Part shown: in pieces, positions 1 through 52,790 of the stretch
How positions within the stretch are numbered: position 1 is the first letter of the stretch
Layout of the letters: each line of letters opens with the position of its first letter
Virus record (IMG/VR): IMGVR_UViG_3300049846_001564
Location: 1 to 52,790 of that record
Reading direction: 5' to 3' (one strand)
Length of the DNA stretch: 52,790 nucleotides
DNA from: a virus
Lineage: Duplodnaviria; Caudoviricetes
Notes under the pieces: generated by a model
Seen by the model: the letters and a program-made list of their open reading frames with translations, nothing else
What the model was told of the DNA's origin: nothing
Database searches by the model: none
Translations under genes and position numbers: made by a program

Positions 1-567
1 ATCATAGACAATCTGTATAGTCTTATCATTATAATATTCAGTATACTTATCTCTATTTGATTTATTCGAGTGCATATTTCCTATCTCAATCGGTAACTTT
101 ACATTTTGTAAAATTCCGGGCTTACTAAAATCTTCCATTTTAATATAATTAGATTTGGGAATGTTAGCCCATTCACACATTTGTGCATATCTTTTAGTAT
201 GTAATCCTGAATTATCAAATACCAACGAATCACGATTATATTGAATATATTCAATAAAATATTCGAATCCTTTATCTAATATTTCATATTCTTTTCTAAA
301 ATCAATATCATTTTTATGGTGAAACTTTAAGAAATGATACCAAGAAACATACCAATCCCATGGATTTCGAATAGTGGTAAAGACTATCGATTTTTCCAAT
401 TGCAAATTGGGAGCTACTTGTTTAATATCATCTAAGTTTATATGTCCTTCTAAATAATCAATATGAATATTGTTTCGTTGAAGTACGTGTTCAATAGTAG
501 TACCTCCCGTTTTAGGTATATGAACGTACACATATTGTGTATTATCATGTTTAAATAAGTATGCCAT
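1..567 (-). CDS. sulfotransferase family 2 protein (3' end runs off the window; not in ORF track)
   Basis: Hand translation from ATG 567: MAYLFKHDNTQYVYVHIPKTGGTT (5'-PSB motif HIPKTGGT) and TIRNPWDWYVSWY (3'-PB motif). Confidence 0.85.
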   Translation of the reverse strand, partial: MAYLFKHDNTQYVYVHIPKTGGTTIEHVLQRNNIHIDYLEGHINLDDIKQVAPNLQLEKSIVFTTIRNPWDWYVSWYHFLKFHHKNDIDFRKEYEILDKGFEYFIEYIQYNRDSLVFDNSGLHTKRYAQMCEWANIPKSNYIKMEDFSKPGILQNVKLPIEIGNMHSNKSNRDKYTEYYNDKTIQIVYD

Positions 568-569
568 TT

Positions 570-2084
570 TTATCGTTTAAAAAATTCCCATACATATGGG
601 TAGTTTATGTTAGTATGTTTAAATCCTGAATTTAGTAACTTATCTATAATATAAGTCCTTTTTTCGATACAATCAAAGGTATAATGAAATTGTATTAATA
701 ACGAATTAATTTTATTAATGTTGCCGGATTCTATTAAACTCTCTAATAGAACGTATTCAGACCCTTCTACATTAAGTTTTAATAAATCGATAACTTCAAT
801 GTTATTATCCTCAATAAATTTATTTATCCCAATAGCACGTACTTCTTCAGATTCTGAATCGCCTACATTCATCAAAAATGTACTACTGTTATCACTTTTT
901 GATATGGACAGATAACCATCATATTTCCATCCCACCAATGCAATATTGAATGTTTTTATTTTATTACTCTCTAATTTTTTTAATTCTTCATAATATTTTT
1001 TAACTGGTTCAAAACTATATATGTATGAATCATACTTTGATACCAATTTAATATATTCACCATCATAACCACCCACATCAAATATAATTGAATTGGATGA
1101 AAGATCCAAAATATCACTAGATAATAATGAATCCCCGCCAGCTTTAAAATAGTTATCTAAATAATATTGTTGAACATGGCCATCTACCATGGTCCTAGGG
1201 TCGTTGCTATCTATATTATCAAATTTTAAATTATTGGATTCCGTTTCAACTATTCTACAAATTATATTATTGTATATCCAATCTTCTTGGCAAATAAAAT
1301 CCATGGCTTTATGATAATTTTCAACTGCATATGGTAAATAATAATCATAATCATGTTTAGAATTTAATATATCCTTCAATTCATTAATAGTATTAAATGA
1401 TAATATTCCTGATTTATTAAGTGTCATTAATTCTGAAGCACCGTAGTATATAGGAATAGTTCCTACCATAATACAATTTAATAATTTTTCCGAAAAATAA
1501 TATGGTGACTTAGTGTTTTCAACTACAACGGCAAATTTATACGGTGCTAATATCTCTTCCATATATACGAAAGGTTTATTTACGCCACTCCCGTAGTAGT
1601 CTATATTAGATATTTCTTCTACTATTTTATGTCGCAATTTATGCCCCGTAGTATTTCGTTTATCGGACAACACCATACATACATCTTTAGTTTTTTCGTA
1701 TATACCGTCATTACCTGGCAGGATCCATGATCCTCCAAATGGGTAATATACAAACTTATTATGCAATTTTAGTAACGTGTCGTCATATGTCAATATTAAA
1801 TGAAAATCATTAGTACTAACATATTGTAATATATCTTCGTACAATTTAGGATTGGTTTCTCTATTTTCTACTAACCATGCTATTTTAACTTTTGACTTTA
1901 CATTTTTTGCTTCATGTATATGTTTATCCGTGAATATAGTTATACCATCAAACTCAGGTAAATCATGCACGTACCTAATATATTTGGGGGTTCTATTATC
2001 AGTAATGGAATACACCCCAGAAGAATTTCTAAGATGTTTAAATGATGAATCAAAAAGATTTATTGTTATCATAATTGAATCCAA
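570..2084 (-). CDS. GT10 (alpha-1,3-fucosyltransferase-like) fused to C-terminal FkbM-family methyltransferase
   Basis: YKFAVVVEN..YFSEKL..GTIPIYYG (GT10 motif); IFDVGGYDG, SFEP, LLKLNVEGSE (FkbM motifs). Confidence 0.8.
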   Translation of the reverse strand: MDSIMITINLFDSSFKHLRNSSGVYSITDNRTPKYIRYVHDLPEFDGITIFTDKHIHEAKNVKSKVKIAWLVENRETNPKLYEDILQYVSTNDFHLILTYDDTLLKLHNKFVYYPFGGSWILPGNDGIYEKTKDVCMVLSDKRNTTGHKLRHKIVEEISNIDYYGSGVNKPFVYMEEILAPYKFAVVVENTKSPYYFSEKLLNCIMVGTIPIYYGASELMTLNKSGILSFNTINELKDILNSKHDYDYYLPYAVENYHKAMDFICQEDWIYNNIICRIVETESNNLKFDNIDSNDPRTMVDGHVQQYYLDNYFKAGGDSLLSSDILDLSSNSIIFDVGGYDGEYIKLVSKYDSYIYSFEPVKKYYEELKKLESNKIKTFNIALVGWKYDGYLSISKSDNSSTFLMNVGDSESEEVRAIGINKFIEDNNIEVIDLLKLNVEGSEYVLLESLIESGNINKINSLLIQFHYTFDCIEKRTYIIDKLLNSGFKHTNINYPYVWEFFKR

Positions 2085-2884
2085 TTTTCAGGTATTATAT
2101 CACTCGTATCTAAATTTTTACTAGGACCAAACCATTTTTTAGGTGATACTACTATTTGATTTTCATTACATTTACTTAACCAAGCACCCCACCATGAAAA
2201 TGATGAATTAGCAATTACGTGATAACCGCATCTCGACATTAAAAATAAATCTATATAATCCTTTTCATTATTGATGAAATATATATTTTGCTCCGGAGCA
2301 AAAATTGTAGTACAATAATTTATATCATCACTAAATACTGCAATATTTTTAATATCAAATTCCTTTGAATTATCTACTATATACTTTAAAGCATCTGAAT
2401 AATATTCATTTGAACATAATGGGTGGTAATCTTGTTTTTCTACGTAATCACCGCGCCTAACATGAACAGCAATCGTGTGTTTGTCTATAATTGAACCATA
2501 TTTAGTATTAATGTATTCAGTCACATACTGTGGTTCGGAAAATAAATCTAATATTAATTTTCTATTGTGCTTAAAGTATTTTTCGGATTGAAAATAACCA
2601 CGTAATTTCAAATTAACGGTTATCGGCAATGGAGTATAAGAAAATTTAGGTTCATAATAATAGGTAAACATATCATCATATATACGTTCAGTATTTACTT
2701 TAGAAAAAATATTATTATGATATGAACCATATTCAGCTAATTTTATTTGTGGTACCGAAACTGTGCAGTTGTTATCCTTAGCATAACTGTATAAAGTAGC
2801 TATTTGAAACATTTGGTTGCCTAATCCAAAATTAAATTTTCCATCACCTGGGCCTAATAAATCACAAGTTATATATGAGTTCAT
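2069..2884 (-). CDS. alpha-1,2-fucosyltransferase-like, GT11
   Basis: GLGNQMFQ, GYFQSEKYF, HVRRGDY, NSSFSWWGAWL. Confidence 0.9.
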   Translation of the reverse strand: MNSYITCDLLGPGDGKFNFGLGNQMFQIATLYSYAKDNNCTVSVPQIKLAEYGSYHNNIFSKVNTERIYDDMFTYYYEPKFSYTPLPITVNLKLRGYFQSEKYFKHNRKLILDLFSEPQYVTEYINTKYGSIIDKHTIAVHVRRGDYVEKQDYHPLCSNEYYSDALKYIVDNSKEFDIKNIAVFSDDINYCTTIFAPEQNIYFINNEKDYIDLFLMSRCGYHVIANSSFSWWGAWLSKCNENQIVVSPKKWFGPSKNLDTSDIIPENWIQL

Positions 2885-3620
2885 AACTATTTTTATTTCT
2901 TATTTGTTGTTCTATTAGTTTCTGTGTGCTAGTATTTATAGAACCCTCATTTTGTAATTCAGGATGCCTATTTAAAATATATAAAACATCTTCACATCTA
3001 TGAATTTTATTATTACCGGCCATTTCAACCATAGGAATACACAGGACGTGATCCCATGCAGCTGAATAATATTCATTAGTGGCCGGGTTAATTAAATCAT
3101 TTCTATTTACTTTTTTTAATAGTCCTAGTTTATATGTCTTTAAATGAGAATATGCAAACGGGTGCAATCTACATTCTGTAGTAGGAGCTAATAGCATATC
3201 ATAATGCCCGCCAGTAGCTCCCGTCGGGAATATTTGGTATTGACCGAAAGTCATCCAAATATTTGGATTTTGGTATACTAAATTTAGATAATCTAAAACA
3301 AATACTGATGACAACCAATCATCACCATCTATCTCAACTATAATATCATTATCCGACACATCCAAATCACGTAATATCCAATCAAGACCACACATATATG
3401 CTTTTGATTGGCTTCCATTATTATAGTTATCAATTTTATGAAATCTAGAATCTAGAGATTCGTATTCTTGTATAATATTAGGTGTACTGTCTGATGATTT
3501 ATCATTAACGTATACGGCTATAAAATTTTTATATGATTGTGCACGCAATATTTCCAAATTAGTACGAACCCATTGTTCTACATTATAACAAGTAGATAAT
3601 ATTATAAATTTATTTTTTAT
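2862..3620 (-). CDS. GT2 glycosyltransferase
   Basis: CYNVEQW, VNDKSSD, EIDGDDW DxD motif; start MIKNKF chosen to minimise overlap with the upstream ORF. Confidence 0.8.
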   Translation of the reverse strand: MKNKFIILSTCYNVEQWVRTNLEILRAQSYKNFIAVYVNDKSSDSTPNIIQEYESLDSRFHKIDNYNNGSQSKAYMCGLDWILRDLDVSDNDIIVEIDGDDWLSSVFVLDYLNLVYQNPNIWMTFGQYQIFPTGATGGHYDMLLAPTTECRLHPFAYSHLKTYKLGLLKKVNRNDLINPATNEYYSAAWDHVLCIPMVEMAGNNKIHRCEDVLYILNRHPELQNEGSINTSTQKLIEQQIRNKNSYELIYNL

Positions 3621-3831
3621 CATCGTAGAGACCGTATTTAATATATCGATACCACACGCGTTCATGTATATAATACTGTAATGGTTTATATACTAATTCC
3701 ACTACGCCGAACGCTGCGCCTATTTTAATTGACCCGCTCATCGCCCATAATAATATAAATCCTACGAGCGTACTAATTATTCTGTAACTAATTGTTTTTG
3801 CTATATGCCGTTTCTTCCTAACATGAATCAT
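3610..3831 (-). CDS. small membrane protein, DUF2061-like
   Basis: KTISYRII, two hydrophobic segments, YYIHERVW. Confidence 0.75.
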   Translation of the reverse strand: MIHVRKKRHIAKTISYRIISTLVGFILLWAMSGSIKIGAAFGVVELVYKPLQYYIHERVWYRYIKYGLYDDKK

Positions 3832-4190
3832 AATAACCCTCGTGACTTCATTGATTCGCGAATAGCTGTTGCGGATATATCATGAATATCTGCTGGGGGA
3901 ACGTGTTCAATAATTTTATATCCTACACCTCTACCATAATTTATAGATTCAATGTCCGGTATAATCATAACTTTAACAGTTCCATCTAATATTAGATCCG
4001 AATAATGGTTTTCAATATTTTCCAATACTTCATGAGCTGTCCATGGGTTTTTATCATCCGGTTCCACATCGCGAATGCAAATCAAAATATTTTTATTTTC
4101 TTTAAGTGCTTGGTTAAATAACCATAAATGCCCGTCATGTAATGGTTGCCATCTACCGACGAACATAGCATATTGTTTCTTATTTTTCAT
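3828..4190 (-). CDS. HxGH nucleotidyltransferase (cytidylyltransferase-like)
   Basis: GRWQPLHDGH and ISATAIR motifs. Confidence 0.75.
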   Translation of the reverse strand: MKNKKQYAMFVGRWQPLHDGHLWLFNQALKENKNILICIRDVEPDDKNPWTAHEVLENIENHYSDLILDGTVKVMIIPDIESINYGRGVGYKIIEHVPPADIHDISATAIRESMKSRGLL

Positions 4191-4639
4191 AAATGTTTGA
4201 TTATTTCAATTAATGAATCCTCAGGATCAATATTAGTAGTATCAATATCAATAAAATTAGATACCGGCGGTTCATAATCATTTACTTTATATGATTCGCG
4301 TTCTCTACTTTCAGATGTATGTATATAAAATTCTTTTATATTATCACCCATCAGCTGTTTAAAATTTTCTCGTTGCTCACGATATGGTGACACTAATGAA
4401 ACTACTATCTTATTATATAATTTTAGATTATTTAAATAATGAGCTATTTTCTGCGCCGTTTCTATATTATTTATCCTGCCTTGTTTAGAATAATCTACAT
4501 TAGAAGTCAACTTACGCAAATCATCGCCATCTATGTGGTACACCCAATCTTTATCATATCCTTTATTAAAATGATCAACTAATAATCTTGCAAGGGTTGT
4601 TTTACCTGCGCAGGGTTGCCCCGTAAACCAATATATCAT
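4187..4639 (-). CDS. cysC: adenylylsulfate (APS) kinase
   Basis: WFTGQPCAGKTT P-loop, IDGDDLR, SLVSPY, YEPP. Confidence 0.85.
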   Translation of the reverse strand: MIYWFTGQPCAGKTTLARLLVDHFNKGYDKDWVYHIDGDDLRKLTSNVDYSKQGRINNIETAQKIAHYLNNLKLYNKIVVSLVSPYREQRENFKQLMGDNIKEFYIHTSESRERESYKVNDYEPPVSNFIDIDTTNIDPEDSLIEIIKHL

Positions 4640-5688
4640 ATACTTTTTTCTATTAATTCCTTAGCTTTGTCGAATGACATTGCATAGTATTTTTTCTTAT
4701 TATTACTAGTCTTTAAGATATCTAATTCTTGACAATACGCCAAAAAATCATTTATATCTTTTTGTCTCAAATCTAATTTCTGGTTAGAGACTAATGCTTT
4801 AAATTTAGAAGCTGACATCGATGGGTCTCCTTCTTTTCTAGATCCGTTCTGGTACAATAAATGCAATAACTTTAAATTGGTTTGCATTTGTTTATATTGC
4901 GGCGTATTCATTAATACCTTCATATCAGTAAAACTTTTTGTGATATAAAAAGCATTAAACCCGACACCCAACAAAATTATAAATTCCATAAATAAAGTTA
5001 GTAATACTAACGCCAATGTATTAGACTCATTCTCAGATTTCTTAGATTGATCTTTATTTTTGAAATCGCTTTCTAATGTAGAAATACGGGTAGTTCTCTC
5101 TTGTTCCAATGCTTTAATATTAGATTCATAGGTTTTTAGATCTTGCTTATCGCGAGTCCTAATGCGGCCATTTAAAGAGTTTTCGTATATCTGTTTAGCT
5201 TGTGTTTCATATACCGTTATTTTATTTTGGTAATACCCGAATATAGAATCCCTCTCCTGTTTGAATAATGAATCACTGCTAGTTTCTATTTTCTCAGTTT
5301 GGTCGATTAATCGATGTGCTCCATTTAGGCTTAAATAAAAAGACCCACCTACTAACATGATCACTAATAATGAACTCATAAATAATTGTATAGTAAATCT
5401 TTTTAGTTTTACCATATACATTACCAATTGTTCAAAAGCAAATCTCTTTAATAATTCATATCCACTCATAAAGACTATTATGAATCCGGATATTAGGAAT
5501 ACCTGATTGTTAAAAAATTCCGGAATAGAATCCGTAGCGTCTTTAACAAAAAAGTATGAAAAAATAACTGAGAATATATTACCTAAAAATGAAAAGTAAT
5601 ATAGCACTTTATCTAAAGTTAGAAAGTTATGCTCAAACGCGTTTACTTCAAACTTTTGTTTTAATTTTTCAAATAATTCTAATTTCAT
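4636..5688 (-). CDS. membrane protein with coiled-coil region, unknown function
   Basis: About 4 hydrophobic segments flanking a charged helical stretch. Confidence 0.6.
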   Translation of the reverse strand: MKLELFEKLKQKFEVNAFEHNFLTLDKVLYYFSFLGNIFSVIFSYFFVKDATDSIPEFFNNQVFLISGFIIVFMSGYELLKRFAFEQLVMYMVKLKRFTIQLFMSSLLVIMLVGGSFYLSLNGAHRLIDQTEKIETSSDSLFKQERDSIFGYYQNKITVYETQAKQIYENSLNGRIRTRDKQDLKTYESNIKALEQERTTRISTLESDFKNKDQSKKSENESNTLALVLLTLFMEFIILLGVGFNAFYITKSFTDMKVLMNTPQYKQMQTNLKLLHLLYQNGSRKEGDPSMSASKFKALVSNQKLDLRQKDINDFLAYCQELDILKTSNNKKKYYAMSFDKAKELIEKSI

Positions 5689-5996
5689 CTTATATCGTAT
5701 ATTTTACCTATTAAATCTTTATATTCTAATACAGTTTCTTCCCATGGATATTCACCATCTAAACTATACCACCAACCCCAATTACCAGTTTCTCCATTAA
5801 ATGCTTTCATAGCTTTTTTGCATTCTTCTTCTGTTTTAAATACAAATGTTTCCTCGCATAAAGCAATAGTTATTTTAATCGGATTAAAACCTAGGTGTCG
5901 TAAATATTCAATTGATTTGGACCTAGGAGTACCGAATCCTTCAACGAGCCCGTTAATAAAATCTGAACCCTTATTAAAAACATCATCTCTGGTCAT
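5685..5996 (-). CDS. hypothetical protein
   Basis: ORF coupled to both neighbours by overlapping start/stop codons. Confidence 0.6.
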   Translation of the reverse strand: MTRDDVFNKGSDFINGLVEGFGTPRSKSIEYLRHLGFNPIKITIALCEETFVFKTEEECKKAMKAFNGETGNWGWWYSLDGEYPWEETVLEYKDLIGKIYDIR

Positions 5997-6625
5997 TACA
6001 TTTTATTATATTTATCATTTTGATTTTCCTGCCTATCTATATCTTTAATATGTATAATGCAGTGTTCTTTACTGTCTATTGGTAAAAATGAATAATTCTT
6101 ATAACCATTTAATACTTCATGTACCATGCCTAACCAATATATAGATGGTACATTTTTATATATTCGCATTTGCCAATCAGGAAAATTAATATGACCTTCT
6201 TTATCAATTTTCCATCCCCACTTAGCTAAATGTTCTTGCGTCAAGCCATTAACGATATTGATTCTAGGAACCCAAATCGCATCGATGGTTTCATTTAAAT
6301 CAATAAAATCATGAATATTTAAGGCTAATGATTCCGATAATAATTCATCGGCATCTAAATTAACTATCCACTTTTTATTGCACTTCATATTTAAAAAATT
6401 CTTCTGTGCGCCAAAATTATAATTTAATGACCTTTTATGTATCGTAATATTTTTATATTCATCATACTTAATTAATAATTTTTTAGTTGTAGCATCTTCC
6501 GAGAAATCATCCACTATAACGATCTCATCATCCGGACGCATAATACCTAGAAGTTGTTCAACTAAGTTTTCTATATACTTGCCCTCATTGTGCGTGCATA
6601 TACCAAATGATACTGTATTAATCAT
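5996..6625 (-). CDS. GT2 glycosyltransferase
   Basis: CTHNEG, VDDFSED, NLDADE, VHE motifs. Confidence 0.85.
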   Translation of the reverse strand: MINTVSFGICTHNEGKYIENLVEQLLGIMRPDDEIVIVDDFSEDATTKKLLIKYDEYKNITIHKRSLNYNFGAQKNFLNMKCNKKWIVNLDADELLSESLALNIHDFIDLNETIDAIWVPRINIVNGLTQEHLAKWGWKIDKEGHINFPDWQMRIYKNVPSIYWLGMVHEVLNGYKNYSFLPIDSKEHCIIHIKDIDRQENQNDKYNKM

Positions 6626-7092
6626 ATTGCTTTTTGTAAAATACCAAGCTCTTCGCAGGCAGTTTTAAATTCATTCCTTTCAAATAATTTACTTCCTCCC
6701 ATATTAATTCTAGAAGAATAATATTCATCCTTTTTACCCGGTACCGGGTACTTGGTTCTTTCTTCTTCAGGTATTTGTACTACCGGAGCCATTCTCCATT
6801 TCCAGTTAGATTCGTTAGTACCATCAGGAAATATTAATCCTTTACTAGGGAAATTAAGTACTGATGGATACCATACTAAGTTAGTGTTCGTGTCTACGAA
6901 CTTAGATGCTTTTATAATTTCGGCAGTGACTTGTTCCCATTGTCTTAAATCAATTGAATTATGCACGTGCTTACTAGTAGTAGTATATCCGCATCCTACA
7001 CAAAGGTAGGAGTCAATTCCCGATTCAGCTTCTACATAGCATTCAATTTGCTTGCATACCGGACATTCTATTTTACCATTATCTTGTTCCAT
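6622..7092 (-). CDS. hypothetical protein with N-terminal Zn ribbon
   Basis: CPVC...CVGCG. Confidence 0.6.
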   Translation of the reverse strand: MEQDNGKIECPVCKQIECYVEAESGIDSYLCVGCGYTTTSKHVHNSIDLRQWEQVTAEIIKASKFVDTNTNLVWYPSVLNFPSKGLIFPDGTNESNWKWRMAPVVQIPEEERTKYPVPGKKDEYYSSRINMGGSKLFERNEFKTACEELGILQKAI

Positions 7093-7093
7093 G

Positions 7094-8458
7094 TTATTTA
7101 GTATTTACGCCATCGTTTGCACCCTCATTTACAGATACGGGATCCGGTTTAACGGGCACATCTAATTTTGGCAATTCTATTTTTTTCAATTTAGGTAATT
7201 TTAAAGGTACTGGCTTAGGTATATTATCATATCCAGCATCTAAAATAGATAACAACTTTTTAGTCATTTCATCTAAATTAAACATCGTCCTAGAACGATA
7301 TGCCTGTCGCTTACCTACCTCCTTGTATTTATCATAATGTTCATATACATCCCTCATTATACCGGATGCACTTCTATAATCAACCGTTGCCCAACTAGTA
7401 CCTGCATTTAAAACGCCTTGCCACTGTGCCGACGGATGAATAGGAGTTAATTGGAACGGTAAGAACACGGCGTGCTCCATAAAATCAACATAACCAGAAT
7501 ACTTAGGTATTATAACAGGTTTAGCTGATATAGAAGCTTCCAATATTGGTCTTCCAAATCCTTCTCCCTTAGTAAAGGAAATATGTGCTTTCACTTTAGG
7601 ATGATTATACAAATCATTCATTTGAGAATCAGATAAATTGCCATGTAATAAATACACATTTGGTAATTCATCTTTGGGATTGCACGTCTTTCTAATTGCG
7701 TCTATCTTTTCCAAGACAGTTTTTCTATCAGTATAAGAATTAGTGACTTGACTTGTCTTTAATATTAGTCCCGGAGCTTCCTTTTTATTTTTAAAAGTTT
7801 CAAAGAAAGTCTTAATCAGCATTCCCACATCCTTCCTATCTTGTCCTAAATCACCTTGTAACCAATGGCCCACGAATAAAAAATTAAATTTTTCGGGAAT
7901 AGTGTTTAAAATAGAATCCGTGGCATAATCATCTCTTTTGAAAAATTTAGTTAAGTCAGCTCCTTCAAATAATACTTCTACTGGTATATTTAATTTCAAT
8001 TCGTTGATGATAGGGCTATTCGGATTGTTATCTCTACGTTGGTGATACATTGTATTGGTAAACCCCGTTTTCGCATGCTCCGATGATACTACTAATAAGT
8101 GCATTCTATTTGCTCCTTCTAACCAACTAGGATCGACGTGATCCGTTTCAATACCTGCTGTCATACCTATATTGTATTTACCTACGGGCTGAAATTCACT
8201 AGGTACTGAAATATGTATATGAATATCAGGTTGTTTAGGTAAATCCGGATTTTGCATAATACATTCCTTGATTTTGTTATCCATCGGATCATTAGGGTCT
8301 AATCCATAAAATGGAGTATTGCCCCAATTTATAGGCCATATCTTTAATTCAAATTTATCTGAACTTAAAATAGCTCTTGCAATATCCCTTGCTCTAGCAC
8401 CATATCCTGATCTAGTAGATATCGGCGCTATCATACTAACTAATATTTTTTGTTCCAT
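7094..8458 (-). CDS. GT4 (GT-B) glycosyltransferase
   Basis: RSGYG, GEGFGRPILEA motif. Confidence 0.85.
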   Translation of the reverse strand: MEQKILVSMIAPISTRSGYGARARDIARAILSSDKFELKIWPINWGNTPFYGLDPNDPMDNKIKECIMQNPDLPKQPDIHIHISVPSEFQPVGKYNIGMTAGIETDHVDPSWLEGANRMHLLVVSSEHAKTGFTNTMYHQRRDNNPNSPIINELKLNIPVEVLFEGADLTKFFKRDDYATDSILNTIPEKFNFLFVGHWLQGDLGQDRKDVGMLIKTFFETFKNKKEAPGLILKTSQVTNSYTDRKTVLEKIDAIRKTCNPKDELPNVYLLHGNLSDSQMNDLYNHPKVKAHISFTKGEGFGRPILEASISAKPVIIPKYSGYVDFMEHAVFLPFQLTPIHPSAQWQGVLNAGTSWATVDYRSASGIMRDVYEHYDKYKEVGKRQAYRSRTMFNLDEMTKKLLSILDAGYDNIPKPVPLKLPKLKKIELPKLDVPVKPDPVSVNEGANDGVNTK

Positions 8459-8459
8459 A

Positions 8460-9401
8460 TTATTTTACTAAAACTCCATTATATTTAGGTCTAAATTCAT
8501 AATCCTTAGTGTTAATTAACTCTAAAGACTTTATCGGTTTCCAATTATCAAATAAGTAATCTAAACATTTAGTTGCGCCGGCTCCTAAATATTTTATAGA
8601 CATCCTACTTTCAGACGATTCTACCCACTCTCTTCCCAATTGTCCTAGAGCTTCTCTCATATCCGGACTCACTGAATACCAGGATTGCATAGCTTTAGCT
8701 AAATCCTCAAATGCTACTCTATCATCAAAAATATATGGAGTAGGAACCGATCCTTGTATACTTCGATTGCTAGGAAATACCGGTGCGGCCCAGCGACCAT
8801 GTTTTTGATATAGACCGGTATGATTACTTGATATAATAGCATCAAAGTCTATCCAATTGCCGTCATCATCTTCAAATCTCATTTGATCTTGTAATCCACC
8901 GGTAACGTTTGCTATCACAGGAGTCCCTGCCATAAGAGATTCAGTACATGATAAGCCCCATCCTTCATTACTACCTATACATACCGTAACATCAGCTATG
9001 TTATATAGGTAATTTAAAATTTTAGTATCCGTGATTCCTTTTGTGAATCTAACATCATATATAGGACATAAATGTTTAATGACTTCAAGTAAATTAGTAC
9101 CATTTTCATCTACAGGTTGTGTGTGCAATAACAACGAACACTTCTTAGCATATTCTTCTGGTAATTCATTACAAAAAGTATTAAATGCTAAAATAATATC
9201 CGGTATCATTTTGCGGCGGATATTCCTACTATTAAAAAATAAAATGAATTCTATTTCATTATTTTTATCACCATAGAGTTCGGCCCGTATTTGTTCCATA
9301 TTAGCGTACTCTTGATGATTTCGATCAATTGGAAAAAACATATCAGGGTTTATCCCATGTGGTACATATGCCACGATCGGTTTGTGTTTTAAAACTTTCA
9401 T
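8460..9401 (-). CDS. GT4 glycosyltransferase, C-terminal (donor-binding) half
   Basis: YVPHGI, NSRNIRRK, NEGWGLSCTESL. Confidence 0.8.
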   Translation of the reverse strand: MKVLKHKPIVAYVPHGINPDMFFPIDRNHQEYANMEQIRAELYGDKNNEIEFILFFNSRNIRRKMIPDIILAFNTFCNELPEEYAKKCSLLLHTQPVDENGTNLLEVIKHLCPIYDVRFTKGITDTKILNYLYNIADVTVCIGSNEGWGLSCTESLMAGTPVIANVTGGLQDQMRFEDDDGNWIDFDAIISSNHTGLYQKHGRWAAPVFPSNRSIQGSVPTPYIFDDRVAFEDLAKAMQSWYSVSPDMREALGQLGREWVESSESRMSIKYLGAGATKCLDYLFDNWKPIKSLELINTKDYEFRPKYNGVLVK

Positions 9402-9970
9402 TATTTTTTCAATTCATAATTGTTCATAAAATCTAACTCAATATAATTACCTGGGCCTAATACTTCTCTATTAATGTTAGTAGTTTGTTTACTAATTCCC
9501 ATTAATAAATCGCATGATGCATAATAAGGTCGATTCCACATTGGGTATGGTAAATCATCCCATATATTCCAGTATATAATTGGCATTTGTTCACGGATTT
9601 CATCCTCAATATCAAATAACCAAGTGAAAAATCTAGGATCAGTAAATATCATCAATCCATCTATTTTTTCTAATCGCATAATATCGCGAATTAACATAAC
9701 ATTACCATATCCCTCAAATGGAAATACTCTAACATATGCATCTACCACTCCTGTTATTTGTTCTACATCCTTACTAATATCTAATATCTTACCAGTATCC
9801 GGATGCTTAATGGCAGCCCCGACTTGTAAATAATTATATCTATGACAAGTGCTTAAAACAAATTCCCTAGATTGTGTTCCTATACCACTAGGAAGACGTA
9901 AATCATCACTTAGCAGTAAAATCGTTTTTCTTTGTTCTTTAGGTAAATAACCTTCTCTTTGTTCAATCAT
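9401..9970 (-). CDS. GT4 glycosyltransferase, N-terminal (acceptor-binding) half
   Basis: ILLLSDD..SGIG, FTDPRFF, ISKQT; no EGxG motif; TAATG-coupled to the C-half. Confidence 0.7.
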   Translation of the reverse strand: MIEQREGYLPKEQRKTILLLSDDLRLPSGIGTQSREFVLSTCHRYNYLQVGAAIKHPDTGKILDISKDVEQITGVVDAYVRVFPFEGYGNVMLIRDIMRLEKIDGLMIFTDPRFFTWLFDIEDEIREQMPIIYWNIWDDLPYPMWNRPYYASCDLLMGISKQTTNINREVLGPGNYIELDFMNNYELKK

Positions 9971-9999
9971 ATAAAACCTTATTTCTAATAAATATTATT

Positions 10000-10398
10000 C
10001 TACGATAAAACCACAAATTTTTTATCGTTTTTTTCTAACTGTTTAATACAAGTTCGTACTGATGGGTCATCTACATTTTCAGTCATACAAAAACAAACAT
10101 CTACGTATTTAGAAAAAATCTTATCACGTAAAATAAAATTAAATGCTCTGTATGGTTTATTATAAAATGATTCATTCATCGCTGAATATAGATTATGTGT
10201 AGAGTGAGCCGGATTGAATTCTTTGTATTGCAACCCAAATTCCAACGCGCACTTCTTAATATATTTATCGGTAGGTGTATTACCGCCCCTACTAACTATT
10301 TCAACTAAAGAACCATATTTACGTTTTAATTCGAATATGATATCTTTAATTTTTTGTTTATTAGTATATTTTAATTCATTTATTATTCCGACTTTCAT
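10000..10398 (-). CDS. SLOG/YspA-like protein (degenerate)
   Basis: MKVGII, EIVSRGG..TDKY, FILRD pattern resembles the SLOG fold. Confidence 0.45.
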   Translation of the reverse strand: MKVGIINELKYTNKQKIKDIIFELKRKYGSLVEIVSRGGNTPTDKYIKKCALEFGLQYKEFNPAHSTHNLYSAMNESFYNKPYRAFNFILRDKIFSKYVDVCFCMTENVDDPSVRTCIKQLEKNDKKFVVLS

Positions 10399-10661
10399 TT
10401 TCCTGGTGGTTTACCGGTTTTTAAATTAATAATCATTTTCCCCTCACATACTTCACACTTATGAAATCTCATAGGGCCCAATAAATAATCTTCTACTTCA
10501 CCTCTACCATTACATTTAGGGCACACTTGCCATCCTGGGTGCGCGTCCTGTTGCTGAAAGGTATATAATAATTTAGGATTAGATGGACACGCGGCACAAT
10601 AAATACCATTGTGACCGCATTCCTTTTGTGTCACTTGGCACATTTCAGCTTTTTCTCCCAT
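10395..10661 (-). CDS. small Cys-rich protein with DnaJ-like CxxCxGxG zinc motifs
   Basis: CPKCNGRG, CEVCEGK. Confidence 0.55.
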   Translation of the reverse strand: MGEKAEMCQVTQKECGHNGIYCAACPSNPKLLYTFQQQDAHPGWQVCPKCNGRGEVEDYLLGPMRFHKCEVCEGKMIINLKTGKPPGK

Positions 10662-10662
10662 A

Positions 10663-10800
10663 TTAATTTTTACTTAAATTAGATGTTTTTAATGCTTTTA
10701 ATTCCTTTAAAGAATTAATTATAGCATTAATTATTGGAACATTCATATATTTTTTACAATCTTCCAAAAATTTAATTTGGGAATTTATATCCGTATTCAT
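10663..10800 (-). CDS. small hypothetical protein, 45 aa (not in ORF track)
   Basis: MNTDINSQIKFLEDCKKY...; ATGA overlap with the upstream stop; fills the gap exactly. Confidence 0.55.
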   Translation of the reverse strand: MNTDINSQIKFLEDCKKYMNVPIINAIINSLKELKALKTSNLSKN

Positions 10801-11723
10801 CGTATTCTATTTTCTACGGGACATAAGTCATGCCTATCTTTAAATACACAATATTTACAATGAGATTCGTTATTGCCTGTGATAGCATCATACTTAACAT
10901 CAGTTCGGTACTTCCCATCTGCGTCAAACGCGTAATTAACAAATCCCAATAGCTTCTCATTTACTCTTTTCCGTATTAATTTACCACTTGGTGGCTTAAA
11001 TAATTGAACGCGTTTTTGCGGAAAATCTCCTCCTTCAAATATTTTTCTTTTTAAAATGAAAAATACTACATCAACGGTATCCACAGGTAAACCGAATTGC
11101 TTAGCGAAATACTCTTTATAAATAATTATTTGCGCCTTCTTATTTTCATTCTTTTTATCATCTTCGGACCATCCGCGGGTCGAAGTCTTAAAATCATATA
11201 CTATAATTCTATTTTCAATTTCATCAGAAATAACTATATCAATAAATCCTTTAAGATAAACTGCAGTGCCATCTATTTTTTCTAATAATGGTATTTCAAT
11301 ACCTAATAATTTATGATTTTTAGTTGGGAAGTATTCACCACGATGTTTTTTAATGAAGTCTAAAGTAGCTATACCATCTCTATAAAAAGAATCTAATTCT
11401 AATCTATTCGAAAAATGCACATTGTTATTCTTCTCCAATTCCAATTTATAATTTTCAAATATCCTAGTATATAAATAATTATTTAAATCGATGGAATCGG
11501 CCTTTACTACAGAATCATTAAATGCTACATCTAAATAATGCTGAAGCGTTTCGTGCATACTAGTACCATATATTAAATGTATACTGGGATCATTAGGTTT
11601 TAATTTATCAATATAAGACAATTTCCATTTTAATGGGCACTCATTAAATAATGAAAATTGTGAATATGATATAGTTTTACTTCCCTCAGGTATGGTTCGT
11701 GCTAATCCGAAAATAGTACTCAT
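10797..11723 (-). CDS. PD-(D/E)XK exonuclease, RecB/AddB/Cas4-like with Fe-S staple
   Basis: SYSQ..ECP, GTSMHE, GFID, YDFKTS, Q..Y, C-terminal CKYC..C. Confidence 0.85.
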   Translation of the reverse strand: MSTIFGLARTIPEGSKTISYSQFSLFNECPLKWKLSYIDKLKPNDPSIHLIYGTSMHETLQHYLDVAFNDSVVKADSIDLNNYLYTRIFENYKLELEKNNNVHFSNRLELDSFYRDGIATLDFIKKHRGEYFPTKNHKLLGIEIPLLEKIDGTAVYLKGFIDIVISDEIENRIIVYDFKTSTRGWSEDDKKNENKKAQIIIYKEYFAKQFGLPVDTVDVVFFILKRKIFEGGDFPQKRVQLFKPPSGKLIRKRVNEKLLGFVNYAFDADGKYRTDVKYDAITGNNESHCKYCVFKDRHDLCPVENRIR

Positions 11724-12166
11724 TTTAATATCTTTTTAATTTCCTTTGGATCCACCCCGAATGCCTGCAAAATACTTGTTATATGAGCTTGTGCTTCCTT
11801 CGATAAAAATAGTATATCTAAATACTCTTCGGCTTCTTTAAATGAGCAGACGTAGTATTTAGCTGTATATTCTATTAGTTTAGGGTTGTATTTATCCTCA
11901 CTTTTACCTTTAATATATTTAAAGAAAATTTTCTTTTTTGGTAAAATATCAGAGTATAGTTTATATACTTCCCTAGGCTTTAAAACACTAATAGTATATT
12001 TTTGGTATTCAGCTATAAATTCAGTTAAATCCATATTCATGGATAAAAACCTATTTATCATATAAGCACCGAAAGTTTTTCTATCAGCTTCATCTAAATC
12101 TTCCCATTTAGTTTTCTTATTTGTAATACCGTCTAAATGATCAAATAAGGTTAATTGCTTACTCAT
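11720..12166 (-). CDS. clamp loader small subunit (T4 gp62-like)
   Basis: YMINRFLSM, LPKKKIFFKYIK, YYVCSFKEAEEYL pattern; near the RFC-like subunit and clamp. Confidence 0.65.
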   Translation of the reverse strand: MSKQLTLFDHLDGITNKKTKWEDLDEADRKTFGAYMINRFLSMNMDLTEFIAEYQKYTISVLKPREVYKLYSDILPKKKIFFKYIKGKSEDKYNPKLIEYTAKYYVCSFKEAEEYLDILFLSKEAQAHITSILQAFGVDPKEIKKILK

Positions 12167-12390
12167 ATAGAAGTATTAAACGCACTTAGAAAATCATCAT
12201 GTACAGTATTGCATTTAGAGCAAGCAAACACTGCGATAGGATGGTGCATCACTTTGCCTGTTGGTGACAATAATGCTGATATTTTTTTAATTACATAAAC
12301 CGCCTTAAATGTTTTATTTTGGCATTCATGGCAAGTTAAATCGATAGCATCCTTACTTAGATCTACCGTTACGTTTTGATTTTGATTCAT
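12163..12390 (-). CDS. small Zn-ribbon hypothetical protein
   Basis: CHEC...CSKC. Confidence 0.6.
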   Translation of the reverse strand: MNQNQNVTVDLSKDAIDLTCHECQNKTFKAVYVIKKISALLSPTGKVMHHPIAVFACSKCNTVHDDFLSAFNTSI

Positions 12391-12410
12391 AATTTATTTT
12401 AATTTATTTG

Positions 12411-13550
12411 TTAATTATTTAATGGTGCTTTAATAGCTGGGTGTGATACATAATTTTCTAATTCAAAATTATATATTGAATATGAATCCAACTTTAATCT
12501 TTCTGGATATGGGTTACCATGTTCATATAATGTTTCACTTATAATTAATTTTGGTAACTCAAATGGTTCTCTCGTTATTTGTTCTTTTACTTGATCTAAA
12601 TGATTCAAATATAAATGAGTATCTCCTAAATTGCCTATCAATTCATCAGGTACCATATTAACTTCTTTAGCTAATATTTCAAGCAATAAACCATAGGAAG
12701 CAATGTTAAATGGTAATCCTAAGAATGTATCTACTGAACGCTGATTCCACATTAAAGAGATTGCTCTAGTTGGTATGTTCGTATTATCCATACAATTCTT
12801 ATCAAATTGAACTGTCGCATTACCCCATGCTCGTTTCCATTCTTCTAAATATAATATTCTTCTTTCACTATTACTCAACTCTCTTGTATAAACTTGAAAT
12901 CCATAATGACAAGGTGGAAGAACCATTTGGTCTAGTTCTCCAACATTCCAAGCATTAACCATTAGTCGTCTTGAGTCTGGGTTTGTTTTAAGGTCGTTGA
13001 TTAGGTTTGCGATTTGGTCTATGTAGATAACTTCACTTCCTCCAACCCAATTAACATTTCTTGTTTGAGCAAATCTACCTCCTTTAGGGACTTCTCTGAC
13101 TTGTCTAGTATAAACCTTCTCGCTAAATTTAGCCCAACTTCTCCATTGCTTACCATAAATTGGACCTAATTCACCCCACTTCTTAGCGAACTCATCATCT
13201 GTTTTAATATTTTCAACAAACATTTTTTGAGTCATTCCTGCGGTATTAGGATATGTTTTATGCCACCAAGTTATATAATTCTTATAAGCATCGCCATCCC
13301 ATATATGACAATCATTATCAATTAAATATTTGATATTGGTATCGCCTTTTAAGAACCACAACAATTCAGCTACGATTCCTTTCCAATACATTTTTTTAGT
13401 TGTAATTAAAGGGAATCCCTCAGACATTTTATGTAGTATCTGTTTACCGAATAATGATTTGGTGCCTACACCCGTTCTATCGGTTTTGGTTATTCCGTTA
13501 GATAAAATATCTTGAAGCAAATCAGTATATTGTTTATCTAGATTATTCAT
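12411..13550 (-). CDS. thyA: thymidylate synthase (with insertions)
   Basis: DRTGVGT, GPIYGKQWR, LPPCH, QRSVD..LGLPFN, GDTHLY. Confidence 0.95.
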   Translation of the reverse strand: MNNLDKQYTDLLQDILSNGITKTDRTGVGTKSLFGKQILHKMSEGFPLITTKKMYWKGIVAELLWFLKGDTNIKYLIDNDCHIWDGDAYKNYITWWHKTYPNTAGMTQKMFVENIKTDDEFAKKWGELGPIYGKQWRSWAKFSEKVYTRQVREVPKGGRFAQTRNVNWVGGSEVIYIDQIANLINDLKTNPDSRRLMVNAWNVGELDQMVLPPCHYGFQVYTRELSNSERRILYLEEWKRAWGNATVQFDKNCMDNTNIPTRAISLMWNQRSVDTFLGLPFNIASYGLLLEILAKEVNMVPDELIGNLGDTHLYLNHLDQVKEQITREPFELPKLIISETLYEHGNPYPERLKLDSYSIYNFELENYVSHPAIKAPLNN

Positions 13551-13775
13551 TTATTTTTTATTTTTAATAGGCTGCTCGCATAAGGTTGCAAAAATAAATC
13601 CAGACCCATCAAATATTATTGCCGGGTGACCGTCTTCGGAATAATGTCTTCTTAAATATAATTCAAGTTTATCCATTAATTCATTTGTTAACTGATCATC
13701 TAATAATATTGAATAAATTAATCCTTTAACAGTTAACGTATATGTAGTACTATCCTTTGTTTTTTTCTTTGCCAT
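13551..13775 (-). CDS. hypothetical protein
   Basis: Tightly packed ORF. Confidence 0.55.
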   Translation of the reverse strand: MAKKKTKDSTTYTLTVKGLIYSILLDDQLTNELMDKLELYLRRHYSEDGHPAIIFDGSGFIFATLCEQPIKNKK

Positions 13776-13793
13776 ATTTTTATTTTTTTTTTT

Positions 13794-14369
13794 TTAGTCC
13801 CACCAATGATTACCGAATCGGTTCAATATCTCAAATAATAACCGTCTATTTTTCAATTGTAAATAATAATTGAAACGCACGGCTAAAGAATGTTTCTCAT
13901 CCATTGTCATGTGTGGGTAGTTCAAATATTCCTTTCCTTCTTTAGAATTCATGAATTTCCTAAACGAACTTTTATATTTTTTAAAGTATAAATCGAACCA
14001 TTCTCTCTTAATAAATCGCATACTATTATCATCAACTTCATAATATCCACATAATTCATCAAAATAATAATCGCAGGTTTCCCGTTCCAATAAATTCAGA
14101 ACGACTGTCATCCAATAGTTATCAATTTCAATATTAGTATGTCTATTACCATCAACTAAATATTCTCTTTGGAATTCAATTTTTTTCTTTAGAATCTGCA
14201 AAATATAATATTCATCCCAATCCCTGTCTTTATATACAGTAGGCGCCCAACGAATGATATTGCAGATGCCATCATATACATTAAGGATACGACTCGGAAT
14301 ATAGTCTCGTATCCTAAATCTTTCAAATGCTGAATCATCAGGTATTGGTAATTTGGTGTACACTTTCAT
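13794..14369 (-). CDS. hypothetical phage protein
   Basis: Tightly packed ORF; DRDWD and C-terminal WWD. Confidence 0.6.
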   Translation of the reverse strand: MKVYTKLPIPDDSAFERFRIRDYIPSRILNVYDGICNIIRWAPTVYKDRDWDEYYILQILKKKIEFQREYLVDGNRHTNIEIDNYWMTVVLNLLERETCDYYFDELCGYYEVDDNSMRFIKREWFDLYFKKYKSSFRKFMNSKEGKEYLNYPHMTMDEKHSLAVRFNYYLQLKNRRLLFEILNRFGNHWWD

Positions 14370-14594
14370 TTACTTTTTATTCATTATTTTATAAATACCA
14401 TATACATTTAAGATAATAATAATAGTGCTAAGTCCCAAATGCGGGTATATCTCTCGGATAATATCATATGCTATCCATAACAAATCACCTAAAATCCAAG
14501 TGCCCATAGCTGCCATATACATTTTGTTTGAATTAAACCAATAACCAAACAATACTAACACGGTGGCTACCCATCCGATTATATCAATTTCCAT
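14370..14594 (-). CDS. small 3-TM protein, PnuC/SemiSWEET-like
   Basis: IIGWVAT, WILGDLLW, NVYGIYK. Confidence 0.5.
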   Translation of the reverse strand: MEIDIIGWVATVLVLFGYWFNSNKMYMAAMGTWILGDLLWIAYDIIREIYPHLGLSTIIIILNVYGIYKIMNKK

Positions 14595-15516
14595 TTCCTA
14601 ATTCACTTAAAATTTTAACGAACATGGCGCTAATATGTATTTCCTTATCCACCACAAATGATTCTTGCCATTGTGATTCAGCTATAATCAAAATTAAAGG
14701 AGCAATATGTCCTTGTCCATATGTATCTATTTCATCATATAAAAATTGGTATAATGAAGTAAAATCATTTTGGGATACTTCAGAAAGAATCTTCCGTATT
14801 TCAGTAAATGCTTTCTTCTTATCCGATAATTTCAATAACTCTACCAACTTTAATTGATAATTTGATTCGATAGTTGCTTCTTTATCAATAGTTAAAGTTC
14901 CAGATGTAGATTGTTTTTGCAAACTATTAATGGTTCTTCGGATATCCGGATATGTACTATTAATTACCAATGCTACATCTTCTTTACTATATTCTATACC
15001 TTGCTCATCTAATATATTTACAACCCGAATAGCTACATCTTTTTTACTTGGTGGGGCTATTTTAAATACTTGACATCGGCTTTGTATAGGATCGATAATC
15101 TTTTCTACATAATTACAAGTAATAATAAACCTAGTGTGCTTACTAAATGTTTCCATAGTGTTACGTAGTGCTGCCTGGAAATTGGGTGAAGCATAATCCA
15201 TCTCATCCAATATTACAATTTTAATATCATTAAATCCAACACTAGAAGCAAAGGGTATAATATCAGTTCTGATGAAATCTACACCGCCTTTATCACTGGC
15301 ATTTATATAAATGTAATCACAATTCATTGATTTAACTAAGATCTTAGCTAACGTAGTTTTACCGGACCCGGCTTTACCGCATAATAGTAAATGCGGTATA
15401 TCATTATTATCAATGAAAGATCGCATTTTGGAAACTACCTCTTCATTACCGATATATGAATCCAAATTATCAGGCCTAAATTTTTCAACCCAAAGGGTAT
15501 TGTCTTTTCTAAACAT
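14584..15516 (-). CDS. clamp loader AAA+ subunit (RFC small / T4 gp44-like)
   Basis: LWVEKFRP, GKAGSGKTT, NASD, ILDEMD, SRC motif. Confidence 0.95.
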   Translation of the reverse strand: MFRKDNTLWVEKFRPDNLDSYIGNEEVVSKMRSFIDNNDIPHLLLCGKAGSGKTTLAKILVKSMNCDYIYINASDKGGVDFIRTDIIPFASSVGFNDIKIVILDEMDYASPNFQAALRNTMETFSKHTRFIITCNYVEKIIDPIQSRCQVFKIAPPSKKDVAIRVVNILDEQGIEYSKEDVALVINSTYPDIRRTINSLQKQSTSGTLTIDKEATIESNYQLKLVELLKLSDKKKAFTEIRKILSEVSQNDFTSLYQFLYDEIDTYGQGHIAPLILIIAESQWQESFVVDKEIHISAMFVKILSELGNGN

Positions 15517-15532
15517 ATTTTTTTTTCCAATT

Positions 15533-15561
15533 AAAAAGGGTGAACAATATTGCCCACCCTT
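15533..15561 (-). terminator. intrinsic terminator
   Basis: AGGGTGGGCAA-TA-TTGTTCACCCT hairpin followed by a T-run on the minus strand. Confidence 0.75.
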
Positions 15562-15588
15562 AAATATAGAATAAATTATTCTAATATA

Positions 15589-15807
15589 CTAATTAGATGC
15601 TAAATCAGCTGCTGACATATATGTAGCAGTATTAGTAGATGTCGCTCCAAAATTCATATTACTTATTCCGATACTAGATCCATCACCAACAGTATAATAT
15701 CCTGAATTACCAGTCGTAAATATCGAATCCTTATTAAACGGGGTTCGTATATTAGTAGTGCTAGGTTTCACGATATCTTCTAGTTTAACTCGGCTGTTGG
15801 GTCTTAA
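15589..15807 (-). CDS. putative -1 frameshift extension of 15804..16016
   Basis: Frame is open from the slippery C CCT TTT (15813-15807) to TAG 15589; the track's GTG ORF 15589..15771 lies in this frame. Confidence 0.55.
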   Translation of the reverse strand, partial: LRPNSRVKLEDIVKPSTTNIRTPFNKDSIFTTGNSGYYTVGDGSSIGISNMNFGATSTNTATYMSAADLASN

Positions 15808-16016
15808 AAAGGGCGTACTGCAATTTTGATTTGATCCATGTCATCCTTAGCATACTTCTCAGGAATATCTCGTACTGCAATCATAAATGCTGACTTATCA
15901 TTATTAGCAATAATAGTTTTAGGTGCTACTAAAATTTCAGCTTTCTTACCTTTTTCAGCTTCTTTTTCTGTCGGGATTCGAAATATCGAATACTCAAACA
16001 ATTGTTGTTGTTCCAT
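15804..16016 (-). CDS. small conserved-looking phage protein ending VRPF
   Basis: 70-aa ORF directly after groEL. Confidence 0.7.
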   Translation of the reverse strand: MEQQQLFEYSIFRIPTEKEAEKGKKAEILVAPKTIIANNDKSAFMIAVRDIPEKYAKDDMDQIKIAVRPF

Positions 16017-16042
16017 TGTTGTTTTATTTATTGGTTATTGAA

Positions 16043-17686
16043 TTAATACATCATTTGCGATGCATCGTTATTTTTATTTGTTTCCGGAATTATACTTACA
16101 ACTGCATCAGTAGTTAACATAATACTAGAAATTGATACTGCATTTTCCAATGCTGATCTAGTAACTTTAACTGGGTCTACAATCCCTGCAGTCATAAAAT
16201 CAACTACGGCGTTGCTCCTAAAATCATATCCGATATCACCTAAGAATGTGTCTTTACTTTCATCACTCATAGCATTATCAATTTTATGCATAACTATATA
16301 TGGAACCATGCCCGCATTAGTGCATATCAAATTAAAAGGCTCTTTACAGGCTTCATATACAATACTAGCGCCTATCTTTTTTGATTTAGGCATATTGATA
16401 TTATCAAATTCCAATCCTCGCGCTATGTTATATAGAGTAACACCACCACCTGGTATAATGCCTTCTTCAACAGCAGCACGGGTTGCATGTAACGCATCAT
16501 CCACACGGTCTTTCTTTTCTTTCATTTCTACTTCGGTATGAGCTCCAATATATAAAACTGCAACCCCACCTGACAATTTACCTAATCTAGATTGTAACTT
16601 TTCGATATCAAAATCAGATGAAGCAGTATCAATTTGTTTTTTGATTTCCGCAATCCTATTTTGAATCGCGGTATCATCACCTCTACCATCAACGATTGTT
16701 GTCTTATCTTTAGTTACAGTAACTGTTTTAGCTCTTCCCAATTTGTCTAATCCAACGGTAGACAGCTTAATCATCTTTTGTTCAGATAAATATGTACCGC
16801 CGGTAATGGTAGCTAAGTCTTCCATAACGTGAATTCTTCTATCACCAAATTCCGGAGCTTTTACTGCTACTGTCCGTATAGTTCCTCTTGCTTTATTAAC
16901 TATCAACATAGCTAATGCTTCATCAGCTATATCATCACATACAATAAGTAATGATCCACCCGATGCACTAACCTTTTCTAATATAGGTAGTAGCTCTTTT
17001 ACATTATTTAATTTGCCGCCATACAATAAAATATACGGATCATCCAAAGTAGCTTGCATAGTCGTTTGATCAGTAACAAAATAAGGCGATACAAACCCTC
17101 TTTCAAATTGCATACCTTCTACAATGTCTAAATATGTTTCGGATGTCTTACTTTCCTCTACTGTAATTACACCATCTTTACCAACCTTTTCCATAGCAGT
17201 AGATATAAGCACGCCTATACTATTATCATTATTAGCAGAAATAGTAGCTACATTCTTTATATCTGTATTGGTAGTTACATTAGTTTTGATTTCTTTTAAT
17301 TTAGAAACAATTTGTTTAGTAGCATATTCCATACCTTCTTTAAGTTCAACTGGGTTCGCACCTTGGTTTAATGCTTCCAAACCTTTATTGTATAAAGCCT
17401 GAGCAAGAACGGTAGCAGTAGTTGTACCATCGCCCGCGTCCGTTGCCGTTTTCGCTGCCGCTTCCTTAACCAACTGCGCTCCTATATTTTCAAATGGATC
17501 ACTTAAATTAATTTCTTTTGCTACTGAAACACCGTCTTTTGTTGATACTGGTGCTCCAAAGGACTTTTCTAAAATAACATTTCTACCTGCAGGTCCTAAT
17601 GTAGCACCTACCGTATCGGCTAATTTATTAACACCTACTTGAATTTTAGATCTCGCTTCTTTTTTACTTAAAATTTCTTTCTTCAT
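16043..17686 (-). CDS. groEL: chaperonin GroEL
   Basis: TLGPAGRNV, KDGVSVAKEI, GDGTTT, EGMQF, AAVEEGIIPGGG. Confidence 0.97.
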   Translation of the reverse strand: MKKEILSKKEARSKIQVGVNKLADTVGATLGPAGRNVILEKSFGAPVSTKDGVSVAKEINLSDPFENIGAQLVKEAAAKTATDAGDGTTTATVLAQALYNKGLEALNQGANPVELKEGMEYATKQIVSKLKEIKTNVTTNTDIKNVATISANNDNSIGVLISTAMEKVGKDGVITVEESKTSETYLDIVEGMQFERGFVSPYFVTDQTTMQATLDDPYILLYGGKLNNVKELLPILEKVSASGGSLLIVCDDIADEALAMLIVNKARGTIRTVAVKAPEFGDRRIHVMEDLATITGGTYLSEQKMIKLSTVGLDKLGRAKTVTVTKDKTTIVDGRGDDTAIQNRIAEIKKQIDTASSDFDIEKLQSRLGKLSGGVAVLYIGAHTEVEMKEKKDRVDDALHATRAAVEEGIIPGGGVTLYNIARGLEFDNINMPKSKKIGASIVYEACKEPFNLICTNAGMVPYIVMHKIDNAMSDESKDTFLGDIGYDFRSNAVVDFMTAGIVDPVKVTRSALENAVSISSIMLTTDAVVSIIPETNKNNDASQMMY

Positions 17687-17687
17687 A

Positions 17688-17984
17688 TTATTGTCCCAAA
17701 TTTAAAAATAATTCACTTTCTTTACAAACCAAAAATTCTTCACCATCAATTTCAAAAGTATGGCATCCGTATTTAGGATATATAACCGTATCACCTACTT
17801 TCGTAACAGTAGGCATTAGTTTATTGTCAACTAACGACACTACACCTGGCCCTACAGCTATTACTTTTCCTGGCATTGCTTTTTCTTTTCCTGCATCAGG
17901 AACAATGATCCCCCCTGAGGATATTTCATTTGGCTCAATAGCCTTAATAATTACGCGTTCTCCGTATGGTATTCCTTTAAACAT
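17688..17984 (-). CDS. groES: co-chaperonin GroES
   Basis: SSGGIIVPD, VIAVGPG, KVGDTV; adjacent to groEL. Confidence 0.95.
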   Translation of the reverse strand: MFKGIPYGERVIIKAIEPNEISSGGIIVPDAGKEKAMPGKVIAVGPGVVSLVDNKLMPTVTKVGDTVIYPKYGCHTFEIDGEEFLVCKESELFLNLGQ

Positions 17985-17995
17985 TTTTTTTTAAT

Positions 17996-18715
17996 TTATA
18001 CGTGTGATACTTCAACTAAATAATATGCAACTTCAAAATCAGTTCCTGCACATTTTACTTCCATTAAACCATTATTACTAACATTTACGGAGATAGACTT
18101 AGCATCAGAATTTGCTGATAGAATTTCCTTTAAATAGTTTGAATTAAATGATTTATATTTGATTTCATTATCAAATTTGCCTGACACCGGCAATGTAATT
18201 TTAGTAGTATTATTATTATTTGAATAACCGAAAATTAATTCACTCTTCGCGCTAGTACAATTTAATGTTACGTGGCACAATTCAGGTAAAGCAGATTTAG
18301 CTTTGAAAAATTTAGTTAAGAAATCCTGAGTTACATCCAGGCTAAAATCAAAAGCCGGAATCTGTTTTAATTTTGCTGAAGCTGGAATTACGGATAAATC
18401 AGCTAACACATATGATACTGCAGTGTCTTTATCTTTTAATTCCAAGGATATAGGTTTATCACCTATTTTATTGGTATTAACCGTTACATCCTTATCAAAG
18501 ATGGAAATTAATTTTAACAATTGAGACGTGGTGTATATACCTAATTCTGAATCAGGAATATCTATACCCGTTACCTTCAAAGCACCAATTAAGGTTTTAT
18601 CAGAAGTAACAAAATCTACTGTGGCTTCTTTATTAGATACTACCCACTTTACAGAATCTATATTACCACCTAAATGGTAACGCTGTATCAAATCTATTAA
18701 CTTATTTTTATTCAT
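17996..18715 (-). CDS. DNA sliding clamp (gp45/PCNA-like)
   Basis: 239 aa, LGIY..LL, FNSNYLKEIL, terminal YYLV; replication context. Confidence 0.7.
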   Translation of the reverse strand: MNKNKLIDLIQRYHLGGNIDSVKWVVSNKEATVDFVTSDKTLIGALKVTGIDIPDSELGIYTTSQLLKLISIFDKDVTVNTNKIGDKPISLELKDKDTAVSYVLADLSVIPASAKLKQIPAFDFSLDVTQDFLTKFFKAKSALPELCHVTLNCTSAKSELIFGYSNNNNTTKITLPVSGKFDNEIKYKSFNSNYLKEILSANSDAKSISVNVSNNGLMEVKCAGTDFEVAYYLVEVSHV

Positions 18716-18759
18716 AAAACTTTTTTTTAAATATAACTAAAACTTATTTCTACTACAAA

Positions 18760-19134
18760 TTAATTTACAATATTAACGGTAAATGTTGGATTTGATGCTA
18801 TTATTATATCTTTAATTCTATCATGTACCCAATAATCATGCTTTATTAATAAATCACCGCCGGGCTGTGCTCCATAATTTGACGAAGGAGCGGTAGCTAA
18901 AATATCAGCACCCAGTTCGTATCGTCTTTCCAATTCATTCAATGAAGGTATTGAATCAGTAATTGGTCGTTTTCCATTGTCATACGCGTTTTTAGATTTC
19001 CATAAATGTAATACGACTGATATTGAATTTGCGTCTTGTCGTTTTACTATATCCAACCTAGCGTAAAGTGATCCTTCACCAATGATAATATTATCATCAC
19101 CCGTTGTAAATGTACCCGTAATATTTAATGCCAT
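18760..19134 (-). CDS. hypothetical protein
   Basis: ORF preceded by the ATATTTAT motif. Confidence 0.6.
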   Translation of the reverse strand: MALNITGTFTTGDDNIIIGEGSLYARLDIVKRQDANSISVVLHLWKSKNAYDNGKRPITDSIPSLNELERRYELGADILATAPSSNYGAQPGGDLLIKHDYWVHDRIKDIIIASNPTFTVNIVN

Positions 19135-19155
19135 GTTTCTTTTTTTATATAAATA

Positions 19156-20391
19156 TTAATTAAAATCAAAATGCGAATTTATTGCTTCCGGCTTGCCATC
19201 CGGATTACCAGTTGTCTTTTTATAACCAAATTCACGCATACCAAACATATTATTAAATTTAGAATATACTGGTTTATACTTCTCATAAACCTGAATTGGA
19301 TCATTGCTTTCAAACATTTCTTTCATAGCCTTACAAATATTTACGGCAACTGGATCTACTAAACTTTCCATTAAATCAAAATGAGATTGTTGCAATCTCT
19401 TTATAGTTCGAATAGTATCTAAAAAGATATGCATATTATGATTAGTCATATACATATAACTAGAAGTTTTCCATTCTATAATATCCTTATATGTTCTACC
19501 AGCACATGCTGGGCAATTAACTAACTTACAAGGTAATTCACCATTCTCATTAAAGTTCATATTACGTTCCATATAAGCAGTAACGAATCCGCCATACTTA
19601 TAATCAGCATCGAAATAATACCCACCGTACACAGTCATTAGCGCCGGACTTGATGAGTCGGTTGACACTTGTACTTTACCGCCGGTATAGTCATTTAAGC
19701 ACATCTGCAAATATTCATATAAGAAAAAATCATATAATTTAGACGCACCTAATATATGTAGATAATTATTATTAGGCTTTAAGAACTCTTTATTTTTAAT
19801 CATTAAAGCTAATGAATACATTAAGTTAGTTACATTCCTACAATTACCGAAGGCCCAACCTCTAAAATTAAAATCCTTTACCTTGTTATACCAGTAATTA
19901 TATTCCTGTTCGTTATCACCTTGCAATACAGTTAGATAAGCAGTTTTACCTGATTGGTGTGTTTCAAAGTATTTAAAATTTTCTAAGCTAATATCTAAAC
20001 ATTCATTAAATTTACCTTGTAATGTTACCCTAGGTGGTAAATCTAAGTTCATAGCTATATCAGAATTTTCTTCTAACCAATTAAAAATAGTCTCTTTAAA
20101 AGAAGGATCCCATTGAATAGCACCTGTAGCTAATTGGAATCCACCGCTATCACCCATTACTTGAACAGATGGATCTAAACCCATACGTTGCCTAAAATCC
20201 ATCTTTTTATAATGATGTCCGGCAGTAATTAGAAAATATTTATGCCTCCATTCCTCAGGATATGTATCGGAATAAAATCTACTAGATATACCCGGGGCTA
20301 TCTCCACATCTTTCTGTAGCCAACTTTTACTTGCCCCGGACGATAAACTCGGGAAATATATAAACTTATCGTATGTTGTTGATTGAGCCAT
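19156..20391 (-). CDS. dpdA: TGT-fold guanine transglycosylase, DpdA-like
   Basis: DSGGFQ, LDLPP, VLQG, HILG, TDSSSP, C..C-PAC..H zinc site; folE/queD/queE in the window. Confidence 0.75.
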   Translation of the reverse strand: MAQSTTYDKFIYFPSLSSGASKSWLQKDVEIAPGISSRFYSDTYPEEWRHKYFLITAGHHYKKMDFRQRMGLDPSVQVMGDSGGFQLATGAIQWDPSFKETIFNWLEENSDIAMNLDLPPRVTLQGKFNECLDISLENFKYFETHQSGKTAYLTVLQGDNEQEYNYWYNKVKDFNFRGWAFGNCRNVTNLMYSLALMIKNKEFLKPNNNYLHILGASKLYDFFLYEYLQMCLNDYTGGKVQVSTDSSSPALMTVYGGYYFDADYKYGGFVTAYMERNMNFNENGELPCKLVNCPACAGRTYKDIIEWKTSSYMYMTNHNMHIFLDTIRTIKRLQQSHFDLMESLVDPVAVNICKAMKEMFESNDPIQVYEKYKPVYSKFNNMFGMREFGYKKTTGNPDGKPEAINSHFDFN

Positions 20392-20900
20392 TATTTTTCT
20401 GATTTATAAACATAATTAATTTTTTCCACCGGGCCGGATGTACTAGAGGTGCGTGGCATTTGTTCCTTATCTTCTTTCGGGACTTCCGAAATTGTCAATT
20501 TACTAATATCTTTTTCAGCAAACAATTCACTCATCGTAGGCTCAGGACAAATATATTCAGCCCCATTTTCTCCATCTTCCAATACTTCGCAGTAATTTAA
20601 CCCAAAGTATTTAGTCAATTCTTCAGCTATCATTTCACAACTCATAGTATTGAAATAAAAGCACTCGGCATTCTCCGCATAATATCTTCTGGTTAGATAG
20701 CTATGTATAGCACGTTTAAACATAATTATTTCAACATCCCTATCAGTATGCGCTACTTTCTTTTTAGCGGTAATGTGAAATGTATGTCGATGCGGTGCTG
20801 ATAGAAAATGTACCTTTTCTAATCCAGGATGATCTAATACTCCGGGCCAACTATGTATGCCCTCTATTTGTAATTTAATTACTATGTTTGTCGTATTCAT
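20391..20900 (-). CDS. QueD-paralogue T-fold protein, DpdL-like (putative CDG decarboxylase)
   Basis: EGIH..LSAPHRHTF (LxxxHRHxF), SCEMIA, EDGENG; coupled to dpdA. Confidence 0.55.
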   Translation of the reverse strand: MNTTNIVIKLQIEGIHSWPGVLDHPGLEKVHFLSAPHRHTFHITAKKKVAHTDRDVEIIMFKRAIHSYLTRRYYAENAECFYFNTMSCEMIAEELTKYFGLNYCEVLEDGENGAEYICPEPTMSELFAEKDISKLTISEVPKEDKEQMPRTSSTSGPVEKINYVYKSEK

Positions 20901-21990
20901 GTTTTAATTCAAATATATTTTCTAAAAATTTATTGGCTGAAAAATAATTCTTTTCTAGAAATTTTTCAGTATCTTTCCATTCTATACTATTAATAATATG
21001 GTCGTAATTATTAATATAAGACTGTATCAATTTAATAATTTCTTCCTTATTTTCCAAATATTTTTGATAATTTATTGTCCAATCACTATTATAGCACATA
21101 CCACTAAACATTTCATGGTAACTTAATCTATCTGGAACCATTGGTATTGCTCCTGCTAATAATCCTTCCATCATACTAATACCTAATGTTTCTTGTAAAT
21201 TAGCTGAAAATACTATCTTAGCTTCACCTAAGAGCTCATGATACTGATCTTTAGTTAGTCTTCGTTCTTGACATACCACCCATTCATATTCCGGTAAAGA
21301 TAAAGCTAAATCCTTAAATATTTCTATTTGTTTTTCAGGGGCAACTCTATGCGGAAACAAAATTAAATCTCGTTTTTTAGCTTCTTTATATGGACTTAAT
21401 AAACTAGGTAGATATTCAAAAGGCAATCCCGTTCTAACTATTTTATCATAATATTCCTTAGCATCATCATTCTTTAATATCACATTTTTAAAAATATCAA
21501 TATGATATTCAGATGCAAAATAGTTTTTATCACAGGCATAAAATATTGAACGTTCAAAATTATAACTCCAGGTTTTATTCTTTATTCGTCTACCTAAAAA
21601 ATCATTTTCATCATATGACCCGGCGTGCCATATAGCATGAATTTTAAAATCTAAAAATAATAAATCGCTAATATACTTACATTGAATTATACCGGGATGC
21701 CATGCATCCGGAAATATTAATGTAGCTCCAGGTAAAATAGTTTCATCGGAAACCATTTCTATCAATTTATTTATTTGAGTATTTTTATAAATGTTAGTAT
21801 TTTTAAAATCCAAAAATGCCCCATCGGTAGTTTGATTCGGTATACTTTCTCCGCCTACTACTACTACTTCCGTATCGACTATTTCATTATTGATGATGAA
21901 ATCACTCATCAATTTAGGTAAATGCCAATACCATTGACCGGTGTACCTAGTATCAATAGGTTCCAATGGTAATATAACTAGTTGTTTCAT
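20875..21990 (-). CDS. GT4-like glycosyltransferase
   Basis: HRVAPEKQ, QETLGISMMEG, PDRLSY. Confidence 0.75.
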   Translation of the reverse strand: MKQLVILPLEPIDTRYTGQWYWHLPKLMSDFIINNEIVDTEVVVVGGESIPNQTTDGAFLDFKNTNIYKNTQINKLIEMVSDETILPGATLIFPDAWHPGIIQCKYISDLLFLDFKIHAIWHAGSYDENDFLGRRIKNKTWSYNFERSIFYACDKNYFASEYHIDIFKNVILKNDDAKEYYDKIVRTGLPFEYLPSLLSPYKEAKKRDLILFPHRVAPEKQIEIFKDLALSLPEYEWVVCQERRLTKDQYHELLGEAKIVFSANLQETLGISMMEGLLAGAIPMVPDRLSYHEMFSGMCYNSDWTINYQKYLENKEEIIKLIQSYINNYDHIINSIEWKDTEKFLEKNYFSANKFLENIFELKHEYDKHSN

Positions 21991-21991
21991 A

Positions 21992-22588
21992 TCAATTACA
22001 TAAATCTAATTTCTTAAATGCAGCCACCAAATCATCTATTTTAGAAACCACTACATTATTACAATTTCCAGTTACTAAACATAAATTAAATGTGCCTCTA
22101 TTGCTTCCACCTATTTGTATAGCAAATATATCTATTTGAGATAATATATTATTTGTTTCTATATAATCCAATAAATACTGTATATCAGTTATGTCTCCGT
22201 CAGATAACATAATGATTATATTATATTTTGCTGGATCTGCATTTGCTAATTGATATACCGCATCCTCTGTTGCATTTAAAGCAAATGTGCCGCAACAAAC
22301 TTCCATTAATGACAATTTGTATATAGCAGTTATTATTGAATCTTTATTTTCACTAAGCGGTACTAAGTTAGCGGTAATTGAATTAAACATAGTAATACCT
22401 ATGCGTACCCTATCCTTTCCTATTACCATATTAGACACAAAATCATAAACAGCGGACGCTAAAATAGGTTCATTCCCAGCTTCGCTGTCTGACATATCTA
22501 CTAATAAAATGATATTAGCATTTAGACACCCTTGTGCTTTCACCTGGCTACCTAAAAATAAAAATAATATAATGATTATATACTTCAT
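21992..22588 (-). CDS. secreted vWA-domain protein
   Basis: N-terminal signal peptide; MIDAS DMSDS, T, LSDG. Confidence 0.75.
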   Translation of the reverse strand: MKYIIIILFLFLGSQVKAQGCLNANIILLVDMSDSEAGNEPILASAVYDFVSNMVIGKDRVRIGITMFNSITANLVPLSENKDSIITAIYKLSLMEVCCGTFALNATEDAVYQLANADPAKYNIIIMLSDGDITDIQYLLDYIETNNILSQIDIFAIQIGGSNRGTFNLCLVTGNCNNVVVSKIDDLVAAFKKLDLCN

Positions 22589-23559
22589 TAAAACTTTAAA
22601 TAACCACGTAAATACCCCGGTATTCGAGAACTACCATCATCAAAAGCCTTTTTAACTTGGGCCATGTCATGTCTGTCATAACCGGCGGACCATATTTTAT
22701 TTACTATTCCTAAGCTATCAGTCTCAATTAAGTCGCGAGCCATTACCATGGCCGCATTAAAACTAGAATTTCTAGGTGAAGGAAATATTAAAGTATGGCA
22801 ATTCCAACATGTATCAAAGAAATTAGTAGTAACCGGAGTAAATGGAGTTGCTGCATAACAAACCAGTGCTTCCAAATCAGCTAATTTTTTTGATATTATA
22901 TCAAACATTTCTGATTTACTAGTTAAATCAATAACTATATTATACTTTTTACCGGATGCTAATATTTCATCTAATGAATGTAATTCATATCCCATCCATT
23001 CCCATAGGTCCTTATTACTGTTTCCTACTACTATTAACTTCTTTGTAAATGTTTTACAATATGATCCTATAACCAAACTCATAAATCCTGAACCTAATAA
23101 CAATATAGGTTCATCCTGACTAAATCCCATTACATATGAAGTAACTTCAGTATTCTGGAATATATTTAAAGCACACGCTACAGGTTGTAAAATATATTTA
23201 TGATGTAATTCCGGTATTACTACGAATTCGTTTTCCTTTGCGTAATAATATTCAGCATACCCTGGGTCACTCCAAGTGGAAACGAAATCTCCTACATTTA
23301 CTTTTCCGCGTAGCCCCGGTCCTACTTCTACGACAGTACCTATAGCTTCATGTCCCCATGTACCTATCTTACCATTAGGATGAAATTCATCACTGTATGG
23401 CATTTTTTCTGCACCCGTATAATTTCCTATATCACTTCTACACACACCGCAGTATGCAGTTTTAATTTTAATTTGGTCAAATCCAATAGCTGGCATTTCC
23501 CAATCTACTTCGGACACGTTCCCAGCACCGAAGCAATGTAATGTTTTTACTATTCCCAT
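22588..23559 (-). CDS. zinc-dependent medium-chain dehydrogenase/reductase
   Basis: CGVCRSD, GHEAIG, VGD, LGSGFM. Confidence 0.85.
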   Translation of the reverse strand: MGIVKTLHCFGAGNVSEVDWEMPAIGFDQIKIKTAYCGVCRSDIGNYTGAEKMPYSDEFHPNGKIGTWGHEAIGTVVEVGPGLRGKVNVGDFVSTWSDPGYAEYYYAKENEFVVIPELHHKYILQPVACALNIFQNTEVTSYVMGFSQDEPILLLGSGFMSLVIGSYCKTFTKKLIVVGNSNKDLWEWMGYELHSLDEILASGKKYNIVIDLTSKSEMFDIISKKLADLEALVCYAATPFTPVTTNFFDTCWNCHTLIFPSPRNSSFNAAMVMARDLIETDSLGIVNKIWSAGYDRHDMAQVKKAFDDGSSRIPGYLRGYLKF

Positions 23560-24464
23560 TATTCAATTATTTTATGAATCCATGTATCAATAACTACGTG
23601 TTTTTGATATTCATCATTAGTACTATCAAAAATATCATTTATCATCTTAAGATAATATTTTTCCGGACAAAAACCATATTCGAAAAATACTTTCGAACCA
23701 TTTGTAAATTCTATTTCCGCTCCTACCTTAGGTGCAGGTAATTCAGATTTCCATTGAGCAACAAATTCTACCTGGATAGGTTTATTTAATATATACGCAG
23801 TCCATTGTGCTTTCGAACTATCATCTACATCATATATCGGATTAACCGTACTAATAACACCATACGTAGTAGTTTGCACGTCTTTCAGTGAATACCGTTG
23901 TTCATTATTTAATTTTATATTTTTAGGTAACAAATCAAATATATTAGCATATATACTCAATAAATGTGGCATTAAATCTCTACTAACCCCGCCCCATGAT
24001 AATTTTTTAGTCGTAAACCATGATCCTGGATTCGGTACTCTATTTACATTTATCCAATTAAAAGTTATTTTATCAATATTTTCAGCTTGGTCTCGCACTA
24101 AATCACGAATTTGTTTGTTCATTTCCCGATAGTAATTATTTTTTACCATCATAATTCGTCTTTCCGGATATTTAGTAACATAATGTTGCCAGCTTTCGGA
24201 TTTTTCCAACCCCGGTTTCTCTACTAAAATATTAGTTCCGATACCTAATTCTAAAAGATCGCGAAGCCATTGCTCATGTAAATAATTTGGGCAACATATA
24301 ATTGCTAAATCAAATTTGACAAAAACAATATCCGATAACTCTTTATATGTTGATGGTATTTCCGGATTTGGGTCGAGAGTGTATACTTCAAACTTATTCC
24401 GTACTAATAATTCAGCATACATTTTACCAATGCCTCCCTGGCCTATAATTAAAACTCTTTTCAT
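23559..24464 (-). CDS. Gfo/Idh/MocA oxidoreductase
   Basis: GQGGIG, CPNYLH, LVEKP, GGVSRDLMPH. Confidence 0.85.
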   Translation of the reverse strand: MKRVLIIGQGGIGKMYAELLVRNKFEVYTLDPNPEIPSTYKELSDIVFVKFDLAIICCPNYLHEQWLRDLLELGIGTNILVEKPGLEKSESWQHYVTKYPERRIMMVKNNYYREMNKQIRDLVRDQAENIDKITFNWINVNRVPNPGSWFTTKKLSWGGVSRDLMPHLLSIYANIFDLLPKNIKLNNEQRYSLKDVQTTTYGVISTVNPIYDVDDSSKAQWTAYILNKPIQVEFVAQWKSELPAPKVGAEIEFTNGSKVFFEYGFCPEKYYLKMINDIFDSTNDEYQKHVVIDTWIHKIIE

Positions 24465-24465
24465 A

Positions 24466-26997
24466 TTAACTAAATTGAAAGAAATTATTTGATGCTTTCG
24501 TATTTAAAGAAGGTAAATGCCCCCAACCCAACGCTTCATAAAAGTCTTGTAATTTATTTTGCAAATTAGATTCATAATTGCGAGTGTAATCAATATTCTG
24601 CTCAATAAACTTCATAATCTCAGGTGGGTCTGAATATCCTTTAAACGCAATTGCATCTAAATTAAATGTATTATTCTTTAAGTAAACCCATTTTATTTTT
24701 TCGCCACTACGTATGCCTTGAACTTTATTTGCCAACCCATATAATTCTAAAAAGAAGTTATACCCCAATGCCGCCTTTATATGTGCCGGGGTGCCTTTTT
24801 TAAATGCAATTCCTTTACAAACCCATTCATCTAAATTTTTAGCTGATGTAGGCTTAGCTAATTCAGCTAATGAATATGATTTTATATTTTCTTGTAGAGA
24901 TACTATTTTCAAATCAATTGACTCCTGAGATTTAAATTTCAGGATATCACTCAATACATCTTTCATAAATTCTCTAAATAATTTAGGAAAATTACTTCTG
25001 ACAACGTCCAATCCTTTTACTACAATTTTATCTGCGGGTACGTCTTTTTCTAAATCATATATTTTATGATATGCATATCTCTTTTTGGCTAACCAAAAGC
25101 CGGACCTAATTGCGGCTTCTTCCTTAAATACCAACCTATTATTCTTAGAATACAAATGCCTTTCAGCAAATATACTTAAATTAGTATTGATAAAATTACA
25201 TAATTGTTTAGATATATGTTTTACTTGTTCAACTTCCGTACCATCCTTCTTTATGAAATCGGATAACACAAAATAGTTAGAATCCGTATCACTATAAATA
25301 CAATAGTCCGGATTCTTAATACCGTATTTTTTAAGATCTGTAGTTAAATTTTCTTTTATCCATTTATTGCCCATTAAGTCTGCAAACATCAATACGTCCT
25401 GCCCTGTTAGAGTAACTGCTTCAGCATTATCTAAATCGAAAAATCTAAATGATTCTAGTCCCAATACTCCATACATAGAATTCAAAAGAATTTTAGTTAC
25501 ATATTGTAATGTGTCAAAATAATTTTCTTTTTCTTTATCACCTAGATGCGCATATTTAGTCATCAATGATTTATATTCCGTTCTTTCGGCAAACCATTTT
25601 TCTAGAATAGCAGGAATCAATCCTTTATTTTTAGATTCATAAATAGCTCCATTACCGGCAATAGTATATTGGTGTGTATGTAAAAACTTTTCTAAGTCTT
25701 CTTTAGTTCTAATAATTTCCTTTTTACCATTCTTGTATTCAAGCATCATGGTTTCAGGAGTTTTATTTTCCTTAAACTTAGACATCATATTGTTACTAGA
25801 CCACCCATGTAATTTACCTATTTTAGTTTCAGGTGAAATATTTAACGTCATAATATTAGATGGGTACAGACTAGTAGCGTCAATACAATTTAACCATTCA
25901 TATCTCCCAGGTATTGGTGGCTTCACATATGCCCCGGCAAATTTACCTTCATCAGAATCTTCATCTGTTTCTATTCGTTTAGGTTTATTAGGCGCTACAA
26001 TTTCTAGTTGTTTCATATAAGTCAATATCGCTCCTTCCAAATACCGTGATGAAGTAAATATTGCATTATATGGGACGTGGCCCTTATGACAAATCTTTCT
26101 AGTTAATTCTATAAAATCCAGCTTTTCATCTAAATCCCTAACCAACAAAACGTCATTTAAGTTATATTCAATAAACTTTTTAATATCATTCTTATATAAA
26201 TCTTGTAGAGACCCTTCATATTCTGTCTTACCGCGCCCTATTTCTTTTTTACTGATAGCATCTAATGTATAGGATGGCTCTTCACCAATTGAAAACTTTT
26301 TATATAATGCCAAATAATCTAAACAAGTTATCCCGGCAATGGTTAAAATCTTAGATTTACTTTGCTCAACCACGCCTATAGGACTCATCTGCTTACCTAT
26401 CTTTTTGCCCAATACCTTAGATATACGATTGTATAGATATGGTATATCGAAGAAATCTATATTCCATCCCGTTACAATTTGTGGCTCATTTTGCTGCCAC
26501 CATTCTATAAATGAATTTAATAAATCTTCTTCATGTTTAAACGCCATTAAATGCGTCTTAGAATTAGAACTGTCTCGTATTGTTTTGTGCGTATCTAAAA
26601 TAAAAACGAATTCTTCCTTAGTGTCCTTAGTATAAATGGAAATAGCCGTAATAGCATTATCGGCTTTGTCAACATCAGGAAATGAATCAGTTACATCTAC
26701 TTCTATATCTAAAAAAATAACTCTAGGAACATATGACGGTTCATCAGAATCTGAATATCTGTCTATTAATGTACGAAGCTCCGGATTTAAATCCGATTCA
26801 TATAATACACCGCGTGCTTCATCTTCCTTATCCCACGAATAAATCTTATTAACACGCTTGCCATCTAATGCAACAAACTTACCGTTGGTTGATTTAATAT
26901 AGCAATATTTTTTATATGGAAATTCAGAATAACCTGTCCTATCATCCCAAAGAGCAATTGAATTTGAAGCTCTATTGTAATGAATATTTATATACAT
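24466..26997 (-). CDS. family B DNA polymerase
   Basis: DIE and GWNIDFFD exonuclease motifs; DATSLYPS, KILLNSMYG, YSDTDS. Confidence 0.97.
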   Translation of the reverse strand: MYINIHYNRASNSIALWDDRTGYSEFPYKKYCYIKSTNGKFVALDGKRVNKIYSWDKEDEARGVLYESDLNPELRTLIDRYSDSDEPSYVPRVIFLDIEVDVTDSFPDVDKADNAITAISIYTKDTKEEFVFILDTHKTIRDSSNSKTHLMAFKHEEDLLNSFIEWWQQNEPQIVTGWNIDFFDIPYLYNRISKVLGKKIGKQMSPIGVVEQSKSKILTIAGITCLDYLALYKKFSIGEEPSYTLDAISKKEIGRGKTEYEGSLQDLYKNDIKKFIEYNLNDVLLVRDLDEKLDFIELTRKICHKGHVPYNAIFTSSRYLEGAILTYMKQLEIVAPNKPKRIETDEDSDEGKFAGAYVKPPIPGRYEWLNCIDATSLYPSNIMTLNISPETKIGKLHGWSSNNMMSKFKENKTPETMMLEYKNGKKEIIRTKEDLEKFLHTHQYTIAGNGAIYESKNKGLIPAILEKWFAERTEYKSLMTKYAHLGDKEKENYFDTLQYVTKILLNSMYGVLGLESFRFFDLDNAEAVTLTGQDVLMFADLMGNKWIKENLTTDLKKYGIKNPDYCIYSDTDSNYFVLSDFIKKDGTEVEQVKHISKQLCNFINTNLSIFAERHLYSKNNRLVFKEEAAIRSGFWLAKKRYAYHKIYDLEKDVPADKIVVKGLDVVRSNFPKLFREFMKDVLSDILKFKSQESIDLKIVSLQENIKSYSLAELAKPTSAKNLDEWVCKGIAFKKGTPAHIKAALGYNFFLELYGLANKVQGIRSGEKIKWVYLKNNTFNLDAIAFKGYSDPPEIMKFIEQNIDYTRNYESNLQNKLQDFYEALGWGHLPSLNTKASNNFFQFS

Positions 26998-26998
26998 A

Positions 26999-27592
26999 TT
27001 ATTTTAATCGATTAACGAAATTATAAAACTCTTCTCTTACTTTATCTTCTTCTAAAAACCCACCTGACAATTTACTGGTCATCATGGTACTGTCATGCTT
27101 TACTCCACGAACACAAGCACAAAGGTGATTTGCTTCAATCATTACTGCAACACCCTTATTTCCTTCACATACTTCATCAATGAAATTATGTATTTCCATA
27201 GTTAAATTTTCTTGAACCTGCGGTCTGCGAGCAAAATGTTCTACAATTCTATTCAACTTACTCAACCCTACTACTTTACCATCGGGGCTAGGTATATAAG
27301 CTACGTATGCTTTACCTATAAAAGATAAATGATGGTGCGCGCATAAGCTATTCAATTCAATATCACCCTGGAAAACCATTCCATCATATCCATTATCATT
27401 AGGAAATGCCTTTATGTCAGGTGATTTAGTATATAACCCAGTAACCAAATCATTTACAAAACTCTTTGCCACTCGCATTGGGGTGTCTATTGAATGTGGA
27501 TTTGAATCCGGATCCATGCCTAAAGCAATCATAAATTTTTTATAATGCTTCGCGGCTTCGTCTATCATTATTTGTTTCTCTTTTTGTTTCAT
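26999..27592 (-). CDS. folE: GTP cyclohydrolase I
   Basis: TPMRVAK, CAHH, GLSKLNR, RRPQVQE, HLCACVRG. Confidence 0.95.
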   Translation of the reverse strand: MKQKEKQIMIDEAAKHYKKFMIALGMDPDSNPHSIDTPMRVAKSFVNDLVTGLYTKSPDIKAFPNDNGYDGMVFQGDIELNSLCAHHHLSFIGKAYVAYIPSPDGKVVGLSKLNRIVEHFARRPQVQENLTMEIHNFIDEVCEGNKGVAVMIEANHLCACVRGVKHDSTMMTSKLSGGFLEEDKVREEFYNFVNRLK

Positions 27593-27607
27593 ACACTAAA
27601 TATATGA

Positions 27608-28057
27608 TTATTTCCCGGTACTACCAAATCCACCGGTACCTCTTTCTGAATGTGATAATTCGTCCACCTGTCTAAACACAATAGTTGGACGTTGCTGAAT
27701 AATTATTTGGACTATTTTGTTACCAACTTCATACTTCTTAGATTCATATCCATTAGTCTTTTTAAAGGTAAACATTAATTCACCACGATACCCATGGTCA
27801 ATAACCGCAACACTATTTGCAAGTACTAATTCCTTTCCTCTTATTGATGATCTAGGATAGACAAATCCGACATAGCCATATGGAATTTCCATAGCTATTC
27901 CGGTTCCATATGTTACTGAATCTATCTTATCATCTAACATACTGGTAGCTACTATATCCATACCACCATCTCCATGTGTAGCATACACAGGTATTTCTGC
28001 AAATGGATCTAATAGTTTAATATTTACCCACGTGACTGGTTCTAACATAGTGTCCAT
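27608..28057 (-). CDS. dut: trimeric dUTPase
   Basis: GMD, PRSS, VIDHGYRGE, RGTGGFGSTG. Confidence 0.95.
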   Translation of the reverse strand: MDTMLEPVTWVNIKLLDPFAEIPVYATHGDGGMDIVATSMLDDKIDSVTYGTGIAMEIPYGYVGFVYPRSSIRGKELVLANSVAVIDHGYRGELMFTFKKTNGYESKKYEVGNKIVQIIIQQRPTIVFRQVDELSHSERGTGGFGSTGK

Positions 28058-28063
28058 AATAAT

Positions 28064-28249
28064 TTAATTTTTATTTAATTCTTCGTCAATAAAAAAATAA
28101 AAAGCTGATTTAGTAAAATCCTTTTTGATTTGAGGATACTTTTTTCCTAAGACATCATATATCTTAAACGCCAAATCAGGTGCAATATCGTAATTCGATT
28201 CCTTTATTGAATTCGATTCCTTTATTTGTTTTCCTTTCTTAGAACTCAT
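28064..28249 (-). CDS. hypothetical protein
   Basis: Tightly packed ORF. Confidence 0.5.
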   Translation of the reverse strand: MSSKKGKQIKESNSIKESNYDIAPDLAFKIYDVLGKKYPQIKKDFTKSAFYFFIDEELNKN

Positions 28250-28250
28250 A

Positions 28251-28799
28251 TTAATTGTTTTTAGTTGATTGCATTAAATCCTTTACGTTTTCCTTACAAA
28301 AGCCATGGATGTCCCTGGTAATAAATTCATAAATAATACCTGTCAATTCAGATGGTTTAGTGAATACTTGGGAAAGTCCTGGACACGTTAATGGTTTGTC
28401 GGTAGTAAATTCTACATATCCCAATTTCTTTAGCTCATCCATCTTCCGCTCAACAGAATCTACTTGATATGCTATGTGATGAATTCCGCCTACACCACCT
28501 CTTTCTCTAACCCAAATGTCGACAATTGACCCGCGGCTACCATCAGATATGAAAATTTCCGGAGCTAAGTGGTAATTACAATACTCATCACCAAAGTATA
28601 TTTCAGTAGCCCATGGTTGAAATTCTGCTTTTATTTCGGGCGGTAATAAAACTAAACACTTAGCCCATGAACCATCTTCGAATTGAATATCGAACCCCTC
28701 AGGTAATTCTTCGGCTATCCTATAACCGAAAGCATCAATAAAAAAATTAGCTGACTTGAATCTGTCTTTTACTCTATACGCTATGTGATCTATTCTCAT
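28251..28799 (-). CDS. VOC-family metalloenzyme resembling the HPPD catalytic domain
   Basis: IDHIAY, GIHHIAY, SQVFT, YEFITR, GFCKENV. Confidence 0.75.
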   Translation of the reverse strand: MRIDHIAYRVKDRFKSANFFIDAFGYRIAEELPEGFDIQFEDGSWAKCLVLLPPEIKAEFQPWATEIYFGDEYCNYHLAPEIFISDGSRGSIVDIWVRERGGVGGIHHIAYQVDSVERKMDELKKLGYVEFTTDKPLTCPGLSQVFTKPSELTGIIYEFITRDIHGFCKENVKDLMQSTKNN

Positions 28800-28933
28800 T
28801 TATATGTATTCTGTCTTTTGTATTCTTTAATTTGTTCTTCCGTGTATTTAGGTGCTTTAGGATTTCGTTTCCTATATGCCGCTAACCATTCTTTGAAGCA
28901 CACTAGCGTTGCATTAATTGAATTCTTACTCAT
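28796..28933 (-). CDS. small basic hypothetical protein, 45 aa (not in ORF track)
   Basis: MSKNSINATLVCFKEWLAAY...; ATGA-type overlap with the VOC gene. Confidence 0.5.
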   Translation of the reverse strand: MSKNSINATLVCFKEWLAAYRKRNPKAPKYTEEQIKEYKRQNTYK

Positions 28934-28953
28934 TTTTTTTTATTTTTATCTAG

Positions 28954-29027
28954 TAGCCTATGAGGGATTCAAACCCTCAGCAGTCGATTTTAGAGATCGA
29001 TTCCGGTATCAGTCCGGATCATAGGCC
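28954..29027 (-). tRNA. amber suppressor tRNA (anticodon CUA)
   Basis: Acceptor GGCCTAT/ATAGGCT; anticodon arm TCGAT-CTCTAAA-ATCGA; T arm GAGGG-TTTGAAT-CCCTC. Confidence 0.85.
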
Positions 29028-29040
29028 ATATATGGGGACA

Positions 29041-29340
29041 TTACGTCCCCATTAATTTTAATTTACTTATCAACTTATCATCGGTTTGAAGCGCAATCGC
29101 TGTAACTTGATTATCGTAATCCGGCTCAATAAATTTTGAATATTTAATTCCTTTTAAATCTAACTTAAACATAAATTTATCAATATCATCTACACTTAAA
29201 TAGATTAAATATTGGTTATTCCAAGTCTGATTCGGATTTTCTAATAACCATTGTGCTAATGCGTGCCCACCTTGTACTCCCTGGTACGCTAATGATATAT
29301 CACTTCGCACTACTACGTATAACTTCTAATCGAGCTTCAT
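29041..29340 (-). CDS. Pth2-like peptidyl-tRNA hydrolase with an in-frame TAG at codon 5
   Basis: MKLD*KLYVVVRSD..VQGGHA..W..YL..EPD..TAIAL; the track's GTG start truncates the first beta-strand. Confidence 0.75.
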
Positions 29341-29599
29341 ATTGATTGGTTAATTGGTTAATAAACTCATTACTAAAAACTTCCTTATAATTGATATCTA
29401 TTTGTTCAGGCTTTTTACCTTTAAGAATCCCATATTCCATATAAAGCTTCCTTAATTCAGCTCTATTATTTTGGTGAGTTAAGTATGCTTTCCAAGGTTC
29501 CATTGTTCTTTCACCTTTTAATCGAACAGTACGTTTTTGGTTTCTTAACATAACTTGTTGATCGGCTAAAACTTTTATTTTTTCTTTTAAATTTTCCAT
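29300..29599 (-). CDS. hypothetical basic helical protein in the Pth2/suppressor operon
   Basis: 99-aa ORF overlapping the Pth2 5' end. Confidence 0.65.
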   Translation of the reverse strand: MENLKEKIKVLADQQVMLRNQKRTVRLKGERTMEPWKAYLTHQNNRAELRKLYMEYGILKGKKPEQIDINYKEVFSNEFINQLTNQYEARLEVIRSSAK

Positions 29600-29656
29600 G
29601 ATTATTTTATTTTTTGATTTTAAAATTTTTTATTAAACGTATTCCGGTTTAATAAA

Positions 29657-29692
29657 TCATGGTCCATCTCGAGATCTGTTCTACATTTTCAT
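29657..29692 (-). promoter_or_regulatory. putative leader peptide MKM*NRSRDGP* with internal amber codon
   Basis: ATG AAA ATG TAG AAC AGA TCT CGA GAT GGA CCA TGA; its 3' end is complementary to the downstream start codon. Confidence 0.6.
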
Positions 29693-29731
29693 AATGCTAT
29701 TCTTTACTATAAATATATATATGGTTTTTAT

Positions 29732-30148
29732 TTAAAAAATTAATTTGGCATATCGTACTGCAATAGTAATACGGATTATCAACGGGTCAGCACTTTTATA
29801 TTCCAAACGTCCGAAATCTATTGATTTTATATCACCAACAACTTCCCATTGTTCTACCGTATCCCCCACCGGGCCTAATATTTTAATTATAATAGATATG
29901 GATTGATCATCTAACTGCATCAATTTTTTAATACCGTTAATGACAACTTGACCGGTAGATGGCGTGATGGGATCATACATACCGAATACCATGTCTTCCC
30001 ATACTATTCCACATTGTGTCTTATTAATAGATGGTCTCGAAGCTTCACATATTACGAAATTCGGTATCTCAAATGGAGCTCCGAATTCAACAATATACCT
30101 ATTTTCAATTTTAGGCTCGAAAGGAACTGATTTAAATTCAAGTGGCAT
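29732..30148 (-). CDS. T4 gp19-like tail tube protein
   Basis: FEPK..NRY, SRPS, YDPITPS, LGPVGDTVEQW, DFG.L. Confidence 0.7.
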   Translation of the reverse strand: MPLEFKSVPFEPKIENRYIVEFGAPFEIPNFVICEASRPSINKTQCGIVWEDMVFGMYDPITPSTGQVVINGIKKLMQLDDQSISIIIKILGPVGDTVEQWEVVGDIKSIDFGRLEYKSADPLIIRITIAVRYAKLIF

Positions 30149-30171
30149 AATTAAAATTTTATTATATTAGA

Positions 30172-31032
30172 TTATACATTTAAGGTCTTATTCCAAGCGG
30201 CAATGTGTAATCTAGTCAACCCGCGGAATCTATACTTCTTAGCCATTTCCATAACGAATCTGGTACGTTCTTCGAAATCATTGACATCATCTAAACCAGG
30301 CATACACACTACATTATGTAGTGGAATATTAAATGGTTCGACAAAGTCTCTAAATATTTCTTTAACGTCTTCTTCTGTACTAATAACAAACTTGAATTGG
30401 TAATTATCATGTTCCATAATACGTTTTATAGCTAAGGGAACTATTCGTTGTTTTTCAGTCATTCCTGAATTGGAAAGTTTAGGGGAACAATTTATTTGAG
30501 ACAACCATGAAAATAATTCATCCCCTATATAAAAAGTTCCATTAGTTTCAATTTCATGGAAAGGAATATAATCTAGATCTACAAGTTCATTCTTAGAATC
30601 TTCTAACTCCCATAATCTCCAATAATTAATAAAATTGACTATTTCTTCCTGATGATGTGGGATAGTAGGCTCACCACCTGTCCATATTAAATGAATAGTG
30701 CCATTCAATATATCATCATATATTCCTTGCTCTTTCCACCTGTCAATCAGATATTGAAAATCTTTATTTTCACCTCTTACAGCCCATTGGGAAACACTAT
30801 CACAAGTCCAAGTAGCTTCACCGGACATATGTAAATCACCGGTAATTACTTCTCCATCCTCAATATTGGATGGGCCGCCTTTAATTATTTCATTCATATG
30901 TCTTCTAGATAACCCACAATGCAAATTGCAATTAGCTAATCTAATAAAATATGATGGTACGCCGGAAGATATTCCTTCTCCTTGAATAGAATAAAAATCC
31001 GAACTAATTAATAGTTTATTTTCGCTGTTCAT
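30172..31032 (-). CDS. queE: 7-carboxy-7-deazaguanine synthase (radical SAM)
   Basis: FYSIQGEG, CNLHC...(insert)...CDS, TGGEP, IETNG, CSPKL, RLH. Confidence 0.9.
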   Translation of the reverse strand: MNSENKLLISSDFYSIQGEGISSGVPSYFIRLANCNLHCGLSRRHMNEIIKGGPSNIEDGEVITGDLHMSGEATWTCDSVSQWAVRGENKDFQYLIDRWKEQGIYDDILNGTIHLIWTGGEPTIPHHQEEIVNFINYWRLWELEDSKNELVDLDYIPFHEIETNGTFYIGDELFSWLSQINCSPKLSNSGMTEKQRIVPLAIKRIMEHDNYQFKFVISTEEDVKEIFRDFVEPFNIPLHNVVCMPGLDDVNDFEERTRFVMEMAKKYRFRGLTRLHIAAWNKTLNV

Positions 31033-31068
31033 GACTTAAATATATAATAAATAGTACTTAAAATCAAA

Positions 31069-32397
31069 TTACCATTCTTCTATAGGGGCAGCTGAATTGA
31101 ACCCGACCTTCACTTTGCGAGCCCGATCCCGTAAAGGCGAATTTCGATATTTACCTTGCTGTATTGACTTATCAACAAAATCATACATCTTCTTAATTTC
31201 ATCAAGTCTTTTTGATTTATATTCAACAAATGCAGTACTAGTCAATTCATATTCTTGTGCTGCTGATTCAATCAACAGATCTTCACACATACATTTAATT
31301 TCAACACCGGTCATATTATCAAACATGATATGCTGATCAGTCAAAGGTAAAGACTTAAAGACCTTGCTATATTTCCTAGGTCCTAGGTAATGTTTAACAC
31401 AATCAATTGCAGTTGCACCTTTTAATGGACCAAATTCAAGTACTTTATCGATTCTTTGTTTACGTTGTAAAATAGTAGAATCAATACGTTCAGGATAGTT
31501 TGTAGTAAATATTTTAAAACACCCTGCTTTATTTTTCGGTGTATGTACTCCGGATAAACTATTTTTAACGCTAGAATTTACGCGTGCCATATCACCTCCT
31601 ATATTATATTTGGCTAATTCTTCTTCAGCTTCTTCCAAAAATACTATAGTAGGTATTGAATATTTGGCGGCTAATTTTTGATGCCCTAACATATTTGCTA
31701 CGTTATCTGCAAATACTACACAATGCGTATCCTTATACTTTAATGCTATTTGATTTAATAATTCAGTTTTGCCGGTACCGGGAATTGAATATAATAACAA
31801 AGTTCTGTCATGAAATTTTCGTTGCGGTAATCTAGAAAAATGCAACGCCAATTCATCATATATTAATTTAGCATTATCATGTATAACTAAATTCGCAGTT
31901 GGTTGATATTCTGAATAGTCAAACCCATCTATAGTAGTAACTGTTTGATATATACCTATTTTAGGTTTGGCTTGCTGTTCAAATTCATAAAATAGCAATG
32001 TAAATAATTTATTTAAAAAAGATATATCACTTAGATAAAATGATTCTACTCCCGTGTTTTTACCAAAACCAAATTCCCATTTAACTAAATACCCTATTTC
32101 TCCCGTCGATAATGTTATTTTAAATATACCGGTTCTGTCTGATATACACATATTAGCTGGCCGATGTGGTTGAAATATACCTTTGTTACTTAATGAAACG
32201 AAATGCGGTATATTAGATTCAACAATCTCAATATTGGAAATATGATATTTACAAATAGGGATTTGTTTATTTTTCATATTAAAAATTTCCGAATATTTTA
32301 CAGAGCTGTTAGTCCTACTAACTATATATTTTTTAGTAGGGAACTCTTTTTTGTAAAGCTTCTTTACATCATTTACAAGTGTATCGATTCTTCTCAT
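31069..32397 (-). CDS. AAA+ ATPase
   Basis: PGTGKT Walker A, VFLEE Walker B, TTNYPERID sensor 1, RID. Confidence 0.75.
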   Translation of the reverse strand: MRRIDTLVNDVKKLYKKEFPTKKYIVSRTNSSVKYSEIFNMKNKQIPICKYHISNIEIVESNIPHFVSLSNKGIFQPHRPANMCISDRTGIFKITLSTGEIGYLVKWEFGFGKNTGVESFYLSDISFLNKLFTLLFYEFEQQAKPKIGIYQTVTTIDGFDYSEYQPTANLVIHDNAKLIYDELALHFSRLPQRKFHDRTLLLYSIPGTGKTELLNQIALKYKDTHCVVFADNVANMLGHQKLAAKYSIPTIVFLEEAEEELAKYNIGGDMARVNSSVKNSLSGVHTPKNKAGCFKIFTTNYPERIDSTILQRKQRIDKVLEFGPLKGATAIDCVKHYLGPRKYSKVFKSLPLTDQHIMFDNMTGVEIKCMCEDLLIESAAQEYELTSTAFVEYKSKRLDEIKKMYDFVDKSIQQGKYRNSPLRDRARKVKVGFNSAAPIEEW

Positions 32398-32410
32398 TTA
32401 TTATTTAGTA

Positions 32411-32659
32411 TTAGTAAATATTTTTATTTTTTATATCTTTCCAAACTTTTATAAACCCATTCTTAACTATTAAGAACGCCATAACCGGACCAATAGCTGA
32501 CGCTATGTAATATAGTATAGGAATACTATCCGGGTCACTTGCCATGTCGATCATTAATGGTGTTATAAATATAGTTAAAATAATTGCTATAACAAATAAA
32601 AGTAAAAATCCATTACTTGATACTACATGAAACCATAATTGTAAATCTGTTTTTTTCAT
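32411..32659 (-). CDS. 2-TM membrane protein
   Basis: Two hydrophobic segments. Confidence 0.55.
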   Translation of the reverse strand: MKKTDLQLWFHVVSSNGFLLLFVIAIILTIFITPLMIDMASDPDSIPILYYIASAIGPVMAFLIVKNGFIKVWKDIKNKNIY

Positions 32660-32662
32660 ACG

Positions 32663-33451
32663 TTATATTTTTCTATCATCATATTCTACAATACCTTTAT
32701 TAATCGCATATTGGTGTATTTCATGTCCGCGCTCTAAATTAAAAGCATTCCATTCTTTAGTTGAAATAGAATCCTTAGTACACGTTGTATAACAATTAGG
32801 CGTCTCATATAAAGTTATTTTATGAATACGCAAATTATCATACTGCTTAAATAAGATTTCCATAGCTAAAAATATTTCTTTAGCTATATTCTCCGCAGAT
32901 GGATTACAATATTCTCTGGCGCCATTTAGTGACATCAACCATAATTTACTACCTAATTTTTTGGTTACGTCTATTAATTCAGTGTCCTTCGGATTGAGAA
33001 TCATGCCATGATCTAAAATATCATCTATCCATTGACACCCAACTCTTTTTATTTCTTTAAAGTCAATGGCATACCCAATAGCTTCCATTTCATTGAATTC
33101 AAATTCGAGTTCGTATAAATATGTGTGGCCCTAATTTGTTATCGTAGAAGTTCTTTATCATCTACTTCTTATAGTTTCCTATAAGATCGGACTATATCAT
33201 CAGTATATAACTGTCGGGAGCTCGTGGAAGTTTTATTGTTGGGACTCAACTTCTAGTCTCTGAACCTTTTATGAAACTCATAACCCTTCATAACTTGGCT
33301 GCTGATTGGCATATCTTTCGAATTAGCGTTCCAGCAATTCACCCGATTTATAGTGCACCGCTCAATGCACATTAAAACATTTCATTCTTTCATTCATAAC
33401 ACGATGGCCAGAATCAAAGGATCCTTTCCTCGTTATGTATTGTACTTTCAT
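32663..33451 (-). CDS. queD: 6-carboxytetrahydropterin synthase, two exons (33451-33365 and 33130-32663), 184 aa spliced
   Basis: Joining gives FDSGHRV..KCFNVH|GHTY..IDF..LDH..PSAENIA..YETP. Confidence 0.9.
33131..33364 (-). mobile_element. ORF-less group I intron, 234 nt
   Basis: Exon ends in U, intron ends in G; P1 GTGCAT/GTGCAC with U.G wobble; P AATTGCTGGAA, Q AATCAGCAGCC, R GTTCAGAGACTAG, S GATATAGTCC. Confidence 0.92.
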
Positions 33452-34088
33452 ATTCCATTAATTTAAATTTGTTATTGATTATATGTTTATAATGCGGCAA
33501 AAACTTTTTATTTACAATAAATATAACATTAAAATCAGTGTATTCCAAATACGCATAAATTTTTTTTATATTTCGATCTCTGCCTTTACTAGTAGCAGAT
33601 GCTATACCCGATACTTCTATAATGTTATTGTTGACTATAAAATCTGGTTTATATAATGCATCTAATATTTTTAAAGTAGGTTCCCGTAATACGGTGTGCG
33701 TGCATATCAATTTGTAAATTTCAACTTCATATGAACTCCTAAACCAAATATCTTTGTATTTTATTCCTCTATTTATATTGGACAATACTTTATTAAGGCT
33801 ATTTTCATTTGCCATAGGATTGTCTTTACCTCGTTTAAACCCGCATGCCGGTGTACTTGTACCGTATATTTCTTTATATGTTTTGCCTCGAGTCGAACAT
33901 CCCATTCCAAATCTACGACCCGGGGTTTTTATTATTTTACCACAACCGCATGCACATTCACGTGGTTGTTTGCACTCGGTGCACGTATAACATTTAACAT
34001 CAGCAGCTTTAAAATTTACATTGCAATATTTGCATTTACAATCAAACTTTAATTTTTTAGGAGCGTATTTGCCTCGAATTAAACTCAT
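33414..34088 (-). CDS. free-standing homing endonuclease-like protein (Cys-rich N-terminus, PD-(D/E)XK C-terminus)
   Basis: CACGCG, FRSSYE, YKPDF..IIEV; overlaps queD exon 1. Confidence 0.65.
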   Translation of the reverse strand: MSLIRGKYAPKKLKFDCKCKYCNVNFKAADVKCYTCTECKQPRECACGCGKIIKTPGRRFGMGCSTRGKTYKEIYGTSTPACGFKRGKDNPMANENSLNKVLSNINRGIKYKDIWFRSSYEVEIYKLICTHTVLREPTLKILDALYKPDFIVNNNIIEVSGIASATSKGRDRNIKKIYAYLEYTDFNVIFIVNKKFLPHYKHIINNKFKLMEYESTIHNEERIL

Positions 34089-34168
34089 TGTTGTACATAG
34101 TATTATTTACTATAAATATACCAAATGCTAAAAATACCATGCCTATAATAATGATAGTTCAAACAATA

Positions 34169-34321
34169 TTACACGGTTTCTTCCATTATACCTACTATTT
34201 CAGCAACTAAAAAAATACCAGCTGAAATTTCAAACATTTTAGCAAATAAAGCTATACAGGCAACTATACGTAAGCATGATTTAAACATACTTAAGTGAAA
34301 ATGTGTTAATTTTCCTTTCAT
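34169..34321 (-). CDS. small membrane protein, 50 aa (not in ORF track)
   Basis: MKGKLTHFHLSMFKSCLRIVAC...AEIVGIMEETV; TAATG-coupled to the upstream ORF. Confidence 0.6.
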   Translation of the reverse strand: MKGKLTHFHLSMFKSCLRIVACIALFAKMFEISAGIFLVAEIVGIMEETV

Positions 34322-34524
34322 TATATTACAAAATATTCTTGTTTAACTTCATGAAATGCAGGCATACGTAGGCCAGTTTCTTCATCAACCTTAAAACCGA
34401 ATCTAAAAAAATAACGGCCTTGTAAATATGCTTTCAAATGAGCTTTTTCAAAATTAGCATCTTTTTTCTCAGGAAAAAGATTACCTAAAAACTTACGTGA
34501 TAATTTTCTAGTTTGTTTTTTCAT
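34321..34524 (-). CDS. hypothetical protein
   Basis: Packed ORF. Confidence 0.55.
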   Translation of the reverse strand: MKKQTRKLSRKFLGNLFPEKKDANFEKAHLKAYLQGRYFFRFGFKVDEETGLRMPAFHEVKQEYFVI

Positions 34525-34693
34525 TTTTTAACTTTTTAATTTTTATTCGAAATATATTCTTAATATAATAACCACTCGGTATTAAACCAAATAATAGTAG
34601 AAAAATATTTGCATGCGGCTCACCGCATAAACCAAATAAATGTTTTATCGTTTCAATCATTTTAAAACTTTTTAATTGTTGAATAGCACTCAT
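34508..34693 (-). CDS. small membrane hypothetical protein
   Basis: HLFGLCGEPH followed by a hydrophobic segment. Confidence 0.5.
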   Translation of the reverse strand: MSAIQQLKSFKMIETIKHLFGLCGEPHANIFLLLFGLIPSGYYIKNIFRIKIKKLKNEKTN

Positions 34694-34725
34694 ATTTGAG
34701 TGCTACCCAACGCATACACACTAAA

Positions 34726-34935
34726 CTATTCGTTAACCGAACTTACATTTGATAATTGGATTCGTTTCCTTGCCTGAATTCTAAAATATATAGTTCCACT
34801 TAAACCCACTATGGTTAATATATCTCTTAATGTAGCATCAACATCAAAACCTAATAATTGTGTAAGTATTGGTGCCAATGCAACCACTGCAGACCAAATC
34901 GTTCTCGATTCAATCCAAGATTTTACTTCTACCAT
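34726..34935 (-). CDS. small holin-like membrane protein
   Basis: KSWIESRTIW, two hydrophobic segments, basic tail. Confidence 0.4.
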   Translation of the reverse strand: MVEVKSWIESRTIWSAVVALAPILTQLLGFDVDATLRDILTIVGLSGTIYFRIQARKRIQLSNVSSVNE

Positions 34936-34938
34936 ATA

Positions 34939-35283
34939 TTATTTAGATTCAGATAAAGTTTTACGTTGATCACGCAATTTAGCTGCCAACTCAAAATCTT
35001 CTGAATTAATAGCTTCTTCCAGTTGTTTTTCGATGTCTTTTAATTTTAAAGACTTTTCTTTTTGGTCTTCATATCCAATTGGGTATGATTGTGTACTAAT
35101 AATTTTAGTTTCACCGTCAGTCGATGTATATGTATTTGTTACAATAACATATCCATTCTTTTCTTCACGAGAAGTTTCAACGATACCAGACTTTTTTAGT
35201 TCTTCCCAATCGTAATCCATTTTTGGTGATTCGAATCCAAATAAGGATGACAAATCAAATAAACTTTTTCTTCTTCCGAACAT
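34939..35283 (-). CDS. protein with C-terminal UvrB/UvrC coiled-coil motif
   Basis: LEEAINSEDFELAAKLRD. Confidence 0.75.
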   Translation of the reverse strand: MFGRRKSLFDLSSLFGFESPKMDYDWEELKKSGIVETSREEKNGYVIVTNTYTSTDGETKIISTQSYPIGYEDQKEKSLKLKDIEKQLEEAINSEDFELAAKLRDQRKTLSESK

Positions 35284-35295
35284 AGTATTATAATT

Positions 35296-35478
35296 TTAAA
35301 CGTTAACTGATTTAACTTGTTCACTTATTTCCTTACGATAAGTTTTACAAATTTTACTAATTTCTTGTAAAGCTTTACGAGCCCTACGAGCCGCGGCCTT
35401 ATTTCCTTTTTCAGTAAAGGCCAAAGCATTTGTTTCTAATTCTAACATTAATTGTTTTAAATCACTGATTTGTTGCAT
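35296..35478 (-). CDS. Hc1/histone H1-like nucleoid protein
   Basis: KGNKAAARRARKAL.EI.K.CK.YRK. Confidence 0.75.
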   Translation of the reverse strand: MQQISDLKQLMLELETNALAFTEKGNKAAARRARKALQEISKICKTYRKEISEQVKSVNV

Positions 35479-35528
35479 ATAACTTTTGTTTTAAAGATTT
35501 ATAATAAATATAAGTAACCTAAATTTAT

Positions 35529-36680
35529 CTACCAAATAAAATATTTATTACGTTTAACTAATTTCATTTCCTTTAAGATATTTGAATTAGAATCCGAAAT
35601 AACAACCATATAAATACCCGCAGGAAACTTACTGATATTAATATTGTTAGTGCCTATATGTAATTCATCTGCCTCAACAATATCGCCGGATATACCAAAT
35701 ATATTATAAAATACATACTTATGTTCGTGTTGTGCTATCTCTATAATTAAATTATCCGTAGCTGGATTCGGAAATATATTTATTACTGGATTCATATTAA
35801 TTTTGGTTATACCTACCGACAATGGTGGTTGTGTTATAGTTATAGTTTTACCCGCTACATCAATGGTTCCTGTCCTAAGAGATGAAGTTAAATTATCAGC
35901 AACTGTAATAGATACATTACCGGTACCGGAACCTACCGAATTAGTAGATAACCATGAAGCTCCTTGTGTTACGGTAGCTTGCCATTGACAACCTCCCTGT
36001 ACAGTAACCGTTGATATATTATTATATACTGCAAAATTTGAATTAGGGCACGTAAAAGATGAAGGACCTATTGTATAATTACAAGTCATAGTCGCAGTAA
36101 CATAAAAATCATCCATTCTAAAAACAGTATTGCCGGACGCGTTACTTATAAACCGCATACGTATTCTAACATTTTTATTTTGGTTTACATAACCATATGG
36201 TATAACCAAATAATATGAAGACCATGGTGCGCAGCTTCCATTATTATAACCGGGCTGAGCTTGCAATACTCCTAAATACCCTAGGTCTTTTTTTAATACA
36301 GTACCGGACGCGTCTAATATATCAAAAAATACATAGTCACCCACAGTCAACATCTCGCTCGTACTAATAGATGCTTTTAAGAAAAGAGTACATGCAGTAG
36401 TAGCTTGCGGACACATGAAAAATGGCGACAACAACGTGTCAGCCATATTACTATATCCGGTTTTACCATCCGTAGATCCGGACCAAACATATTTATTTGA
36501 ACTACTTTGTCCGCAGGAATTAGAATCAATCCTTAGTGTGCCTACTTTATCAAACACCCATCCAGTATTACCGTTATTGAAATCGCCATTTGGTATTGAT
36601 ATAGTTACTGTTTGTGCAAAAGTTTGGATGTTACACCAAACTATAAATAATAAAAATAAAATTATCTTTTTCATATTCAA
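35529..36680 (-). CDS. secreted protein with BACON domain and T9SS C-terminal sorting domain
   Basis: Signal peptide ..TFAQ; CQWQAT..SWL..RTGTI..ITITQ; IFPNPA..INISKFPAGIYMV..KLVK. Confidence 0.8.
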   Translation of the reverse strand: MNMKKIILFLLFIVWCNIQTFAQTVTISIPNGDFNNGNTGWVFDKVGTLRIDSNSCGQSSSNKYVWSGSTDGKTGYSNMADTLLSPFFMCPQATTACTLFLKASISTSEMLTVGDYVFFDILDASGTVLKKDLGYLGVLQAQPGYNNGSCAPWSSYYLVIPYGYVNQNKNVRIRMRFISNASGNTVFRMDDFYVTATMTCNYTIGPSSFTCPNSNFAVYNNISTVTVQGGCQWQATVTQGASWLSTNSVGSGTGNVSITVADNLTSSLRTGTIDVAGKTITITQPPLSVGITKINMNPVINIFPNPATDNLIIEIAQHEHKYVFYNIFGISGDIVEADELHIGTNNINISKFPAGIYMVVISDSNSNILKEMKLVKRNKYFIW

Positions 36681-36724
36681 AATATAAACATAAAAATAGA
36701 TAATATAATTGATACTACCAAATT

Positions 36725-37540
36725 TTATTTTACGTCCGAATCTTTTGGTGCTATAAAATTGACCATTCCCTTACTCAATAATTTCTTATAATCGGTAGAA
36801 TCATCCGTTTGCGGCATTGATTTTCTATCCGCAGCCCATGGTTTGGGAGCATTATTCTGTTTCATTTTACTAACATTATTCCAAATATATGATGCTAGTG
36901 ATTCAGAATTATTATTTGATATTTTTTCATGCTTATAATACAAGGAAGTGCATTCAGGTATAGCCGTGTCTGTAACATATTTTTTTACCTTACCCTCCGA
37001 TGTATTCAATAAATTTTGTCCTTTTACTGTAGCAGTAGGCATTTCCCCGGTATCAGCTACAATTGCCAAATGAACAGCTTTTAATATGGTTTCCGGGTGT
37101 TGTGGTACTTTAAAGTCAACAACTCGTATGCTAGCTTCCGGGTTACAAATATATAATTGGCTCCAACGATGATGCCCGTCAATAATCCATTTACTATTTA
37201 ATACTACGATAGGACTTGAAACGGTGATTGATCCACCTTCAAGAAATTTATCTACTTGTTTATATTGATCAACCAAAATTACTTTTAATGATTGTTCAAA
37301 TCCTATTTCGTTTTGAGTGGGCAATAAATTCTTTACTGGAATTGATTTTTCCGCAAAAGTTATTTTTTCATCATTAGGTTTACCATCAGTTAAACCGGCT
37401 TGTATAACCGCTTGGATTCTCTTATCACTTGCCAATGTCTTAAACTTATCAGCAAATTTATCGATAGGATAATCAAGTATATGTTGCAATACTTGAGTAG
37501 CCGCATTGGTTTCTAATAAAAGTGATTTAAGTTTAATCAT
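36725..37540 (-). CDS. ParB/Srx-like domain protein
   Basis: LLPTQ, PIVV, IIDGHHRW. Confidence 0.7.
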   Translation of the reverse strand: MIKLKSLLLETNAATQVLQHILDYPIDKFADKFKTLASDKRIQAVIQAGLTDGKPNDEKITFAEKSIPVKNLLPTQNEIGFEQSLKVILVDQYKQVDKFLEGGSITVSSPIVVLNSKWIIDGHHRWSQLYICNPEASIRVVDFKVPQHPETILKAVHLAIVADTGEMPTATVKGQNLLNTSEGKVKKYVTDTAIPECTSLYYKHEKISNNNSESLASYIWNNVSKMKQNNAPKPWAADRKSMPQTDDSTDYKKLLSKGMVNFIAPKDSDVK

Positions 37541-37543
37541 GTT

Positions 37544-38737
37544 TTAATACACAGTCGTAGTTCCGTGCGTAAGCCTATTATATTTAGGAACGGATTTATT
37601 AAAATTACTACCTACACGATTCACCTGAAATTCACTATGGTCATCATATCGATCATCATTTGGTTTGAATATTCGTTTAACATTATTCAGTTTCACTATA
37701 TTATCCGTATAATAATCATAACCAGGGGCGCCAAATGTGAATCCTGTCATTTTACTTAAACGTTTTTCATCTGAAGTCGACATTTCCTTCGTTGTTCTAA
37801 AAAATATTCTAGGATGCGGTTCGCGGCCGTAATCAATATATAACATATCACACGGAGAAGTTTCACCGGTGTACCCGGCGCCACTCGTATATTTTTCCTT
37901 TGCGAGCTTATATCCTAATTTGTGTAATGCTGCCAATACAACATTGCACCTATCATTTATTTGTTTAAGTTCCTCAGGCGAAAATTTCGGTGCTTTTTTC
38001 TTGGTACTTGGTTTAGACTCGTCCTCTGCTTCATCATCTAACATACCCTGCAAAATATCTTTAAATTCCTCTACAGCGACATTAGCAGAAACATATCCAT
38101 TTAGTTCTTCTTGTTCCCAATCATCAGTATAATCTATACCAACTTGCTTAGCGAGTCTAGTCATTTCTTTCTGTGATTCTTCGTATACATCCTCATCTTC
38201 TTTATACCGAGCTCGCTGAGCTAATAATGATTTCAATTTAGAAAAATCTAAATCTTTAATCTTTTTGGGAGTATTGGCTTCCGATAATCTATTAGCTTCG
38301 CTCGTTATTCCAGCGCCGTATTTTTGTTTTAATCTAGTTATAATTGAATCATAAGTGGCATATGGATCTACTAATTGTACATTTATAAATGATATTATAC
38401 CCTTAGATAGTTCCGAATTTTTAATCTTATTTTTAATTAGCATTTTTAATTTAGTCAATTTATCTAAATCAGTTTTAGCTAATTCATTCATACGTTGTTT
38501 AGGTAGCTTATCATATTTTTCAACGTCTTTTTCAAATTCAGATTCATATTTACGTTGTGCCTCGCGTGCATAATATGATGTGTAATCCATACTAGTTCCT
38601 GCTTCATACACGGCAGCAGCATATTCAATACCGTTCTTTTTAGCTACAGCATCTAAGAATTGTGCCTGTGCCGAAGTACCGGACGCAGTAAATCTACTTT
38701 TCTTTAATGCGTTTATTTTATCAAATATAGTACTCAT
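37544..38737 (-). CDS. hypothetical protein
   Basis: 397-aa ORF, helical and charged. Confidence 0.7.
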   Translation of the reverse strand: MSTIFDKINALKKSRFTASGTSAQAQFLDAVAKKNGIEYAAAVYEAGTSMDYTSYYAREAQRKYESEFEKDVEKYDKLPKQRMNELAKTDLDKLTKLKMLIKNKIKNSELSKGIISFINVQLVDPYATYDSIITRLKQKYGAGITSEANRLSEANTPKKIKDLDFSKLKSLLAQRARYKEDEDVYEESQKEMTRLAKQVGIDYTDDWEQEELNGYVSANVAVEEFKDILQGMLDDEAEDESKPSTKKKAPKFSPEELKQINDRCNVVLAALHKLGYKLAKEKYTSGAGYTGETSPCDMLYIDYGREPHPRIFFRTTKEMSTSDEKRLSKMTGFTFGAPGYDYYTDNIVKLNNVKRIFKPNDDRYDDHSEFQVNRVGSNFNKSVPKYNRLTHGTTTVY

Positions 38738-39201
38738 GATACGACCTTTAATTTAACCCAAATAATAAACTGACCTTCATACCCATCATCTGCGTGATTA
38801 AAAAATTCTACACGATCACCTACAAACCCGTGACCACCCATTCTAGCAATTCGTAATGATTTCGATGTGTCTATCTTATCAGCTAATTGATTTAATTTTT
38901 TATATATTTCATCTTTCAATGATTTTGATTTGGAAAATAATGTATCTTCAACTCGAACTCGAATCTCGATAGCATTATCTTCAGTAAAGATTGAATCAGT
39001 TTCAGTAAAGATTGAATCAGTACCATATTTATTATCTAACGTAACCAAATATTTTTGTATCAATCGTATTTCATCATTGAAATTATCAGACACTATTTTT
39101 AATCCTTGTATCTCAGCTGCCAGACTTTGCATTTTGATTGAAATCTTTTTAGTATATTTGTTTATCAACTCGTCTGGGCGAATCTTACCACTAGTAGCCA
39201 T
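38734..39201 (-). CDS. hypothetical protein
   Basis: 155-aa ORF. Confidence 0.65.
   Translation of the reverse strand: MATSGKIRPDELINKYTKKISIKMQSLAAEIQGLKIVSDNFNDEIRLIQKYLVTLDNKYGTDSIFTETDSIFTEDNAIEIRVRVEDTLFSKSKSLKDEIYKKLNQLADKIDTSKSLRIARMGGHGFVGDRVEFFNHADDGYEGQFIIWVKLKVVS
38980..39021. repeat. perfect 21-nt tandem duplication encoding TDSIFTE twice
   Basis: ttcagtaaagattgaatcagt x2. Confidence 0.85.
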
Positions 39202-39211
39202 AATTTTTAAT

Positions 39212-39445
39212 TTAATTTCCGGTTCTAACTTTTACTAATTTAGCACAAGTTTTTAATGATTGCCCGATTTTCCCGGCATCCATATTAGATAAACTTTCTT
39301 TATTGTCAGTGAAATATTTTGATAATGCTTCAAAAAATACTTGCATAGATTCAGCATCTAACTCAGTAACCACGTCTAATGCAGCGGCTGCCTGCCGGTT
39401 AGCTTGGTTACTATAATTCTCTTTTAAAATGTCTTTTAGTTTCAT
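39212..39445 (-). CDS. hypothetical protein (start MKLKDILKE)
   Basis: ATG just downstream of the ATATTTAT motif. Confidence 0.6.
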   Translation of the reverse strand: MKLKDILKENYSNQANRQAAAALDVVTELDAESMQVFFEALSKYFTDNKESLSNMDAGKIGQSLKTCAKLVKVRTGN

Positions 39446-39464
39446 AATAATAAATATATCCAAA

Positions 39465-41321
39465 TTATGTTATTTCACAATTACCACCGGCACACGCTAA
39501 TTCACCCTTTGCATCAGTAGAATCATCTAATTCTACCACTTTGCTTAAATCAATATCATGTAATACTTTTACCAATTCATTATATCTATCTTCCGAAATA
39601 TCCTCAAAAGGAGCTTGTTTGTATGTATGATCCGAAAAAGGAAGTACTGATAATCCGGCATAAAACTCTTTATTCTCCCACATCCATTCCCCGACAATAT
39701 CCCATTCATCTTGTTTAATTGATATAGTTGCGGACACATTATGCTTATTCGACCCACTTCTATGTCCCCTAGCTATCCAATTAGTTTGGATTTGTTTAAC
39801 GCGTTCTAATAAGCTCAAAGGTGGTTCCGTTCTCAAAGTAGCCCCGTTTGGTGCTTTTTGCGGTATTCCAATAACAGCCGTATCATGCGGCCTAAAAAAT
39901 TCATCTTCAATCAATTCCGGATGATAAATAGATAAATAAGTATAGATAGATTCATTCTTACCTACCCTAACTCTTCTTATATAATAATCATTATGCCAAG
40001 CATGGATACCTGAACTAGTACCTAATACACATGAACTAGTACCGGATGGCTTTACGGTAGTGCATCTGGCTGCCTTATTGATACCAATTAAATCAGCTAC
40101 GCGCTCGTTCTCTTTTTTAACTATATCAGCCGCTTCTTTAATATTATAATTAAATACTGCATTAGAAGCTATACCAGTCATTCCTATACCTATTAAAGCT
40201 TCTTTTTCAGTTGTTCTTCTCCAAACATCTCTAAGATAATGGAAATCAGTATATCCGGCCTGCAATGTACCTATTAGCGCGGCCGCCTTAACTCTTTCAT
40301 TTAAATCTTCCTGAGATTCAATATTAGATACATTTACCTCACATAAATTACAAAATTGATATGGTCTAAGAGCAATTTCACAACAAGGATTGGTACCATA
40401 ATCTTTATCATTAGTAAAGAAAATACCTGGTTCACCTGCCCCTGATGCTTCTATTCTTTTCCATAAGTCCATAAAATATTCTTTAGTTATTTTATGTCTT
40501 AATAATACAGCTGAATTATTTGCTCTACCACGTTGGGGGTTTAATTCCCACCAAGATCCTGTCTTACAGGATATCATATCGTGATCATCTGCACTAAATA
40601 AACTAATTAATGCGGCTCTTCTTATACCACCTGCAAGTACCGCATCAGCTATATGGCATACGATATCATGCACTTCTAATGAAGTTAATTTTTCACCATC
40701 GACTTTTCTTTCCAATACTCCCTTAACCTTAACTAAACATTCCATTAATGGTTGCGGGCCTGGTGCTTTACCTCCCGACGTTATTAATCTAGCTCCTTTT
40801 GGTCTGATATCTCTAAAGTCAAATTCTATATCAGAAGTACCTTTAAAATAACTAGCCACTAGCGCTTTAACTGCATCAGCCCATCCTTCTATTGAGTCAC
40901 TGACCAAAAACCGTTTAGTTCGATTTTTATTAGGTTTCCTAATTTCAGGAAGATGTTCTATGTGATGTTTCTGTACGCTAAATCCTACACCAGTGCCTCC
41001 CAATAGTAAAAACATTACCTCGCTAAATGACCTATAATCATCTATAGGTAGATAACAACAATTATATATTCTATTAGGACTAATCTCTATAGGTTTACCT
41101 GCAAATTGTAAAGAACGCATAGACGGTAATACTTTTCTATCATATACCATCTTATACGCATTTTCTATTTCTTTTTTTAATTTAGGGTATTTTTTAATAT
41201 GCATCTCCTTATTTCTGGAGATTAACTCTTCCCACGTTTCTCTTCTTTCTAGGGCCGGTAAATACCGGCTATACTTCATAAAAACTGTTATATCACTTAA
41301 AATTTTGTTTGATAATTCCAT
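39465..41321 (-). CDS. nrdJ: class II (AdoCbl-dependent) ribonucleotide reductase
   Basis: RRETWEE, LPSMR, YNC, GGIRRAA, TNPCCEI, CNL, VKPSGT, C-terminal ACAGGNCEI. Confidence 0.9.
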   Translation of the reverse strand: MELSNKILSDITVFMKYSRYLPALERRETWEELISRNKEMHIKKYPKLKKEIENAYKMVYDRKVLPSMRSLQFAGKPIEISPNRIYNCCYLPIDDYRSFSEVMFLLLGGTGVGFSVQKHHIEHLPEIRKPNKNRTKRFLVSDSIEGWADAVKALVASYFKGTSDIEFDFRDIRPKGARLITSGGKAPGPQPLMECLVKVKGVLERKVDGEKLTSLEVHDIVCHIADAVLAGGIRRAALISLFSADDHDMISCKTGSWWELNPQRGRANNSAVLLRHKITKEYFMDLWKRIEASGAGEPGIFFTNDKDYGTNPCCEIALRPYQFCNLCEVNVSNIESQEDLNERVKAAALIGTLQAGYTDFHYLRDVWRRTTEKEALIGIGMTGIASNAVFNYNIKEAADIVKKENERVADLIGINKAARCTTVKPSGTSSCVLGTSSGIHAWHNDYYIRRVRVGKNESIYTYLSIYHPELIEDEFFRPHDTAVIGIPQKAPNGATLRTEPPLSLLERVKQIQTNWIARGHRSGSNKHNVSATISIKQDEWDIVGEWMWENKEFYAGLSVLPFSDHTYKQAPFEDISEDRYNELVKVLHDIDLSKVVELDDSTDAKGELACAGGNCEIT

Positions 41322-41350
41322 TAAAATTATTTTTTTTTATTATAAATATA

Positions 41351-42727
41351 TCACCCTAAACTATCCCCGGACAGTTCTCTATACTTTGATGCTAAACTTT
41401 TACGCATATATTCATTACCATTATTAATCATTTCCTGGGTTTGTTTTCCTTGGTGCGATTCCGGTTCAAATATTTCAATTTTGCAATTTGCCATGTCCAA
41501 CCTACTAGGGAACGTAATTCCATCAACACCGAACCTATTTTTAATAACGGTCCATCTACCAGTACCTGCAATTTTATCAGTCATTTTTCTACTTAAAGAA
41601 ACTACAAAGTCTGCAACCATTAGTTTAGAATATGCTTCAGCTATTTTATCCCCACCAATAATATCCATTTCGGCAGCACTTCTATTTAATTGGGATGCTG
41701 AATATATAGGAAGTCCCAATTCTCCCGCCATACCTCGTAATTCTTCATATATACCGCCTAATATCTCATCTTTTCTAGAATTCTTATTAAAATGAGTACT
41801 AGATTCACGCAATAGATCGGCATAGTCTACTATAATAATATCCGGTTTAAATTCAGTAACTTTACATTTTTCAACGTGCGCCATTAATGTGTTTACTGAT
41901 GCGGTCTTTGTAGGATAATACTTTACTACTATTTTACCGGGCAATTTAGACACTGCGTCTTTAACATCATCCAAATGATACTTTAAATTAGTTTGTGCGA
42001 TGCCGGATACTAAACTATCTATTCTCTTACCTACATATGCTTCATTCAATTCCAATGTATAATATAAAGCATTCAATCCCATTTTGGCTGCATGAACTGC
42101 TATATTTACTAGTCCCATACTCTTACCTCCACCGGGCCCGGCAGCTAATATGATTAGCTCACCACTACCAAAGCCACCTTCGGTTATTTCATTAATGATA
42201 TCCCAGGGCGTAGGACGTACGTTCCTGGCAGCTTCTGAATACCGGACTTCTATATCTTCTTCATATCTATGGCCAATATTAGTATCAGCCCCCGCTTTAA
42301 GAGCAGAATCGATGCACCCTTTTATTGCGTCATAGTTGTTAATTTTTAAAAAATCAACTGACTTTAAAATTGCTTTTTTTAATTCTTGGTTCTTACAAAA
42401 TGCTAATGCTTCATCCTTTATAAATTGTAAATCTGTGGATTCTATTTGCTTAAGTACTTCTTTTAGTACATCAGCAATTAAGATTTTAAGAGGTTCATCA
42501 GCCAATTCCAATATCTTTACTTTCATAACAGACATGGACGGTGCTTCCTTATACTCTTTGTAATACTTAAATATTTGTTCTACAATCCATTGGGATTGTT
42601 CCGATTCAAAATACGTCGGATCTAAAATATCTAAAATTCTTTGGACAAACGCTTTATCCGAAAAAAGGGCGGCTATAACTTTTATTTGAAATGAATAACC
42701 AAAATAACTTAATTTATCTACTGACAT
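41351..42727 (-). CDS. replicative helicase, DnaB/gp41-like
   Basis: AGPGGGKS, YYTLEL, IVDYAD, ASQLNR, KNRFG. Confidence 0.92.
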   Translation of the reverse strand: MSVDKLSYFGYSFQIKVIAALFSDKAFVQRILDILDPTYFESEQSQWIVEQIFKYYKEYKEAPSMSVMKVKILELADEPLKILIADVLKEVLKQIESTDLQFIKDEALAFCKNQELKKAILKSVDFLKINNYDAIKGCIDSALKAGADTNIGHRYEEDIEVRYSEAARNVRPTPWDIINEITEGGFGSGELIILAAGPGGGKSMGLVNIAVHAAKMGLNALYYTLELNEAYVGKRIDSLVSGIAQTNLKYHLDDVKDAVSKLPGKIVVKYYPTKTASVNTLMAHVEKCKVTEFKPDIIIVDYADLLRESSTHFNKNSRKDEILGGIYEELRGMAGELGLPIYSASQLNRSAAEMDIIGGDKIAEAYSKLMVADFVVSLSRKMTDKIAGTGRWTVIKNRFGVDGITFPSRLDMANCKIEIFEPESHQGKQTQEMINNGNEYMRKSLASKYRELSGDSLG

Positions 42728-42781
42728 CTATAATAAATATATTTTACCTGTATTAATTTAATATAAAAAAAATTCTTATAC

Positions 42782-42813
42782 AAAAAAAGATCCACACAAT
42801 TAAGTATGGATCT
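42782..42813 (-). terminator. intrinsic terminator
   Basis: AGATCCATAC..GTGTGGATCT followed by a T-run. Confidence 0.7.
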
Positions 42814-42817
42814 ATTT

Positions 42818-43276
42818 CTATCTACATAATACGTCTGCGATTCTAACTGCAAAAGCCTCGCCTGGTTTACATCTAGTATGGAATCCAGATGCTTCACACA
42901 AACCTACTGCGCTAGGAAGTACTTTGTTACTTTCCCATTTCTTATTAGCATTTAAATCCAAGTCAATGTACTGAATTGGTATATTACAATCATCCCGTAA
43001 AAAGACAGCCACTTCATATGATCTTTGTACTTCACCCCATAACCTGGTGAATTGATCTTTTATTCTAGGTACTTTTTCCTTAGAATAAATTACGTGGCCA
43101 CCATTATTAGAATTAAAATGCAAAACAATAGCTGTAGCATATACCGTATAGTCGCCGTGATTCTGAGAGTCTGTTCCTACATATACACTAGTAAAAGGTA
43201 CCGATTTTAAATGGTCCTTAATATAAGATGATATGTTTTCAACAATAGTATTCGTGTCTAATCGCTTGTATTCCAT
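42818..43276 (-). CDS. RNase H-like YkuK/DUF458 protein
   Basis: VGTDSQ, RLWGEV..S, LDLN, IAD. Confidence 0.8.
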   Translation of the reverse strand: MEYKRLDTNTIVENISSYIKDHLKSVPFTSVYVGTDSQNHGDYTVYATAIVLHFNSNNGGHVIYSKEKVPRIKDQFTRLWGEVQRSYEVAVFLRDDCNIPIQYIDLDLNANKKWESNKVLPSAVGLCEASGFHTRCKPGEAFAVRIADVLCR

Positions 43277-43293
43277 AACATTCTAATTTAAAT

Positions 43294-43368
43294 TGGAGGG
43301 CGGAGAGGGAATTGAACCCACATAAATTGTTTTGCAGACAACCACCTTACGCAATCGGACATCCGCCC
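43294..43368 (-). tRNA. tRNA-Cys(GCA)
   Basis: Cloverleaf, loop CTGCAAA, U73-CCA. Confidence 0.9.
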
Positions 43369-43389
43369 TTGTTTATATATTGGTAAATT

Positions 43390-43753
43390 TGGTGGAGGAG
43401 GAGGGATTCGAACCCTCGTTTCCGATACCATTTTAAAGATTTTCTACAAGTTTAGTTATATTTTTCTAAATACACAAACTATCTATTTTTACAGAATAGA
43501 AACTGTTTACCACTCTTATTTATGATCACCTAATGGTCCGTGGTGATGGCTCTATTTTTAGGCTACTTCTAACACTTCAGGCTTGGCTTCCTGAGCAACA
43601 CGTGTAATAAAAGTTGGGATACTCATCATATCCTCAGAGTTATAAATGTTTCCACTTATAGTTACCTATTAATTTTTTAATCGCACACATTAATAGGCAA
43701 TGCGATACTTGCTTGTCAATAAACTAAATATCGGGGCTTTCCATGTCTCCCCC
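43390..43753 (-). ncRNA. ssrA: tmRNA
   Basis: GGGGGAG/CTCCTCC-ACCA with G3.U70; T arm GAGGG-TTCGAAT-CCCTC; tag ORF 43653-43558 GNIYNSEDMMSIPTFITRVAQEAKPEVLEVA*. Confidence 0.9.
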
Positions 43754-43758
43754 ATAAT

Positions 43759-43914
43759 GATTGCTAACTAAATAACTTTATCAGGTATCCCGTTGTCACG
43801 ACAGACGACTTCACACACCATAAGAAGCCAATGAGTATATAAATACTTGTCTAAGTGTGTACCCTTTCGCACCGTACTTCGTAGCTGTTATTCCACGCGT
43901 TGTAATTAGCAATC
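43759..43914 (-). ncRNA. unidentified structured RNA candidate
   Basis: Terminal inverted repeat GATTGCTAA/TTAGCAATC, nested AATAAC/GTTATT and ACACAC/GTGTGT; no ORF. Confidence 0.5.
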
Positions 43915-43940
43915 TGGATCTTATATAAATATAGTTCAAG

Positions 43941-44012
43941 TACCCAATACAAGATTTGAACTCGTATCTTTGCGTTCGAAGCGCAAGATGTTATCCTTTA
44001 CACCAATCGGGC
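43941..44012 (-). tRNA. tRNA-Arg(UCG)
   Basis: TTGCG-CTTCGAA-CGCAA. Confidence 0.9.
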
Positions 44013-44016
44013 AAAT

Positions 44017-44219
44017 AATTAATTGAGCTTAACCGGAATTCTGCTTTATCGTAACATTTGACTATTCCCTGACCAGAGTTTCGAAGCCTTGCTCACCGGC
44101 TAACTCAATTTAGGTTTCTACCTCGGTAGTGCAAATGATTTTTTAAATCTCCTACCTTAAGCAATGTAGTTCCGAGTTTTCTAATACATTTAAGTACTCG
44201 TTACGTTCTCTTATTAATT
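44017..44219 (-). ncRNA. rnpB: minimal RNase P RNA (~203 nt)
   Basis: P1 ends AATTAAT..GAG/CTC..ATTAATT; P2 CGTAAC/GTTACG; AGAAAACTCGGAA pairs with GCAGAATTCCGGTTA (P4 with bulged U). Confidence 0.7.
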
Positions 44220-44222
44220 TAG

Positions 44223-44295
44223 TACCTCTACCGAGATTCGAACTCGGACAAACAGTTTCTAAGACTGTCCTGACTACCAATTACAGCATAGAGGC
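44223..44295 (-). tRNA. tRNA-Leu(UAG), short variable loop
   Basis: ACAGT-CTTAGAA-ACTGT; variable loop TTGT. Confidence 0.85.
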
Positions 44296-44652
44296 ATTTT
44301 TTGTTCTTTCTCTTATACGTTCTCTAATTATTAACTCATCTCTTTTAGTTGGAATATAATTATTCATTAAATGATCCGGTACATTATCCCAACAATTACC
44401 ATAGTAAGTAACATTATAGTTTCTACGTTTGCATTCTTTATAAAGTTCTTCATATCTGTTTTTTAAATATAATAACTTATCATAAAAAAATTTTACATGA
44501 CCTTTACCTAAAGTGAATTCTTTCGGCTGATCTTTTAAGTTGTACCTTCCTTTAACTATACAATTAGGAATCCTTTTTATTTCACGATGCTCGGCTATTA
44601 AATGCCTATTTGATAACTCCACAACCGGAATAGCTACATTTATTCTAGTCAT
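44281..44652 (-). CDS. denV: pyrimidine dimer DNA glycosylase / endonuclease V
   Basis: MTRIN, HLIAEHREIKRI, LGKGHVKFFYDKL. Confidence 0.9.
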   Translation of the reverse strand: MTRINVAIPVVELSNRHLIAEHREIKRIPNCIVKGRYNLKDQPKEFTLGKGHVKFFYDKLLYLKNRYEELYKECKRRNYNVTYYGNCWDNVPDHLMNNYIPTKRDELIIRERIRERTKNASML

Positions 44653-44666
44653 TTTTTAAAATTTAG

Positions 44667-44739
44667 TACCCGAACCGAGATTCGAACTCGGACACTTAGG
44701 TTTTGAGTCTAATACGACTACCAATTACGTCATTCGGGC
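44667..44739 (-). tRNA. tRNA-Leu(CAA), short variable loop
   Basis: Loop CTCAAAA; variable loop GTGT. Confidence 0.85.
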
Positions 44740-44743
44740 ATAT

Positions 44744-44813
44744 ACGGATCATTTACCTAATATGATACTAATGGTGATCAAGTCCATAGGTAGGATTCGA
44801 ACCTACTTTTCCG
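44744..44813 (-). ncRNA. permuted tRNA-like module (T arm, closed acceptor, D arm)
   Basis: CGGA..GTAGG-TTCGAAT-CCTAC-CTATGG..CCATTAG-TA-TCAT..ATGA-TCCG. Confidence 0.5.
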
Positions 44814-44819
44814 TTTTTG

Positions 44820-44892
44820 TACCCCCACTCGGATTCGAACCGAGACACTTAGATTTTAAGCCTAATACGACTACCAATTACGTCATGGGGGC
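44820..44892 (-). tRNA. tRNA-Leu(UAA), short variable loop
   Basis: TTAGG-CTTAAAA-TCTAA; variable loop GTGT. Confidence 0.85.
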
Positions 44893-44901
44893 AAATTAAA
44901 A

Positions 44902-45645
44902 CTATCCTATTTTATTTATTATATCTTTTTTACTTAATTTCATTGCTTCGGATGCATATATACTAGATTTAGGTCCATTAACCTTACTCTGTCCACTTGA
45001 AAAGCCTTCTGTATAATTAGTGGAATAAGCATACTGCCCCGATATATCTACTACGACAAAATTAGACTTTATATTTACAGACCATATACCGTGCTGTAAT
45101 AATAACTGTATATAAACAGTTTTCCATTTAAATCCTTTCTTTTCTAGATTTTCTAGATTTGCCGCCGTTTGTTTACTAAACGATACTTTATCATACGGTT
45201 TTTTGATACCGGCAAAGTCTACGTTCTTTTTACCTATTTTAAACTTAAAGTGAGTTTTATTTTGTTTTTGAATTAATGCGGTATATAAGCTACTAACTTT
45301 ATCTCTAATCTTCCCAATTGAATATTTTTTTAATTCCGCTTTAGCTTTAGCGTCTTTCGCAATTAAATCTTTAATTTTTTTAGGCGTGCTATTATTATCA
45401 TGCAATAAATCTGAAAGTTCTTTTCCATCAAAAACTTTATGCAAATCCAATCCTCGCGGGACATCATTTAGTGATGTCTGTTTTAAAATTTCAATTGGAT
45501 CATAATATTTTTCATTTAGCTGTGCGTGCTTCCATTCCGAACTACTTTTGTAAATTGTTCCATGTTTATATTCCTTTATGTTATCAAGTATAATTTTGCT
45601 AATAGCAGGAATAATTTCTTTTGCACTTTTCTTAACTAGAGCCAT
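44902..45645 (-). CDS. hypothetical Lys-rich protein inside the tRNA array
   Basis: 247-aa ORF preceded by the ATATTTAT motif. Confidence 0.7.
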   Translation of the reverse strand: MALVKKSAKEIIPAISKIILDNIKEYKHGTIYKSSSEWKHAQLNEKYYDPIEILKQTSLNDVPRGLDLHKVFDGKELSDLLHDNNSTPKKIKDLIAKDAKAKAELKKYSIGKIRDKVSSLYTALIQKQNKTHFKFKIGKKNVDFAGIKKPYDKVSFSKQTAANLENLEKKGFKWKTVYIQLLLQHGIWSVNIKSNFVVVDISGQYAYSTNYTEGFSSGQSKVNGPKSSIYASEAMKLSKKDIINKIG

Positions 45646-45682
45646 TGTTTATTTTTATATAAATATTAAGAATTATTTTTTG

Positions 45683-45754
45683 AGCTTCTAACCGGGATCG
45701 GACCGATGAATCATCTTTACGAAAGACGTAGTTTACCAATTAACTTATAGAAGC
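45683..45754 (-). tRNA. tRNA-Thr(CGU)
   Basis: CGTCT-TTCGTAA-AGATG. Confidence 0.85.
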
Positions 45755-45757
45755 GAG

Positions 45758-45830
45758 AGCACCCACCAGGTAACGATCCTGGTTCTCTAGTTTACAAAAC
45801 TAGACATCATCCATTAAATGCTTTGGGTGC
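45758..45830 (-). tRNA. tRNA-Thr(UGU)
   Basis: CTAGT-TTTGTAA-ACTAG. Confidence 0.85.
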
Positions 45831-45836
45831 TTCATA

Positions 45837-46250
45837 TTACTGATTCTTTTCATAACCAGAAAGATACCCAATAATATTTTGTTTACCAACCGGATTCATA
45901 CTATGAACCAAATAATCAGGTAATTTAAGTTTATGATCTATACAAAAGTCTACTAACCATTTAGCACATTCATATCCTGTCTTTTCTTTAAACCGTGAAT
46001 AGTTTCTATTATATGCATCCGGACCTTCATACATAGTAGGAGCATAATGTTCATCAGCTAAATCATGATCAAATGAAATTAATTCCGGGAAAGCACCATC
46101 CTCATCAAACTTATTAGTTATTTCCTGAATAAACTCATCATACGACCTAACTACTACCCATCGTAAATTATTATACAATGTATTATGAGTATATTTAAAA
46201 GCGTCCATAGGGCTTCTAAAATCATCTAAGAATAAATTATATTTCATCAT
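45837..46250 (-). CDS. cyclic-phosphate-processing receiver-like domain protein
   Basis: LFLDD.R, ISFDHDL, TGYECAKWL, VHSMNPVG. Confidence 0.75.
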   Translation of the reverse strand: MMKYNLFLDDFRSPMDAFKYTHNTLYNNLRWVVVRSYDEFIQEITNKFDEDGAFPELISFDHDLADEHYAPTMYEGPDAYNRNYSRFKEKTGYECAKWLVDFCIDHKLKLPDYLVHSMNPVGKQNIIGYLSGYEKNQ

Positions 46251-46271
46251 AATAACTAATTTTTATTTTTG

Positions 46272-46357
46272 CGGAAGATAATGGTAACGATCCATTCCGG
46301 GTTTAAAGCCCGACCTCTGTTTAGCAAACAGGTACAATACCTCTCTGTCAATCTTCC
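46272..46357 (-). tRNA. tRNA-Ser(GCU)
   Basis: Loop TTGCTAA, long variable arm, G73. Confidence 0.9.
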
Positions 46358-46365
46358 GTATCAAG

Positions 46366-46449
46366 CGGTAAGTAGAAGTGTCGATCTCCCATCCTTGTAG
46401 ACGCATCCTAGTTTTCAAGACTAGTTCCCAGGCCGCTGGGGTACTTACC
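46366..46449 (-). tRNA. tRNA-Ser(UGA)
   Basis: CTAGT-CTTGAAA-ACTAG, long variable region, G73. Confidence 0.85.
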
Positions 46450-46457
46450 GTGTTATG

Positions 46458-46530
46458 TAGCTCTATAAGGATTCAAACCTTAACTCAATCATTCGTAGTG
46501 ATTAGTACTATTCAATTATACTATAGAGCC
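46458..46530 (-). tRNA. tRNA-Arg(ACG)
   Basis: AATCA-CTACGAA-TGATT. Confidence 0.9.
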
Positions 46531-46575
46531 ATGCTGAATATCAAGCAGTTACCCGAACCGCCCGAAGTTCATTAG

Positions 46576-46648
46576 TACCCCTACTAGGATTCAAACCTAG
46601 ATACTGGGTTTAGAAGACCCAGGTCCTATTCTATTAAACGATAGGGGC
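46576..46648 (-). tRNA. tRNA-Arg(UCU)
   Basis: TGGGT-CTTCTAA-ACCCA. Confidence 0.9.
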
Positions 46649-46654
46649 ATTTTG

Positions 46655-46727
46655 TGTTTCTACCAAGATTCAAACTCGGATAATCTCTTTAGGAAAGAGA
46701 TATGTTATTCAATTACATCATAGAAAC
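46655..46727 (-). tRNA. tRNA-Arg(CCU)
   Basis: TCTCT-TTCCTAA-AGAGA. Confidence 0.85.
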
Positions 46728-46774
46728 AATATATAAATTTAATTTATTATTACATATAAACCAAATTTATTAAG

Positions 46775-46848
46775 GGTGTCCAATGGGTTACGATCCCATG
46801 TCCTTACTTTCACAGAGTAGCGCACTTACCAATTATGCTATGGACACC
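46775..46848 (-). tRNA. tRNA-His(GUG)
   Basis: Loop CTGTGAA; encoded G-1 opposite C73. Confidence 0.9.
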
Positions 46849-46854
46849 ATTTTG

Positions 46855-46926
46855 CGCAAGTGGCAGGATTCGAACCCGCATAAGGCAGTTTTGGAGGCTG
46901 CTACCTAACCATTCGGACACACTTAC
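46855..46926 (-). tRNA. tRNA-Trp(CCA)
   Basis: Loop CTCCAAA, G73. Confidence 0.85.
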
Positions 46927-46939
46927 GTATTTGTCATTG

Positions 46940-47012
46940 TGGGAAACAGTGGACTCGAACCACATTGCAGTTCGGTTTTACAGACCGTCTGACCAACCCC
47001 GGGCGATTTCCC
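46940..47012 (-). tRNA. tRNA-Tyr(GUA), atypical D arm and short variable region
   Basis: CGGT-CTGTAAA-ACCG; T arm GTGG-TTCGAGT-CCAC. Confidence 0.7.
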
Positions 47013-47017
47013 AATTG

Positions 47018-47089
47018 TGCGTTCGAAGAGACTTGAACTCTTATAGCCTAGTTTAAGAGACTAGTACATTACCATTATGCTACGAACGC
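47018..47089 (-). tRNA. tRNA-Lys(CUU)
   Basis: CTAGT-CTCTTAA-ACTAG. Confidence 0.9.
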
Positions 47090-47186
47090 AATGTGCGAAC
47101 CTCTCTTCGCGTGTCACCCTCCACTGTTTAGCGCCTATCGGTATATACCGATTAAATTGAGTCCGCGGACAGGTCAACGACTCTCT

Positions 47187-47260
47187 TGGTACCCCCTGAG
47201 AGATTTGAACTCCCACCAATTGCATGTAAAACAATCACGCTACCATTACGCCAAAGGGGC
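47187..47260 (-). tRNA. tRNA-Val(UAC)
   Basis: ATTGT-TTTACAT-GCAAT; encoded CCA. Confidence 0.9.
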
Positions 47261-47271
47261 ATTTAAAATAG

Positions 47272-47349
47272 TACTCTCGGGGGGACTTGAACCCACATTT
47301 TCAACCAATTACCTTTATGCAAGATATAAGCTTGCGGGGATACGAGAGC
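47272..47349 (-). tRNA. rearranged tRNA-Ile(UAU): no D arm, D-loop-like variable region
   Basis: GCTCTCG-TATCCCC-GCAAG-CTTATAT-CTTGC-ATAAAGGTAATTGGTTGAAAAT-T arm-CGAGAGT-A. Confidence 0.7.
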
Positions 47350-47356
47350 AAATTCT

Positions 47357-47462
47357 GACATCACTAGGATTCAATTAACCGCCTTTAAGTTTTTATTGCT
47401 TTCGAGCAGAAACTCCATAATCCGTCGGAGCGTCCTTGAATCATTCGGACTAATAGATGTCA
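47357..47462 (-). ncRNA. unidentified structured RNA candidate between the two Ile tRNAs
   Basis: Nested TGACATC/GATGTCA and GATTCAA/TTGAATC stems plus internal hairpins. Confidence 0.45.
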
Positions 47463-47465
47463 TAG

Positions 47466-47543
47466 TCGGCAAGGAGGGAGTTGAACCCACATTTTCAACC
47501 AATTACCTTACTCCTGTGTATCAGACAGGGCGGATACTTGCCG
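47466..47543 (-). tRNA. rearranged tRNA-Ile(GAU): no D arm, D-loop-like variable region
   Basis: CGGCAAG-TATCCGC-CCTGT-CTGATAC-ACAGG-AGTAAGGTAATTGGTTGAAAAT-T arm-CTTGCCG-A. Confidence 0.7.
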
Positions 47544-47616
47544 TGGCTGCAAGGGTGGGGTTTCACCACGCATCCGGCTGACAGACCGGTACTCTATTTT
47601 GCTAAGCTACCTTGCG
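47544..47616 (-). tRNA. atypical tRNA-Asp(GUC)-like
   Basis: GCAAGG/CCTTGC acceptor, GCCA end, CCGG-TCTGTCAG-CCGG, non-consensus T loop TGAAACC. Confidence 0.5.
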
Positions 47617-47696
47617 ATACGAGCTTTTTATCTTATGACTAATACGTACTCGTCATCTATTATTACCTCGCATTTTTATACATTCCTGTATAAGAG

Positions 47697-47770
47697 TGGA
47701 CACGTTCGGACTTGAACCGAGAACTCTGGACTGCAAAACCAGTGTGATAGCCAAATTTCACCAACGGCCC
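47697..47770 (-). tRNA. tRNA-Ala(UGC)
   Basis: G3.U70, loop TTTGCAG, bulged acceptor stem. Confidence 0.8.
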
Positions 47771-47776
47771 TTATTT

Positions 47777-47862
47777 CCTCGTGCTACCATTACACTATAT
47801 CTCAAATACAACGACGTTGTCGTCGACATTCTCATAGATATCGGAATCGAACCGCTCTTAGG
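47777..47862 (-). ncRNA. permuted tRNA-like module with long insert closing the acceptor stem
   Basis: CCT..CGG-TTCGATT-CCG-ATATCT..AGATA-TA-GTGT-AATGGTA-GCAC-G-AGG. Confidence 0.5.
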
Positions 47863-47866
47863 GTAG

Positions 47867-47936
47867 ATGCCTCATTAGGACTTGAACCTAAAATTACTGC
47901 TTCAGAGGCAGTAGTGTTACATTACACTATAAGGCA
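47867..47936 (-). tRNA. tRNA-Gln(CUG)
   Basis: ACTGC-CTCTGAA-GCAGT. Confidence 0.85.
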
Positions 47937-47942
47937 TTTTAG

Positions 47943-48015
47943 TAGCCCCTATCTGAATCGAACAGATACCCTTCGGGTCAAAGCCGAATACACTCAACCA
48001 TTATGCTAAGGGGCA
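47943..48015 (-). tRNA. tRNA-Gln(UUG)
   Basis: TTCGG-CTTTGAC-CCGAA. Confidence 0.85.
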
Positions 48016-48018
48016 ATA

Positions 48019-48204
48019 TTAAATACTATCAGAAATTTCTTTTTTAGTTAATCGTTTCAACCAGGTCCTTCTAAGTTTAGAAAATAGATTTCTTTGTATT
48101 TTACTTTTTCTTTTTTTAGACATTTTGTTATCGCAACACGGGCACTTCATGCCTCCTGGACCACCTATATATAGGAATCCAGCCTCTTTATATAAATCTT
48201 TCAT
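48019..48204 (-). CDS. small basic protein, 61 aa, with CPCC
   Basis: MKDLYKEAG..GPGGMKCPCC..; start placed after tRNA-Gly. Confidence 0.55.
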   Translation of the reverse strand: MKDLYKEAGFLYIGGPGGMKCPCCDNKMSKKRKSKIQRNLFSKLRRTWLKRLTKKEISDSI

Positions 48205-48219
48205 AATATATAATTTTAG

Positions 48220-48290
48220 AGCAGGTAATGGAAATCGAATCCACAACTGCGACTTGGCAAGCCGCTGTATTACCATTATACTATACCTGC
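48220..48290 (-). tRNA. tRNA-Gly(GCC)
   Basis: GCGGC-TTGCCAA-GTCGC. Confidence 0.9.
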
Positions 48291-48295
48291 TTATG

Positions 48296-48369
48296 AGCAC
48301 GTGATCGGCATCGAACCGACTCTATTCCTGGTTGGAAGCCAGGTGCACCACCATTTATGCGTCACATGC
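48296..48369 (-). tRNA. tRNA-Gly(UCC)
   Basis: CCTGG-CTTCCAA-CCAGG. Confidence 0.9.
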
Positions 48370-48379
48370 TTATTTTAAT

Positions 48380-48517
48380 TGGTGCGGTGAGTGGTAGTTT
48401 ATCCCCACGTCTCCCAGTACTCGACCGGGCACGCTACTTTGAAATATTAACTAGTTTATTAAGAAGGCCTTCTTAATATAGTCGCGACTAAAATATTCCA
48501 TTCTGCGCCATCACCAA
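48380..48517 (-). ncRNA. tRNA-like RNA with ~60-nt insertion in the D loop
   Basis: GGTGA/TCACC acceptor, ACCA end, GCGC/GCGT D stem, CCCGG-TCGAGTA-CTGGG arm, non-consensus T loop. Confidence 0.45.
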
Positions 48518-48519
48518 CG

Positions 48520-48591
48520 TACCGATACTGAAACTCGAATTCAGATTAATGCCTTATGAGAGCACTGTAATTGCCTTTATACGATATCGAT
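48520..48591 (-). tRNA. tRNA(CAU), elongator Met or Ile2
   Basis: GTGCT-CTCATAA-GGCAT. Confidence 0.8.
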
Positions 48592-48596
48592 ATTAG

Positions 48597-48674
48597 TAGC
48601 GAGGGTGGGATTCGAACCCACATTATGAACTGCTTATGAGACAGACGCTGGTAACCATTCCAGTCCTCCTCGCG
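48597..48674 (-). tRNA. tRNA-Met(CAU), initiator-like acceptor
   Basis: C1/U72 mismatch, CGCGAGG acceptor, loop CTCATAA. Confidence 0.75.
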
Positions 48675-48679
48675 ATATG

Positions 48680-48755
48680 TCTAGCATCCAGGATTCGAAC
48701 CTGGGCTTTCTGCGCCCCAAACGCAGCCGGAAAAACCTGACTTCCGTAATGCTAG
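48680..48755 (-). tRNA. tRNA-Pro(UGG)
   Basis: CTGCG-TTTGGGG-CGCAG; C1-G72, A73. Confidence 0.9.
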
Positions 48756-48838
48756 ATAAAAAAGAATCCAACGTTCCCCCGAGTGTGCTATTCTACTTTA
48801 CACCATGGGCGCCTCCCAGAGTGTTCTGATTCTTTATG

Positions 48839-48910
48839 CGGTCTATGAGGGTTACGATCCCTCTACCCCACCGTGACAGGATGGTATGATAGCCAGTTCA
48901 CCAATAGACC
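48839..48910 (-). tRNA. tRNA-Asp(GUC)
   Basis: CCATC-CTGTCAC-GGTGG, G73. Confidence 0.9.
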
Positions 48911-48953
48911 GGGTCGCCCTTTTTATTTTAAATGCCGGGCACAGCATTCAAAG

Positions 48954-49027
48954 TAGCCCCAACGGAAGTCGAATCCGTATCGCAGGATTGAAAGTCCTGC
49001 ATCCTAAGCCATTTAGACGATGGGGCC
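48954..49027 (-). tRNA. tRNA-Glu(UUC)
   Basis: CAGGA-CTTTCAA-TCCTG. Confidence 0.9.
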
Positions 49028-49108
49028 ATATTATCCGCAATATTCCGCGGATAAGTTTTAAATTTACCAATATGTCAAAGATCAATAATATAATCGAAAT
49101 TTAATTAG

Positions 49109-49199
49109 TGCGCTCGGTTGGATTCGAACCAACGCGGGGATTTGTCATCCCATCGGTTTAAAAGACCGGACCATTCGACCTGACTAAGGATACGAGCGC
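49109..49199 (-). tRNA. tRNA-Lys(UUU) with long variable arm
   Basis: CGGT-CTTTTAA-ACCG; variable arm GGGAT-GACAA-ATCCC; acceptor GCGCTCG/CGAGCGC-A. Confidence 0.8.
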
Positions 49200-49208
49200 A
49201 TTTATATA

Positions 49209-49265
49209 GCGCTCTTTCCTTAGAGCGCATTAACGTTTATATTTTCGTTTATATTTCATTTTCAT
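49209..49265 (-). promoter_or_regulatory. Lys-rich leader MKMKYKRKYKR* (49265-49230) plus hairpin GCGCTCT/AGAGCGC
   Basis: 5 of 11 codons are AAA; the hairpin 3' arm is also complementary to the tRNA-Lys 5' end. Confidence 0.6.
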
Positions 49266-49279
49266 TCTTTTTTTAATCG

Positions 49280-49351
49280 AGCCAACACTGAAAATCGAAT
49301 TCAGATATCTACCTTACCAAGGTAGCGTAATAGCCTTTATACTATGTCGGC
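49280..49351 (-). tRNA. tRNA-Thr(GGU)
   Basis: CTACC-TTGGTAA-GGTAG. Confidence 0.9.
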
Positions 49352-49357
49352 TTAATG

Positions 49358-49429
49358 CGGGGGAGATTGGTAACGATCCAATATCCGGTGCTTAACAGGC
49401 ACTCGCTAATCCATTTCAGCTACACCCCC
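49358..49429 (-). tRNA. tRNA-Asn(GUU)
   Basis: GTGC-CTGTTAA-GCAC, G73. Confidence 0.85.
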
Positions 49430-49435
49430 ATTATG

Positions 49436-49757
49436 TTGCCCTAAACTCTCTTAGGCTTTTATACCTATTGTAGGCGCGGCATTCGGCGCCTCGTTATTCG
49501 GAATTTCTTCCTACAGTTTATACGAAGGGCGTCCTACCTTTGAACGATCTGGCCGAAGCCAGAGTAGGACTCGAACCTACATTTCCCCTTGATCTTGCCG
49601 GTAAACTCTCTTGAGATTTTACACCCATTGTAGGCGTAGCATGAACGCCTCGTTGTTCAGAATTTCTTCCTACAGTTTACCTCGACCGGCGTTTTTCTAT
49701 TAAACTACCTGGACGCTAAGCGTCCTGGGTGGGATTCGAACCCACATCTCCGGTTTC
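49436..49757 (-). repeat. two tandem ~160-nt units, each a permuted tRNA-like module plus a conserved ~85-nt structured tail
   Basis: Tails 49436-49520 and 49595-49680 share TAAACTGTAGGAAGAAATTC..AACGAGGCG..CGCCTACAAT..AAGAGAGTTTA. Confidence 0.8.
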
Positions 49758-49758
49758 G

Positions 49759-49831
49759 TGCGATGGGTTGGTACCGAGCCAACATCTACGGATTTTCAGT
49801 CCGCTGCATAGACCATCTTTGCTACCACCGC
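49759..49831 (-). tRNA. tRNA-Phe(GAA)
   Basis: GCGGA-CTGAAAA-TCCGT. Confidence 0.85.
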
Positions 49832-49844
49832 ATATTCAGATAAT

Positions 49845-49878
49845 AAAAAACCCGACTAATCTTTTGGACCGTCGGGTT
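49845..49878 (-). terminator. intrinsic terminator/attenuator just upstream of the tRNA array
   Basis: AACCCGAC..GTCGGGTT followed by a T-run on the minus strand. Confidence 0.8.
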
Positions 49879-49904
49879 AATTAATCATTAATCTATTCAA
49901 ACCA

Positions 49905-50054
49905 TCAAACCATATCTTTTAACGATTTCAAACCCTGTAGTCCAGTTCCTTTATCACTATTATCAAGCACCGGGCAAAAGCCTATCTGTGCCGATGTAGT
50001 AATCTCGGTTCTTGTATACCAATTCGTATGTTGTAATCGTTTCATTGAAGTCAT
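49905..50054 (-). promoter_or_regulatory. 49-aa leader peptide containing all 20 amino acids
   Basis: MTSMKRLQHTNWYTRTEITTSAQIGFCPVLDNSDKGTGLQGLKSLKDMV*; ATATTTAT motif just upstream (~50065-50072). Confidence 0.75.
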
Positions 50055-50119
50055 TATAATTTTATATAAATATAGATGATTTTTAAAAAACCACCAAAAT
50101 AATTTTATTTTTTTTTTCT

Positions 50120-50166
50120 GAACTTATTTTGGAATCGAACCAAATTACCTAACCATTAGATAAGTT
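50120..50166 (-). ncRNA. anticodon-less mini tRNA-like element
   Basis: AACTTAT-CTAATGGTTAG-GTAA-TTTGG-TTCGATT-CCAAA-ATAAGTT. Confidence 0.45.
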
Positions 50167-50174
50167 AAAATAAA

Positions 50175-51040
50175 ACGCTGAGATTATACGTTTATACGTC
50201 ACGACTTTCAAAGGATTATCTTGTTCCCTTTTTATCCAGAAGCTTTTGACTTCTACCTTGACAATGCCGATTGGTTAGACCAATCACTCCTTGAGTTGCT
50301 ATTTATCGGTTACTCTCTACATACTAACTCTTACTTAACCCTGCCGAGCTAATTAATCCTTGCGAGACTATAAGGCTTTCTACAAAATCAATATCAGCTT
50401 GCGACTAATATTGGCATCCGACAACCGGATACTAGGTAGGCATCTTTCACCTGCAACTGACAAGCACTTTTGCTTTTATGTTTCCAATGAGATTTTCATT
50501 AACAGTGAAATTCATAGTAGCGACTTGTGGATGGATGAAAGTAGTGGCTCGTCATTCCAGCTTTCCCAACTTTTGGAAGGGAAAATACTAAACTACTCTC
50601 TAAGATGTCCCCATCTTCATATTTTAAGATTCTTTCATAAAATGAACTTGGTGAGTTCATAATAAGGAAAACAGCAACACCACTTGGTTATTTTCTTGCT
50701 TTTCAGCTTTAAAGCTCCTCTAATATTGAAACACGCAATAGTACATTTAGATAAATGTATTTCTTACAATACTTCTATGAATTATTCTTATTGGAGTTCC
50801 CCCCTCAACCCAACAACCCACATTGCCGAGTCACCAAATCCGTTCCGTCTCAGTGTTACCCAAACGTACTTGGATCCAATGATATTCCACTTGCCTACTC
50901 GAGTCCAAATATTTCTATTTGGGCCGCAAACTACTTCAGTCAAAGTAATTCACTTTATACCACTTTCATGGTTTATTTAACGACTATAGGCCGCCAATAT
51001 CTTTTCATTAATCCAAATTCCGGACTAATTGGATACAAAT
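50175..51040 (-). ncRNA. large structured non-coding RNA candidate (~860 nt, GOLLD-sized)
   Basis: No minus-strand ORF in the track, raised GC, many hairpins including GNRA loops, next to the tRNA array, boxA-like site upstream. Confidence 0.6.
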
Positions 51041-51043
51041 GTA

Positions 51044-51052
51044 TCAAAGAAC
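51044..51052 (-). promoter_or_regulatory. boxA-like element GTTCTTTGA
   Basis: Same motif at 52570-52579; variant GATCTTTGA at 49075-49083. Confidence 0.45.
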
Positions 51053-51206
51053 TAAAGTAATTAAATATAGATTAAATTTTTGAATCTAACAAGATATTTT
51101 TTACTTTTTTTAATAACTATTTCAAAATCAATTACTTAATTTTTAAACGTCATACTATATAAATATAGATGATTTATTTGAAACTAACAAGAAATATTTA
51201 TTTTTT

Positions 51207-51482
51207 TTATAATTTCAACTGAAATATTTGCTCAACCATTAAAAGTTTCACATATCTGTCGAATGAATCAGGACGATCATACCATATACGAAATTTTCCA
51301 TCTTGTATGATGCCGGACAAGTATTCATGTATTACAAATTTAACGTTGCCATTTATAGTCAATATTTTTTGTGATTCACGTAGCCATGCTATATTACTAC
51401 TGGCACTTATGTCCTCAATTTTGAAGTCTTTTATATCAATCACGACAGATGGATATTGATCTCGGTATGCTACCGTATTCAT
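51207..51482 (-). CDS. hypothetical protein
   Basis: ATGA-coupled ORF. Confidence 0.55.
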   Translation of the reverse strand: MNTVAYRDQYPSVVIDIKDFKIEDISASSNIAWLRESQKILTINGNVKFVIHEYLSGIIQDGKFRIWYDRPDSFDRYVKLLMVEQIFQLKL

Positions 51483-51838
51483 AGTATATTTAGTTTTTTA
51501 TTTAATTCTTTCAAACCATTTTCAATACACTCAGACAAACAAGTACCTCCATTATAAAATTGCTGCACAAAGGTGATAGTTCCATCCGAATTTGGAATCA
51601 TAACATCTATATCTTCACCATCTTCGTTTTCAATATGTTCAATAACTTCCCATATAGTATTATCCACTATGAAGAATTTTTTATGGAATTTATCCAAAAA
51701 TGTTTCTGTCCAATCACTATAATAACTTGGTATTTCAGTGATTCCGGCACCATAGCACTTATGCTGGCACCATTCTTCTACTGGCATCCTCGTTTCAATT
51801 TTCCGTAATTTACCGAAGTGTGTTTCTGTTTGGCTCAT
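51479..51838 (-). CDS. hypothetical phage protein
   Basis: MSQTETHFGKL...FYNGGTCLSE. Confidence 0.65.
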   Translation of the reverse strand: MSQTETHFGKLRKIETRMPVEEWCQHKCYGAGITEIPSYYSDWTETFLDKFHKKFFIVDNTIWEVIEHIENEDGEDIDVMIPNSDGTITFVQQFYNGGTCLSECIENGLKELNKKLNIL

Positions 51839-51872
51839 TTAATTATAATAAATACAATTTCATTTTTTTAGT

Positions 51873-52073
51873 TTAATTAATAAGAATACATCCCCATTTA
51901 ACAATATAATAAAAACAAATATAAACAACACTTAATCCTACTATTGAAGCAATAAAAGATAATCCCAATATATCATTATTACCATCTTTCCATGATGACC
52001 TCCATAACCAATTTAATAGGTGTTGTATAAGTATGATTATTATAGCAAGACATATAATAGCAAATAATATCAT
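51873..52073 (-). CDS. 2-TM membrane protein
   Basis: Two hydrophobic segments. Confidence 0.5.
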   Translation of the reverse strand: MILFAIICLAIIIILIQHLLNWLWRSSWKDGNNDILGLSFIASIVGLSVVYICFYYIVKWGCILIN

Positions 52074-52094
52074 AGTTTTAATTTTTTAGTTTAT

Positions 52095-52565
52095 TAGCAC
52101 CCTCTTTCTTATCAAGAATCTTAGCTACTACGGCTGCACATTAATATCTCACTAAGATTTACCTACATACAGCTATTACGATAATAAGAGTAGGGTCACG
52201 TAGTTAACATGACGTCTGGCATTATTGGATTTACCCGTTAATAACCGGTTCTTTAACTACTTGCTGAGAACTGTATCACTACAGCTGAGTCCTTACGGAT
52301 ACTCACTCATTTGTGTTGTAGAAATATGTTTACCAAAGCTTTCTCTTGCCAATTTGGACATACATTCCTTTCTCAAGGGAACAACACATCTAGGATTACT
52401 CCATTACTCACAGTGAATTACTCTGTTAATTGTAACATCCTGTCAATTTAGGATTAGTATCTTTATGTGAGACCAATGGTCTAGTTCACGCCCAAAGGTC
52501 GGATAACTGAACTATTTTATCTTTTTCACAAAGGATCAATGTTTAGCCGTTTATTTTTATTTCCA
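52095..52565 (-). ncRNA. second large structured non-coding RNA candidate
   Basis: No minus-strand ORF in the track; long-range pairs such as tgtgttgt/acaacaca and aatcttag/ctaagatt; boxA-like site upstream. Confidence 0.45.
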
Positions 52566-52790
52566 ATCTTCAAAGAACACCACTTTAATAACGTACCACG
52601 TTACAGTTATAGGCCAAAACACTCCTAGTACGAAGGCCAGGCTTAACGGATTAGCCAAATCATTTTTAAGAGCTTTAAATTGTTTTCCACCTACAAATAT
52701 AGCAGATATTATATATAATATACATATCAACCAAACGATCCCAATCTTGTAATGAGATTACTTTTTTTGTTTGTACTTTTATCATAGTTT

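Follow-up and report, generated by a model that had tools for sequence, protein, structure and literature searches.

A phage operon with amber codons in its leader and in a Pth2-fold gene, followed by a suppressor tRNA(CUA): a candidate attenuator responsive to stop-codon suppression

Organization of the operon

The DNA analyzed, here called the window, is a stretch of 52,790 nucleotides from a virus of the Caudoviricetes (IMG/VR record IMGVR_UViG_3300049846_001564). Its minus strand carries a promoter-like motif, a leader micro-ORF containing a TAG, an ORF of 99 codons (ORF99), a Pth2-fold gene in which TAG is the fifth codon, and a tRNA with anticodon CUA. All had been named in a preliminary description of this DNA, and each was found again on the same strand and at the same coordinates (Table 1).

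Table 1. Features of the operon, with positions in the window
Feature	Position	Strand	Remarks
Promoter-like motif TATATTTAT	29717-29709	-	17 nt 5' of leader ATG
Leader micro-ORF	29692-29657	-	ATG 29692; TAG 29683-29681; CCA 29662-29660; TGA 29659-29657
Predicted anti-start RNA structure	29596..29662	-	Minimum-energy fold and duplex test
ORF99	29599-29300	-	99 aa; conserved; helical
Pth2-fold gene	29340-29041	-	ATG 29340; TAG 29328-29326 (codon 5); GTG 29310; TAA 29043-29041
G+C-rich hairpin	29032..29052		Spans the Pth2-like stop codon; ends 4 nt short of the tRNA
Suppressor tRNA	29027-28954	-	Anticodon CUA 28993-28991; no encoded CCA

The motif TATATTTAT is found 15 times in the window against 8.2 copies expected, a number attained in 1 of 100 shuffles. 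Eleven of the 15 copies lie on the coding strand and several, compared with the ORF list of the window, directly 5' of genes. ATATTTAT(A)-like strings precede the leader in five related loci (L082, L086, L001, L083 and L090). The motif presumably acts as a promoter. The hairpin at the other end of the operon is terminator-like on the plus strand only, the operon strand lacking a following U-run, and may serve in processing or pausing.

The leader is made up by the codons ATG AAA ATG TAG AAC AGA TCT CGA GAT GGA CCA TGA and reads MKM*NRSRDGP*, in agreement with the preliminary description. Its 3' end is complementary to the start region of ORF99. The heptamer CCAUGAU (29662-29656), made of the leader Pro codon, the stop and the base after it, is the partner of AUCAUGG (29602-29596), and residues 29656-29647 pair with 29638-29629 to form an inner hairpin. 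Both stems appear in the minimum-energy fold of the window, though the single-sequence z is only -0.72 and not significant. In a duplex test run on each sequence separately, with shuffled and non-cognate controls, the window duplex had an energy of -10.0 kcal/mol versus a shuffle mean of -3.8 (z -4.19), none of 300 shuffles being as good. Of 25 distinct leaders, 22 gave z below -2, the median being -3.95, and in 13 of the 25 the own partner was better than all 24 non-cognate partners. L145 and L146 fail the test, probably because their ORF starts were mis-assigned in the analysis. The duplex test replaced RNAalifold, which, given 12 leaders in a plain MAFFT alignment, yielded a 2-bp consensus and no consensus stem, because leader spacers do not align. 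The arrangement is that of an attenuator, a short ORF having its 3' end inside a stem predicted to hide the initiation region of the next gene. This pairing is absent from the preliminary description, as are the UGA and UAA versions of the module dealt with below.

The 3' end of ORF99 overlaps the Pth2-like frame by 41 nt, and its stop (29302-29300) lies 8 nt past GTG 29310, a geometry suited to re-initiation at this GTG. In 49 related loci (window excluded) the Pth2-like gene is directly preceded, on its own strand, by a relative of ORF99, and the ORF99 alignment features conserved QRKT and GER motifs. The AF2 model of ORF99 (pLDDT 86.9) has three long helices. ORF99 gave sub-threshold matches only in Pfam and none in NCBIfam; the best E in a Foldseek search of the PDB was 1.9, and matches in the ESM Atlas were all below the bar. 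The predicted complex of ORF99 with the Pth2-like protein scored 0.25, the mark being 0.32. For the upstream ORF of L059, homology to ORF99 is not supported (hhalign probability 11%, one helix only).

The Pth2-like frame begins MKLD*KLYVVVRSD, as previously described, and no ATG, GTG or TTG is found between TAG and GTG, the intervening codons being AAG TTA TAC GTA GTA. In the AF2 model (pLDDT 93.6) the first strand corresponds to residues 6-12 (KLYVVVR), 5' of the GTG. The best 13 Foldseek matches in the PDB are all Pth2-family or Pth2-like proteins (E 6e-5 to 7e-3, TM 0.55-0.73), and those that follow have E values of at least 0.3; the predicted structure has the Pth2 alpha/beta fold. The fold is shared with archaeal and eukaryotic Pth2 (PDB 2zv3, 1xty, 1q7s and 1wn2; TM 0.65-0.73), but the phage protein is shorter (about 95 aa) and has no significant sequence match to them, the profile search against the PDB giving E 0.57. 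No Pfam family was matched at E <= 1 by either the read-through or the GTG form, PF01981 included, and the Pth2 label of the preliminary description holds for the fold and not for a Pfam PTH2 match. NCBIfam gave no match for the Pth2-fold protein. Matches in PHROGs were to phrog_3668 ('hydrolase', 1.6e-6) and phrog_1866 (1.5e-6) only, and begin at residues 3-5. The N-terminal strand and the GGHA motif align with M. jannaschii Pth2. Residues Q23, H26, E72 and P73 are invariant, D74 and T80 near-invariant in the homologue alignment; the motifs that hold them resemble Pth2 motifs, and we take these residues to be the putative catalytic ones. Peptidyl-tRNA hydrolase activity is likewise putative.

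The closest homologues are 70-80% identical to the Pth2-fold protein, and the best DNA loci compared 66-67% identical. Most homologues (23 of 29) start with M and 0-2 residues directly before the first strand. In L058 and L059 no start precedes the strand, and the Pth2-like domain follows the TAG of an upstream ORF. Read-through would not be needed if a programmed +1 frameshift fused ORF99 to the Pth2-like frame, which is indeed +1 relative to ORF99 over their overlap; in L058 and L059 upstream ORF and Pth2-like domain share one frame. However, no slippery or hungry-codon site was seen, relatives have an ATG of their own before the first strand, and the join in L058 and L059 is a TAG, not a frame change. 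A frameshift is hardly credible.

The tRNA(CUA) had been called well-formed. It is a real tRNA, matched by Infernal in the local region to RF00005 at 42.2 bits (gathering 29; E 6.7e-8; model positions 1-71). Its form needs qualifying, because tRNA finders miss it (ARAGORN with default settings, and the Rfam fast full-window scan) and key positions are non-canonical. In place of canonical U8, G18-G19 and C56, the molecule features G at position 8, a D-loop GACUGAUAC without GG and a T-loop UUUGAAU, along with a G1-U72 pair. The 3' end is ACUA, and CCA addition would be left to the host. Identity to any other tRNA of the window is at most 51%. Fifty-eight distinct module-linked suppressor tRNAs were compared (55 scored, 3 unscored). 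Of eight tRNAs with U instead of C56, six have GA in place of GG in the D-loop, as counted by script, and tRNAs with C56 have GG in 45 of 47 cases. The GA/U56 combination of the window tRNA and its relatives suggests a compensated elbow pair. Cognate stops at conserved sites of the leader and the Pth2-like gene indirectly mark tRNA(CUA) as a putative UAG reader.

Conservation of the module in related phages

Comparison was extended to 160 related phage loci. A suppressor tRNA was counted as linked when it is the first same-strand tRNA at most 600 nt after the Pth2-like gene. Linkage was found in 22 of 26 assessable clusters formed at 70% identity, and in 123 of 140 loci if all loci are counted. 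Linked tRNAs have CUA, UCA or UUA anticodons, and some feature long variable arms. In the cultured Mycobacterium phage ScoobyDoobyDoo, gene 79 ('peptidyl tRNA hydrolase') is followed 180 nt later by a tRNA(cta). A Pth2-like fusion gene beginning with ATG AAR TAG and a tRNA(cta) are both found in pT24 and RAS14, likewise cultured phages, and L115 has TAG at codon 3 of the Pth2-like gene. A nucleotide search of the phage collection yielded two weak matches only, both to uncultured huge phages. No published description of this module was found in the literature.

Leaders were searched in 118 assessable loci, in the interval 300-620 nt 5' of the Pth2-like gene, by a regular expression blind to the type of stop. 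A common design (ATG, 1-6 codons, a stop and a short proline-containing tail) was detected in 97 of them. The first stop of the leader matches the anticodon of the downstream tRNA in 96 of 98 candidates. Loci with a CUA tRNA have TAG in 90 leaders (29 distinct strings), TAA in one and TGA in one; all four UCA loci have TGA, and both UUA loci TAA. Stops in control intervals, searched by the same expression, are mostly TGA. The data support covariation of leader stop and tRNA anticodon for all three stop codons, as far as can be read from the sequences compared. A purine lies directly 3' of the leader stop in 44 of 49 distinct contexts, and the tails end in R-G-S/D-P-stop, R-D-G-P-stop or P-P-stop. 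Endings of this type, with proline or R-x-G-P, slow ribosomes. Variation was also observed. The UCA locus L085 has kept a cut leader, with TGA before VSSRGDP; in L083 and L084 the read-through tail is present and the in-frame ATG is missing. No leader candidate was found in 21 of the 118 loci, including an entire group of loci in which the tRNA has a long variable arm, and a Myrna-type phage has the gene-tRNA pair with no evident leader.

Leader, ORF99, Pth2-fold gene and suppressor tRNA occur together across diverged phages. The comparison shows a conserved module, not a chance association of parts, with a design common, by the sequences at hand, to many unrelated large phages. The opposite reading supposes decay or chance: the TAG of the Pth2-like gene would be a nonsense mutation, or GTG 29310 the true start, the micro-ORF fortuitous and the tRNA a relic. 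Gene callers indeed chose the 89-aa GTG form (P0001), five database homologues are called from an internal Met as well, the GTG just ahead of the ORF99 stop has a common coupling geometry, and ARAGORN rejects the tRNA. Yet the GTG form is devoid of the first strand, which is part of both the core of the fold and the family profile; leader, stop type, proline tail and pairing are kept in dozens of distinct sequences; and the Infernal score of the tRNA, as the elbow pair common to its relatives, speaks against a relic. This reading is very improbable.

Genetic code of the contig

TAG had been described as a normal stop for other genes of the window, and seven minus-strand ORFs were found to end in TAG. 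Two are domain-complete, a Pfam domain in each reaching the C-terminus before the TAG (Por_Secre_tail, residues 302-370 of 383; RNaseH_like, residues 11-149 of 152). Coding coverage is 0.864 with table 11; treating TAG as sense lifts it to 0.896, and the other stops give a gain at least as large. No other gene in the window starts with ATG-x-TAG. The TAG at 15591 was evaluated as a read-through site and rejected: it ends a 60-aa ORF, and a clamp-loader-like gene starts 24 codons later. The contig uses the standard code and not code 15, a verdict which concerns the 52.8-kb fragment only. Coverage at related loci is too noisy for recoding to be called under other codes, because removing any stop raises coverage.

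TAG might nonetheless be recoded throughout the genome, or in late genes, the leader and Pth2-like TAGs being two recoded codons among many. Relatives reside on contigs of 90-410 kb, and TAG-containing late genes could sit elsewhere in a genome of which the contig covers 52.8 kb. Lak phages, which read TAG as an amino acid, have a homologue. In the part of their text available, Borges et al. (10.1101/2021.08.26.457843) describe suppressor tRNAs, early genes in standard code with late genes that are recoded, and phages of standard code in which the suppressor was gained first. But besides the leader TAG no further read-through candidate survives in 52.8 kb, where seven genes end in TAG. Moreover, seven other lineages (L035, L044, L037, L050, L067, L033 and L078) have an in-frame TAG in the middle of the Pth2-like gene, while the neighbouring genes either have no in-frame TAG or end in TAG, and random recoding would not yield covariation of stop and anticodon across TAG, TGA and TAA. 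As an alternative to a gated operon, recoding has a small chance of being correct. The two readings are compatible: a change of code might itself be under the control of the module.

Proposed suppression-dependent control and its relation to known systems

The comparison of loci argues for the local UAG read-through gate on a suppressor-carrying operon which the preliminary description had put forward. The sensing of release-factor inhibition, also suggested there, is conjectural. In the reading we favor, to which a probability of roughly 0.7 is given, the leader would work as an attenuator dependent on the suppressor tRNA, and the TAG at codon 5 as a second gate. Transcription would probably start from TATATTTAT, and the first ORF encountered by ribosomes would be the leader, three sense codons followed by UAG. 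In cells with no active suppressor, translation would terminate at UAG, 21 nt 5' of CCAUGAU; the stem formed with AUCAUGG would stay, and ORF99 and the overlapping Pth2-fold gene would be poorly translated. With charged tRNA(CUA), the ribosome would continue for seven codons to R-D-G-P-UGA and probably linger there, slowed by a Pro next to the stop or by the R-x-G-P ending. Sitting on the 5' arm of the stem, it would free the ORF99 start. ORF99 and the Pth2-fold protein would thus probably be made only when tRNA(CUA) is active and, given the second read-through at codon 5, the output of the Pth2-fold protein would be expected to climb sharply as the suppressor becomes more active. Stalling, the direction in which control acts, tRNA charging and the biochemical role of the proteins are inferred. 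The tRNA gene would lie at the 3' end of an operon whose expression depends on the tRNA itself, and a feedback loop might be closed by the proteins acting on the tRNA or by translation acting on tRNA output.

The leader may alternatively act on transcription, through Rho loading on naked RNA or through a terminator; read-through would then increase transcription of the genes that follow and of the tRNA, a positive feedback. The tRNA gene is indeed found 3' of the leader on the same strand, and a consensus scan from leader to tRNA found no promoter except one weak match inside ORF99. Synthetic switches in which a leader TAG unmasks a rut site are described in the accessible portion of PMC6412442. 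Against this, the conserved partner of the leader 3' end is the start region of ORF99, not a U-tailed hairpin, and the operon strand showed no intrinsic terminator. The chance that control is transcriptional is slightly smaller than that of recoding.

If the operon is gated by suppression, the Pth2-fold enzyme, perhaps with ORF99, may hydrolyze the ester link in some tRNA-bound species connected with suppression. It might throttle the suppressor as a homeostat, a possibility to which we would give somewhat less than an even chance, or clear peptidyl-tRNA arising from read-through, which is a little less probable. A more specific proposal, less likely than not, is that of a portable self-calibrating cassette, in which the enzyme, guided by ORF99, would strip the amino acid or peptide from its own suppressor tRNA; suppression would be held at a set low level because synthesis of the enzyme needs one or two read-through events. 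With such a cassette, a suppressor would be safe to carry for phages of standard code; the cassette would also be a missing intermediate toward reassignment of any of the three stop codons.

Leader peptides control translation by attenuation in ermC/ermB and cat, SecM-secA and MifM-yidC2. As in these systems, the phage operon has a short upstream ORF at the end of which a held ribosome would melt a start-hiding stem, here with the 5' arm beginning at the last Pro codon of the leader and the 3' arm over the ORF99 start. In contrast to the ermC and SecM type, the signal would not be a drug, impaired secretion or the supply of amino acids but read-through of the leader stop by a suppressor tRNA of the same operon, and the ribosome lacking the signal would leave early instead of stalling. 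The trp, his and phe attenuators sense charged tRNA, and here too leader codons would report one charged tRNA species. Yet what would be sensed is a stop codon and its reader a phage suppressor, the logic is inverted in that presence of the tRNA would open expression, and the target looks translational and not like a terminator.

In prfB, the RF2 gene, autoregulation occurs via an in-frame UGA and a +1 frameshift, according to the text of PMC12421855 at hand. Judged from that text, both cases tie synthesis of a translation-related product to the decoding of an early in-frame stop, but the phage gene would rely on tRNA read-through and not on a +1 frameshift, and encodes a Pth2-fold protein, not a stop-reading factor. 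The 'code change module' of Borges et al. (10.1101/2021.08.26.457843), as it appears in the portion available, is formed by suppressor tRNA, aminoacyl-tRNA synthetase and release factor. The present module resembles recoded phages so described in having a phage suppressor tRNA beside standard-code translation-related genes and in that expression of some genes is proposed to await the suppressor. It differs because synthetase and release factor are missing, the partners being the Pth2-fold protein and ORF99, TAG stays a stop in the contig, and the gated genes would be those of the module itself; the word 'hydrolase' occurs 0 times in that portion of the text (10.1101/2021.08.26.457843). The amber switches of PMC6412442, which from the excerpt available use a leader-peptide TAG to couple downstream expression to an amber suppressor, are engineered and transcriptional and unmask a rut site, whereas the phage leader occurs in nature and seems to work at the level of initiation.

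Suppressor tRNAs are also found in standard-code phages, where they are not known to have a particular target. For XacN1, the authors state in the section seen of PMC5852040 that all 18 amber stops were read through and nothing was found. The module offers a conserved candidate target, its own leader and Pth2-fold gene. It would be a natural regulator measuring cellular stop-codon suppression, so far only engineered as judged from the excerpt of PMC6412442, and would bring a hitherto unstudied Pth2-fold family, along with a new helical protein, into the biology of stop-codon reassignment. As for annotation, the starts of these genes are routinely mis-called, as illustrated by the GTG form in the window and by the truncated CDS of pT24 and RAS14, and standard finders miss non-canonical suppressor tRNAs. 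Versions of the module occur in cultured phages, which makes bench work feasible.

Operon layout and use of TAG in the window

The features of the operon all lie on the minus strand, in the order that the preliminary description had given. Its statement that the first strand of the Pth2-like protein has no start of its own was borne out, ATG, GTG and TTG being all missing between the TAG and GTG 29310. A second mini-ORF overlaps the CCAUGA of the leader; similar ones were found in four related loci (L082, MNY; L090, MIS; L001 and L086, MIC), and other lineages are devoid of it.

Positions of the operon features, of other window elements and of selected genes in related loci
Feature	Position	Strand	Remarks
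Promoter-like motif TATATTTAT	29717-29709	-	first operon element in transcription order
Leader micro-ORF	ATG 29692, two further sense codons, TAG 29683-29681, seven codons ending CCA TGA 29662-29657	-
Second mini-ORF, AUG AUU UAU UAA	29660-29649	-	three codons
Spacer, leader to ORF99		-	57 nt, A+U-rich
ORF99	29599-29300	-
Pth2-like frame	ATG 29340, TAG 29328-29326, GTG 29310, TAA 29043-29041	-	overlaps ORF99 end
G+C-rich hairpin			spans the Pth2-like stop codon, ahead of the tRNA in operon order
tRNA-like gene	29027-28954	-	anticodon loop CU-CUA-AA
Glyoxalase-like gene region	28000-28805 (+ query coordinates 261-805)
Group I intron	33168-33421	-	91.6 bits
BACON/T9SS protein	35529-36680	-	383 aa
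tRNA array	43297-49831	-	26 ARAGORN tRNAs
Array tRNAs found by Rfam alone	43297-43368; 47697-47770		anticodons GCA; UGC
tmRNA	43390-43753	-	76 bits
GOLLD RNA	50175-50600	-	250 bits (gathering score 150), full length
Pth2-like fusion gene, phage pT24	L161:1450-2403
Pth2-like fusion gene, phage RAS14	L163:946-1806
Pth2-like homologue	L052:3001-3276		TGA at invariant Trp40
TAG-ended ORF99-like genes	L082:621-923; L111:1548-1853; L126:106-600; L135:3406-3900		linked tRNA of L111 is UUA

The window is 86% coding under table 11. Seven ORFs, all on the minus strand, end with TAG, and two of these carry a Pfam domain reaching the C-terminus (a T9SS sorting domain and an RNaseH-like domain, respectively). 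Judged from its ORFs, TAG is a stop throughout the 52.8-kb window, this operon excepted, in agreement with the preliminary description. ATG-x-TAG starts are absent from all other window genes. Only one other TAG, that at 15591, has long open stretches before and after it; it was rejected as a second readthrough site, being the true stop before a clamp-loader gene. The T9SS sorting domain, which is C-terminal in a protein also carrying BACON, points to a Bacteroidota host; the genes lack preceding Shine-Dalgarno sequences, in line with such a host.

The Pth2-like protein and its internal TAG

No match to the Pth2-like protein was found in Pfam or NCBIfam; PHROGs matches (phrog_3668, 'hydrolase', and phrog_1866, each about 1.5e-6) start at residues 3-5. 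In the AlphaFold model (pLDDT 93.6, built on 30 sequences) the first strand is formed by residues 6-12, KLYVVVR. Since the top 13 Foldseek matches in the PDB are all Pth2-family or Pth2-like (TM 0.55-0.73; subsequent matches have E >= 0.3), among them those of M. jannaschii, S. solfataricus, P. horikoshii and A. fulgidus, human Bit1 and Atu0240, the modelled protein is assigned a Pth2 fold, any hydrolase activity being putative. The name Pth2-like holds for the fold, and does not extend to PF01981 membership at the sequence level.

Database homologues start directly before the first strand (Met plus 0-2 residues) in 23 of 29 cases, five of the others being called from an internal Met and one being N-terminally extended; the window TAG aligns with the variable residue following their Met. 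According to the model, a product initiated at GTG 29310 would be deprived of a core strand. Fold and conservation make it unlikely that the frame is decaying, or that GTG is the start used; a +1 frameshift finds no support.

TAG codons interrupt the Pth2-like gene at differing mid-gene positions in seven other lineages, the flanking ORFs being either free of TAG or ended by it. Codon 3 is TAG in locus L115; L058 and L059 have the domain behind the TAG of an upstream ORF, with no separate start for it. Such repeated, independent gains of TAG in the sequences compared point to selection for suppressor dependence. In two cultured phages, pT24 of Tenacibaculum and RAS14 of Stenotrophomonas, both encoding a tRNA(cta), a Pth2-like fusion gene begins ATG AAR TAG, and the annotated CDS is 5'-truncated, beginning downstream. 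The fusions share a second domain, C-terminal in pT24 and N-terminal in RAS14, which we take to be HD-like from its H-D-(I/L)-G-K motif. The phage of L052 probably reads TGA as Trp, as suggested by the codon at Trp40; even so, its leader is of the TAG type (MKH*INLIPP*) and is accompanied by a tRNA(cta).

The linked suppressor tRNA

The tRNA(CUA) was not called by ARAGORN at default settings, and was missed by the Rfam fast scan of the whole window; Infernal, run on the local region, assigns it to RF00005 (42.2 bits, gathering score 29, E 6.7e-8). Position 8 is occupied by G, G1 pairs with U72, GG is missing from the D-loop, the T-loop reads UUUGAAU and no CCA is encoded, so that of the 'well-formed tRNA' first described the family and anticodon stand, and the canonical form does not. 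The homologous genes are linked to 58 distinct suppressor tRNAs, of which 55 were scorable by script; GA replaces the D-loop GG in six of the eight with U in place of C56, and GG is kept in 45 of the 47 with C56. The U56/GA combination fits a compensated elbow pair, and hence a tRNA that folds. Identity to other window tRNAs is at most 51%, and no amino acid could be assigned from the sequence. The array, 14 kb away from the tRNA(CUA) and its module, includes no suppressor.

Linkage was monitored in 80 viral and 80 metagenomic loci encoding Pth2-like homologues, by looking at the first same-strand tRNA at most 600 nt downstream. Of the 140 assessable loci, 123 have a suppressor at this place, as do 22 of 26 clusters (70% identity); loci with no further tRNA are no exception. 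Anticodons are mostly CUA, with UCA and UUA in two lineages each; the tRNAs are diverse, some with long variable arms. In the cultured Mycobacterium phage ScoobyDoobyDoo an annotated 'peptidyl tRNA hydrolase' is followed by a tRNA(cta) 180 nt downstream. In 49 related loci the Pth2-like gene is immediately preceded by an ORF99 relative in the same orientation; the window makes 50.

Leader, RNA pairing and proposed mode of control

Leaders (ATG, 1-6 codons, any stop, and a tail containing [RK]..P or PP) were searched 300-620 nt upstream of Pth2-like genes, and at least one candidate was found in 97 of 118 assessable loci. The leader stop follows the anticodon: CUA loci have TAG in 90 candidates (29 distinct strings), TAA in one and TGA in one, UCA loci TGA (4/4), UUA loci TAA (2/2). 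The same pattern yields mostly TGA in control intervals, and is therefore not biased to TAG. General recoding elsewhere in the genome, of which the window is only a fragment, may coexist with the module, but explains neither this covariation nor the clean neighbouring genes. The co-occurrence envisaged in the preliminary description holds for leader and suppressor, and the internal TAG recurs too.

Tails end R-G-S/D-P-stop, R-D-G-P-stop (as in the window) or P-P-stop. A purine directly follows the leader stop in 44 of 49 distinct contexts, and the gene terminators of the window in 24 of 62 cases. In L083 (190-282) and L084 the tail IFDIRGSP* follows a TAG, with which the sole ATG in the vicinity is not in frame; possible causes are a non-ATG start, an indel or faulty assembly.

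In the minimum-energy fold of the window, a stem joins AUCAUGG at the ORF99 start to CCAUGAU (the Pro codon and stop of the leader plus one base), with an A+U hairpin between the arms; this fold alone is not significant (z -0.72). When the 24-nt stretch beginning at the last Pro codon was matched to 32 nt around the next gene's start in 25 distinct leaders, complementarity exceeded that expected from composition (z < -2) in 22, with a median of -3.95; the window scored -4.19, none of 300 shuffles being equally good. In 13 of the 25 leaders, none of the 24 non-cognate partners did as well as the cognate one. Stem sequences differ between lineages, so that pairing, not sequence, is conserved. 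L145 and L146 fail this test, probably because of mis-assigned starts.

At the sequence level, the parts of the module, their order and conservation, the stop-anticodon match and the pairing are established. The gating initially proposed is judged largely right, and the feedback loop proposed with it is hypothetical. Lacking an active suppressor, the ribosome would exit at the leader UAG, which precedes the stem by 21 nt, and leave the ORF99 start hidden; with an active suppressor it would reach the proline tail, dwell and open the stem, letting ORF99 and the overlapping Pth2-like gene be translated, the latter requiring in this phage a second read-through. Proline beside a stop slows ribosomes, as do R-x-G-P endings such as the R-A-G-P of SecM. 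Rho could possibly control transcription or tRNA output instead.

Compared with ribosome-mediated attenuation, the operon would be a new variant, coupled to a conserved set of protein genes and tRNA that is itself new. Literature searches found no published description of a Pth2-fold/suppressor-tRNA module, and no paper combining 'Pth2', 'phage' and 'suppressor tRNA'. The Borges et al. preprint (10.1101/2021.08.26.457843) describes modules of suppressor tRNA, aaRS and RF, 'hydrolase' occurring 0 times in its text, supplementary Table S2 apart; the available parts of the XacN1 paper (PMC5852040) report CUA suppressors without identifiable target, and those of a 2026 jumbo-phage survey (PMC13037316) discuss suppressors solely as part of recoding.

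The two proteins might throttle the suppressor, the role we tentatively prefer at somewhat less than even odds. A little less probably, they might clear peptidyl-tRNA arising from read-through, a role which the phage-encoded tmRNA, adjoining the tRNA array, would fit.

The GOLLD RNA lies just upstream of the array. The group I intron probably splits a gene, being located between ORFs 32663-33088 and 33414-34088. At the nucleotide level, relatives in the phage collection were confined to two uncultured huge phages (636 and 595 kb), 69-71% identical over the glyoxalase-like gene region.

Follow-up and report, generated by a model that had tools for sequence, protein, structure and literature searches.

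A putative amber-gated leader that pairs with the start codon of a phage gene linked to a suppressor tRNA

Leader module

Analysis of a 52,790-nt phage sequence (IMG/VR record IMGVR_UViG_3300049846_001564, the whole of which is referred to as the window) points to amber-suppression-gated translational attenuation as the probable mode of control of a 99-aa gene, in which a leader UAG would be read by a phage-encoded tRNA(CUA) and the gene thereby switched on. This reading is drawn from the sequence of the window and of its relatives. The region would constitute the sensor part of a conserved module that comprises the tRNA(CUA), a UAG-bearing PTH2-like gene and the leader-preceded 99-aa gene. 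The features concerned are as follows.

29705..29720 (motif 29716-29708), minus strand: promoter-like element ATATTTATA of the TAnnTTTA type, about 15 nt 5' of the leader ATG
29657..29692, minus strand: leader ORF, M K M [TAG] N R S R D G P stop (TGA), with homologous leaders in relatives
29655..29662, minus strand: 5' (anti-start) arm CCATGATT, which overlaps the final codon and the stop of the leader
29629..29656, minus strand: inner hairpin with a 10-bp stem and an 8-nt loop, 29656-29647 pairing with 29638-29629
29596..29603, minus strand: 3' arm AATCATGG, holding the ATG of the 99-aa gene (29599-29597)
29300..29599, minus strand: 99-aa gene, the proposed regulated gene, from an unnamed widespread phage family with the core NQRKTVxLxGERTMEPW
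29041..29340, minus strand: PTH2-like gene with an amber gate (ATG 29340, AAG CTC GAT, TAG 29328-29326, KLYVVVRSD..., TAA 29043-29041)
29032..29052, minus strand: hairpin ATGGGGAC-GTAAT-GTCCCCAT across the PTH2-like stop codon, with 4 nt separating it from the tRNA
28954..29027, minus strand: amber suppressor tRNA with the anticodon loop CU-CUA-AA, matching the Rfam tRNA family

Transcription probably begins at the promoter-like element. When the UAG is not suppressed, M-K-M would be made and the ribosome released at the UAG, 19 nt short of the helix, and the main AUG would be held paired within CCAUGAUU/AAUCAUGG, a helix closed by the inner hairpin. With a suppressor tRNA decoding the UAG, translation would continue through seven further codons to the Pro-UGA, where a ribosome whose decoding sites are occupied by the Pro codon or the stop would cover the entire 5' arm (29662-29655). 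This would free the main AUG and in turn allow the 99-aa protein to be made. The C-terminal Arg...Pro preceding the stop probably slows release and prolongs the open state. We infer readthrough of the UAG in vivo, a ribosome pause at the Pro-stop and a resulting gain in expression.

Leader and anti-start helix in the window

The leader reads ATG AAA ATG TAG AAC AGA TCT CGA GAT GGA CCA TGA on the minus strand (29692-29657), with the ATG at 29692-29690, the TAG at 29683-29681, the Pro codon CCA at 29662-29660 and the TGA at 29659-29657. It is co-oriented with the 99-aa gene and the distance from the leader to the main ATG is 57 nt. A preliminary description of this DNA had located the leader, its TAG, the helix and the hairpin at these positions, all of which proved correct on the minus strand, and had proposed that the end of the leader pairs over the next ATG. 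This was borne out, as CCATGATT (29662-29655) and AATCATGG (29603-29596) are exact reverse complements and the pairing is present in the MFE fold. The 10-bp inner hairpin that had been described was also found to be perfect, all 10 bp of the stem TTTATTAAAC (29656-29647) / GTTTAATAAA (29638-29629) being paired, though positions 29656-29655 are common to both helices; the MFE fold consequently has 7 outer and 9 inner pairs.

The helix is short, with 8 bp and a duplex energy of -10 kcal/mol. An MFE of -17.8 kcal/mol was obtained for the window sequence as compared to -12.5 +/- 2.6 kcal/mol for shuffles (z = -2.0), and 7 out of 200 shuffles equalled it. A perfect helix of at least 8 bp over the ATG within 130 nt was found at 2 out of the 67 gene starts in the window, and among these 67 starts that of the 99-aa gene ranked fourth least accessible. 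Upon shuffling of the 5' arm, the observed duplex energy was reached in 9 out of 1000 cases in one run and in 0 out of 300 in another. Within the window alone the helix is mildly unusual and could arise by chance when roughly 70 genes are scanned. The hairpin was also considered as an intrinsic terminator and rejected; a T-run is absent and no terminator was called.

Ten out of the 11 window copies of ATATTTATA lie on the gene strand, and the copies are mostly found directly 5' of genes or tRNA clusters. As an enriched motif it was rejected, since the total of 11 copies against 8.7 expected is not above chance, and the element is therefore suggestive on account of strand and position only and not of count. 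An element of the form TAnnTTT[GA] was also observed 5' of the leaders in relatives, and the promoter-like element is one that we take to resemble the Bacteroidota -7 box. Shine-Dalgarno sequences are not shown by the window phage, and accessibility of the start site is therefore likely the main determinant of initiation.

Suppressor tRNA and a second, putatively amber-gated gene

The tRNA(CUA) is found 270 nt downstream of the leader module and matches RF00005 over its full length with 42.2 bits, the gathering score being 29 (E 3e-7). ARAGORN and a filtered Rfam run on the whole window both missed it (29027-28954). In 17 out of 20 lineage types a tRNA(CUA) was observed no more than about 2.5 kb from the family gene, and in G006 it is one of only 3 tRNAs across 217 kb. 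The contig L098 gave no Rfam tRNA match and contains only a weak tRNA-like sequence (20 bits), the loop of which reads CUCUAAA. Hairpins of the form GCATGGACA...TGTCCATGC stand immediately before the suppressor tRNA in relatives.

An in-frame TAG is conserved in the PTH2-like gene at 15 out of 19 distinct loci. In the window it is codon 5 and is followed by AAG. At 12 loci the TAG lies right before the conserved N-terminal strand and another start codon is absent, while at three loci (L009, L034 and L078) it lies mid-domain at codon 43, so that the PTH2-like protein is there obtainable only by sense decoding. The L098 gene has a normal start and no TAG. Among the 67 window genes, the pattern of an ATG, a few codons, a TAG and an ORF was found in the PTH2-like gene only. 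The linked tRNA(CUA) and this second amber-gated gene together make readthrough of the leader credible.

The window PTH2-like protein had no match in Pfam. Its L003 homologue matched PF01981 with 37.2 bits (cut-off 23) over profile positions 2-112 out of 115, beginning 4 residues past the TAG, and a profile with the window protein as its first sequence (A6) matched solved Pth2 chains with E 1e-7 and 2e-6. A predicted complex of the PTH2-like and 99-aa proteins scored 0.15 (mark 0.32), which speaks neither for nor against binding.

Genetic code

Under code 11, 85% of the window is coding and TAG ends 8 out of 75 ORFs. Reading TAG as sense added no coding density beyond that of TGA and TAA controls, either for the window or for G001-G005, G006 (217 kb) and G007 (133 kb), in a comparison that covered fragments of 3-36% of each genome (93% for G009) and beyond which late-gene regions could differ. 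Genome-wide recoding of TAG (code 15) was rejected on the basis of these controls. In-frame UAGs are limited to two places, the leader and one small gene adjacent to the tRNA. A further in-frame TAG that would link a 60-aa ORF with the clamp-loader gene (15840-14587) was attributed to chance, as the upstream piece is familyless and AAA+ starts after the annotated ATG.

Conservation of the leader and helix

The leader is present in 32 out of 35 contigs that encode the 99-aa family, and the three family contigs that lack it (L077, L088 and L096) each have a nearby tRNA(CUA). The 19 distinct leaders compared comprise 14 that end in Pro-stop and 5 from the L009 clade. The window's nearest kin are represented in this set by L098 only, the close homologues P0002-P0005 (65-71% identical to the 99-aa protein) being left out. 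The L098 leader is the closest to that of the window and is carried on a 149-kb contig rated 93% complete.

In all 19 leaders a segment at or after the leader end pairs with the main start region, and this was matched by 0-11 out of 300 shuffles. In the full-length MFE folds of all 14 Pro-stop leaders, positions -6 to +4 of the main start pair with the final leader codon, its stop and the bases thereafter, leader positions 7-22 being the partner of the start region. The 5' arm begins between -5 and +2 nt from the first base of the second stop in each of these 14, of which 12 were computed and two (L072 and L107) were assigned by manual inspection and later confirmed. The arms vary by lineage but remain complementary, as for GATTATTTCTTA/TAAGAAATAATC in L004 and TTTTATTATTTTTA/TAAAAATAATAAAA in L009. 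When cognate duplexes were set against non-cognate ones, the leader's own 3' arm was the best partner for L004, L009, L079, L070, L093, L098 and L107. Inner hairpins or palindromes, unrelated in sequence, were found at the same place in relatives. RNAalifold returned zero consensus pairs on a MAFFT alignment of the 14 leaders, on account of length variation and register shifts that defeat the alignment; the comparison of structures relied on per-sequence folds and on the cognate and non-cognate duplexes. The architecture originally described, that of an amber-interrupted leader ending on a helix that hides the next start, is accordingly backed by the comparison across the 32 contigs, with arms that have diverged and stayed complementary.

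Leaders of the L009 clade lack the Pro-stop; their readthrough frame continues across the 5' arm, and that of L009 and L078 matches the frame of the main ORF. Stalling at a Pro-stop would thus not be general, whereas melting of the helix by a readthrough ribosome would be.

Stop-codon specificity and alternative explanations

The first stop is TAG in 19 out of 19 distinct leaders and is found at codon 3-7 of leaders that span 8-17 codons. The second stop is never TAG; wherever present it is TAA or TGA, with 12 TAA and 2 TGA in the Pro-stop class, UGA being used in the window and in L098. TAG is the rarest stop in these genomes and accounts for only 5-15% of gene stops.

Pro directly precedes the second stop in all 14 Pro-stop leaders, and all four Pro codons are used. 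Eight of these leaders end in RPP (L003, L031, L004, L005, L008, L079, L070 and L093), the remaining endings being LPP, VPP, RGP (L072), RSP, RGDP and, in the window, RDGP. The window ending, as RxGP, had been likened to the RAGP of SecM, a match that turned out to be peculiar to the window and not family-wide. The expectation that RxGP or RxPP would be conserved in homologous leaders held in a looser form, as a C-terminal Pro throughout and RPP in 8 out of 14. The characterised arrest cores RAPP, RGPP, RAPG and RAGP (PMC12992588) were found in none of the 14 Pro-stop leaders. In 12 out of 14 MFE folds the first two bases of the last Pro codon, CC, are paired to the GG of ATGG, so that conservation of the Pro may in part or wholly be a constraint of RNA pairing. 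Stalling at the Pro-stop is plausible, confounded as it is by this pairing.

The pairing of the Pro codon also fits an explanation in which the UAG is an ordinary stop, only a 3-codon mini-ORF is translated, the codons after the TAG are conserved as RNA and the helix is opened by a protein, an sRNA, an RNase cut or temperature. In several lineages GGACA / GCATGGACA repeats and palindromes are located between the arms and before the tRNA and could bind a protein, and L098 retains the TAG leader in a genome without a confident tRNA. We nevertheless consider this explanation unlikely as it does not account for the linked tRNA(CUA), or for a first stop that is invariably the rarest stop codon and a second stop that never is. 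Furthermore, the Arg codons after the TAG are CGC, CGA or AGA, and such switching between CGN and AGA, along with third positions that vary outside the helix, is left unexplained if only the RNA is conserved. L003 and L031 differ after the TAG by two synonymous changes and nothing else, and the L009 clade retains R-G-S-P with GGT/GGA, TCA/TCC and CCT/CCA. The neighbouring PTH2-like gene moreover needs a mid-domain UAG to be decoded in one clade.

No likelier is an explanation in which the leader senses the activity of host release factor 1 (RF1) or near-cognate readthrough, with the tRNA as one route and not the sole one. Its geometry and TAG specificity are those of the main model, its logic parallels the autoregulation of RF2 from prfB via an in-frame UGA, and L098, with a leader and a doubtful tRNA only, conforms to it. 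The proximity of the tRNA(CUA) to the family gene in 17 out of 20 lineage types is, however, hard to explain if the tRNA is irrelevant, and no sequence points to an RF1 inhibitor.

Termination at the UAG followed by re-initiation at the next codon is less probable still. Synthesis of an I/M...RPP peptide would then require no suppression, the mini-ORF serving just to bring in ribosomes. As such a scheme would have it, the TAG is followed by ATT, ATC, ATA or ATG in 10 out of 14 Pro-stop leaders (by ATG in L070 and L093) and by GTT in the L009 clade, and in these leaders ribosomes may initiate or re-initiate past the TAG, yet the next codon is AAC in the window, TTT in L079 and GTA in L004. Re-initiation also gives no reason for the use of TAG over the far commoner TAA, and explains neither the TAG at codon 43 in L009, L034 and L078 nor the AAG that follows the TAG of the window PTH2-like gene. 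Functionless chance complementarity in an AT-rich spacer, which the modest signal within the window (z = -2.0 and an 8-bp helix at 2 out of 67 starts) would permit, is refuted by the comparative data, since the leader is conserved in 32 out of 35 contigs and its arms co-vary while the family proteins of the compared contigs are only 35-71% identical.

Possible function of the module

Suppressor tRNAs occur in many large standard-code phages, where their targets are puzzling. The targets proposed here adjoin the tRNA and are a leader peptide and a small hydrolase-like gene with a UAG near the 5' end, conserved at 35-71% protein identity. A tentative extension of amber-gated attenuation is that the module might by itself form a circuit controlling a natural amber suppressor in giant phages of standard code, with products that feed back on suppression or its side effects. 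The tRNA(CUA) would in this case be co-transcribed with two genes that are translatable only if the tRNA works, and feedback could for example take the form of (peptidyl-)tRNA-Sup hydrolysis, rescue of readthrough ribosomes or RF1 antagonism. Such a circuit, if real, would act on the meaning of UAG as a homeostat or as a bistable switch and would answer what purpose suppressor tRNAs serve in non-recoded phages.

Relation to known systems

In attenuation of the SecM-secA, MifM-yidC2 and ermC/cat type, the stalled ribosome takes its input from secretion force or from an antibiotic. The phage leader resembles these in that a short upstream ORF ends on or beside a helix hiding the next start and in that a ribosome held at the leader end would open the helix. 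It differs in that its input appears to be UAG readthrough at codon 3-7, and in that the leader has only 8-17 codons, no Shine-Dalgarno sequence and an AUG that is itself paired. Expression of prfB, encoding RF2, is autoregulated by an in-frame UGA through a +1 frameshift. As in prfB, an early in-frame stop would sense the efficiency of termination at that stop; in prfB, however, the release factor itself is regulated, whereas the phage leader would sense tRNA readthrough and its outputs are proteins without a known role.

A C-terminal Pro before the stop is recognised in the termination-arrest peptides TnaC (R23-P24-UGA) and CMV uORF2, as passages of PMC8450073 describe, and poly-Pro C-termini reduce termination efficiency according to passages of PMC6412442. 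The Pro-stop phage leaders are comparable to TnaC and the CMV gp48 uORF2 as described there, in that 14 out of 14 end in Pro directly before the stop, mostly as Arg...Pro, and the leaders of the window and L098 share the UGA stop of TnaC. Unlike TnaC and CMV uORF2, the phage leaders are without a long tunnel-filling peptide or a known ligand, their arrest is putative and their Pro codon is part of the helix. The RAPP-like arrest peptides ApdA, ApdP and ApcA, along with the RAGP of SecM, are treated in PMC7897499, PMC10951233 and PMC12992588; peptides of this type arrest ahead of peptide-bond formation, with Pro-tRNA in the A site. Likeness to these is seen in an Arg-x-Pro/Gly-Pro type core on a small uORF that would regulate a downstream gene, the RDGP of the window being close to RAGP and the RGP-stop of L072 to RGPP. 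Most phage leaders, however, end in RPP-stop with no residue between R and PP, and a stop codon follows where in the RAPP-type motifs described in these sources the last Pro is the A-site aminoacyl-tRNA.

Code 15 phages have in-frame stops in 26-71% of their genes, chiefly structural and lysis genes, and standard-code relatives with acquired suppressor tRNAs also occur, as stated in main-text passages of 10.1101/2021.08.26.457843. The module is like the 'code change modules' of these passages in that a phage tRNA(CUA) and an in-frame UAG would make expression tRNA-dependent (10.1101/2021.08.26.457843), while the window phage and its relatives, unlike code 15 phages, are without general recoding. 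A leader or helix sensor was not found in the main-text passages of that paper, on which its Table S2 and supplementary figures could bear. Synthetic switches in which a UAG in a leader peptide makes downstream expression dependent on a suppressor tRNA are described in passages of PMC6412442. Such engineered switches operate at the level of transcription termination, in the tna or trp leaders, and rely on unnatural amino acids (PMC6412442), whereas the phage leader is natural and is proposed to act on translation initiation. A search of the literature, confined to main texts, returned no description of a natural amber-gated leader.

If this is confirmed, the engineered UAG-in-leader switches would have a natural counterpart in the phage leader, and stop-codon decoding would be a new input for leader-peptide attenuation. 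The phage leader would also provide a compact and portable part for amber-suppression-dependent expression, and could represent an early stage or a control layer of the code switches in recoded phages.

The 99-aa gene and search for relatives

The 99-aa family has 339 cluster representatives at E<=1e-3. No match to the window protein was found in Pfam or PHROG. Its AF2 model is helical with a pLDDT of 83 and had no fold match in the PDB at E<=0.001, and Atlas matches were all below 0.8. Two longer 'fusions' of the family gave no clue to function. The phage GenBank collection yielded no DNA match for 28800-30700 and, by tblastn, none for the 99-aa protein, and single-protein scans of IMG/VR returned no relatives; these were found through alignments and degenerate patterns in IMG/VR. 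Standard gene callers mis-start or miss amber-gated genes of this kind, and ARAGORN misses the tRNA. The upstream 138-aa gene showed distant matches to tail-tube proteins only.

Leader and helix in the window

All coordinates that the preliminary description gave for the leader and helix were found correct on re-reading of the window sequence, and the observation of an amber leader with a helix over the next start is confirmed. The leader (29692-29657, minus strand) reads ATG AAA ATG TAG AAC AGA TCT CGA GAT GGA CCA TGA. Its end carries the 5' arm CCATGATT (29662-29655), which pairs with the 3' arm AATCATGG (29603-29596), the latter containing the ATG of a gene for a 99-aa protein, and the inner hairpin linking both arms is a perfect 10 bp. 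Leader and helix together occupy a 132-nt spacer within the following neighbourhood.

Genes around the leader
30148-29732, tail-tube-like protein gene (distant likeness), directly upstream of the leader spacer
29599-29300, 99-aa ORF, downstream of the leader spacer
Near the leader region, family-B DNA polymerase
Near the leader region, GTP cyclohydrolase I
Near the leader region, dUTPase
Near the leader region, QueE-like radical-SAM enzyme
Near the leader region, AAA ATPase

The contig, an IMG/VR virus contig rated 29% complete, is 52.8 kb long with a G+C content of 33%, nearly every gene on the minus strand and a coding share of 85% under the standard code. Its gene starts show no visible Shine-Dalgarno sequence in front of them. 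Both helices are present in the minimum free energy (MFE) fold, at an energy just 2 sd below shuffled sequences, 7 of 200 of which were as good. A perfect helix of at least 8 bp covers the ATG at 2 of 67 window gene starts, and the start of the 99-aa gene is the fourth least accessible of the 67. Judged from the window alone, the helix is suggestive and no more.

Conservation in the 99-aa protein family

The 99-aa protein has no match in Pfam or PHROG. Four homologues are 65-71% identical to it, and a profile search at E<=1e-3 returned 339 cluster representatives, which makes the unnamed family a sizeable one. As all close homologues begin with MENLK, the annotated ATG is supported. The predicted structure is helical (pLDDT 83); no fold match to the model was found and its Atlas matches were uninformative. 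Relatives were gathered by alignment-based scans and two degenerate patterns from IMG/VR loci, one metagenome contig and two genome-collection records. Out of 40 pattern candidates, 32 passed the family HMM at E<=1e-3; loci L067, L091, L099-L101, L103, L104 and L106 failed it and were rejected as chance pattern matches, and the marginal L102 (13 bits) was left out as well. The resulting set comprised 35 contigs, window included and each counted once, many of them from giant phages (133-256 kb contigs rated 30-36% complete). Module neighbours in the L004-L013 group (L006 4920-6209; L013 3007-4101) include a thioredoxin-like ORF and a large protein that looks TROVE/Ro60-like by eye.

The leader is kept in 32 of the 35 contigs. 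The other three (L077, L088 and L096) are identical in the upstream region, where an HTH-like gene ends in TAG followed by five in-frame codons and TAA; this stretch ends ~25 nt before the family gene ATG, a tRNA(CUA) lies 2.2 kb upstream, and the arrangement may couple the genes by read-through in another way. From 21 distinct leaders, 19 were analysed, L007 and L012 being left out at 1-2 bases from L005 and L008. Fourteen form a Pro-stop class and five the L009 clade.

Leader peptides (x, TAG)
MKMxNRSRDGP-stop (window)
MNKxIQTRGDP-stop
MKHxINRPP-stop, two versions (CCG CCT and CCA CCT)
MKKHNxVRPP-stop
MEHxIIRPP-stop, two
MRHxISLPP-stop
MKDTxFTARPP-stop
MRHLxMTTRPP-stop
MKHLxMTTRPP-stop
MTHxIRSP-stop
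MKxISKSRGP-stop
M..xIASGFLxIADIKVPP-stop
MKHQHxVLSF[DG]RGSPFIIF... and relatives (L009 clade)

In the L009 clade the read-through frame goes on across the 5' arm, stopping within or beyond the arm in L074 and L073 and 9-12 nt before the main ATG in L034. L009 (2866-3003) and L078 have an amber leader that shares the frame of the main ORF and meets no further stop, such that read-through would yield an N-terminally extended family protein.

Duplex energies between the post-TAG segment and the start region ranged from -10 to -19 kcal/mol in all 19 leaders against -4.6 to -8.1 for shuffles, 0-11 of 300 per leader reaching the observed value. In every Pro-stop leader the MFE fold of the spacer pairs the main start (-6 to +4) with the last leader codon, the stop and the next bases. 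The 5' arm begins -5 to +2 nt from the first base of the second stop in this class, so that by the time the last codons are decoded the ribosome must have opened it. Arm sequences vary between lineages with complementarity retained; the own 3' arm was the best partner in 8/14 Pro-stop leaders, and the remainder share the near-identical 3' arm AATAATCATGG. RNAalifold returned nothing on a MAFFT alignment of the 14, in which the arms are out of register.

UAG specificity and the linked suppressor tRNA

Every one of the 19 leaders has TAG as its first stop, a codon that makes up just 5-15% of gene stops in the window and the relatives' genomes (in the window TAA 48, TGA 19 and TAG 8 for the 75 ORFs of 50 aa or more on the minus strand). 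The second stop of the Pro-stop leaders is TAA in 12, TGA in 2 and TAG in none. Arginine after the TAG is encoded by CGC, CGA or AGA and the terminal proline by all four codons; two synonymous changes are all that separates L003 from L031 after the TAG, and R-G-S-P is retained in the L009 clade via GGT/GGA, TCA/TCC and CCT/CCA. By its codon usage, the leader sequence after the TAG looks translated. A purine, a context favouring suppression, directly follows the TAG in 18/19 leaders (partly by eye).

A tRNA with anticodon CUA lies directly downstream of the module at 29027-28954 (Rfam tRNA, 42.2 bits; missed by ARAGORN). The preliminary description had recognized the amber leader but overlooked both this tRNA and an amber gate in the neighbouring PTH2-like gene. 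In the sequence available, ARAGORN also found tRNA(CUA) in another 16 lineage types, nowhere more than ~2.5 kb from the family gene, bringing the linkage to 17 of 20 with the window; of the other three types, L003 is cut off by its contig end, L079 was covered without its contig, and L098 is described below. In genome record G006 the suppressor is one of just three tRNAs in 217 kb. L098, a 93%-complete phage, has no tRNA by ARAGORN or by Rfam at gathering score; its PTH2-like gene is followed by a low-scoring tRNA-like stretch whose loop reads CUCUAAA (L098:1712-1786; 20 bits, tRNA-Sec model), with an apparent 4-bp anticodon stem and 8-nt loop by eye. The same string of genes ends, on its 3' side, with the tRNA, and the module may therefore be sensing its own tRNA(CUA).

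A second amber gate

The PTH2-like gene adjoins the 99-aa gene. Its L003 homologue matches PF01981 (37.2 bits). With a profile headed by the window protein, solved Pth2 chains are hit at E 1e-7. The window gene starts ATG AAG CTC GAT TAG AAG TTA TAC GTA GTA GTG. Its conserved N-terminal strand, KLYVVV (KLIVIT in the aligned relatives), falls after the TAG and ahead of the GTG at which an ORF finder would begin. An HMM found the protein in all 19 distinct loci scanned. In 12 an ATG mini-ORF of 1-9 codons ends in the TAG, with the conserved N-terminus starting right behind it, in three (L009, L034, L078) the TAG is at codon 43 within the domain, in three (L098, L073, L074) none is required, and in L077 the gene is cut off by the locus end. 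Re-initiation cannot account for the mid-domain TAG at codon 43, which speaks for sense decoding of UAG in these phages.

Genome-wide recoding of TAG was rejected, as reading TAG as sense raised coding density no more than TGA-sense or TAA-sense controls in the window, five relatives' fragments and two giant relatives (217 kb and 133 kb); these records are partial except G009, and late regions beyond them could differ. Among the 67 window genes, the PTH2-like gene alone shows an ATG, a few codons, a TAG and an ORF, and a genome-wide scan of six records singled out the same gene, with TAG not in excess over TAA. A 60-aa ORF ending in TAG, in frame 24 codons upstream of a clamp-loader (AAA+/gp44-like) gene (15840-14587, minus strand), is probably a chance junction since the 60-aa piece has no family match.

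Proposed mechanism

Translational attenuation gated by amber suppression is the most economical reading. Upon termination at UAG the helix would stay intact and the AUG hidden, while read-through would let the ribosome advance into the 5' arm, freeing the AUG; in the Pro-stop class the leader end lies exactly on that arm. The L009 clade shows what the common denominator would be, namely helix melting by the translating ribosome together with coupling near the main start.

The preliminary description had also invoked ribosome stalling at an RxGP-stop end. Its architecture holds, with leader and helix conserved in relatives, but none of the 14 Pro-stop leaders matches a characterised arrest core in the available text of PMC12992588. 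In the parts of the sources at hand, their Arg...Pro-stop end resembles the termination-arrest peptides TnaC (R23-P24-UGA) and CMV uORF2 (PMC8450073) and, more loosely, RAPP-like cores (PMC12992588). As the CC of the Pro codon pairs with the GG of ATGG in 12/14 MFE folds, stalling is a refinement, reasonable but unproven. The interpretation is thus supported in its architecture, while in-vivo read-through and stalling remain predicted. That the 99-aa and PTH2-like products feed back on suppression, or rescue ribosomes that have read through, is speculation.

Full-text literature searching found no description of a natural amber-gated leader, nor do the accessible portions of the Borges preprint (10.1101/2021.08.26.457843) or a 2026 jumbo-phage survey describe one. 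An engineered analogue exists (PMC6412442, as excerpted), and the XacN1 paper, in the portion available, reports that no targets could be identified for its two amber suppressor tRNAs. The arrangement would be a form of leader-peptide attenuation whose input, amber suppression, is of a new kind.

Other RNA elements

Between the leader arms, some lineages (L003, L005, L013) carry two to five direct GGACA repeats, in place of which L070, L079 and L093 have TTCGCAA/TTGCGAA palindromes. A hairpin, ATGGGGAC...GTCCCCAT, lies right before the suppressor tRNA at window 29032-29052, and GCATGGACA...TGTCCATGC just upstream of tRNA(CUA) in L004, L005 and L013. Repeats, palindromes and pre-tRNA hairpins may be processing or protein-binding sites. 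Further structured RNAs are present in the window.

Structured RNAs in the window
33168-33421, minus strand, group I intron (RF00028, 91.6 bits, full length), between ORFs 33414-34088 and 32663-33088
43297-49831, array of ~28 tRNAs beside the tmRNA, two of them (43297-43368 and 47697-47770) missed by ARAGORN and found by Rfam
43390-43753, minus strand, phage tmRNA (RF00023, 76 bits), also called by ARAGORN
50175-50600, minus strand, GOLLD RNA (Rfam RF02032, 250 bits, full length), just upstream of the tRNA array

The GOLLD RNA explains why its stretch is poor in ORFs.

Follow-up and report, generated by a model that had tools for sequence, protein, structure and literature searches.

Two tRNA-Ile genes with a probably rewired D arm in a Caudoviricetes contig and their relatives in viral and metagenome contigs

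The window analyzed here (the whole 52,790-nt stretch of IMG/VR record IMGVR_UViG_3300049846_001564, Duplodnaviria; Caudoviricetes) carries on its minus strand two 78-nt tRNA-Ile genes, read from the sequence, one with anticodon GAU (47543-47466) and one with anticodon UAU (47349-47272). Both are very probably working Ile tRNAs of a widespread, virus-borne class with a re-threaded core; the GAU tRNA would read AUU and AUC, and the UAU tRNA would read AUA. The rewired shape is missed by standard gene finders and is apparently undescribed in print: a full-text literature search, with subscription papers and supplements outside its reach, found no D-armless or rewired tRNAs described in phages or bacteria, and passages of PMC5389517 and PMC9897764 concern tRNA oddities of other kinds.

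Anatomy and detection of the two window genes

In the GAU gene (47466..47543, minus strand), the 5' strand of the acceptor stem (47537..47543) pairs with 47467-47473 at all seven positions, and the discriminator is an A (47466). The acceptor strand is followed by a 7-nt connector, UAUCCGC (47530..47536), in which C11 (47533) and C12 (47532) are assigned to the 5' strand of a putative helix termed here the pseudo-D stem. The anticodon arm (47513..47529; anticodon at 47520-47522) has five of five stem pairs, and its 7-nt loop reads CUGAUAC. A linker, AGUAA, then leads to GG (47507, 47506); judged by homology with the family, in which this helix covaries, the GG would supply the 3' side of the pseudo-D stem (linker and GG together 47506..47512). 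The D-loop-like linker UAAUUGGUUGAAAAU (47491..47505; elbow GG at 47500-47499) runs directly into the T stem, and the T arm (47474..47490; loop UUCAACU) has four of five stem pairs and one U.U.

The UAU gene (47272..47349, minus strand) has the connector UAUCCCC (47336..47342, from the sequence and alignment A1) and an anticodon arm (47319..47335; anticodon at 47326-47328) with five of five stem pairs and the loop CUUAUAU. By alignment with the GAU gene, the segment 47297..47318 comprises the linker, the pseudo-D GG (47313-47312) and the D-loop-like part with its elbow GG (47306-47305); its last 19 nt, continuing into the T loop, are the same as in the GAU gene. The T arm (47280..47296) has four of five stem pairs and one U.C, and the 3' strand of the acceptor stem (47273-47279), followed by discriminator A (47272), completes seven of seven pairs including G1.U72. 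Both genes thus have 16 of 17 stem pairs, a 22-nt segment with the D-loop-like UAAUUGG between anticodon arm and T arm, a GGU within that segment, discriminator A and a UUCAA T loop. The distance from acceptor stem to anticodon stem is 7 nt in both, and the D hairpin (10-13/22-25) is absent there. No conserved hairpin was found by folding and alignment A1 inside the long variable segment.

In alignment A1, the 29-nt stretch entering the T loop showed no difference between the two copies. Identity between them was 6/7 in the connector and 21/23 in the variable, D-loop-like part. Identity was 4/14 in the acceptor stem and 2/10 in the anticodon stem, so that the two stems together are identical at 6 of 24 positions, yet pairing in them is complete in both copies. 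An earlier note on this DNA had described a 7-bp acceptor, a 7-nt connector and a canonical anticodon arm over 47272 to 47543, and an identical run leading into the T loop beside stems that differ but stay paired; both genes were found as described, over exactly that span.

Standard tools detected the genes poorly. The Rfam tRNA model (RF00005) gave the GAU copy 31.8 bits, compared with a gathering score of 29, with 4 nt replacing 15 model positions of the D arm and a 19-nt insertion in the variable region; the UAU copy gave no Rfam tRNA match even at E<=10. ARAGORN called 26 tRNAs and a tmRNA in the window, and called neither of the two genes nor any other Ile tRNA there. Further tRNA-like matches in the window left uncalled by ARAGORN were read by eye as Cys, Cys, Ser(UGA), Tyr, an Asp-like and a CAU tRNA. 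The covariance model R1, built from 12 family members with both window copies among them, scored the GAU copy at 84.1 bits and the UAU copy at 77.1 bits, and its next-best match in the window reached 23.3 bits. Single-sequence folding of the window copies was unremarkable (z = -1.35 and -1.93), and the UAU copy does not take a cloverleaf shape in its minimum free energy (MFE) fold. Because single-sequence folding is uninformative here, the structure rests on sequence comparison.

Decayed tRNA pseudogenes, or chance tRNA-like sequence, could be argued from several of these results: both genes are missed by ARAGORN, the UAU copy fails Rfam, and the z-scores are weak. The one non-pair in the T stem of each copy counts against the main reading. 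The pseudogene explanation is nevertheless highly improbable, because 16 of 17 stem pairs are kept in each copy despite their differing stems, and because of the relatives described below.

Relatives, carriers and annotation

The earlier note had held that a lack of conserved homologues, together with a lack of expression or charging, would mark the pair as decayed pseudogenes. Homologues were sought with pattern scans and the covariance model, and more than 200 distinct relatives were found in viral and metagenome contigs; among these relatives each of the four helices, as well as one tertiary pair, shows compensatory change. A motif scan of viral contigs gave at least 118 loci and at least 95 distinct members; the same motif in metagenomes gave at least 119 loci, at least 86 of them with members and at least 81 of these distinct. 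Among the matches listed, a structural filter retained 137 distinct sequences from 133 sources. This set consists of the loci gathered before the metagenome scan plus the window genes, and the metagenome set is independent of it. Alignment A2 holds 104 distinct sequences aligned by a model without the pseudo-D stem; several D-loop-like bases that look invariant in it (GAAA, UAA, GG, ACAU and UUC.A) were forced by the search pattern.

Members are tightly sized (77 nt in 85 of the 104 in A2), 20 of the 104 encode CCA after the discriminator, and a canonical tRNA lies within 120 nt at 26 of 60 loci. An exact 27-mer search returned a single relative, present on two IMG/VR contigs (loci L001 and L002), in which the 3' strand of the acceptor is non-complementary. 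This relative is probably a decayed or recombinant copy; its broken acceptor stem shows that copies of the class do decay, and it is a further point for the pseudogene explanation.

Cultured carriers include Streptomyces, Microbacterium and crAss-like Bacteroides phages (among them Streptomyces phage Mildred21, Microbacterium phage Zooman and Kehishuvirus 'tikkala'), a list that is a minimum, blastn against isolate phages being insensitive for 77-nt RNAs. Their members are mostly unannotated or mis-annotated, and GenBank records either lack them or call them Phe, Leu or 'OTHER'. When ARAGORN was run on 62 members, 59 were uncalled, two were called Ile with aberrant lengths and one was overlapped by a Leu call. 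Mildred21 and Kehishuvirus 'tikkala', which are complete relatives, also have canonical Ile tRNAs. Direct experimental testing is possible, since cultured carriers exist.

In cellular genome collections, a first motif found no members among the 119 matches listed, and a second motif found 13 members among the 120 matches listed. Eight of these 13 lie on metagenome-assembled genome (MAG) contigs of uncertain origin, and the remaining five are loci L446, L463, L468, L478 and L482. An exclusively viral distribution is therefore not proven.

Covarying helices and the elbow

Across the family, connector nucleotides 11-13 pair with three nucleotides downstream of the anticodon arm, just before UAA. 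Pairing in A2 (n=104) was 97.2% in the acceptor stem, 96.8% in the pseudo-D stem, 81.3% in the anticodon stem, where the outer pair is a conserved U.U, and 98.1% in the T stem. The acceptor helix has changes on both sides at all seven pairs among the 104 distinct relatives, and the T stem covaries across the family. Pair types in the pseudo-D stem were CG 70, AU 26, UA 2 and GC 1 at 11-43; CG 61, UA 29, GC 12 and UG 2 at 12-42; and CG 86, GC 12 and UA 1 at 13-41. The covariation score of this helix was 0.849, compared with 0.211 for shuffled alignments (none of 500 shuffles reached the observed score) and at most 0.171 for slid registers. All three positions are paired in 124 of the 137 members, with 12 fully paired helix sequences common to Ile and Arg members, and in 80 of 81 members of the metagenome set, where additional helix types were seen. 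The connector is otherwise nearly invariant in A2 at positions that the pattern did not force (U8 and A9 in 104/104, U10 in 98/104 and C14 in 103/104).

As judged from this compensatory change, the family retains a D-stem-like helix in which the connectivity of the strands is swapped; the D arm is not simply lost but re-threaded. The earlier note's description of a removed D arm therefore stands as far as the D hairpin goes, which is absent, and fails for the helix, which is kept through the pairing of nucleotides 11-13.

The segments are ordered much as if the D loop of a cloverleaf, along with the 5' strand of its D stem, had been transferred to a place after the anticodon arm, and the genes might accordingly be precursors from which splicing or permutation restores a canonical cloverleaf. 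We regard this as extremely unlikely, since one excision cannot restore the order and a two-piece cut-and-paste would be required, the window genes contain no intron-like element and no Rfam intron match, and the lengths are tightly fixed, as given above. The covarying helix 11-13/41-43 is itself evidence for folding in the encoded order.

In the subtype to which the window genes belong, the pseudo-D stem is reduced to two invariant C-G pairs and a mismatch (G.A in the GAU copy and C.A in the UAU copy); in the GAU gene the pairs would be C11-G38 and C12-G37 only, with G13 facing A36. We infer the stem in this subtype by homology to the family helix. Among 15 subtype relatives, the third position is paired only in L076 and L506 (U13-A). 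The subtype scan fixed the C-G bases of the stem, and their constancy among its matches says nothing about covariation within the subtype. The register of C11 and C12 with GG holds in all subtype relatives and agrees with the covarying helix of the main family.

The MFE fold of the GAU copy contains an alternative register, UAUC/GGUA. This register lacks conservation, as 3 of the 10 subtype relatives found carry UAAC, which breaks it; it may still form in the window copies themselves.

At the elbow, the second G of the GG covaries with T-loop position 56, with GG and C in 127 members and GA and U in 10. Complete scans for the mixed combinations found no members with GG and U in 81 loci and no true members with GA and C in 89 loci. 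All 10 members with GA and U are Arg tRNAs, and a small number of events may account for them. Docking of the D-loop-like GG of the long variable region on the T loop is very likely, and the covariation with position 56 supports the rewired elbow that the earlier note had proposed, in which GG from the variable region contacts the T loop.

A fold consistent with these observations would begin with the 7-bp acceptor stem, continue through U8-A9-U10 and enter 2-3 nt of the pseudo-D 5' strand, which would pair with nucleotides 4-5 nt downstream of the anticodon stem. The short helix so formed would enclose the anticodon arm and stack on it as a D stem does. The strand exiting the helix would be the D-loop-like U-A-A-Y-U-G-G-U...A..A-U, which would lead directly to the T stem and whose GG would dock on the T loop as G18 and G19 dock on psi55 and C56. 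The tertiary parts of the L-shape would all be kept (U8, the A14/A15-like As, GG, the A21-like A, the U48-like U and UUCRA), and the change would be confined to strand connectivity. With these building blocks kept, host RNase P, CCA-adding enzyme, IleRS, EF-Tu and ribosome could still use the molecule; we infer the three-dimensional fold, processing, Ile charging and use in translation.

Isotype, decoding and comparison with known systems

Family members are Ile or Arg tRNAs by anticodon, with a few CAU and one Val (in A2: UAU 57, GAU 16, ACG 12, UCU 10, CAU 4, CCU 2, UCG 2 and UAC 1). Anticodon loops are canonical, with 7 nt and with U33 and A37 in 104/104 members of A2, and every Ile-type member of A2 (78/78) has A as its discriminator. 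In the 137-sequence set, the base after GG is U in 76 of 79 Ile members and A in 51 of 51 Arg members, and the metagenome set gave the same association (U in 47/47 Ile and A in 28/28 Arg members). The A of the Arg members presumably corresponds to A20, the major identity element of arginyl-tRNA synthetase (ArgRS).

By reading, the window array covers 19 amino acids, and the two rewired genes are its only Ile tRNAs; that they are the only GAU and UAU tRNAs of the array, as the earlier note had it, was confirmed from the ARAGORN calls and the by-eye reading of uncalled matches. Among the 8829 codons of 22 long ORFs in the window (window GC 32.8%), 713 Ile codons were counted (ATA 354, ATT 292 and ATC 67), about half of them AUA.

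Codon demand and isotype signals bear on whether these RNAs decode at all. They might be folded RNAs with another role, either regulators or tRNA mimics that, as decoys or sponges, occupy a tRNA-targeting toxin, nuclease or modification enzyme of the host; the canonical Ile tRNAs found alongside rewired ones in complete genomes, which could make the rewired form redundant, and a shape far enough from the cloverleaf that ARAGORN left 59 of 62 uncalled are compatible with such a role. We consider it unlikely, given that the anticodon loops are canonical down to U33 and A37 in every A2 member, that discriminator and base after GG track isotype (a decoy needs no matched synthetase identity elements), that CCA is encoded in some members, and that the 713 Ile codons of the window are served by no other tRNA in the array.

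If the RNAs are functional tRNAs, the rewiring itself might, as the earlier note had suggested, be a form of counter-defence, by which they escape a host nuclease or toxin that reads the D arm or core of tRNA-Ile or tRNA-Arg; lacking a D hairpin, they would offer no handle to a tRNA-directed nuclease or toxin. The distribution of the class, in viral contigs and MAG contigs of uncertain origin with none and 13 members among the matches listed from cellular collections, favors this idea, and a precedent, phage tRNAs that evade tRNA-targeting defenses, is reported in an eLife 2023 paper (PMC10264068). The idea is doubtful, as the anticodon loops, which are the usual nuclease targets, are ordinary, the literature searched held no defense system directed against the tRNA-Ile or tRNA-Arg D arm, and the narrow range of identities (Ile, Arg, CAU and Val) would follow equally from single anticodon changes in one ancestor together with synthetase tolerance of the fold.

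A broader and similarly tentative scenario would combine these elements. The class would be a second viable threading of the tRNA core, confined to viruses of bacteria, with a single origin, probably from tRNA-Ile, in which strands flanking the anticodon arm came to form the D stem and the D loop came to double as the variable loop. It would have spread over phage groups that are unrelated to one another (actinophages, crAss-like, marine T4-like and jumbo phages), and its identity would have shifted between Ile, Arg, CAU and Val whenever a single anticodon change was joined by a U20/A20 swap, with class Ia synthetases alone tolerating the fold. Its advantage would be counter-defense, leaving AUA- and AGA-rich phage genes still translated.

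Few RNA architectures are as strongly conserved as the cloverleaf and the L-shape. If the rewired tRNAs are charged and used, bacterial RNase P, CCA enzyme, class Ia synthetases, EF-Tu and ribosomes accept a re-threaded core, the class offers a natural scaffold for tRNA engineering, and phage tRNA inventories are systematically incomplete. Missed members bias analyses of codon usage and tRNA complement, above all for AUA and AGA/AGG.

The class shares with canonical tRNA-Ile and tRNA-Arg (RF00005) the 7-bp acceptor, the 5-bp anticodon stem with 7-nt loop, and the 5-bp T stem with UUCRA loop. Also common to both are a place within tRNA arrays, discriminator A (Ile) or A/G (Arg), and a GG paired to the T loop and followed by U or A depending on the isotype. 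Unlike them, rewired members have no D hairpin between positions 9 and 26, form their D-stem-like helix from strands before and after the anticodon arm, and place the D-loop-like sequence between that helix and the T stem, where it replaces the variable loop.

Loss of the D arm is considered peculiar to the mitochondria of animals, where special factors evolved alongside it. Mitochondrial D-armless tRNAs such as mt tRNA-Ser(AGY) have a short variable region, have lost the interaction between D loop and T loop, and need adapted mitochondrial factors. The rewired tRNAs resemble them in having a short connector in place of the D arm and in keeping the acceptor, anticodon and T arms. They differ in their 22-24-nt variable region, covarying GG/T-loop pair and pseudo-D stem, and in their occurrence in phages of bacteria, where they would depend on standard bacterial machinery. 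Circularly permuted and split tRNA genes of some algae and archaea likewise have a non-canonical segment order, but these are processed to a normal cloverleaf, whereas the covarying helix indicates that the rewired RNA folds as encoded.

Class II tRNAs and allo-tRNAs have long variable arms, and unusual shapes occur in phages and metagenomes, according to Mukai et al. 2016 (PMC5389517). As described there, they share with the rewired class the extra nucleotides between anticodon arm and T arm, but their variable arm is a hairpin of its own and their D arm is present. In the rewired class, by contrast, the extra segment provides the D loop and has the connector as its pairing partner, and the split between acceptor and T stem is the normal 7/5.

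The two tRNA-Ile genes and their array

In the window (GC content 32.8%; completeness estimated at ~29% in the IMG/VR record), genes for DNA polymerase, ribonucleotide reductase, a DnaB-like helicase, thymidylate synthase and GroEL make up a phage replication module on the minus strand. From ~43.3 to 50.6 kb, this strand also has a tmRNA, a densely packed tRNA array and a GOLLD RNA of full length. ARAGORN called 26 tRNAs and the tmRNA in the window. The phage-encoded tmRNA (43390-43753, minus strand; ARAGORN, and Rfam at 76 bits), with a predicted tag peptide of 31 residues, marks the downstream end of the array, and the GOLLD RNA (RF02032; 50175-50600, minus strand; Rfam 250 bits over model positions 1-416) sits immediately upstream of it in the same orientation. 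Sub-threshold Rfam matches on the minus strand to archaeal RNase P (44025-44210; 28.3 bits, threshold 84) and to YrlA, a Y RNA-like RNA (49497-49609 and 49683-49754; 30.8 and 22.3 bits, threshold 69), sit in gaps of the array and may mark further structured RNAs.

The earlier note had described two D-armless tRNA-Ile genes at 47272..47543, and every detail (coordinates, pairs, connectors and shared segment) was confirmed by reading the sequence. The GAU gene (47543..47466) and the UAU gene (47349..47272), named by anticodon, are both 78 nt long and on the minus strand. Acceptor pairing is 7/7 in each, and a 7-nt connector (UAUCCGC in the GAU gene, UAUCCCC in the UAU gene) separates the acceptor and anticodon stems. 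The anticodon stem has 5 bp and its loop the normal 7 nt; the arm is followed by 22 nt that include UAAUUGG and then by a T arm (4/5 pairs, loop UUCAA), and the discriminator is A. As had also been claimed, the stems differ yet stay paired: identity between the genes was 4/14 in the acceptor stem and 2/10 in the anticodon stem with all of those pairs retained, and 6/7 in the connector and 21/23 in the long segment. Neither gene was called by ARAGORN. The Rfam tRNA model aligned the GAU gene at 31.8 bits, at the cost of a D-arm deletion and a 19-nt insertion, and did not report the UAU gene at E≤10. Single-sequence thermodynamic folding of both was unremarkable.

The two genes were found to be the sole GAU/UAU-anticodon tRNAs of the array, as the earlier note had it: no other Ile tRNA emerged in the window from ARAGORN, Rfam or reading of the uncalled tRNA-like matches. 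They are the array's only tRNAs for the Ile codons of the 22 long ORFs (8829 codons; ATA 354, ATT 292, ATC 67). The other uncalled matches, with anticodons read by eye, comprised five genes on the minus strand (47547-47616, 47697-47770, 43297-43368, 46366-46450 and 46941-47012) and a CAU-anticodon gene. The five were an Asp(GUC)-like gene whose anticodon loop is shortened and whose T loop is aberrant (31.2 bits), two Cys(GCA) genes, a Ser(UGA) gene with an odd T loop (top score as tRNA-Sec, 35.7 bits, below threshold) and a Tyr(GUA) gene without a long variable arm. By our reading, the CAU gene (48597-48672, minus strand), undetected by ARAGORN and Rfam, has a D hairpin whose stem lies four nt rather than two from the acceptor, a mismatched first acceptor pair and an outer U.U anticodon-stem pair like that of the family described below; it may be Ile2 or Met.

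A phage tRNA family with a predicted rewiring of the D arm

Relatives were collected by successive searches; the numbers from the large scans are lower bounds, not estimates of prevalence. Comparison of the region with isolate phages by blastn matched 37 Streptomyces phage records at an unannotated spot; in Mildred21 this spot shares the layout of the window genes, with an acceptor stem that differs from theirs and is fully paired. Scanning IMG/VR with a first motif located 78 loci, of which 24 held intact members (10 distinct sequences) and 2 a broken-acceptor copy. Twelve sequences were aligned and a covariance model, R1, was built from them with the three classical helices only. The window genes, both in its training set, reached 84.1 and 77.1 bits with R1, and nothing else in the window exceeded 23.3 bits (21.3 bits for the CAU gene, over 48597-48649). 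Applied to ten carrier records, R1 recovered further members, which have Arg anticodons and T stems of unrelated sequence.

A second motif, which placed no constraint on the anticodon, any stem, the connector or the base following GG, matched at least 118 loci in IMG/VR with at least 95 distinct members (strict filter), and at least 119 loci in metagenome contigs, at least 86 of them with members (at least 81 distinct). A structural filter over loci collected before the metagenome scan retained 137 distinct sequences in 133 loci. Scanning for the window's own subtype yielded at least 11 real members among at least 117 loci, Arg(ACG) genes included. Among the matches listed, 13/120 genome-collection loci held members; all those with titles listed were MAG contigs, which probably derive from prophages or mis-binned phages. 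One sequence on two IMG/VR contigs (L001 and L002; L002 230-400, minus strand) shares the anticodon arm and core of the GAU gene, with a non-complementary acceptor 3' strand and a 9-nt direct repeat flanking the core; recombination or decay is the probable origin of this copy. Another IMG/VR contig (L009, plus strand, ~151-200) joins a 7-bp acceptor-like helix to a perfect T arm through ~30 nt in which no anticodon arm can be recognised, and may be another tRNA-like oddity.

R1, which contains no connector pairing, was used to align 108 matches (104 distinct). In this alignment, connector nt 11-13 were paired with the three nt preceding UAA in 96.8% of cells (11-43: CG 70, AU 26, UA 2, GC 1; 12-42: CG 61, UA 29, GC 12, UG 2; 13-41: CG 86, GC 12, UA 1). 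The covarying acceptor, T and anticodon stems were paired in 97.2%, 98.1% and 81.3%, respectively, the outer anticodon-stem pair being a conserved U.U. The whole-structure covariation score was 0.849 against 0.211 for shuffled alignments (0/500 shuffles reached the observed value) and ≤0.171 with partners slid. Across the 137 members, all three positions were paired in 124, in 12 fully paired versions common to Ile and Arg members; the independent metagenome set was fully paired in 80/81 and added further versions. This predicted pseudo-D helix encloses the anticodon arm with a strand on either side, a topological equivalent of the D stem. U8 and A9 (104/104), U10 (98/104) and C14 (103/104) were conserved without being imposed by the search patterns. 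In the window subtype this helix comprises two C-G pairs and one mismatch, the D-loop-like segment is slightly longer, and each T stem contains one non-pair; because its search pattern fixed the paired bases, the pseudo-D stem there rests on homology.

Predicted elbow contact and amino acid identity signals

The helix is followed by U-A-A-Y-U-G-G-N-N-A-C-A-U and then the T stem. If GG corresponds to G18/G19, a match between its second G and T-loop position 56 is expected, and IMG/VR was scanned for all four combinations of GG or GA with UUC or UUU. GG with UUC gave at least 95 members in at least 118 loci, and GA with UUU at least 10 members, all Arg, in at least 116 matching loci (115 stretches reported). 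In the complete scans, GG with UUU gave no members in 81 loci and GA with UUC no true members in 89 loci, three matches there really being GGA. Over all loci collected before the metagenome scan, totals were GG+C 127, GA+U 10 and mixed 0; this 19-56 covariation supports the earlier proposal that the long segment docks through its GG onto the T loop. By our reading, an Arg member found by the model only (L239) also pairs GA with UUU. Three canonical Arg tRNAs of the window (ACG, 46457-46530; UCU, 46575-46648; CCU, 46654-46727; minus strand), with D loop UUGAAUA and T loop UUUGAAU, replace G19-C56 by A19-U56, the swap seen in the ten rewired Arg tRNAs. On canonical numbering, the A's after U would be A14/A15, the A before CAU A21 and the U before the T stem U48, several of these bases being fixed by the search patterns.

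Anticodons in the 104-sequence alignment were UAU 57, GAU 16, ACG 12, UCU 10, CAU 4, CCU 2, UCG 2 and UAC 1, and in the metagenome set, among the matches listed, UAU 40, UCU 12, GAU 7, CCU 6, CAU 6, ACG 6, UCG 3 and GCG 1. All belong to amino acids charged by class Ia synthetases, a restriction that common descent can equally explain, since the anticodons are connected by single changes. GG was followed by A in 51/51 Arg members and by U in 76/79 Ile members (metagenome set: A 28/28 and U 47/47). Bacterial ArgRS has A20 as its major identity element in the D loop, and A occupies the position-20 place in 4/4 canonical Arg tRNAs of the window. The discriminator was A in 78/78 Ile-type members; among Arg members it was A, G or U. 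CCA followed the discriminator in 20/104 members. A canonical tRNA lay within 120 nt in 26/60 loci, often Arg(UCU) beside rewired Ile(UAU) (L245-L250, L256, L292, L313 and L314), a recurring pair that would serve AGA and AUA codons; in L253 Arg(UCU) adjoins a rewired CAU member.

Cultured carriers and known tRNA variants

Cultured or named carriers identified by blastn included 77 Streptomyces phage records, crAss-like cr130_1, bajarodcaudo virus 1 and Microbacterium phages Zooman and A3Wally. Of 62 members submitted to ARAGORN, 59 were missed, 2 were called Ile with aberrant lengths and 1 was overlapped by a Leu call; in genome contigs 13/13 were missed. Mildred21 carries unannotated members at 73703-73779 and 94857-94933, a rewired Arg(UCG) annotated as tRNA-Phe(gaa) although its loop reads UCG (L484 5368-5443; NC_042008.1 91367-91442), and a divergent rewired Arg(UCU) annotated as tRNA-OTHER (L484 380-454; NC_042008.1 86379-86453). 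An HNH endonuclease gene terminates 2 nt short of the Arg(UCG) gene, and a tRNA nucleotidyltransferase gene 15 nt short of the rewired Ile(GAU) at 73703. The Ile member in EGole is annotated as tRNA-Leu, and Kehishuvirus 'tikkala' has an unannotated 76.9-bit member between tRNA-Trp and tRNA-Met. Canonical Ile tRNAs accompany the rewired ones in the complete relatives Mildred21 (GAU and UAU) and 'tikkala' (UAU), so there the rewired form is an addition, unlike in the window, where it is the only Ile tRNA seen.

Judged from sequence, the GAU and UAU genes are real and very probably encode functional tRNA-Ile, and the family represents a predicted new structural tRNA variant widespread in phages, tRNA-like in every classical feature except the D hairpin. 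That the shape might evade host tRNA nucleases is a hypothesis with a general precedent in phage tRNAs reported to evade tRNA-targeting defences (PMC10264068). Full-text literature searches found no account of D-armless or rewired tRNAs in phages or bacteria, and the 'armless tRNA' literature found was all mitochondrial. The rewired family differs from mitochondrial D-armless tRNAs in that it keeps a D-loop/T-loop contact and a D-stem-like helix, and from class II tRNAs and allo-tRNAs (PMC5389517) in that its extra segment forms no hairpin and the D arm is absent.

What the first reader, a model, noticed from the sequence alone, without database searches (positions are those of the whole stretch)
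49109..49265. Lys-codon leader coupled to a fold switch on tRNA-Lys(UUU)
SEEN: micro-ORF MKMKYKRKYKR* (5 of 11 codons AAA) ends 1 nt before the hairpin GCGCTCT-AAGGAA-AGAGCGC, which lies 9 nt before tRNA-Lys(UUU). The hairpin 5' arm copies the tRNA's first 6 nt (GCGCTC), so the 3' arm can pair either within the hairpin or with the tRNA acceptor 5' strand. KNOWN: tRNA-Lys(UUU) is the target of the anti-phage anticodon nucleases PrrC and PARIS AriB. INFERENCE: with Lys-tRNA plentiful, the ribosome reaches the stop and covers the 5' arm, so the freed 3' arm misfolds the pre-tRNA. With tRNA-Lys depleted, the ribosome stalls early, the hairpin forms and the phage tRNA matures. This would be translation-controlled tRNA maturation.
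Basis: partly seen in the sequence, partly recalled or inferred. Interest (0 to 1): 0.85.

Follow-up and report, generated by a model that had tools for sequence, protein, structure and literature searches.

The report
Lysine-codon leader gating phage tRNA-Lys
A tiny lysine-rich reading frame and an adjoining hairpin that mimics the start of the neighbouring lysine tRNA recur in front of that tRNA in many unrelated phages, suggesting that ribosomes sense lysine-tRNA supply and switch the tRNA's own folding and maturation.

Summary
It is also not a one-off. The window is a 31% GC freshwater phage contig with a 26-tRNA array. The same design precedes tRNA-Lys(UUU) in at least 12 phage lineages with unalignable hairpins: ATG-AAA-started micro-ORF, a stop codon abutting a hairpin, an A-rich linker, then the tRNA. 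An unbiased 16-mer scan gave 30 tRNA-Lys among 32 tRNA-linked hits. Stop-to-hairpin offset is -1 to +3 nt in 11 families (null 4e-11). The hairpin 3' arm is complementary to its own tRNA's 5' end (0 of 100,000 permutations). Masking the 5' arm, as a terminating ribosome would, collapses the predicted acceptor stem in 13 of 16 leaders. Related leaders in Shine-Dalgarno hosts read directly into the tRNA and carry SD cores (21 of 32). Translation of the window's ORF, the sensed signal and the direction of control are not shown. In the window the misfolded clamp is the predicted equilibrium state even without a ribosome. I found no prior description.

The parts
49279..49351 (-). tRNA-Thr(GGU). Its 3' end defines the start of the leader RNA.
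   Evidence: ARAGORN and Rfam 57.9 bits. The syntenic Thr(GGU) in L061 also precedes the homologous A-rich leader.
49266..49278 (-). A-rich 5' untranslated stretch (GATTAAAAAAAGA) before the ATG. It has no Shine-Dalgarno motif.
   Evidence: Sequence. The 48 long ORFs of the window likewise lack SD and have A/T-rich upstream regions. None of the 15 correctly retrieved type A leaders has an SD core (one search lists 0 of 16 rows, but its window row picked another site).
49230..49265 (-). Micro-ORF MKMKYKRKYKR*. AAA sits at codons 2, 4, 6, 8 and 10. A second in-frame ATG at 49259 aligns with the conserved start of the relatives.
   Evidence: Homologous leaders include MKRKHKYKR* (L207), MKTKLKYKR* (L504), MKRKQ* and MKRKR*.
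49222..49228 (-). Hairpin 5' arm GCGCUCU (segment 1). It mimics tRNA nt 1-7 (6 of 7 identical) and can pair with the tRNA 3' acceptor strand.
   Evidence: Across 10 families the 5' arm pairs with its own tRNA's 3' end better than in permuted pairings (p = 3e-5).
49209..49222 (-). Anti-acceptor segment (segment 2): the last 5'-arm base, the loop AAGGAA and the 3' arm AGAGCGC. It is complementary to tRNA nt 1-6 and 10-15.
   Evidence: RNAduplex gives 12 bp at -17.7 kcal/mol; 0.04% of shuffles reach this. The same pairing appears in the MFE structures.
49200..49208 (-). A/U-rich linker UAUAUAAAU. It becomes the loop of the anti-acceptor hairpin, and U sits at -1 of the RNase P site.
   Evidence: Linker (tail) sequences show no complementarity to the tRNA (p = 0.89).
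49108..49199 (-). tRNA-Lys(UUU), 92 nt. The 5' strand at 49199-49185 is segment 3 and the 3' acceptor strand at 49116-49110 is segment 4. The extra variable arm GGGAU-GACAA-AUCCC lies at 49151-49137.
   Evidence: ARAGORN; Rfam alignment at 41 bits. Alone it folds as a cloverleaf at -30.0 kcal/mol with acceptor-stem probability 0.97.

Best explanation
The region is a cis-acting leader of the phage's tRNA-Lys(UUU) gene that works like a leader-peptide attenuator. Its output is not a terminator or a ribosome-binding site but the folding of the tRNA itself.

Four RNA segments compete for pairing:
1. the hairpin 5' arm, which begins 1 nt after the stop codon;
2. the loop plus 3' arm;
3. the tRNA's 5' acceptor and D strand;
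4. the tRNA's 3' acceptor strand.

If 1:2 forms, 3:4 (the acceptor stem) can form and RNase P can mature the tRNA. If a ribosome translates the AAA-rich micro-ORF through to the stop codon, it covers segment 1. Segment 2 then captures segment 3 as it is transcribed, with the 9-nt linker as the loop. Once released, segment 1 can pair with segment 4. The precursor is locked in a non-tRNA fold. Ribosomes that stall early on AAA, because Lys-tRNA(UUU) is scarce, leave 1:2 intact, so more tRNA-Lys matures. That would be a homeostatic, and possibly counter-defence, loop.

Shown here: the anatomy; its conservation and specificity for tRNA-Lys; the stop-to-hairpin geometry; the co-variation of the hairpin with its own tRNA; and the predicted bistability.

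Inferred: translation of the window's ORF; that AAA decoding is the sensed signal; the direction of control; and the fate of the misfolded precursor.
For: Specificity for tRNA-Lys.
- An exact 16-mer taken from the leader start (AAAATGAAACGAAAAC) was scanned in viral contigs with no condition on tRNAs. Of 117 loci analysed, 30 have tRNA-Lys within 200 nt downstream, 2 have another tRNA and 85 have none; those 85 are mostly SD-led starts of ordinary genes.
- In loci fetched by unrelated criteria, an MK-started ORF with at least 2 Lys codons ends near 7 of 19 tRNA-Lys(UUU), 1 of 6 tRNA-Lys(CUU) and 13 of 494 other tRNAs.

Conserved geometry with unrelated sequences.
- In 11 hairpin families the hairpin starts -1 to +3 nt from the stop. 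The product of uniform-null probabilities is 4e-11.
- A 12th family, L504, was found by a pattern that required neither ATG nor hairpin. Its offset is -1.

Co-variation of hairpin and tRNA.
- The 3' arm against the first 18 nt of its own tRNA sums to -119.6 kcal/mol, against -79.6 +/- 9.0 for permuted pairs; 0 of 100,000 permutations reach it.
- The 5' arm against its own tRNA's 3' end gives p = 3e-5.
- Three controls are not significant (p = 0.06, 0.89, 0.79).
- The duplex covers tRNA nt 1 onward in 13 of 16 leaders.
- The complementarity is not general: 339 phage tRNAs with spacers of at least 35 nt give a mean z of -0.05, and Lys(UUU) is the lowest class at -1.03.

Predicted switch behaviour.
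- Acceptor-stem probability is 0.95-1.0 for each tRNA alone.
- It is at least 0.94 with the full leader in 10 of 16.
- It is at most 0.32 with the 5' arm masked in 13 of 16.
- It returns to 0.97-1.0 with both arms masked.
- Shuffling the 3' arm gives means of 0.74-0.98. The native arm is at or below the 5th percentile in 14 of 16.
- The leader hairpin and the anti-acceptor hairpin are within 3 kcal/mol of each other in 12 of 16.

Translation of the homologous ORFs.
- In related leaders the ORF runs into the tRNA or encodes a conserved ~45-aa protein. An SD core lies 4-16 nt before the ATG in 21 of 32 of these, against 688 of 8869 for any ATG in the same loci.
- Type A leaders, like the window's own genes, have A-rich, SD-less starts.

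Other support.
- In the window, in-frame AAA is 5 of 10 (P = 0.006 by shuffling).
- The loop matches the tRNA's atypical D-side sequence UCCUU.
- The leader is phage-specific. Of 78 pattern matches in 185,579 species genomes, 3 precede tRNA-Lys, all on MAG contigs carrying 2 to 26 tRNAs.
Against: - There is no evidence that the window's ORF is translated or that the leader is processed as proposed. RNA-library contigs covered only 50200-50700 (GOLLD), and the leader appeared only in a DNA run.
- For the window, L245, L130 and L340 the model predicts acceptor probability 0.0 even with the whole leader free. In the window the clamp is favoured, at -47.3 against -42.1 kcal/mol, and the nascent MFE is already the anti-acceptor hairpin at -20.0 against -12.1. 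Here the ribosome is not needed to reach OFF, and ON needs kinetic trapping.
- Three of 16 leaders (L243, L087, L146) show little predicted effect of masking the 5' arm.
- With a 5-codon ORF, a ribosome stalled at codon 4 would already touch the hairpin base. This is a geometric inference.
- AAA is the commonest second codon of this phage's genes (8 of 48), so ATG-AAA could serve initiation efficiency rather than sensing.
- The tie to tRNA-Lys could partly reflect common descent of one leader+tRNA cassette.
- Most instances were retrieved with the conserved 16-mer or 14-mer. ATG and AAA at codons 2 and 4 are therefore fixed by the search in those. Only the window, L080/L112, L087/L340 and L504 are independent of it.
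- Only 7 of 19 unbiased tRNA-Lys(UUU) genes carry the leader.
- The benefit of shutting off a tRNA is not obvious.
Confidence: 0.5

Rival explanations
1. The leader is translated and coupled to the tRNA, but with a different logic. The micro-ORF and anti-acceptor clamp act as a constitutive brake or timer on maturation, or report general ribosome activity rather than Lys-tRNA. Alternatively, the real purpose concerns the fate of the ORF mRNA: RNase P cutting next to or inside the ORF end would link to the phage's tmRNA.
For: - In the window and 3 other leaders the clamp is the predicted equilibrium state without any ribosome.
- In the 30 leaders classed as type B or C, the ORF ends inside or within 12 nt before the tRNA. 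In 13 of these 30 the stop falls at tRNA nt 8-10, so RNase P cleavage would remove it.
- The window phage carries a tmRNA.
- A conserved ~45-aa protein shares the same MKRK start and overlaps tRNA-Lys.
Against: - Type A ORFs have their own stop upstream of the hairpin, so they yield no non-stop mRNA.
- A brake or timer does not explain why the stop codon must abut the hairpin in 12 families.
- It does not explain why the leader is tied to tRNA-Lys and starts with Lys codons.
- An in-frame stop at nt 8-10 occurs in about half of the overlapping leaders, not clearly above the one-third expected by chance.
Confidence: 0.17
2. This is an untranslated RNA element. The hairpin would be a processing, stability or folding determinant of the precursor (an RNase P, RNase E or RNase III signal, an exonuclease block, or a folding chaperone). 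The A-rich ATGAAACGAAAA block would be conserved as an RNA or DNA motif. Likeness to the tRNA would come from repeated copying or gene conversion from the adjacent gene.
For: - There is no expression or translation evidence for type A leaders.
- Type A leaders have no SD.
- The 16-mer is conserved at the nucleotide level, not only as codons.
- Hairpins also precede other tRNAs, for example tRNA-Glu at 49031-49054.
- In the closest syntenic relative, L061, an intact tRNA-Lys(CUU) occupies the place of the hairpin. The window's stem could therefore descend from a collapsed tRNA.
Against: - SD cores lie at the right distance in 21 of 32 homologous leaders from SD-using lineages, against 7.8% background.
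- The homologous type C ORF is conserved as a protein with in-frame indels.
- The stop position tracks the hairpin in 12 families although stop type and ORF length vary.
- L087 has AAG where the others have AAA.
- A collapsed tRNA does not explain 3' arms that complement the D-side of the next tRNA (window loop, L087, L245, L193).
- No Rfam family matches, and there is no U-tract terminator.
Confidence: 0.2
3. This is a non-functional relic or a chance feature. The ORF would be a by-product of an A-rich, hexamer-periodic spacer or the decayed 5' end of the ~45-aa gene. The hairpin would be the leftover acceptor stem of a deleted tRNA-Lys paralogue.
For: - AT-richness alone yields 2.4 in-frame AAA of 10.
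- L061 has tRNA-Lys(CUU) at the corresponding place.
- Some leaders look decayed: L313 has MKRKH* created by a stop within the longer MKRKRKPTG frame, and L130 has an early TGA.
Against: - The same architecture recurs in 12 families with unalignable hairpins, with null probabilities of 4e-11 for geometry and fewer than 1 in 100,000 for complementarity.
- Within-family changes keep the pairing (L083, L114, L130, L269; L087 against L340 has G-C changed to A-U).
- The association is specific to tRNA-Lys.
Confidence: 0.06

Closest known systems
Leader-peptide (ribosome-mediated) transcription attenuators of amino-acid operons (trp, his, leu, thr, pheA). Named from established knowledge, not from a call.
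   Same: A short ORF enriched in the codons of the regulated amino acid. Four RNA segments with mutually exclusive pairings (1:2, 2:3, 3:4). The ribosome's position decides which helix forms while the RNA is being made. Starvation for the cognate charged tRNA gives the ON state.
   Different: Segments 3:4 form the acceptor stem of a tRNA, not an intrinsic terminator: there is no U-tract. The regulated product is the tRNA that reads the sensor codons, so the loop is direct. The ORF lies entirely upstream of segment 1 and its stop abuts the hairpin. The element is phage-borne and sits inside a tRNA array.
Translation attenuation of ermC and cat (a stalled ribosome in a leader remodels a hairpin). 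Recalled from established knowledge.
   Same: A ribosome on a short leader ORF remodels an adjacent hairpin, which frees or sequesters a downstream functional sequence after transcription has started.
   Different: The output there is exposure of a ribosome-binding site and the stall is drug- and peptide-dependent. Here the downstream element is a tRNA, and the peptide beyond MK(R)K is not conserved.
T-box riboswitches. Recalled from established knowledge.
   Same: A cis-RNA that adjusts translation-supply genes according to the state of a specific tRNA.
   Different: T-boxes bind uncharged tRNA directly, have no ORF, and control aminoacyl-tRNA synthetase and amino-acid genes through a terminator or SD. 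No T-box match was found in 49050-49300 at E up to 10.
Phage tRNA-Lys as counter-defence: T5 tRNA-Lys against PARIS AriB, and T4 repair of PrrC-cut tRNA-Lys (PMC11464382, passages read; PMC10264068, passages read).
   Same: A phage-encoded tRNA-Lys(UUU), the isoacceptor attacked by the known anticodon nucleases.
   Different: Those papers describe nuclease-resistant tRNA variants and repair. The words 'leader' and 'upstream' are absent from PMC10264068, and 'upstream of the tRNA' is absent from PMC11464382. No regulation of the phage tRNA gene is described there.
arfA and brfA regulation by truncation of their own mRNA and tmRNA. Recalled; reviews were seen only as listings.
   Same: A small basic ORF whose 3' end is defined by an RNA processing site. 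This is relevant to type B and C leaders, whose stop lies inside the tRNA.
   Different: The ~45-aa type C family has no Pfam ArfA hit and no PDB relative. The window's ORF has its own stop.

Membership tests
tRNA (Rfam RF00005) / tRNA-Lys(UUU) | Cloverleaf match above the curated score; anticodon UUU | tested here: met
   41 bits against a gathering score of 29 at 49109-49199. ARAGORN finds anticodon ttt at position 38. The MFE structure is a cloverleaf.
tRNA (Rfam RF00005) / tRNA-Lys(UUU) | Class I architecture usual for tRNA-Lys (about 73-77 nt, short variable loop) | tested here: not met
   The tRNA is 92 nt with a 5-bp extra arm, and there is a U-U mismatch in the D stem. Long-armed tRNA-Lys(UUU) recurs in other leader-bearing phages at 85-94 nt.
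Leader-peptide transcription attenuator (trp/his type) | Short ORF enriched in codons of the regulated amino acid | tested here: met
   5 AAA among 10 codons; P = 0.006 against shuffles. Relatives start MKRK.
Leader-peptide transcription attenuator (trp/his type) | Mutually exclusive helices 1:2, 2:3 and 3:4 | tested here: met
   Predicted only. Co-variation across 10 families is.
Leader-peptide transcription attenuator (trp/his type) | 3:4 is an intrinsic terminator (GC hairpin plus U-tract) | tested here: not met
   No terminator-like site on the minus strand at 49100-49270. The hairpin is followed by UAUAUAAAU, and 3:4 is the acceptor stem.
Leader-peptide transcription attenuator (trp/his type) | The leader ORF is translated, and stalling at the regulatory codons changes the outcome | not testable with these tools
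   Indirect only: SD cores occur in 21 of 32 homologous leaders. No RNA reads cover the leader.
T-box riboswitch | Match to the T-box covariance model | tested here: not met
   cmscan of 49050-49300 at E up to 10 finds only the tRNA and chance-level hits.
Intrinsic terminator | GC-rich stem followed by a T run on the transcribed strand | tested here: not met
   The two sites found in 48000-50800 are on the plus strand and lie elsewhere.
MKRK-leader / tRNA-Lys cassette, type A (family defined here) | ATG-AAR start with at least 2 Lys codons; stop within about 3 nt of a hairpin; 3' arm complementary to the 5' end of the tRNA-Lys(UUU) that follows within 5-22 nt | tested here: met
   Window values: offset +1, 12-bp complementarity, 9-nt linker. 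The same holds in 11 other families.
ArfA (Pfam PF03889), considered for the related ~45-aa ORF | Profile match | tested here: not met
   No Pfam family at E up to 1 other than chance-level hits. The PDB profile search gave one chance hit at E = 0.97.

The most novel reading that the evidence does not exclude
Many phages carry a self-regulating tRNA-Lys gene. A leader-peptide attenuator uses the tRNA's own acceptor stem as its last helix. Ribosomes that read AAA codons fluently make the precursor misfold, while ribosomes starved of Lys-tRNA(UUU), for instance after attack by PrrC-, RloC- or PARIS-type anticodon nucleases, let it mature. This would be the first case of translation-controlled tRNA maturation and a built-in sensor for tRNA-targeting defence. 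It exists in two implementations: a hairpin relay in SD-less hosts, and an ORF reading directly into the tRNA in SD hosts.
Probability: 0.4. Interest if true: 0.92.

Novelty: new variant of a known kind. Interest (0 to 1): 0.86.

Why it matters
Regulation of individual tRNA genes after transcription starts is almost unknown in bacteria and phages. Leader-peptide attenuation is a textbook mechanism, but I know of no case where its output is the folding of a tRNA, and none turned up in five full-text searches.

If the reading is right, three things follow:
- Phage tRNA arrays contain feedback-controlled genes.
- There is a direct molecular route by which a phage could sense depletion of the tRNA most often attacked by anticodon nucleases.
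- The module is compact (about 60 nt) and easy to test, coupling translation status to the production of a stable RNA.

The comparative set also gives natural compensatory variants: 12 hairpin families and three architectures.

Tried and rejected
**Deleted-tRNA relic.** This was my first reading, because L061 has tRNA-Lys(CUU) where the window has the hairpin. I set it aside once the same ORF-plus-hairpin design appeared in unrelated phages, and once 3' arms proved complementary to the D-side of the tRNA. It may still describe the evolutionary origin.

**Intrinsic terminator or promoter.** No terminator lies on the minus strand at the site, and promoter-like hits do not exceed shuffles (10 found against 7.3 +/- 2.5).

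**Known RNA family.** Rfam found none at the site.

**Close relatives of the window's leader.**
- Exact hairpin 20-mer and a 29-mer of the tRNA: 0 hits in viral contigs.
- blastn of 48900-49450 against cultured phages hit only the upstream tRNA-Asn/Thr(GGU) part of the query (nt 21-140); nothing covered the leader or tRNA-Lys(UUU).
- Loci found with the cREC_REC protein had no tRNAs (0 of 11).
- Of the 20 best helicase loci scanned, out of 66, only L061, L015 and L014 had tRNAs.

**Cultured phage with the leader.** blastn with four leader+tRNA queries matched only from the tRNA onward. tblastn of the ~45-aa ORF found nothing. T5-like phages have a different 54-aa ORF ending 1 nt before tRNA-Lys.

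**Expression.** Two RNA libraries hold contigs only over 50200-50700 (GOLLD). Nothing covers the leader, and the DNA run X2 carries it unchanged. This is no evidence either way.

**ArfA-like identity of the type C protein.** No Pfam, PHROG or PDB support. Homologues and Atlas neighbours are all 'hypothetical'.

**In-frame stop at tRNA nt 8-10 as a designed feature.** It occurs in about half of the overlapping leaders, not clearly above the one-third expected.

- Supplementary files were not consulted.
Full report
**1. Setting**

The window is the whole record held for this genome: one contig of 52,790 bases. GC is about 31%, and nearly all long ORFs lie on the minus strand. Ten of them were scanned against Pfam and PHROGs. 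The matches include family-B DNA polymerase, DnaB-type helicase, class II ribonucleotide reductase, GroEL, a T4 endonuclease V homologue and a cREC_REC domain protein. This is a fragment of a large phage genome.

Positions 43.3-49.8 kb hold 26 tRNA genes and a tmRNA. Rfam adds two more tRNA-like hits and a full-length GOLLD RNA at 50175-50600 (250 bits). The 48 long ORFs have A/T-rich, Shine-Dalgarno-less starts.

**2. The observation**

- ATG at 49265 to TAA at 49230, encoding MKMKYKRKYKR*;
- one base;
- the hairpin GCGCTCT-AAGGAA-AGAGCGC at 49228-49209;
- nine bases;
- tRNA-Lys(UUU) at 49199-49108.

AAA occupies 5 of the 10 codons after ATG and is in frame five times, against once in each other frame. 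Shuffles of the ORF body give 2.4 on average, and 0.6% of them reach five. The phasing comes from a six-base periodicity.

Loop plus 3' arm pairs with tRNA nt 1-6 and 10-15 (12 bp, -17.7 kcal/mol); 0.04% of shuffles reach this.

The tRNA is unusual. It is 92 nt long and has a 5-bp extra variable arm.

**3. First idea, and why it changed**

The best syntenic relative is L061, whose helicase is 62% identical. Its gene order is Phe, Asn, Thr(GGU), an alignable A-rich spacer, tRNA-Lys(CUU), tRNA-Lys(UUU), Glu, Asp, Pro. An intact tRNA therefore lies where the window has the hairpin. I first read the hairpin as the acceptor stem of a collapsed tRNA.

That reading was overtaken by a set of loci fetched for an unrelated reason: a 17-mer shared by the window and L061. 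Several different tRNA-Lys(UUU) genes in that set carry the same kind of leader. Each has aaaaATGAAACGAAAAC, a stop after 4-10 codons, a hairpin starting next to the stop, an A-rich linker, and then the tRNA.

**4. How specific and how widespread**

Of 117 loci analysed, 30 have tRNA-Lys within 200 nt downstream and 2 have another tRNA. One of those two is tRNA-Arg(UCU), in L227, whose leader contains an AGA codon and is followed by a tRNA-Lys. The other 85 have no tRNA; most are ordinary gene starts with SD.
- In loci fetched by unrelated criteria, an MK-started ORF with at least two Lys codons ends near 7 of 19 tRNA-Lys(UUU), 1 of 6 tRNA-Lys(CUU) and 13 of 494 other tRNAs.
- A metagenome scan added 25 distinct leaders before tRNA-Lys(UUU). 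The scan returned 120 loci; 90 matches had no tRNA and 1 preceded tRNA-Ala as the end of an ordinary gene.
- In 185,579 species genomes the pattern preceded tRNA-Lys only 3 times among 78 matches, each on a MAG contig carrying 2 to 26 tRNAs. The element belongs to phages.

Three architectures share the MKRK start:
- Type A has the stop upstream of a hairpin. The window is of this type. It accounts for 25 rows, two of which belong to a preceding tRNA.
- Type B has the ORF running into the tRNA or ending within 12 nt before it; its stop falls at tRNA nt 8-10 in 12 of the 26 rows.
- Type C is a conserved ~45-aa basic protein that ends inside the tRNA. Four rows have the tRNA in range; the alignment is A2.

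**5. Geometry and co-variation in type A**

The hairpins of 12 lineages cannot be aligned with one another. Even so, in 11 of them the hairpin begins -1 to +3 nt from the stop. The product of uniform-null probabilities is 4e-11. The twelfth lineage, L504, was found with a pattern containing neither ATG nor hairpin. Its ORF is MKTKLKYKR* and its offset is -1.

Stop type and ORF length vary within families: MKRKPL, MKRKQL and MKRKPI, with TAA or TAG. The stop-to-hairpin contact is kept.

Within-family changes keep the pairing: G-U or A-U, and C-G or U-G, in the L083 group, and G-C changed to A-U between L087 and L340.

Across ten family representatives:
- The 3' arm pairs with the first 18 nt of its own tRNA far better than with the others' tRNAs: -119.6 against -79.6 +/- 9.0 kcal/mol summed, with 0 of 100,000 permutations reaching the observed value.
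- The 5' arm pairs with its own tRNA's 3' end (p = 3e-5).
- Three control pairings are not significant.

The duplex starts at tRNA nt 1 in 13 of 16 leaders. Such complementarity is not a general property of phage tRNA leaders: 339 tRNAs with spacers of at least 35 nt give a mean z of -0.05, and Lys(UUU) is the lowest class.

**6. Predicted behaviour**

| Condition | Acceptor-stem probability |
|---|---|
| tRNA alone | 0.95-1.0 |
| Whole leader | at least 0.94 in 10 of 16; 0.52 in 2; 0.0 in 4 (window, L245, L130, L340) |
| 5' arm held single-stranded (ribosome at the stop) | at most 0.32 in 13 of 16 |
| Both arms held single-stranded | 0.97-1.0 |
| Shuffled 3' arm (5' arm masked) | means 0.74-0.98; the native arm is at or below the 5th percentile in 14 of 16 |

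The leader hairpin and the anti-acceptor hairpin lie within 3 kcal/mol of each other in 12 of 16 leaders. In the window the anti-acceptor state is clearly favoured: -16.2 against -12.1, nascent MFE -20.0, and full length -47.3 against -42.1.

**7. Is the ORF translated?**

This is not shown for the window. For the homologous type B and C leaders, an SD core lies 4-16 nt before the ATG in 21 of 32, against 688 of 8869 for any ATG in the same loci. None of the 15 correctly retrieved type A leaders has an SD core (the table lists 16 rows, but its window row picked another site of the window). They have the same A-rich starts as the window's own genes.

The type C protein is conserved with in-frame gaps, so the shared start is a real initiation site in at least that class.

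Read-laying gave no RNA evidence for the leader.

**8. Mechanism**

The best-supported reading is an attenuator-like four-segment switch whose final helix is the tRNA's acceptor stem.

- Shown: the anatomy, the specificity, the geometry, the co-variation and the predicted bistability.
- Inferred: translation in type A, AAA decoding as the sensed signal, the direction of control, and the physiological trigger.

The link of tRNA-Lys(UUU) to PrrC and to PARIS AriB is in print (passages of PMC10264068; passages of PMC11464382). Nothing here ties this leader to those systems.

The rivals are a translated but differently wired brake or mRNA-fate device, an untranslated processing element, and a relic. 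They are weighed in their own sections.

**9. Comparison and novelty**

The element works like a trp/his-type leader but fails one defining feature of that family, the terminator. It is not a T-box.

Five full-text searches found no description of a leader ORF or fold switch in front of a phage tRNA gene. For those searches I saw only listings and abstract openings.

I rate it a new variant of a known kind, of high interest. Confidence in the full mechanism is about 0.5. Confidence that it is a conserved, functional, tRNA-Lys-specific cis-element is roughly 0.8.

Noticed in passing
window 49108-49199 (-), extra arm 49137-49151; also L243/L323, L256/L343, L304, L313, L300/L160, L227: Phage tRNA-Lys(UUU) genes with a long, hairpin-forming variable arm (85-94 nt in all) recur in several unrelated leader-bearing lineages. 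tRNA-Lys is normally class I. AriB cuts E. coli tRNA-Lys at 40/41, next to this region (PMC11464382). No paper on this was found.
   Followed up: partly
window 49067-49083 (-); L078-L150: The 17-mer GATCTTTGACATATTGG is exactly conserved in 73 viral contigs. In 51 of them it lies within 400 nt of tRNA genes, often 7-25 nt before a tRNA of varying identity and sometimes just after a terminator-like hairpin. It matches the first bases of Rfam's DUF2693 RNA model (E = 0.12). Its function is unknown: promoter or processing signal?
   Followed up: partly
window 49497-49609 (-) and 49683-49754 (-): Two tandem Y RNA-like (YrlA) modules lie between tRNA-Phe and tRNA-Asn. Each has a permuted tRNA-like domain plus a stem. 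They score 30.8 and 22.3 bits, below Rfam's cut-off of 69. A similar element is visible in L061 at about 5010-5190.
   Followed up: partly
window 50175-50600 (-): A full-length GOLLD RNA (250 bits) lies next to the tRNA array. Contigs from two metatranscriptome libraries cover 50200-50700 with 0-2 differences over 243-435 nt. DNA carry-over cannot be excluded.
   Followed up: partly
L165:7333-7476, L171, L166, L218, L247, L248, L160; alignment A2: A conserved ~45-aa basic protein (MKRK..P+.RN...R.GAG.HGK..KA.RR..K) overlaps the 5' end of tRNA-Lys(UUU) with its last codons. There is no Pfam, PHROG or PDB match. All homologues are unnamed or 'hypothetical', and Atlas clusters hold 65-157 members. 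RNase P cleavage would remove its stop in L166.
   Followed up: partly
window 44222-44295, 44666-44739, 44819-44892 (-); L061, L015: All three tRNAs with Leu anticodons are 74 nt and lack the long variable arm normal for tRNA-Leu. Other phage arrays in the set have Leu(UAA) of 87-89 nt.
   Followed up: no
window 43390-43753 (-) and 45837-46250 (-): A phage-encoded tmRNA (76 bits) and a cREC_REC 'cyclic-phosphate processing receiver' domain protein sit inside the tRNA array. Together with the tRNA-Lys leader this hints at an RNA-damage and repair theme.
   Followed up: no
L227 (viral contig), leader at locus position about 6406 in motif orientation: The same MKRK leader precedes tRNA-Arg(UCU). 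Its ORF, MKRKRRKTQEHL*, contains an AGA codon and stops at tRNA nt 8-10. A 94-nt tRNA-Lys(UUU) follows.
   Followed up: no
window 49031-49054 (-): An 8-bp hairpin TTATCCGC/GCGGATAA lies 3 nt before tRNA-Glu. It is absent from the syntenic place in L061 and is not complementary to the tRNA-Glu 5' end by eye.
   Followed up: no
window spacers upstream of tRNA-Met 48591, tRNA-Val 47260, tRNA-Trp 46926 and elsewhere (-): Several spacers contain T-arm-plus-acceptor-like fragments (GGTTCGAATCC... followed by a 3' strand) that ARAGORN does not call. They may be further YrlA-like modules or tRNA remnants.
   Followed up: no
L385 (Salmonella phage vB_SenS_UTK0009) 237-401: In T5-like phages an annotated 54-aa hypothetical ORF ends 1 nt before tRNA-Lys. 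It is unrelated in sequence to the MKRK leaders.
   Followed up: no
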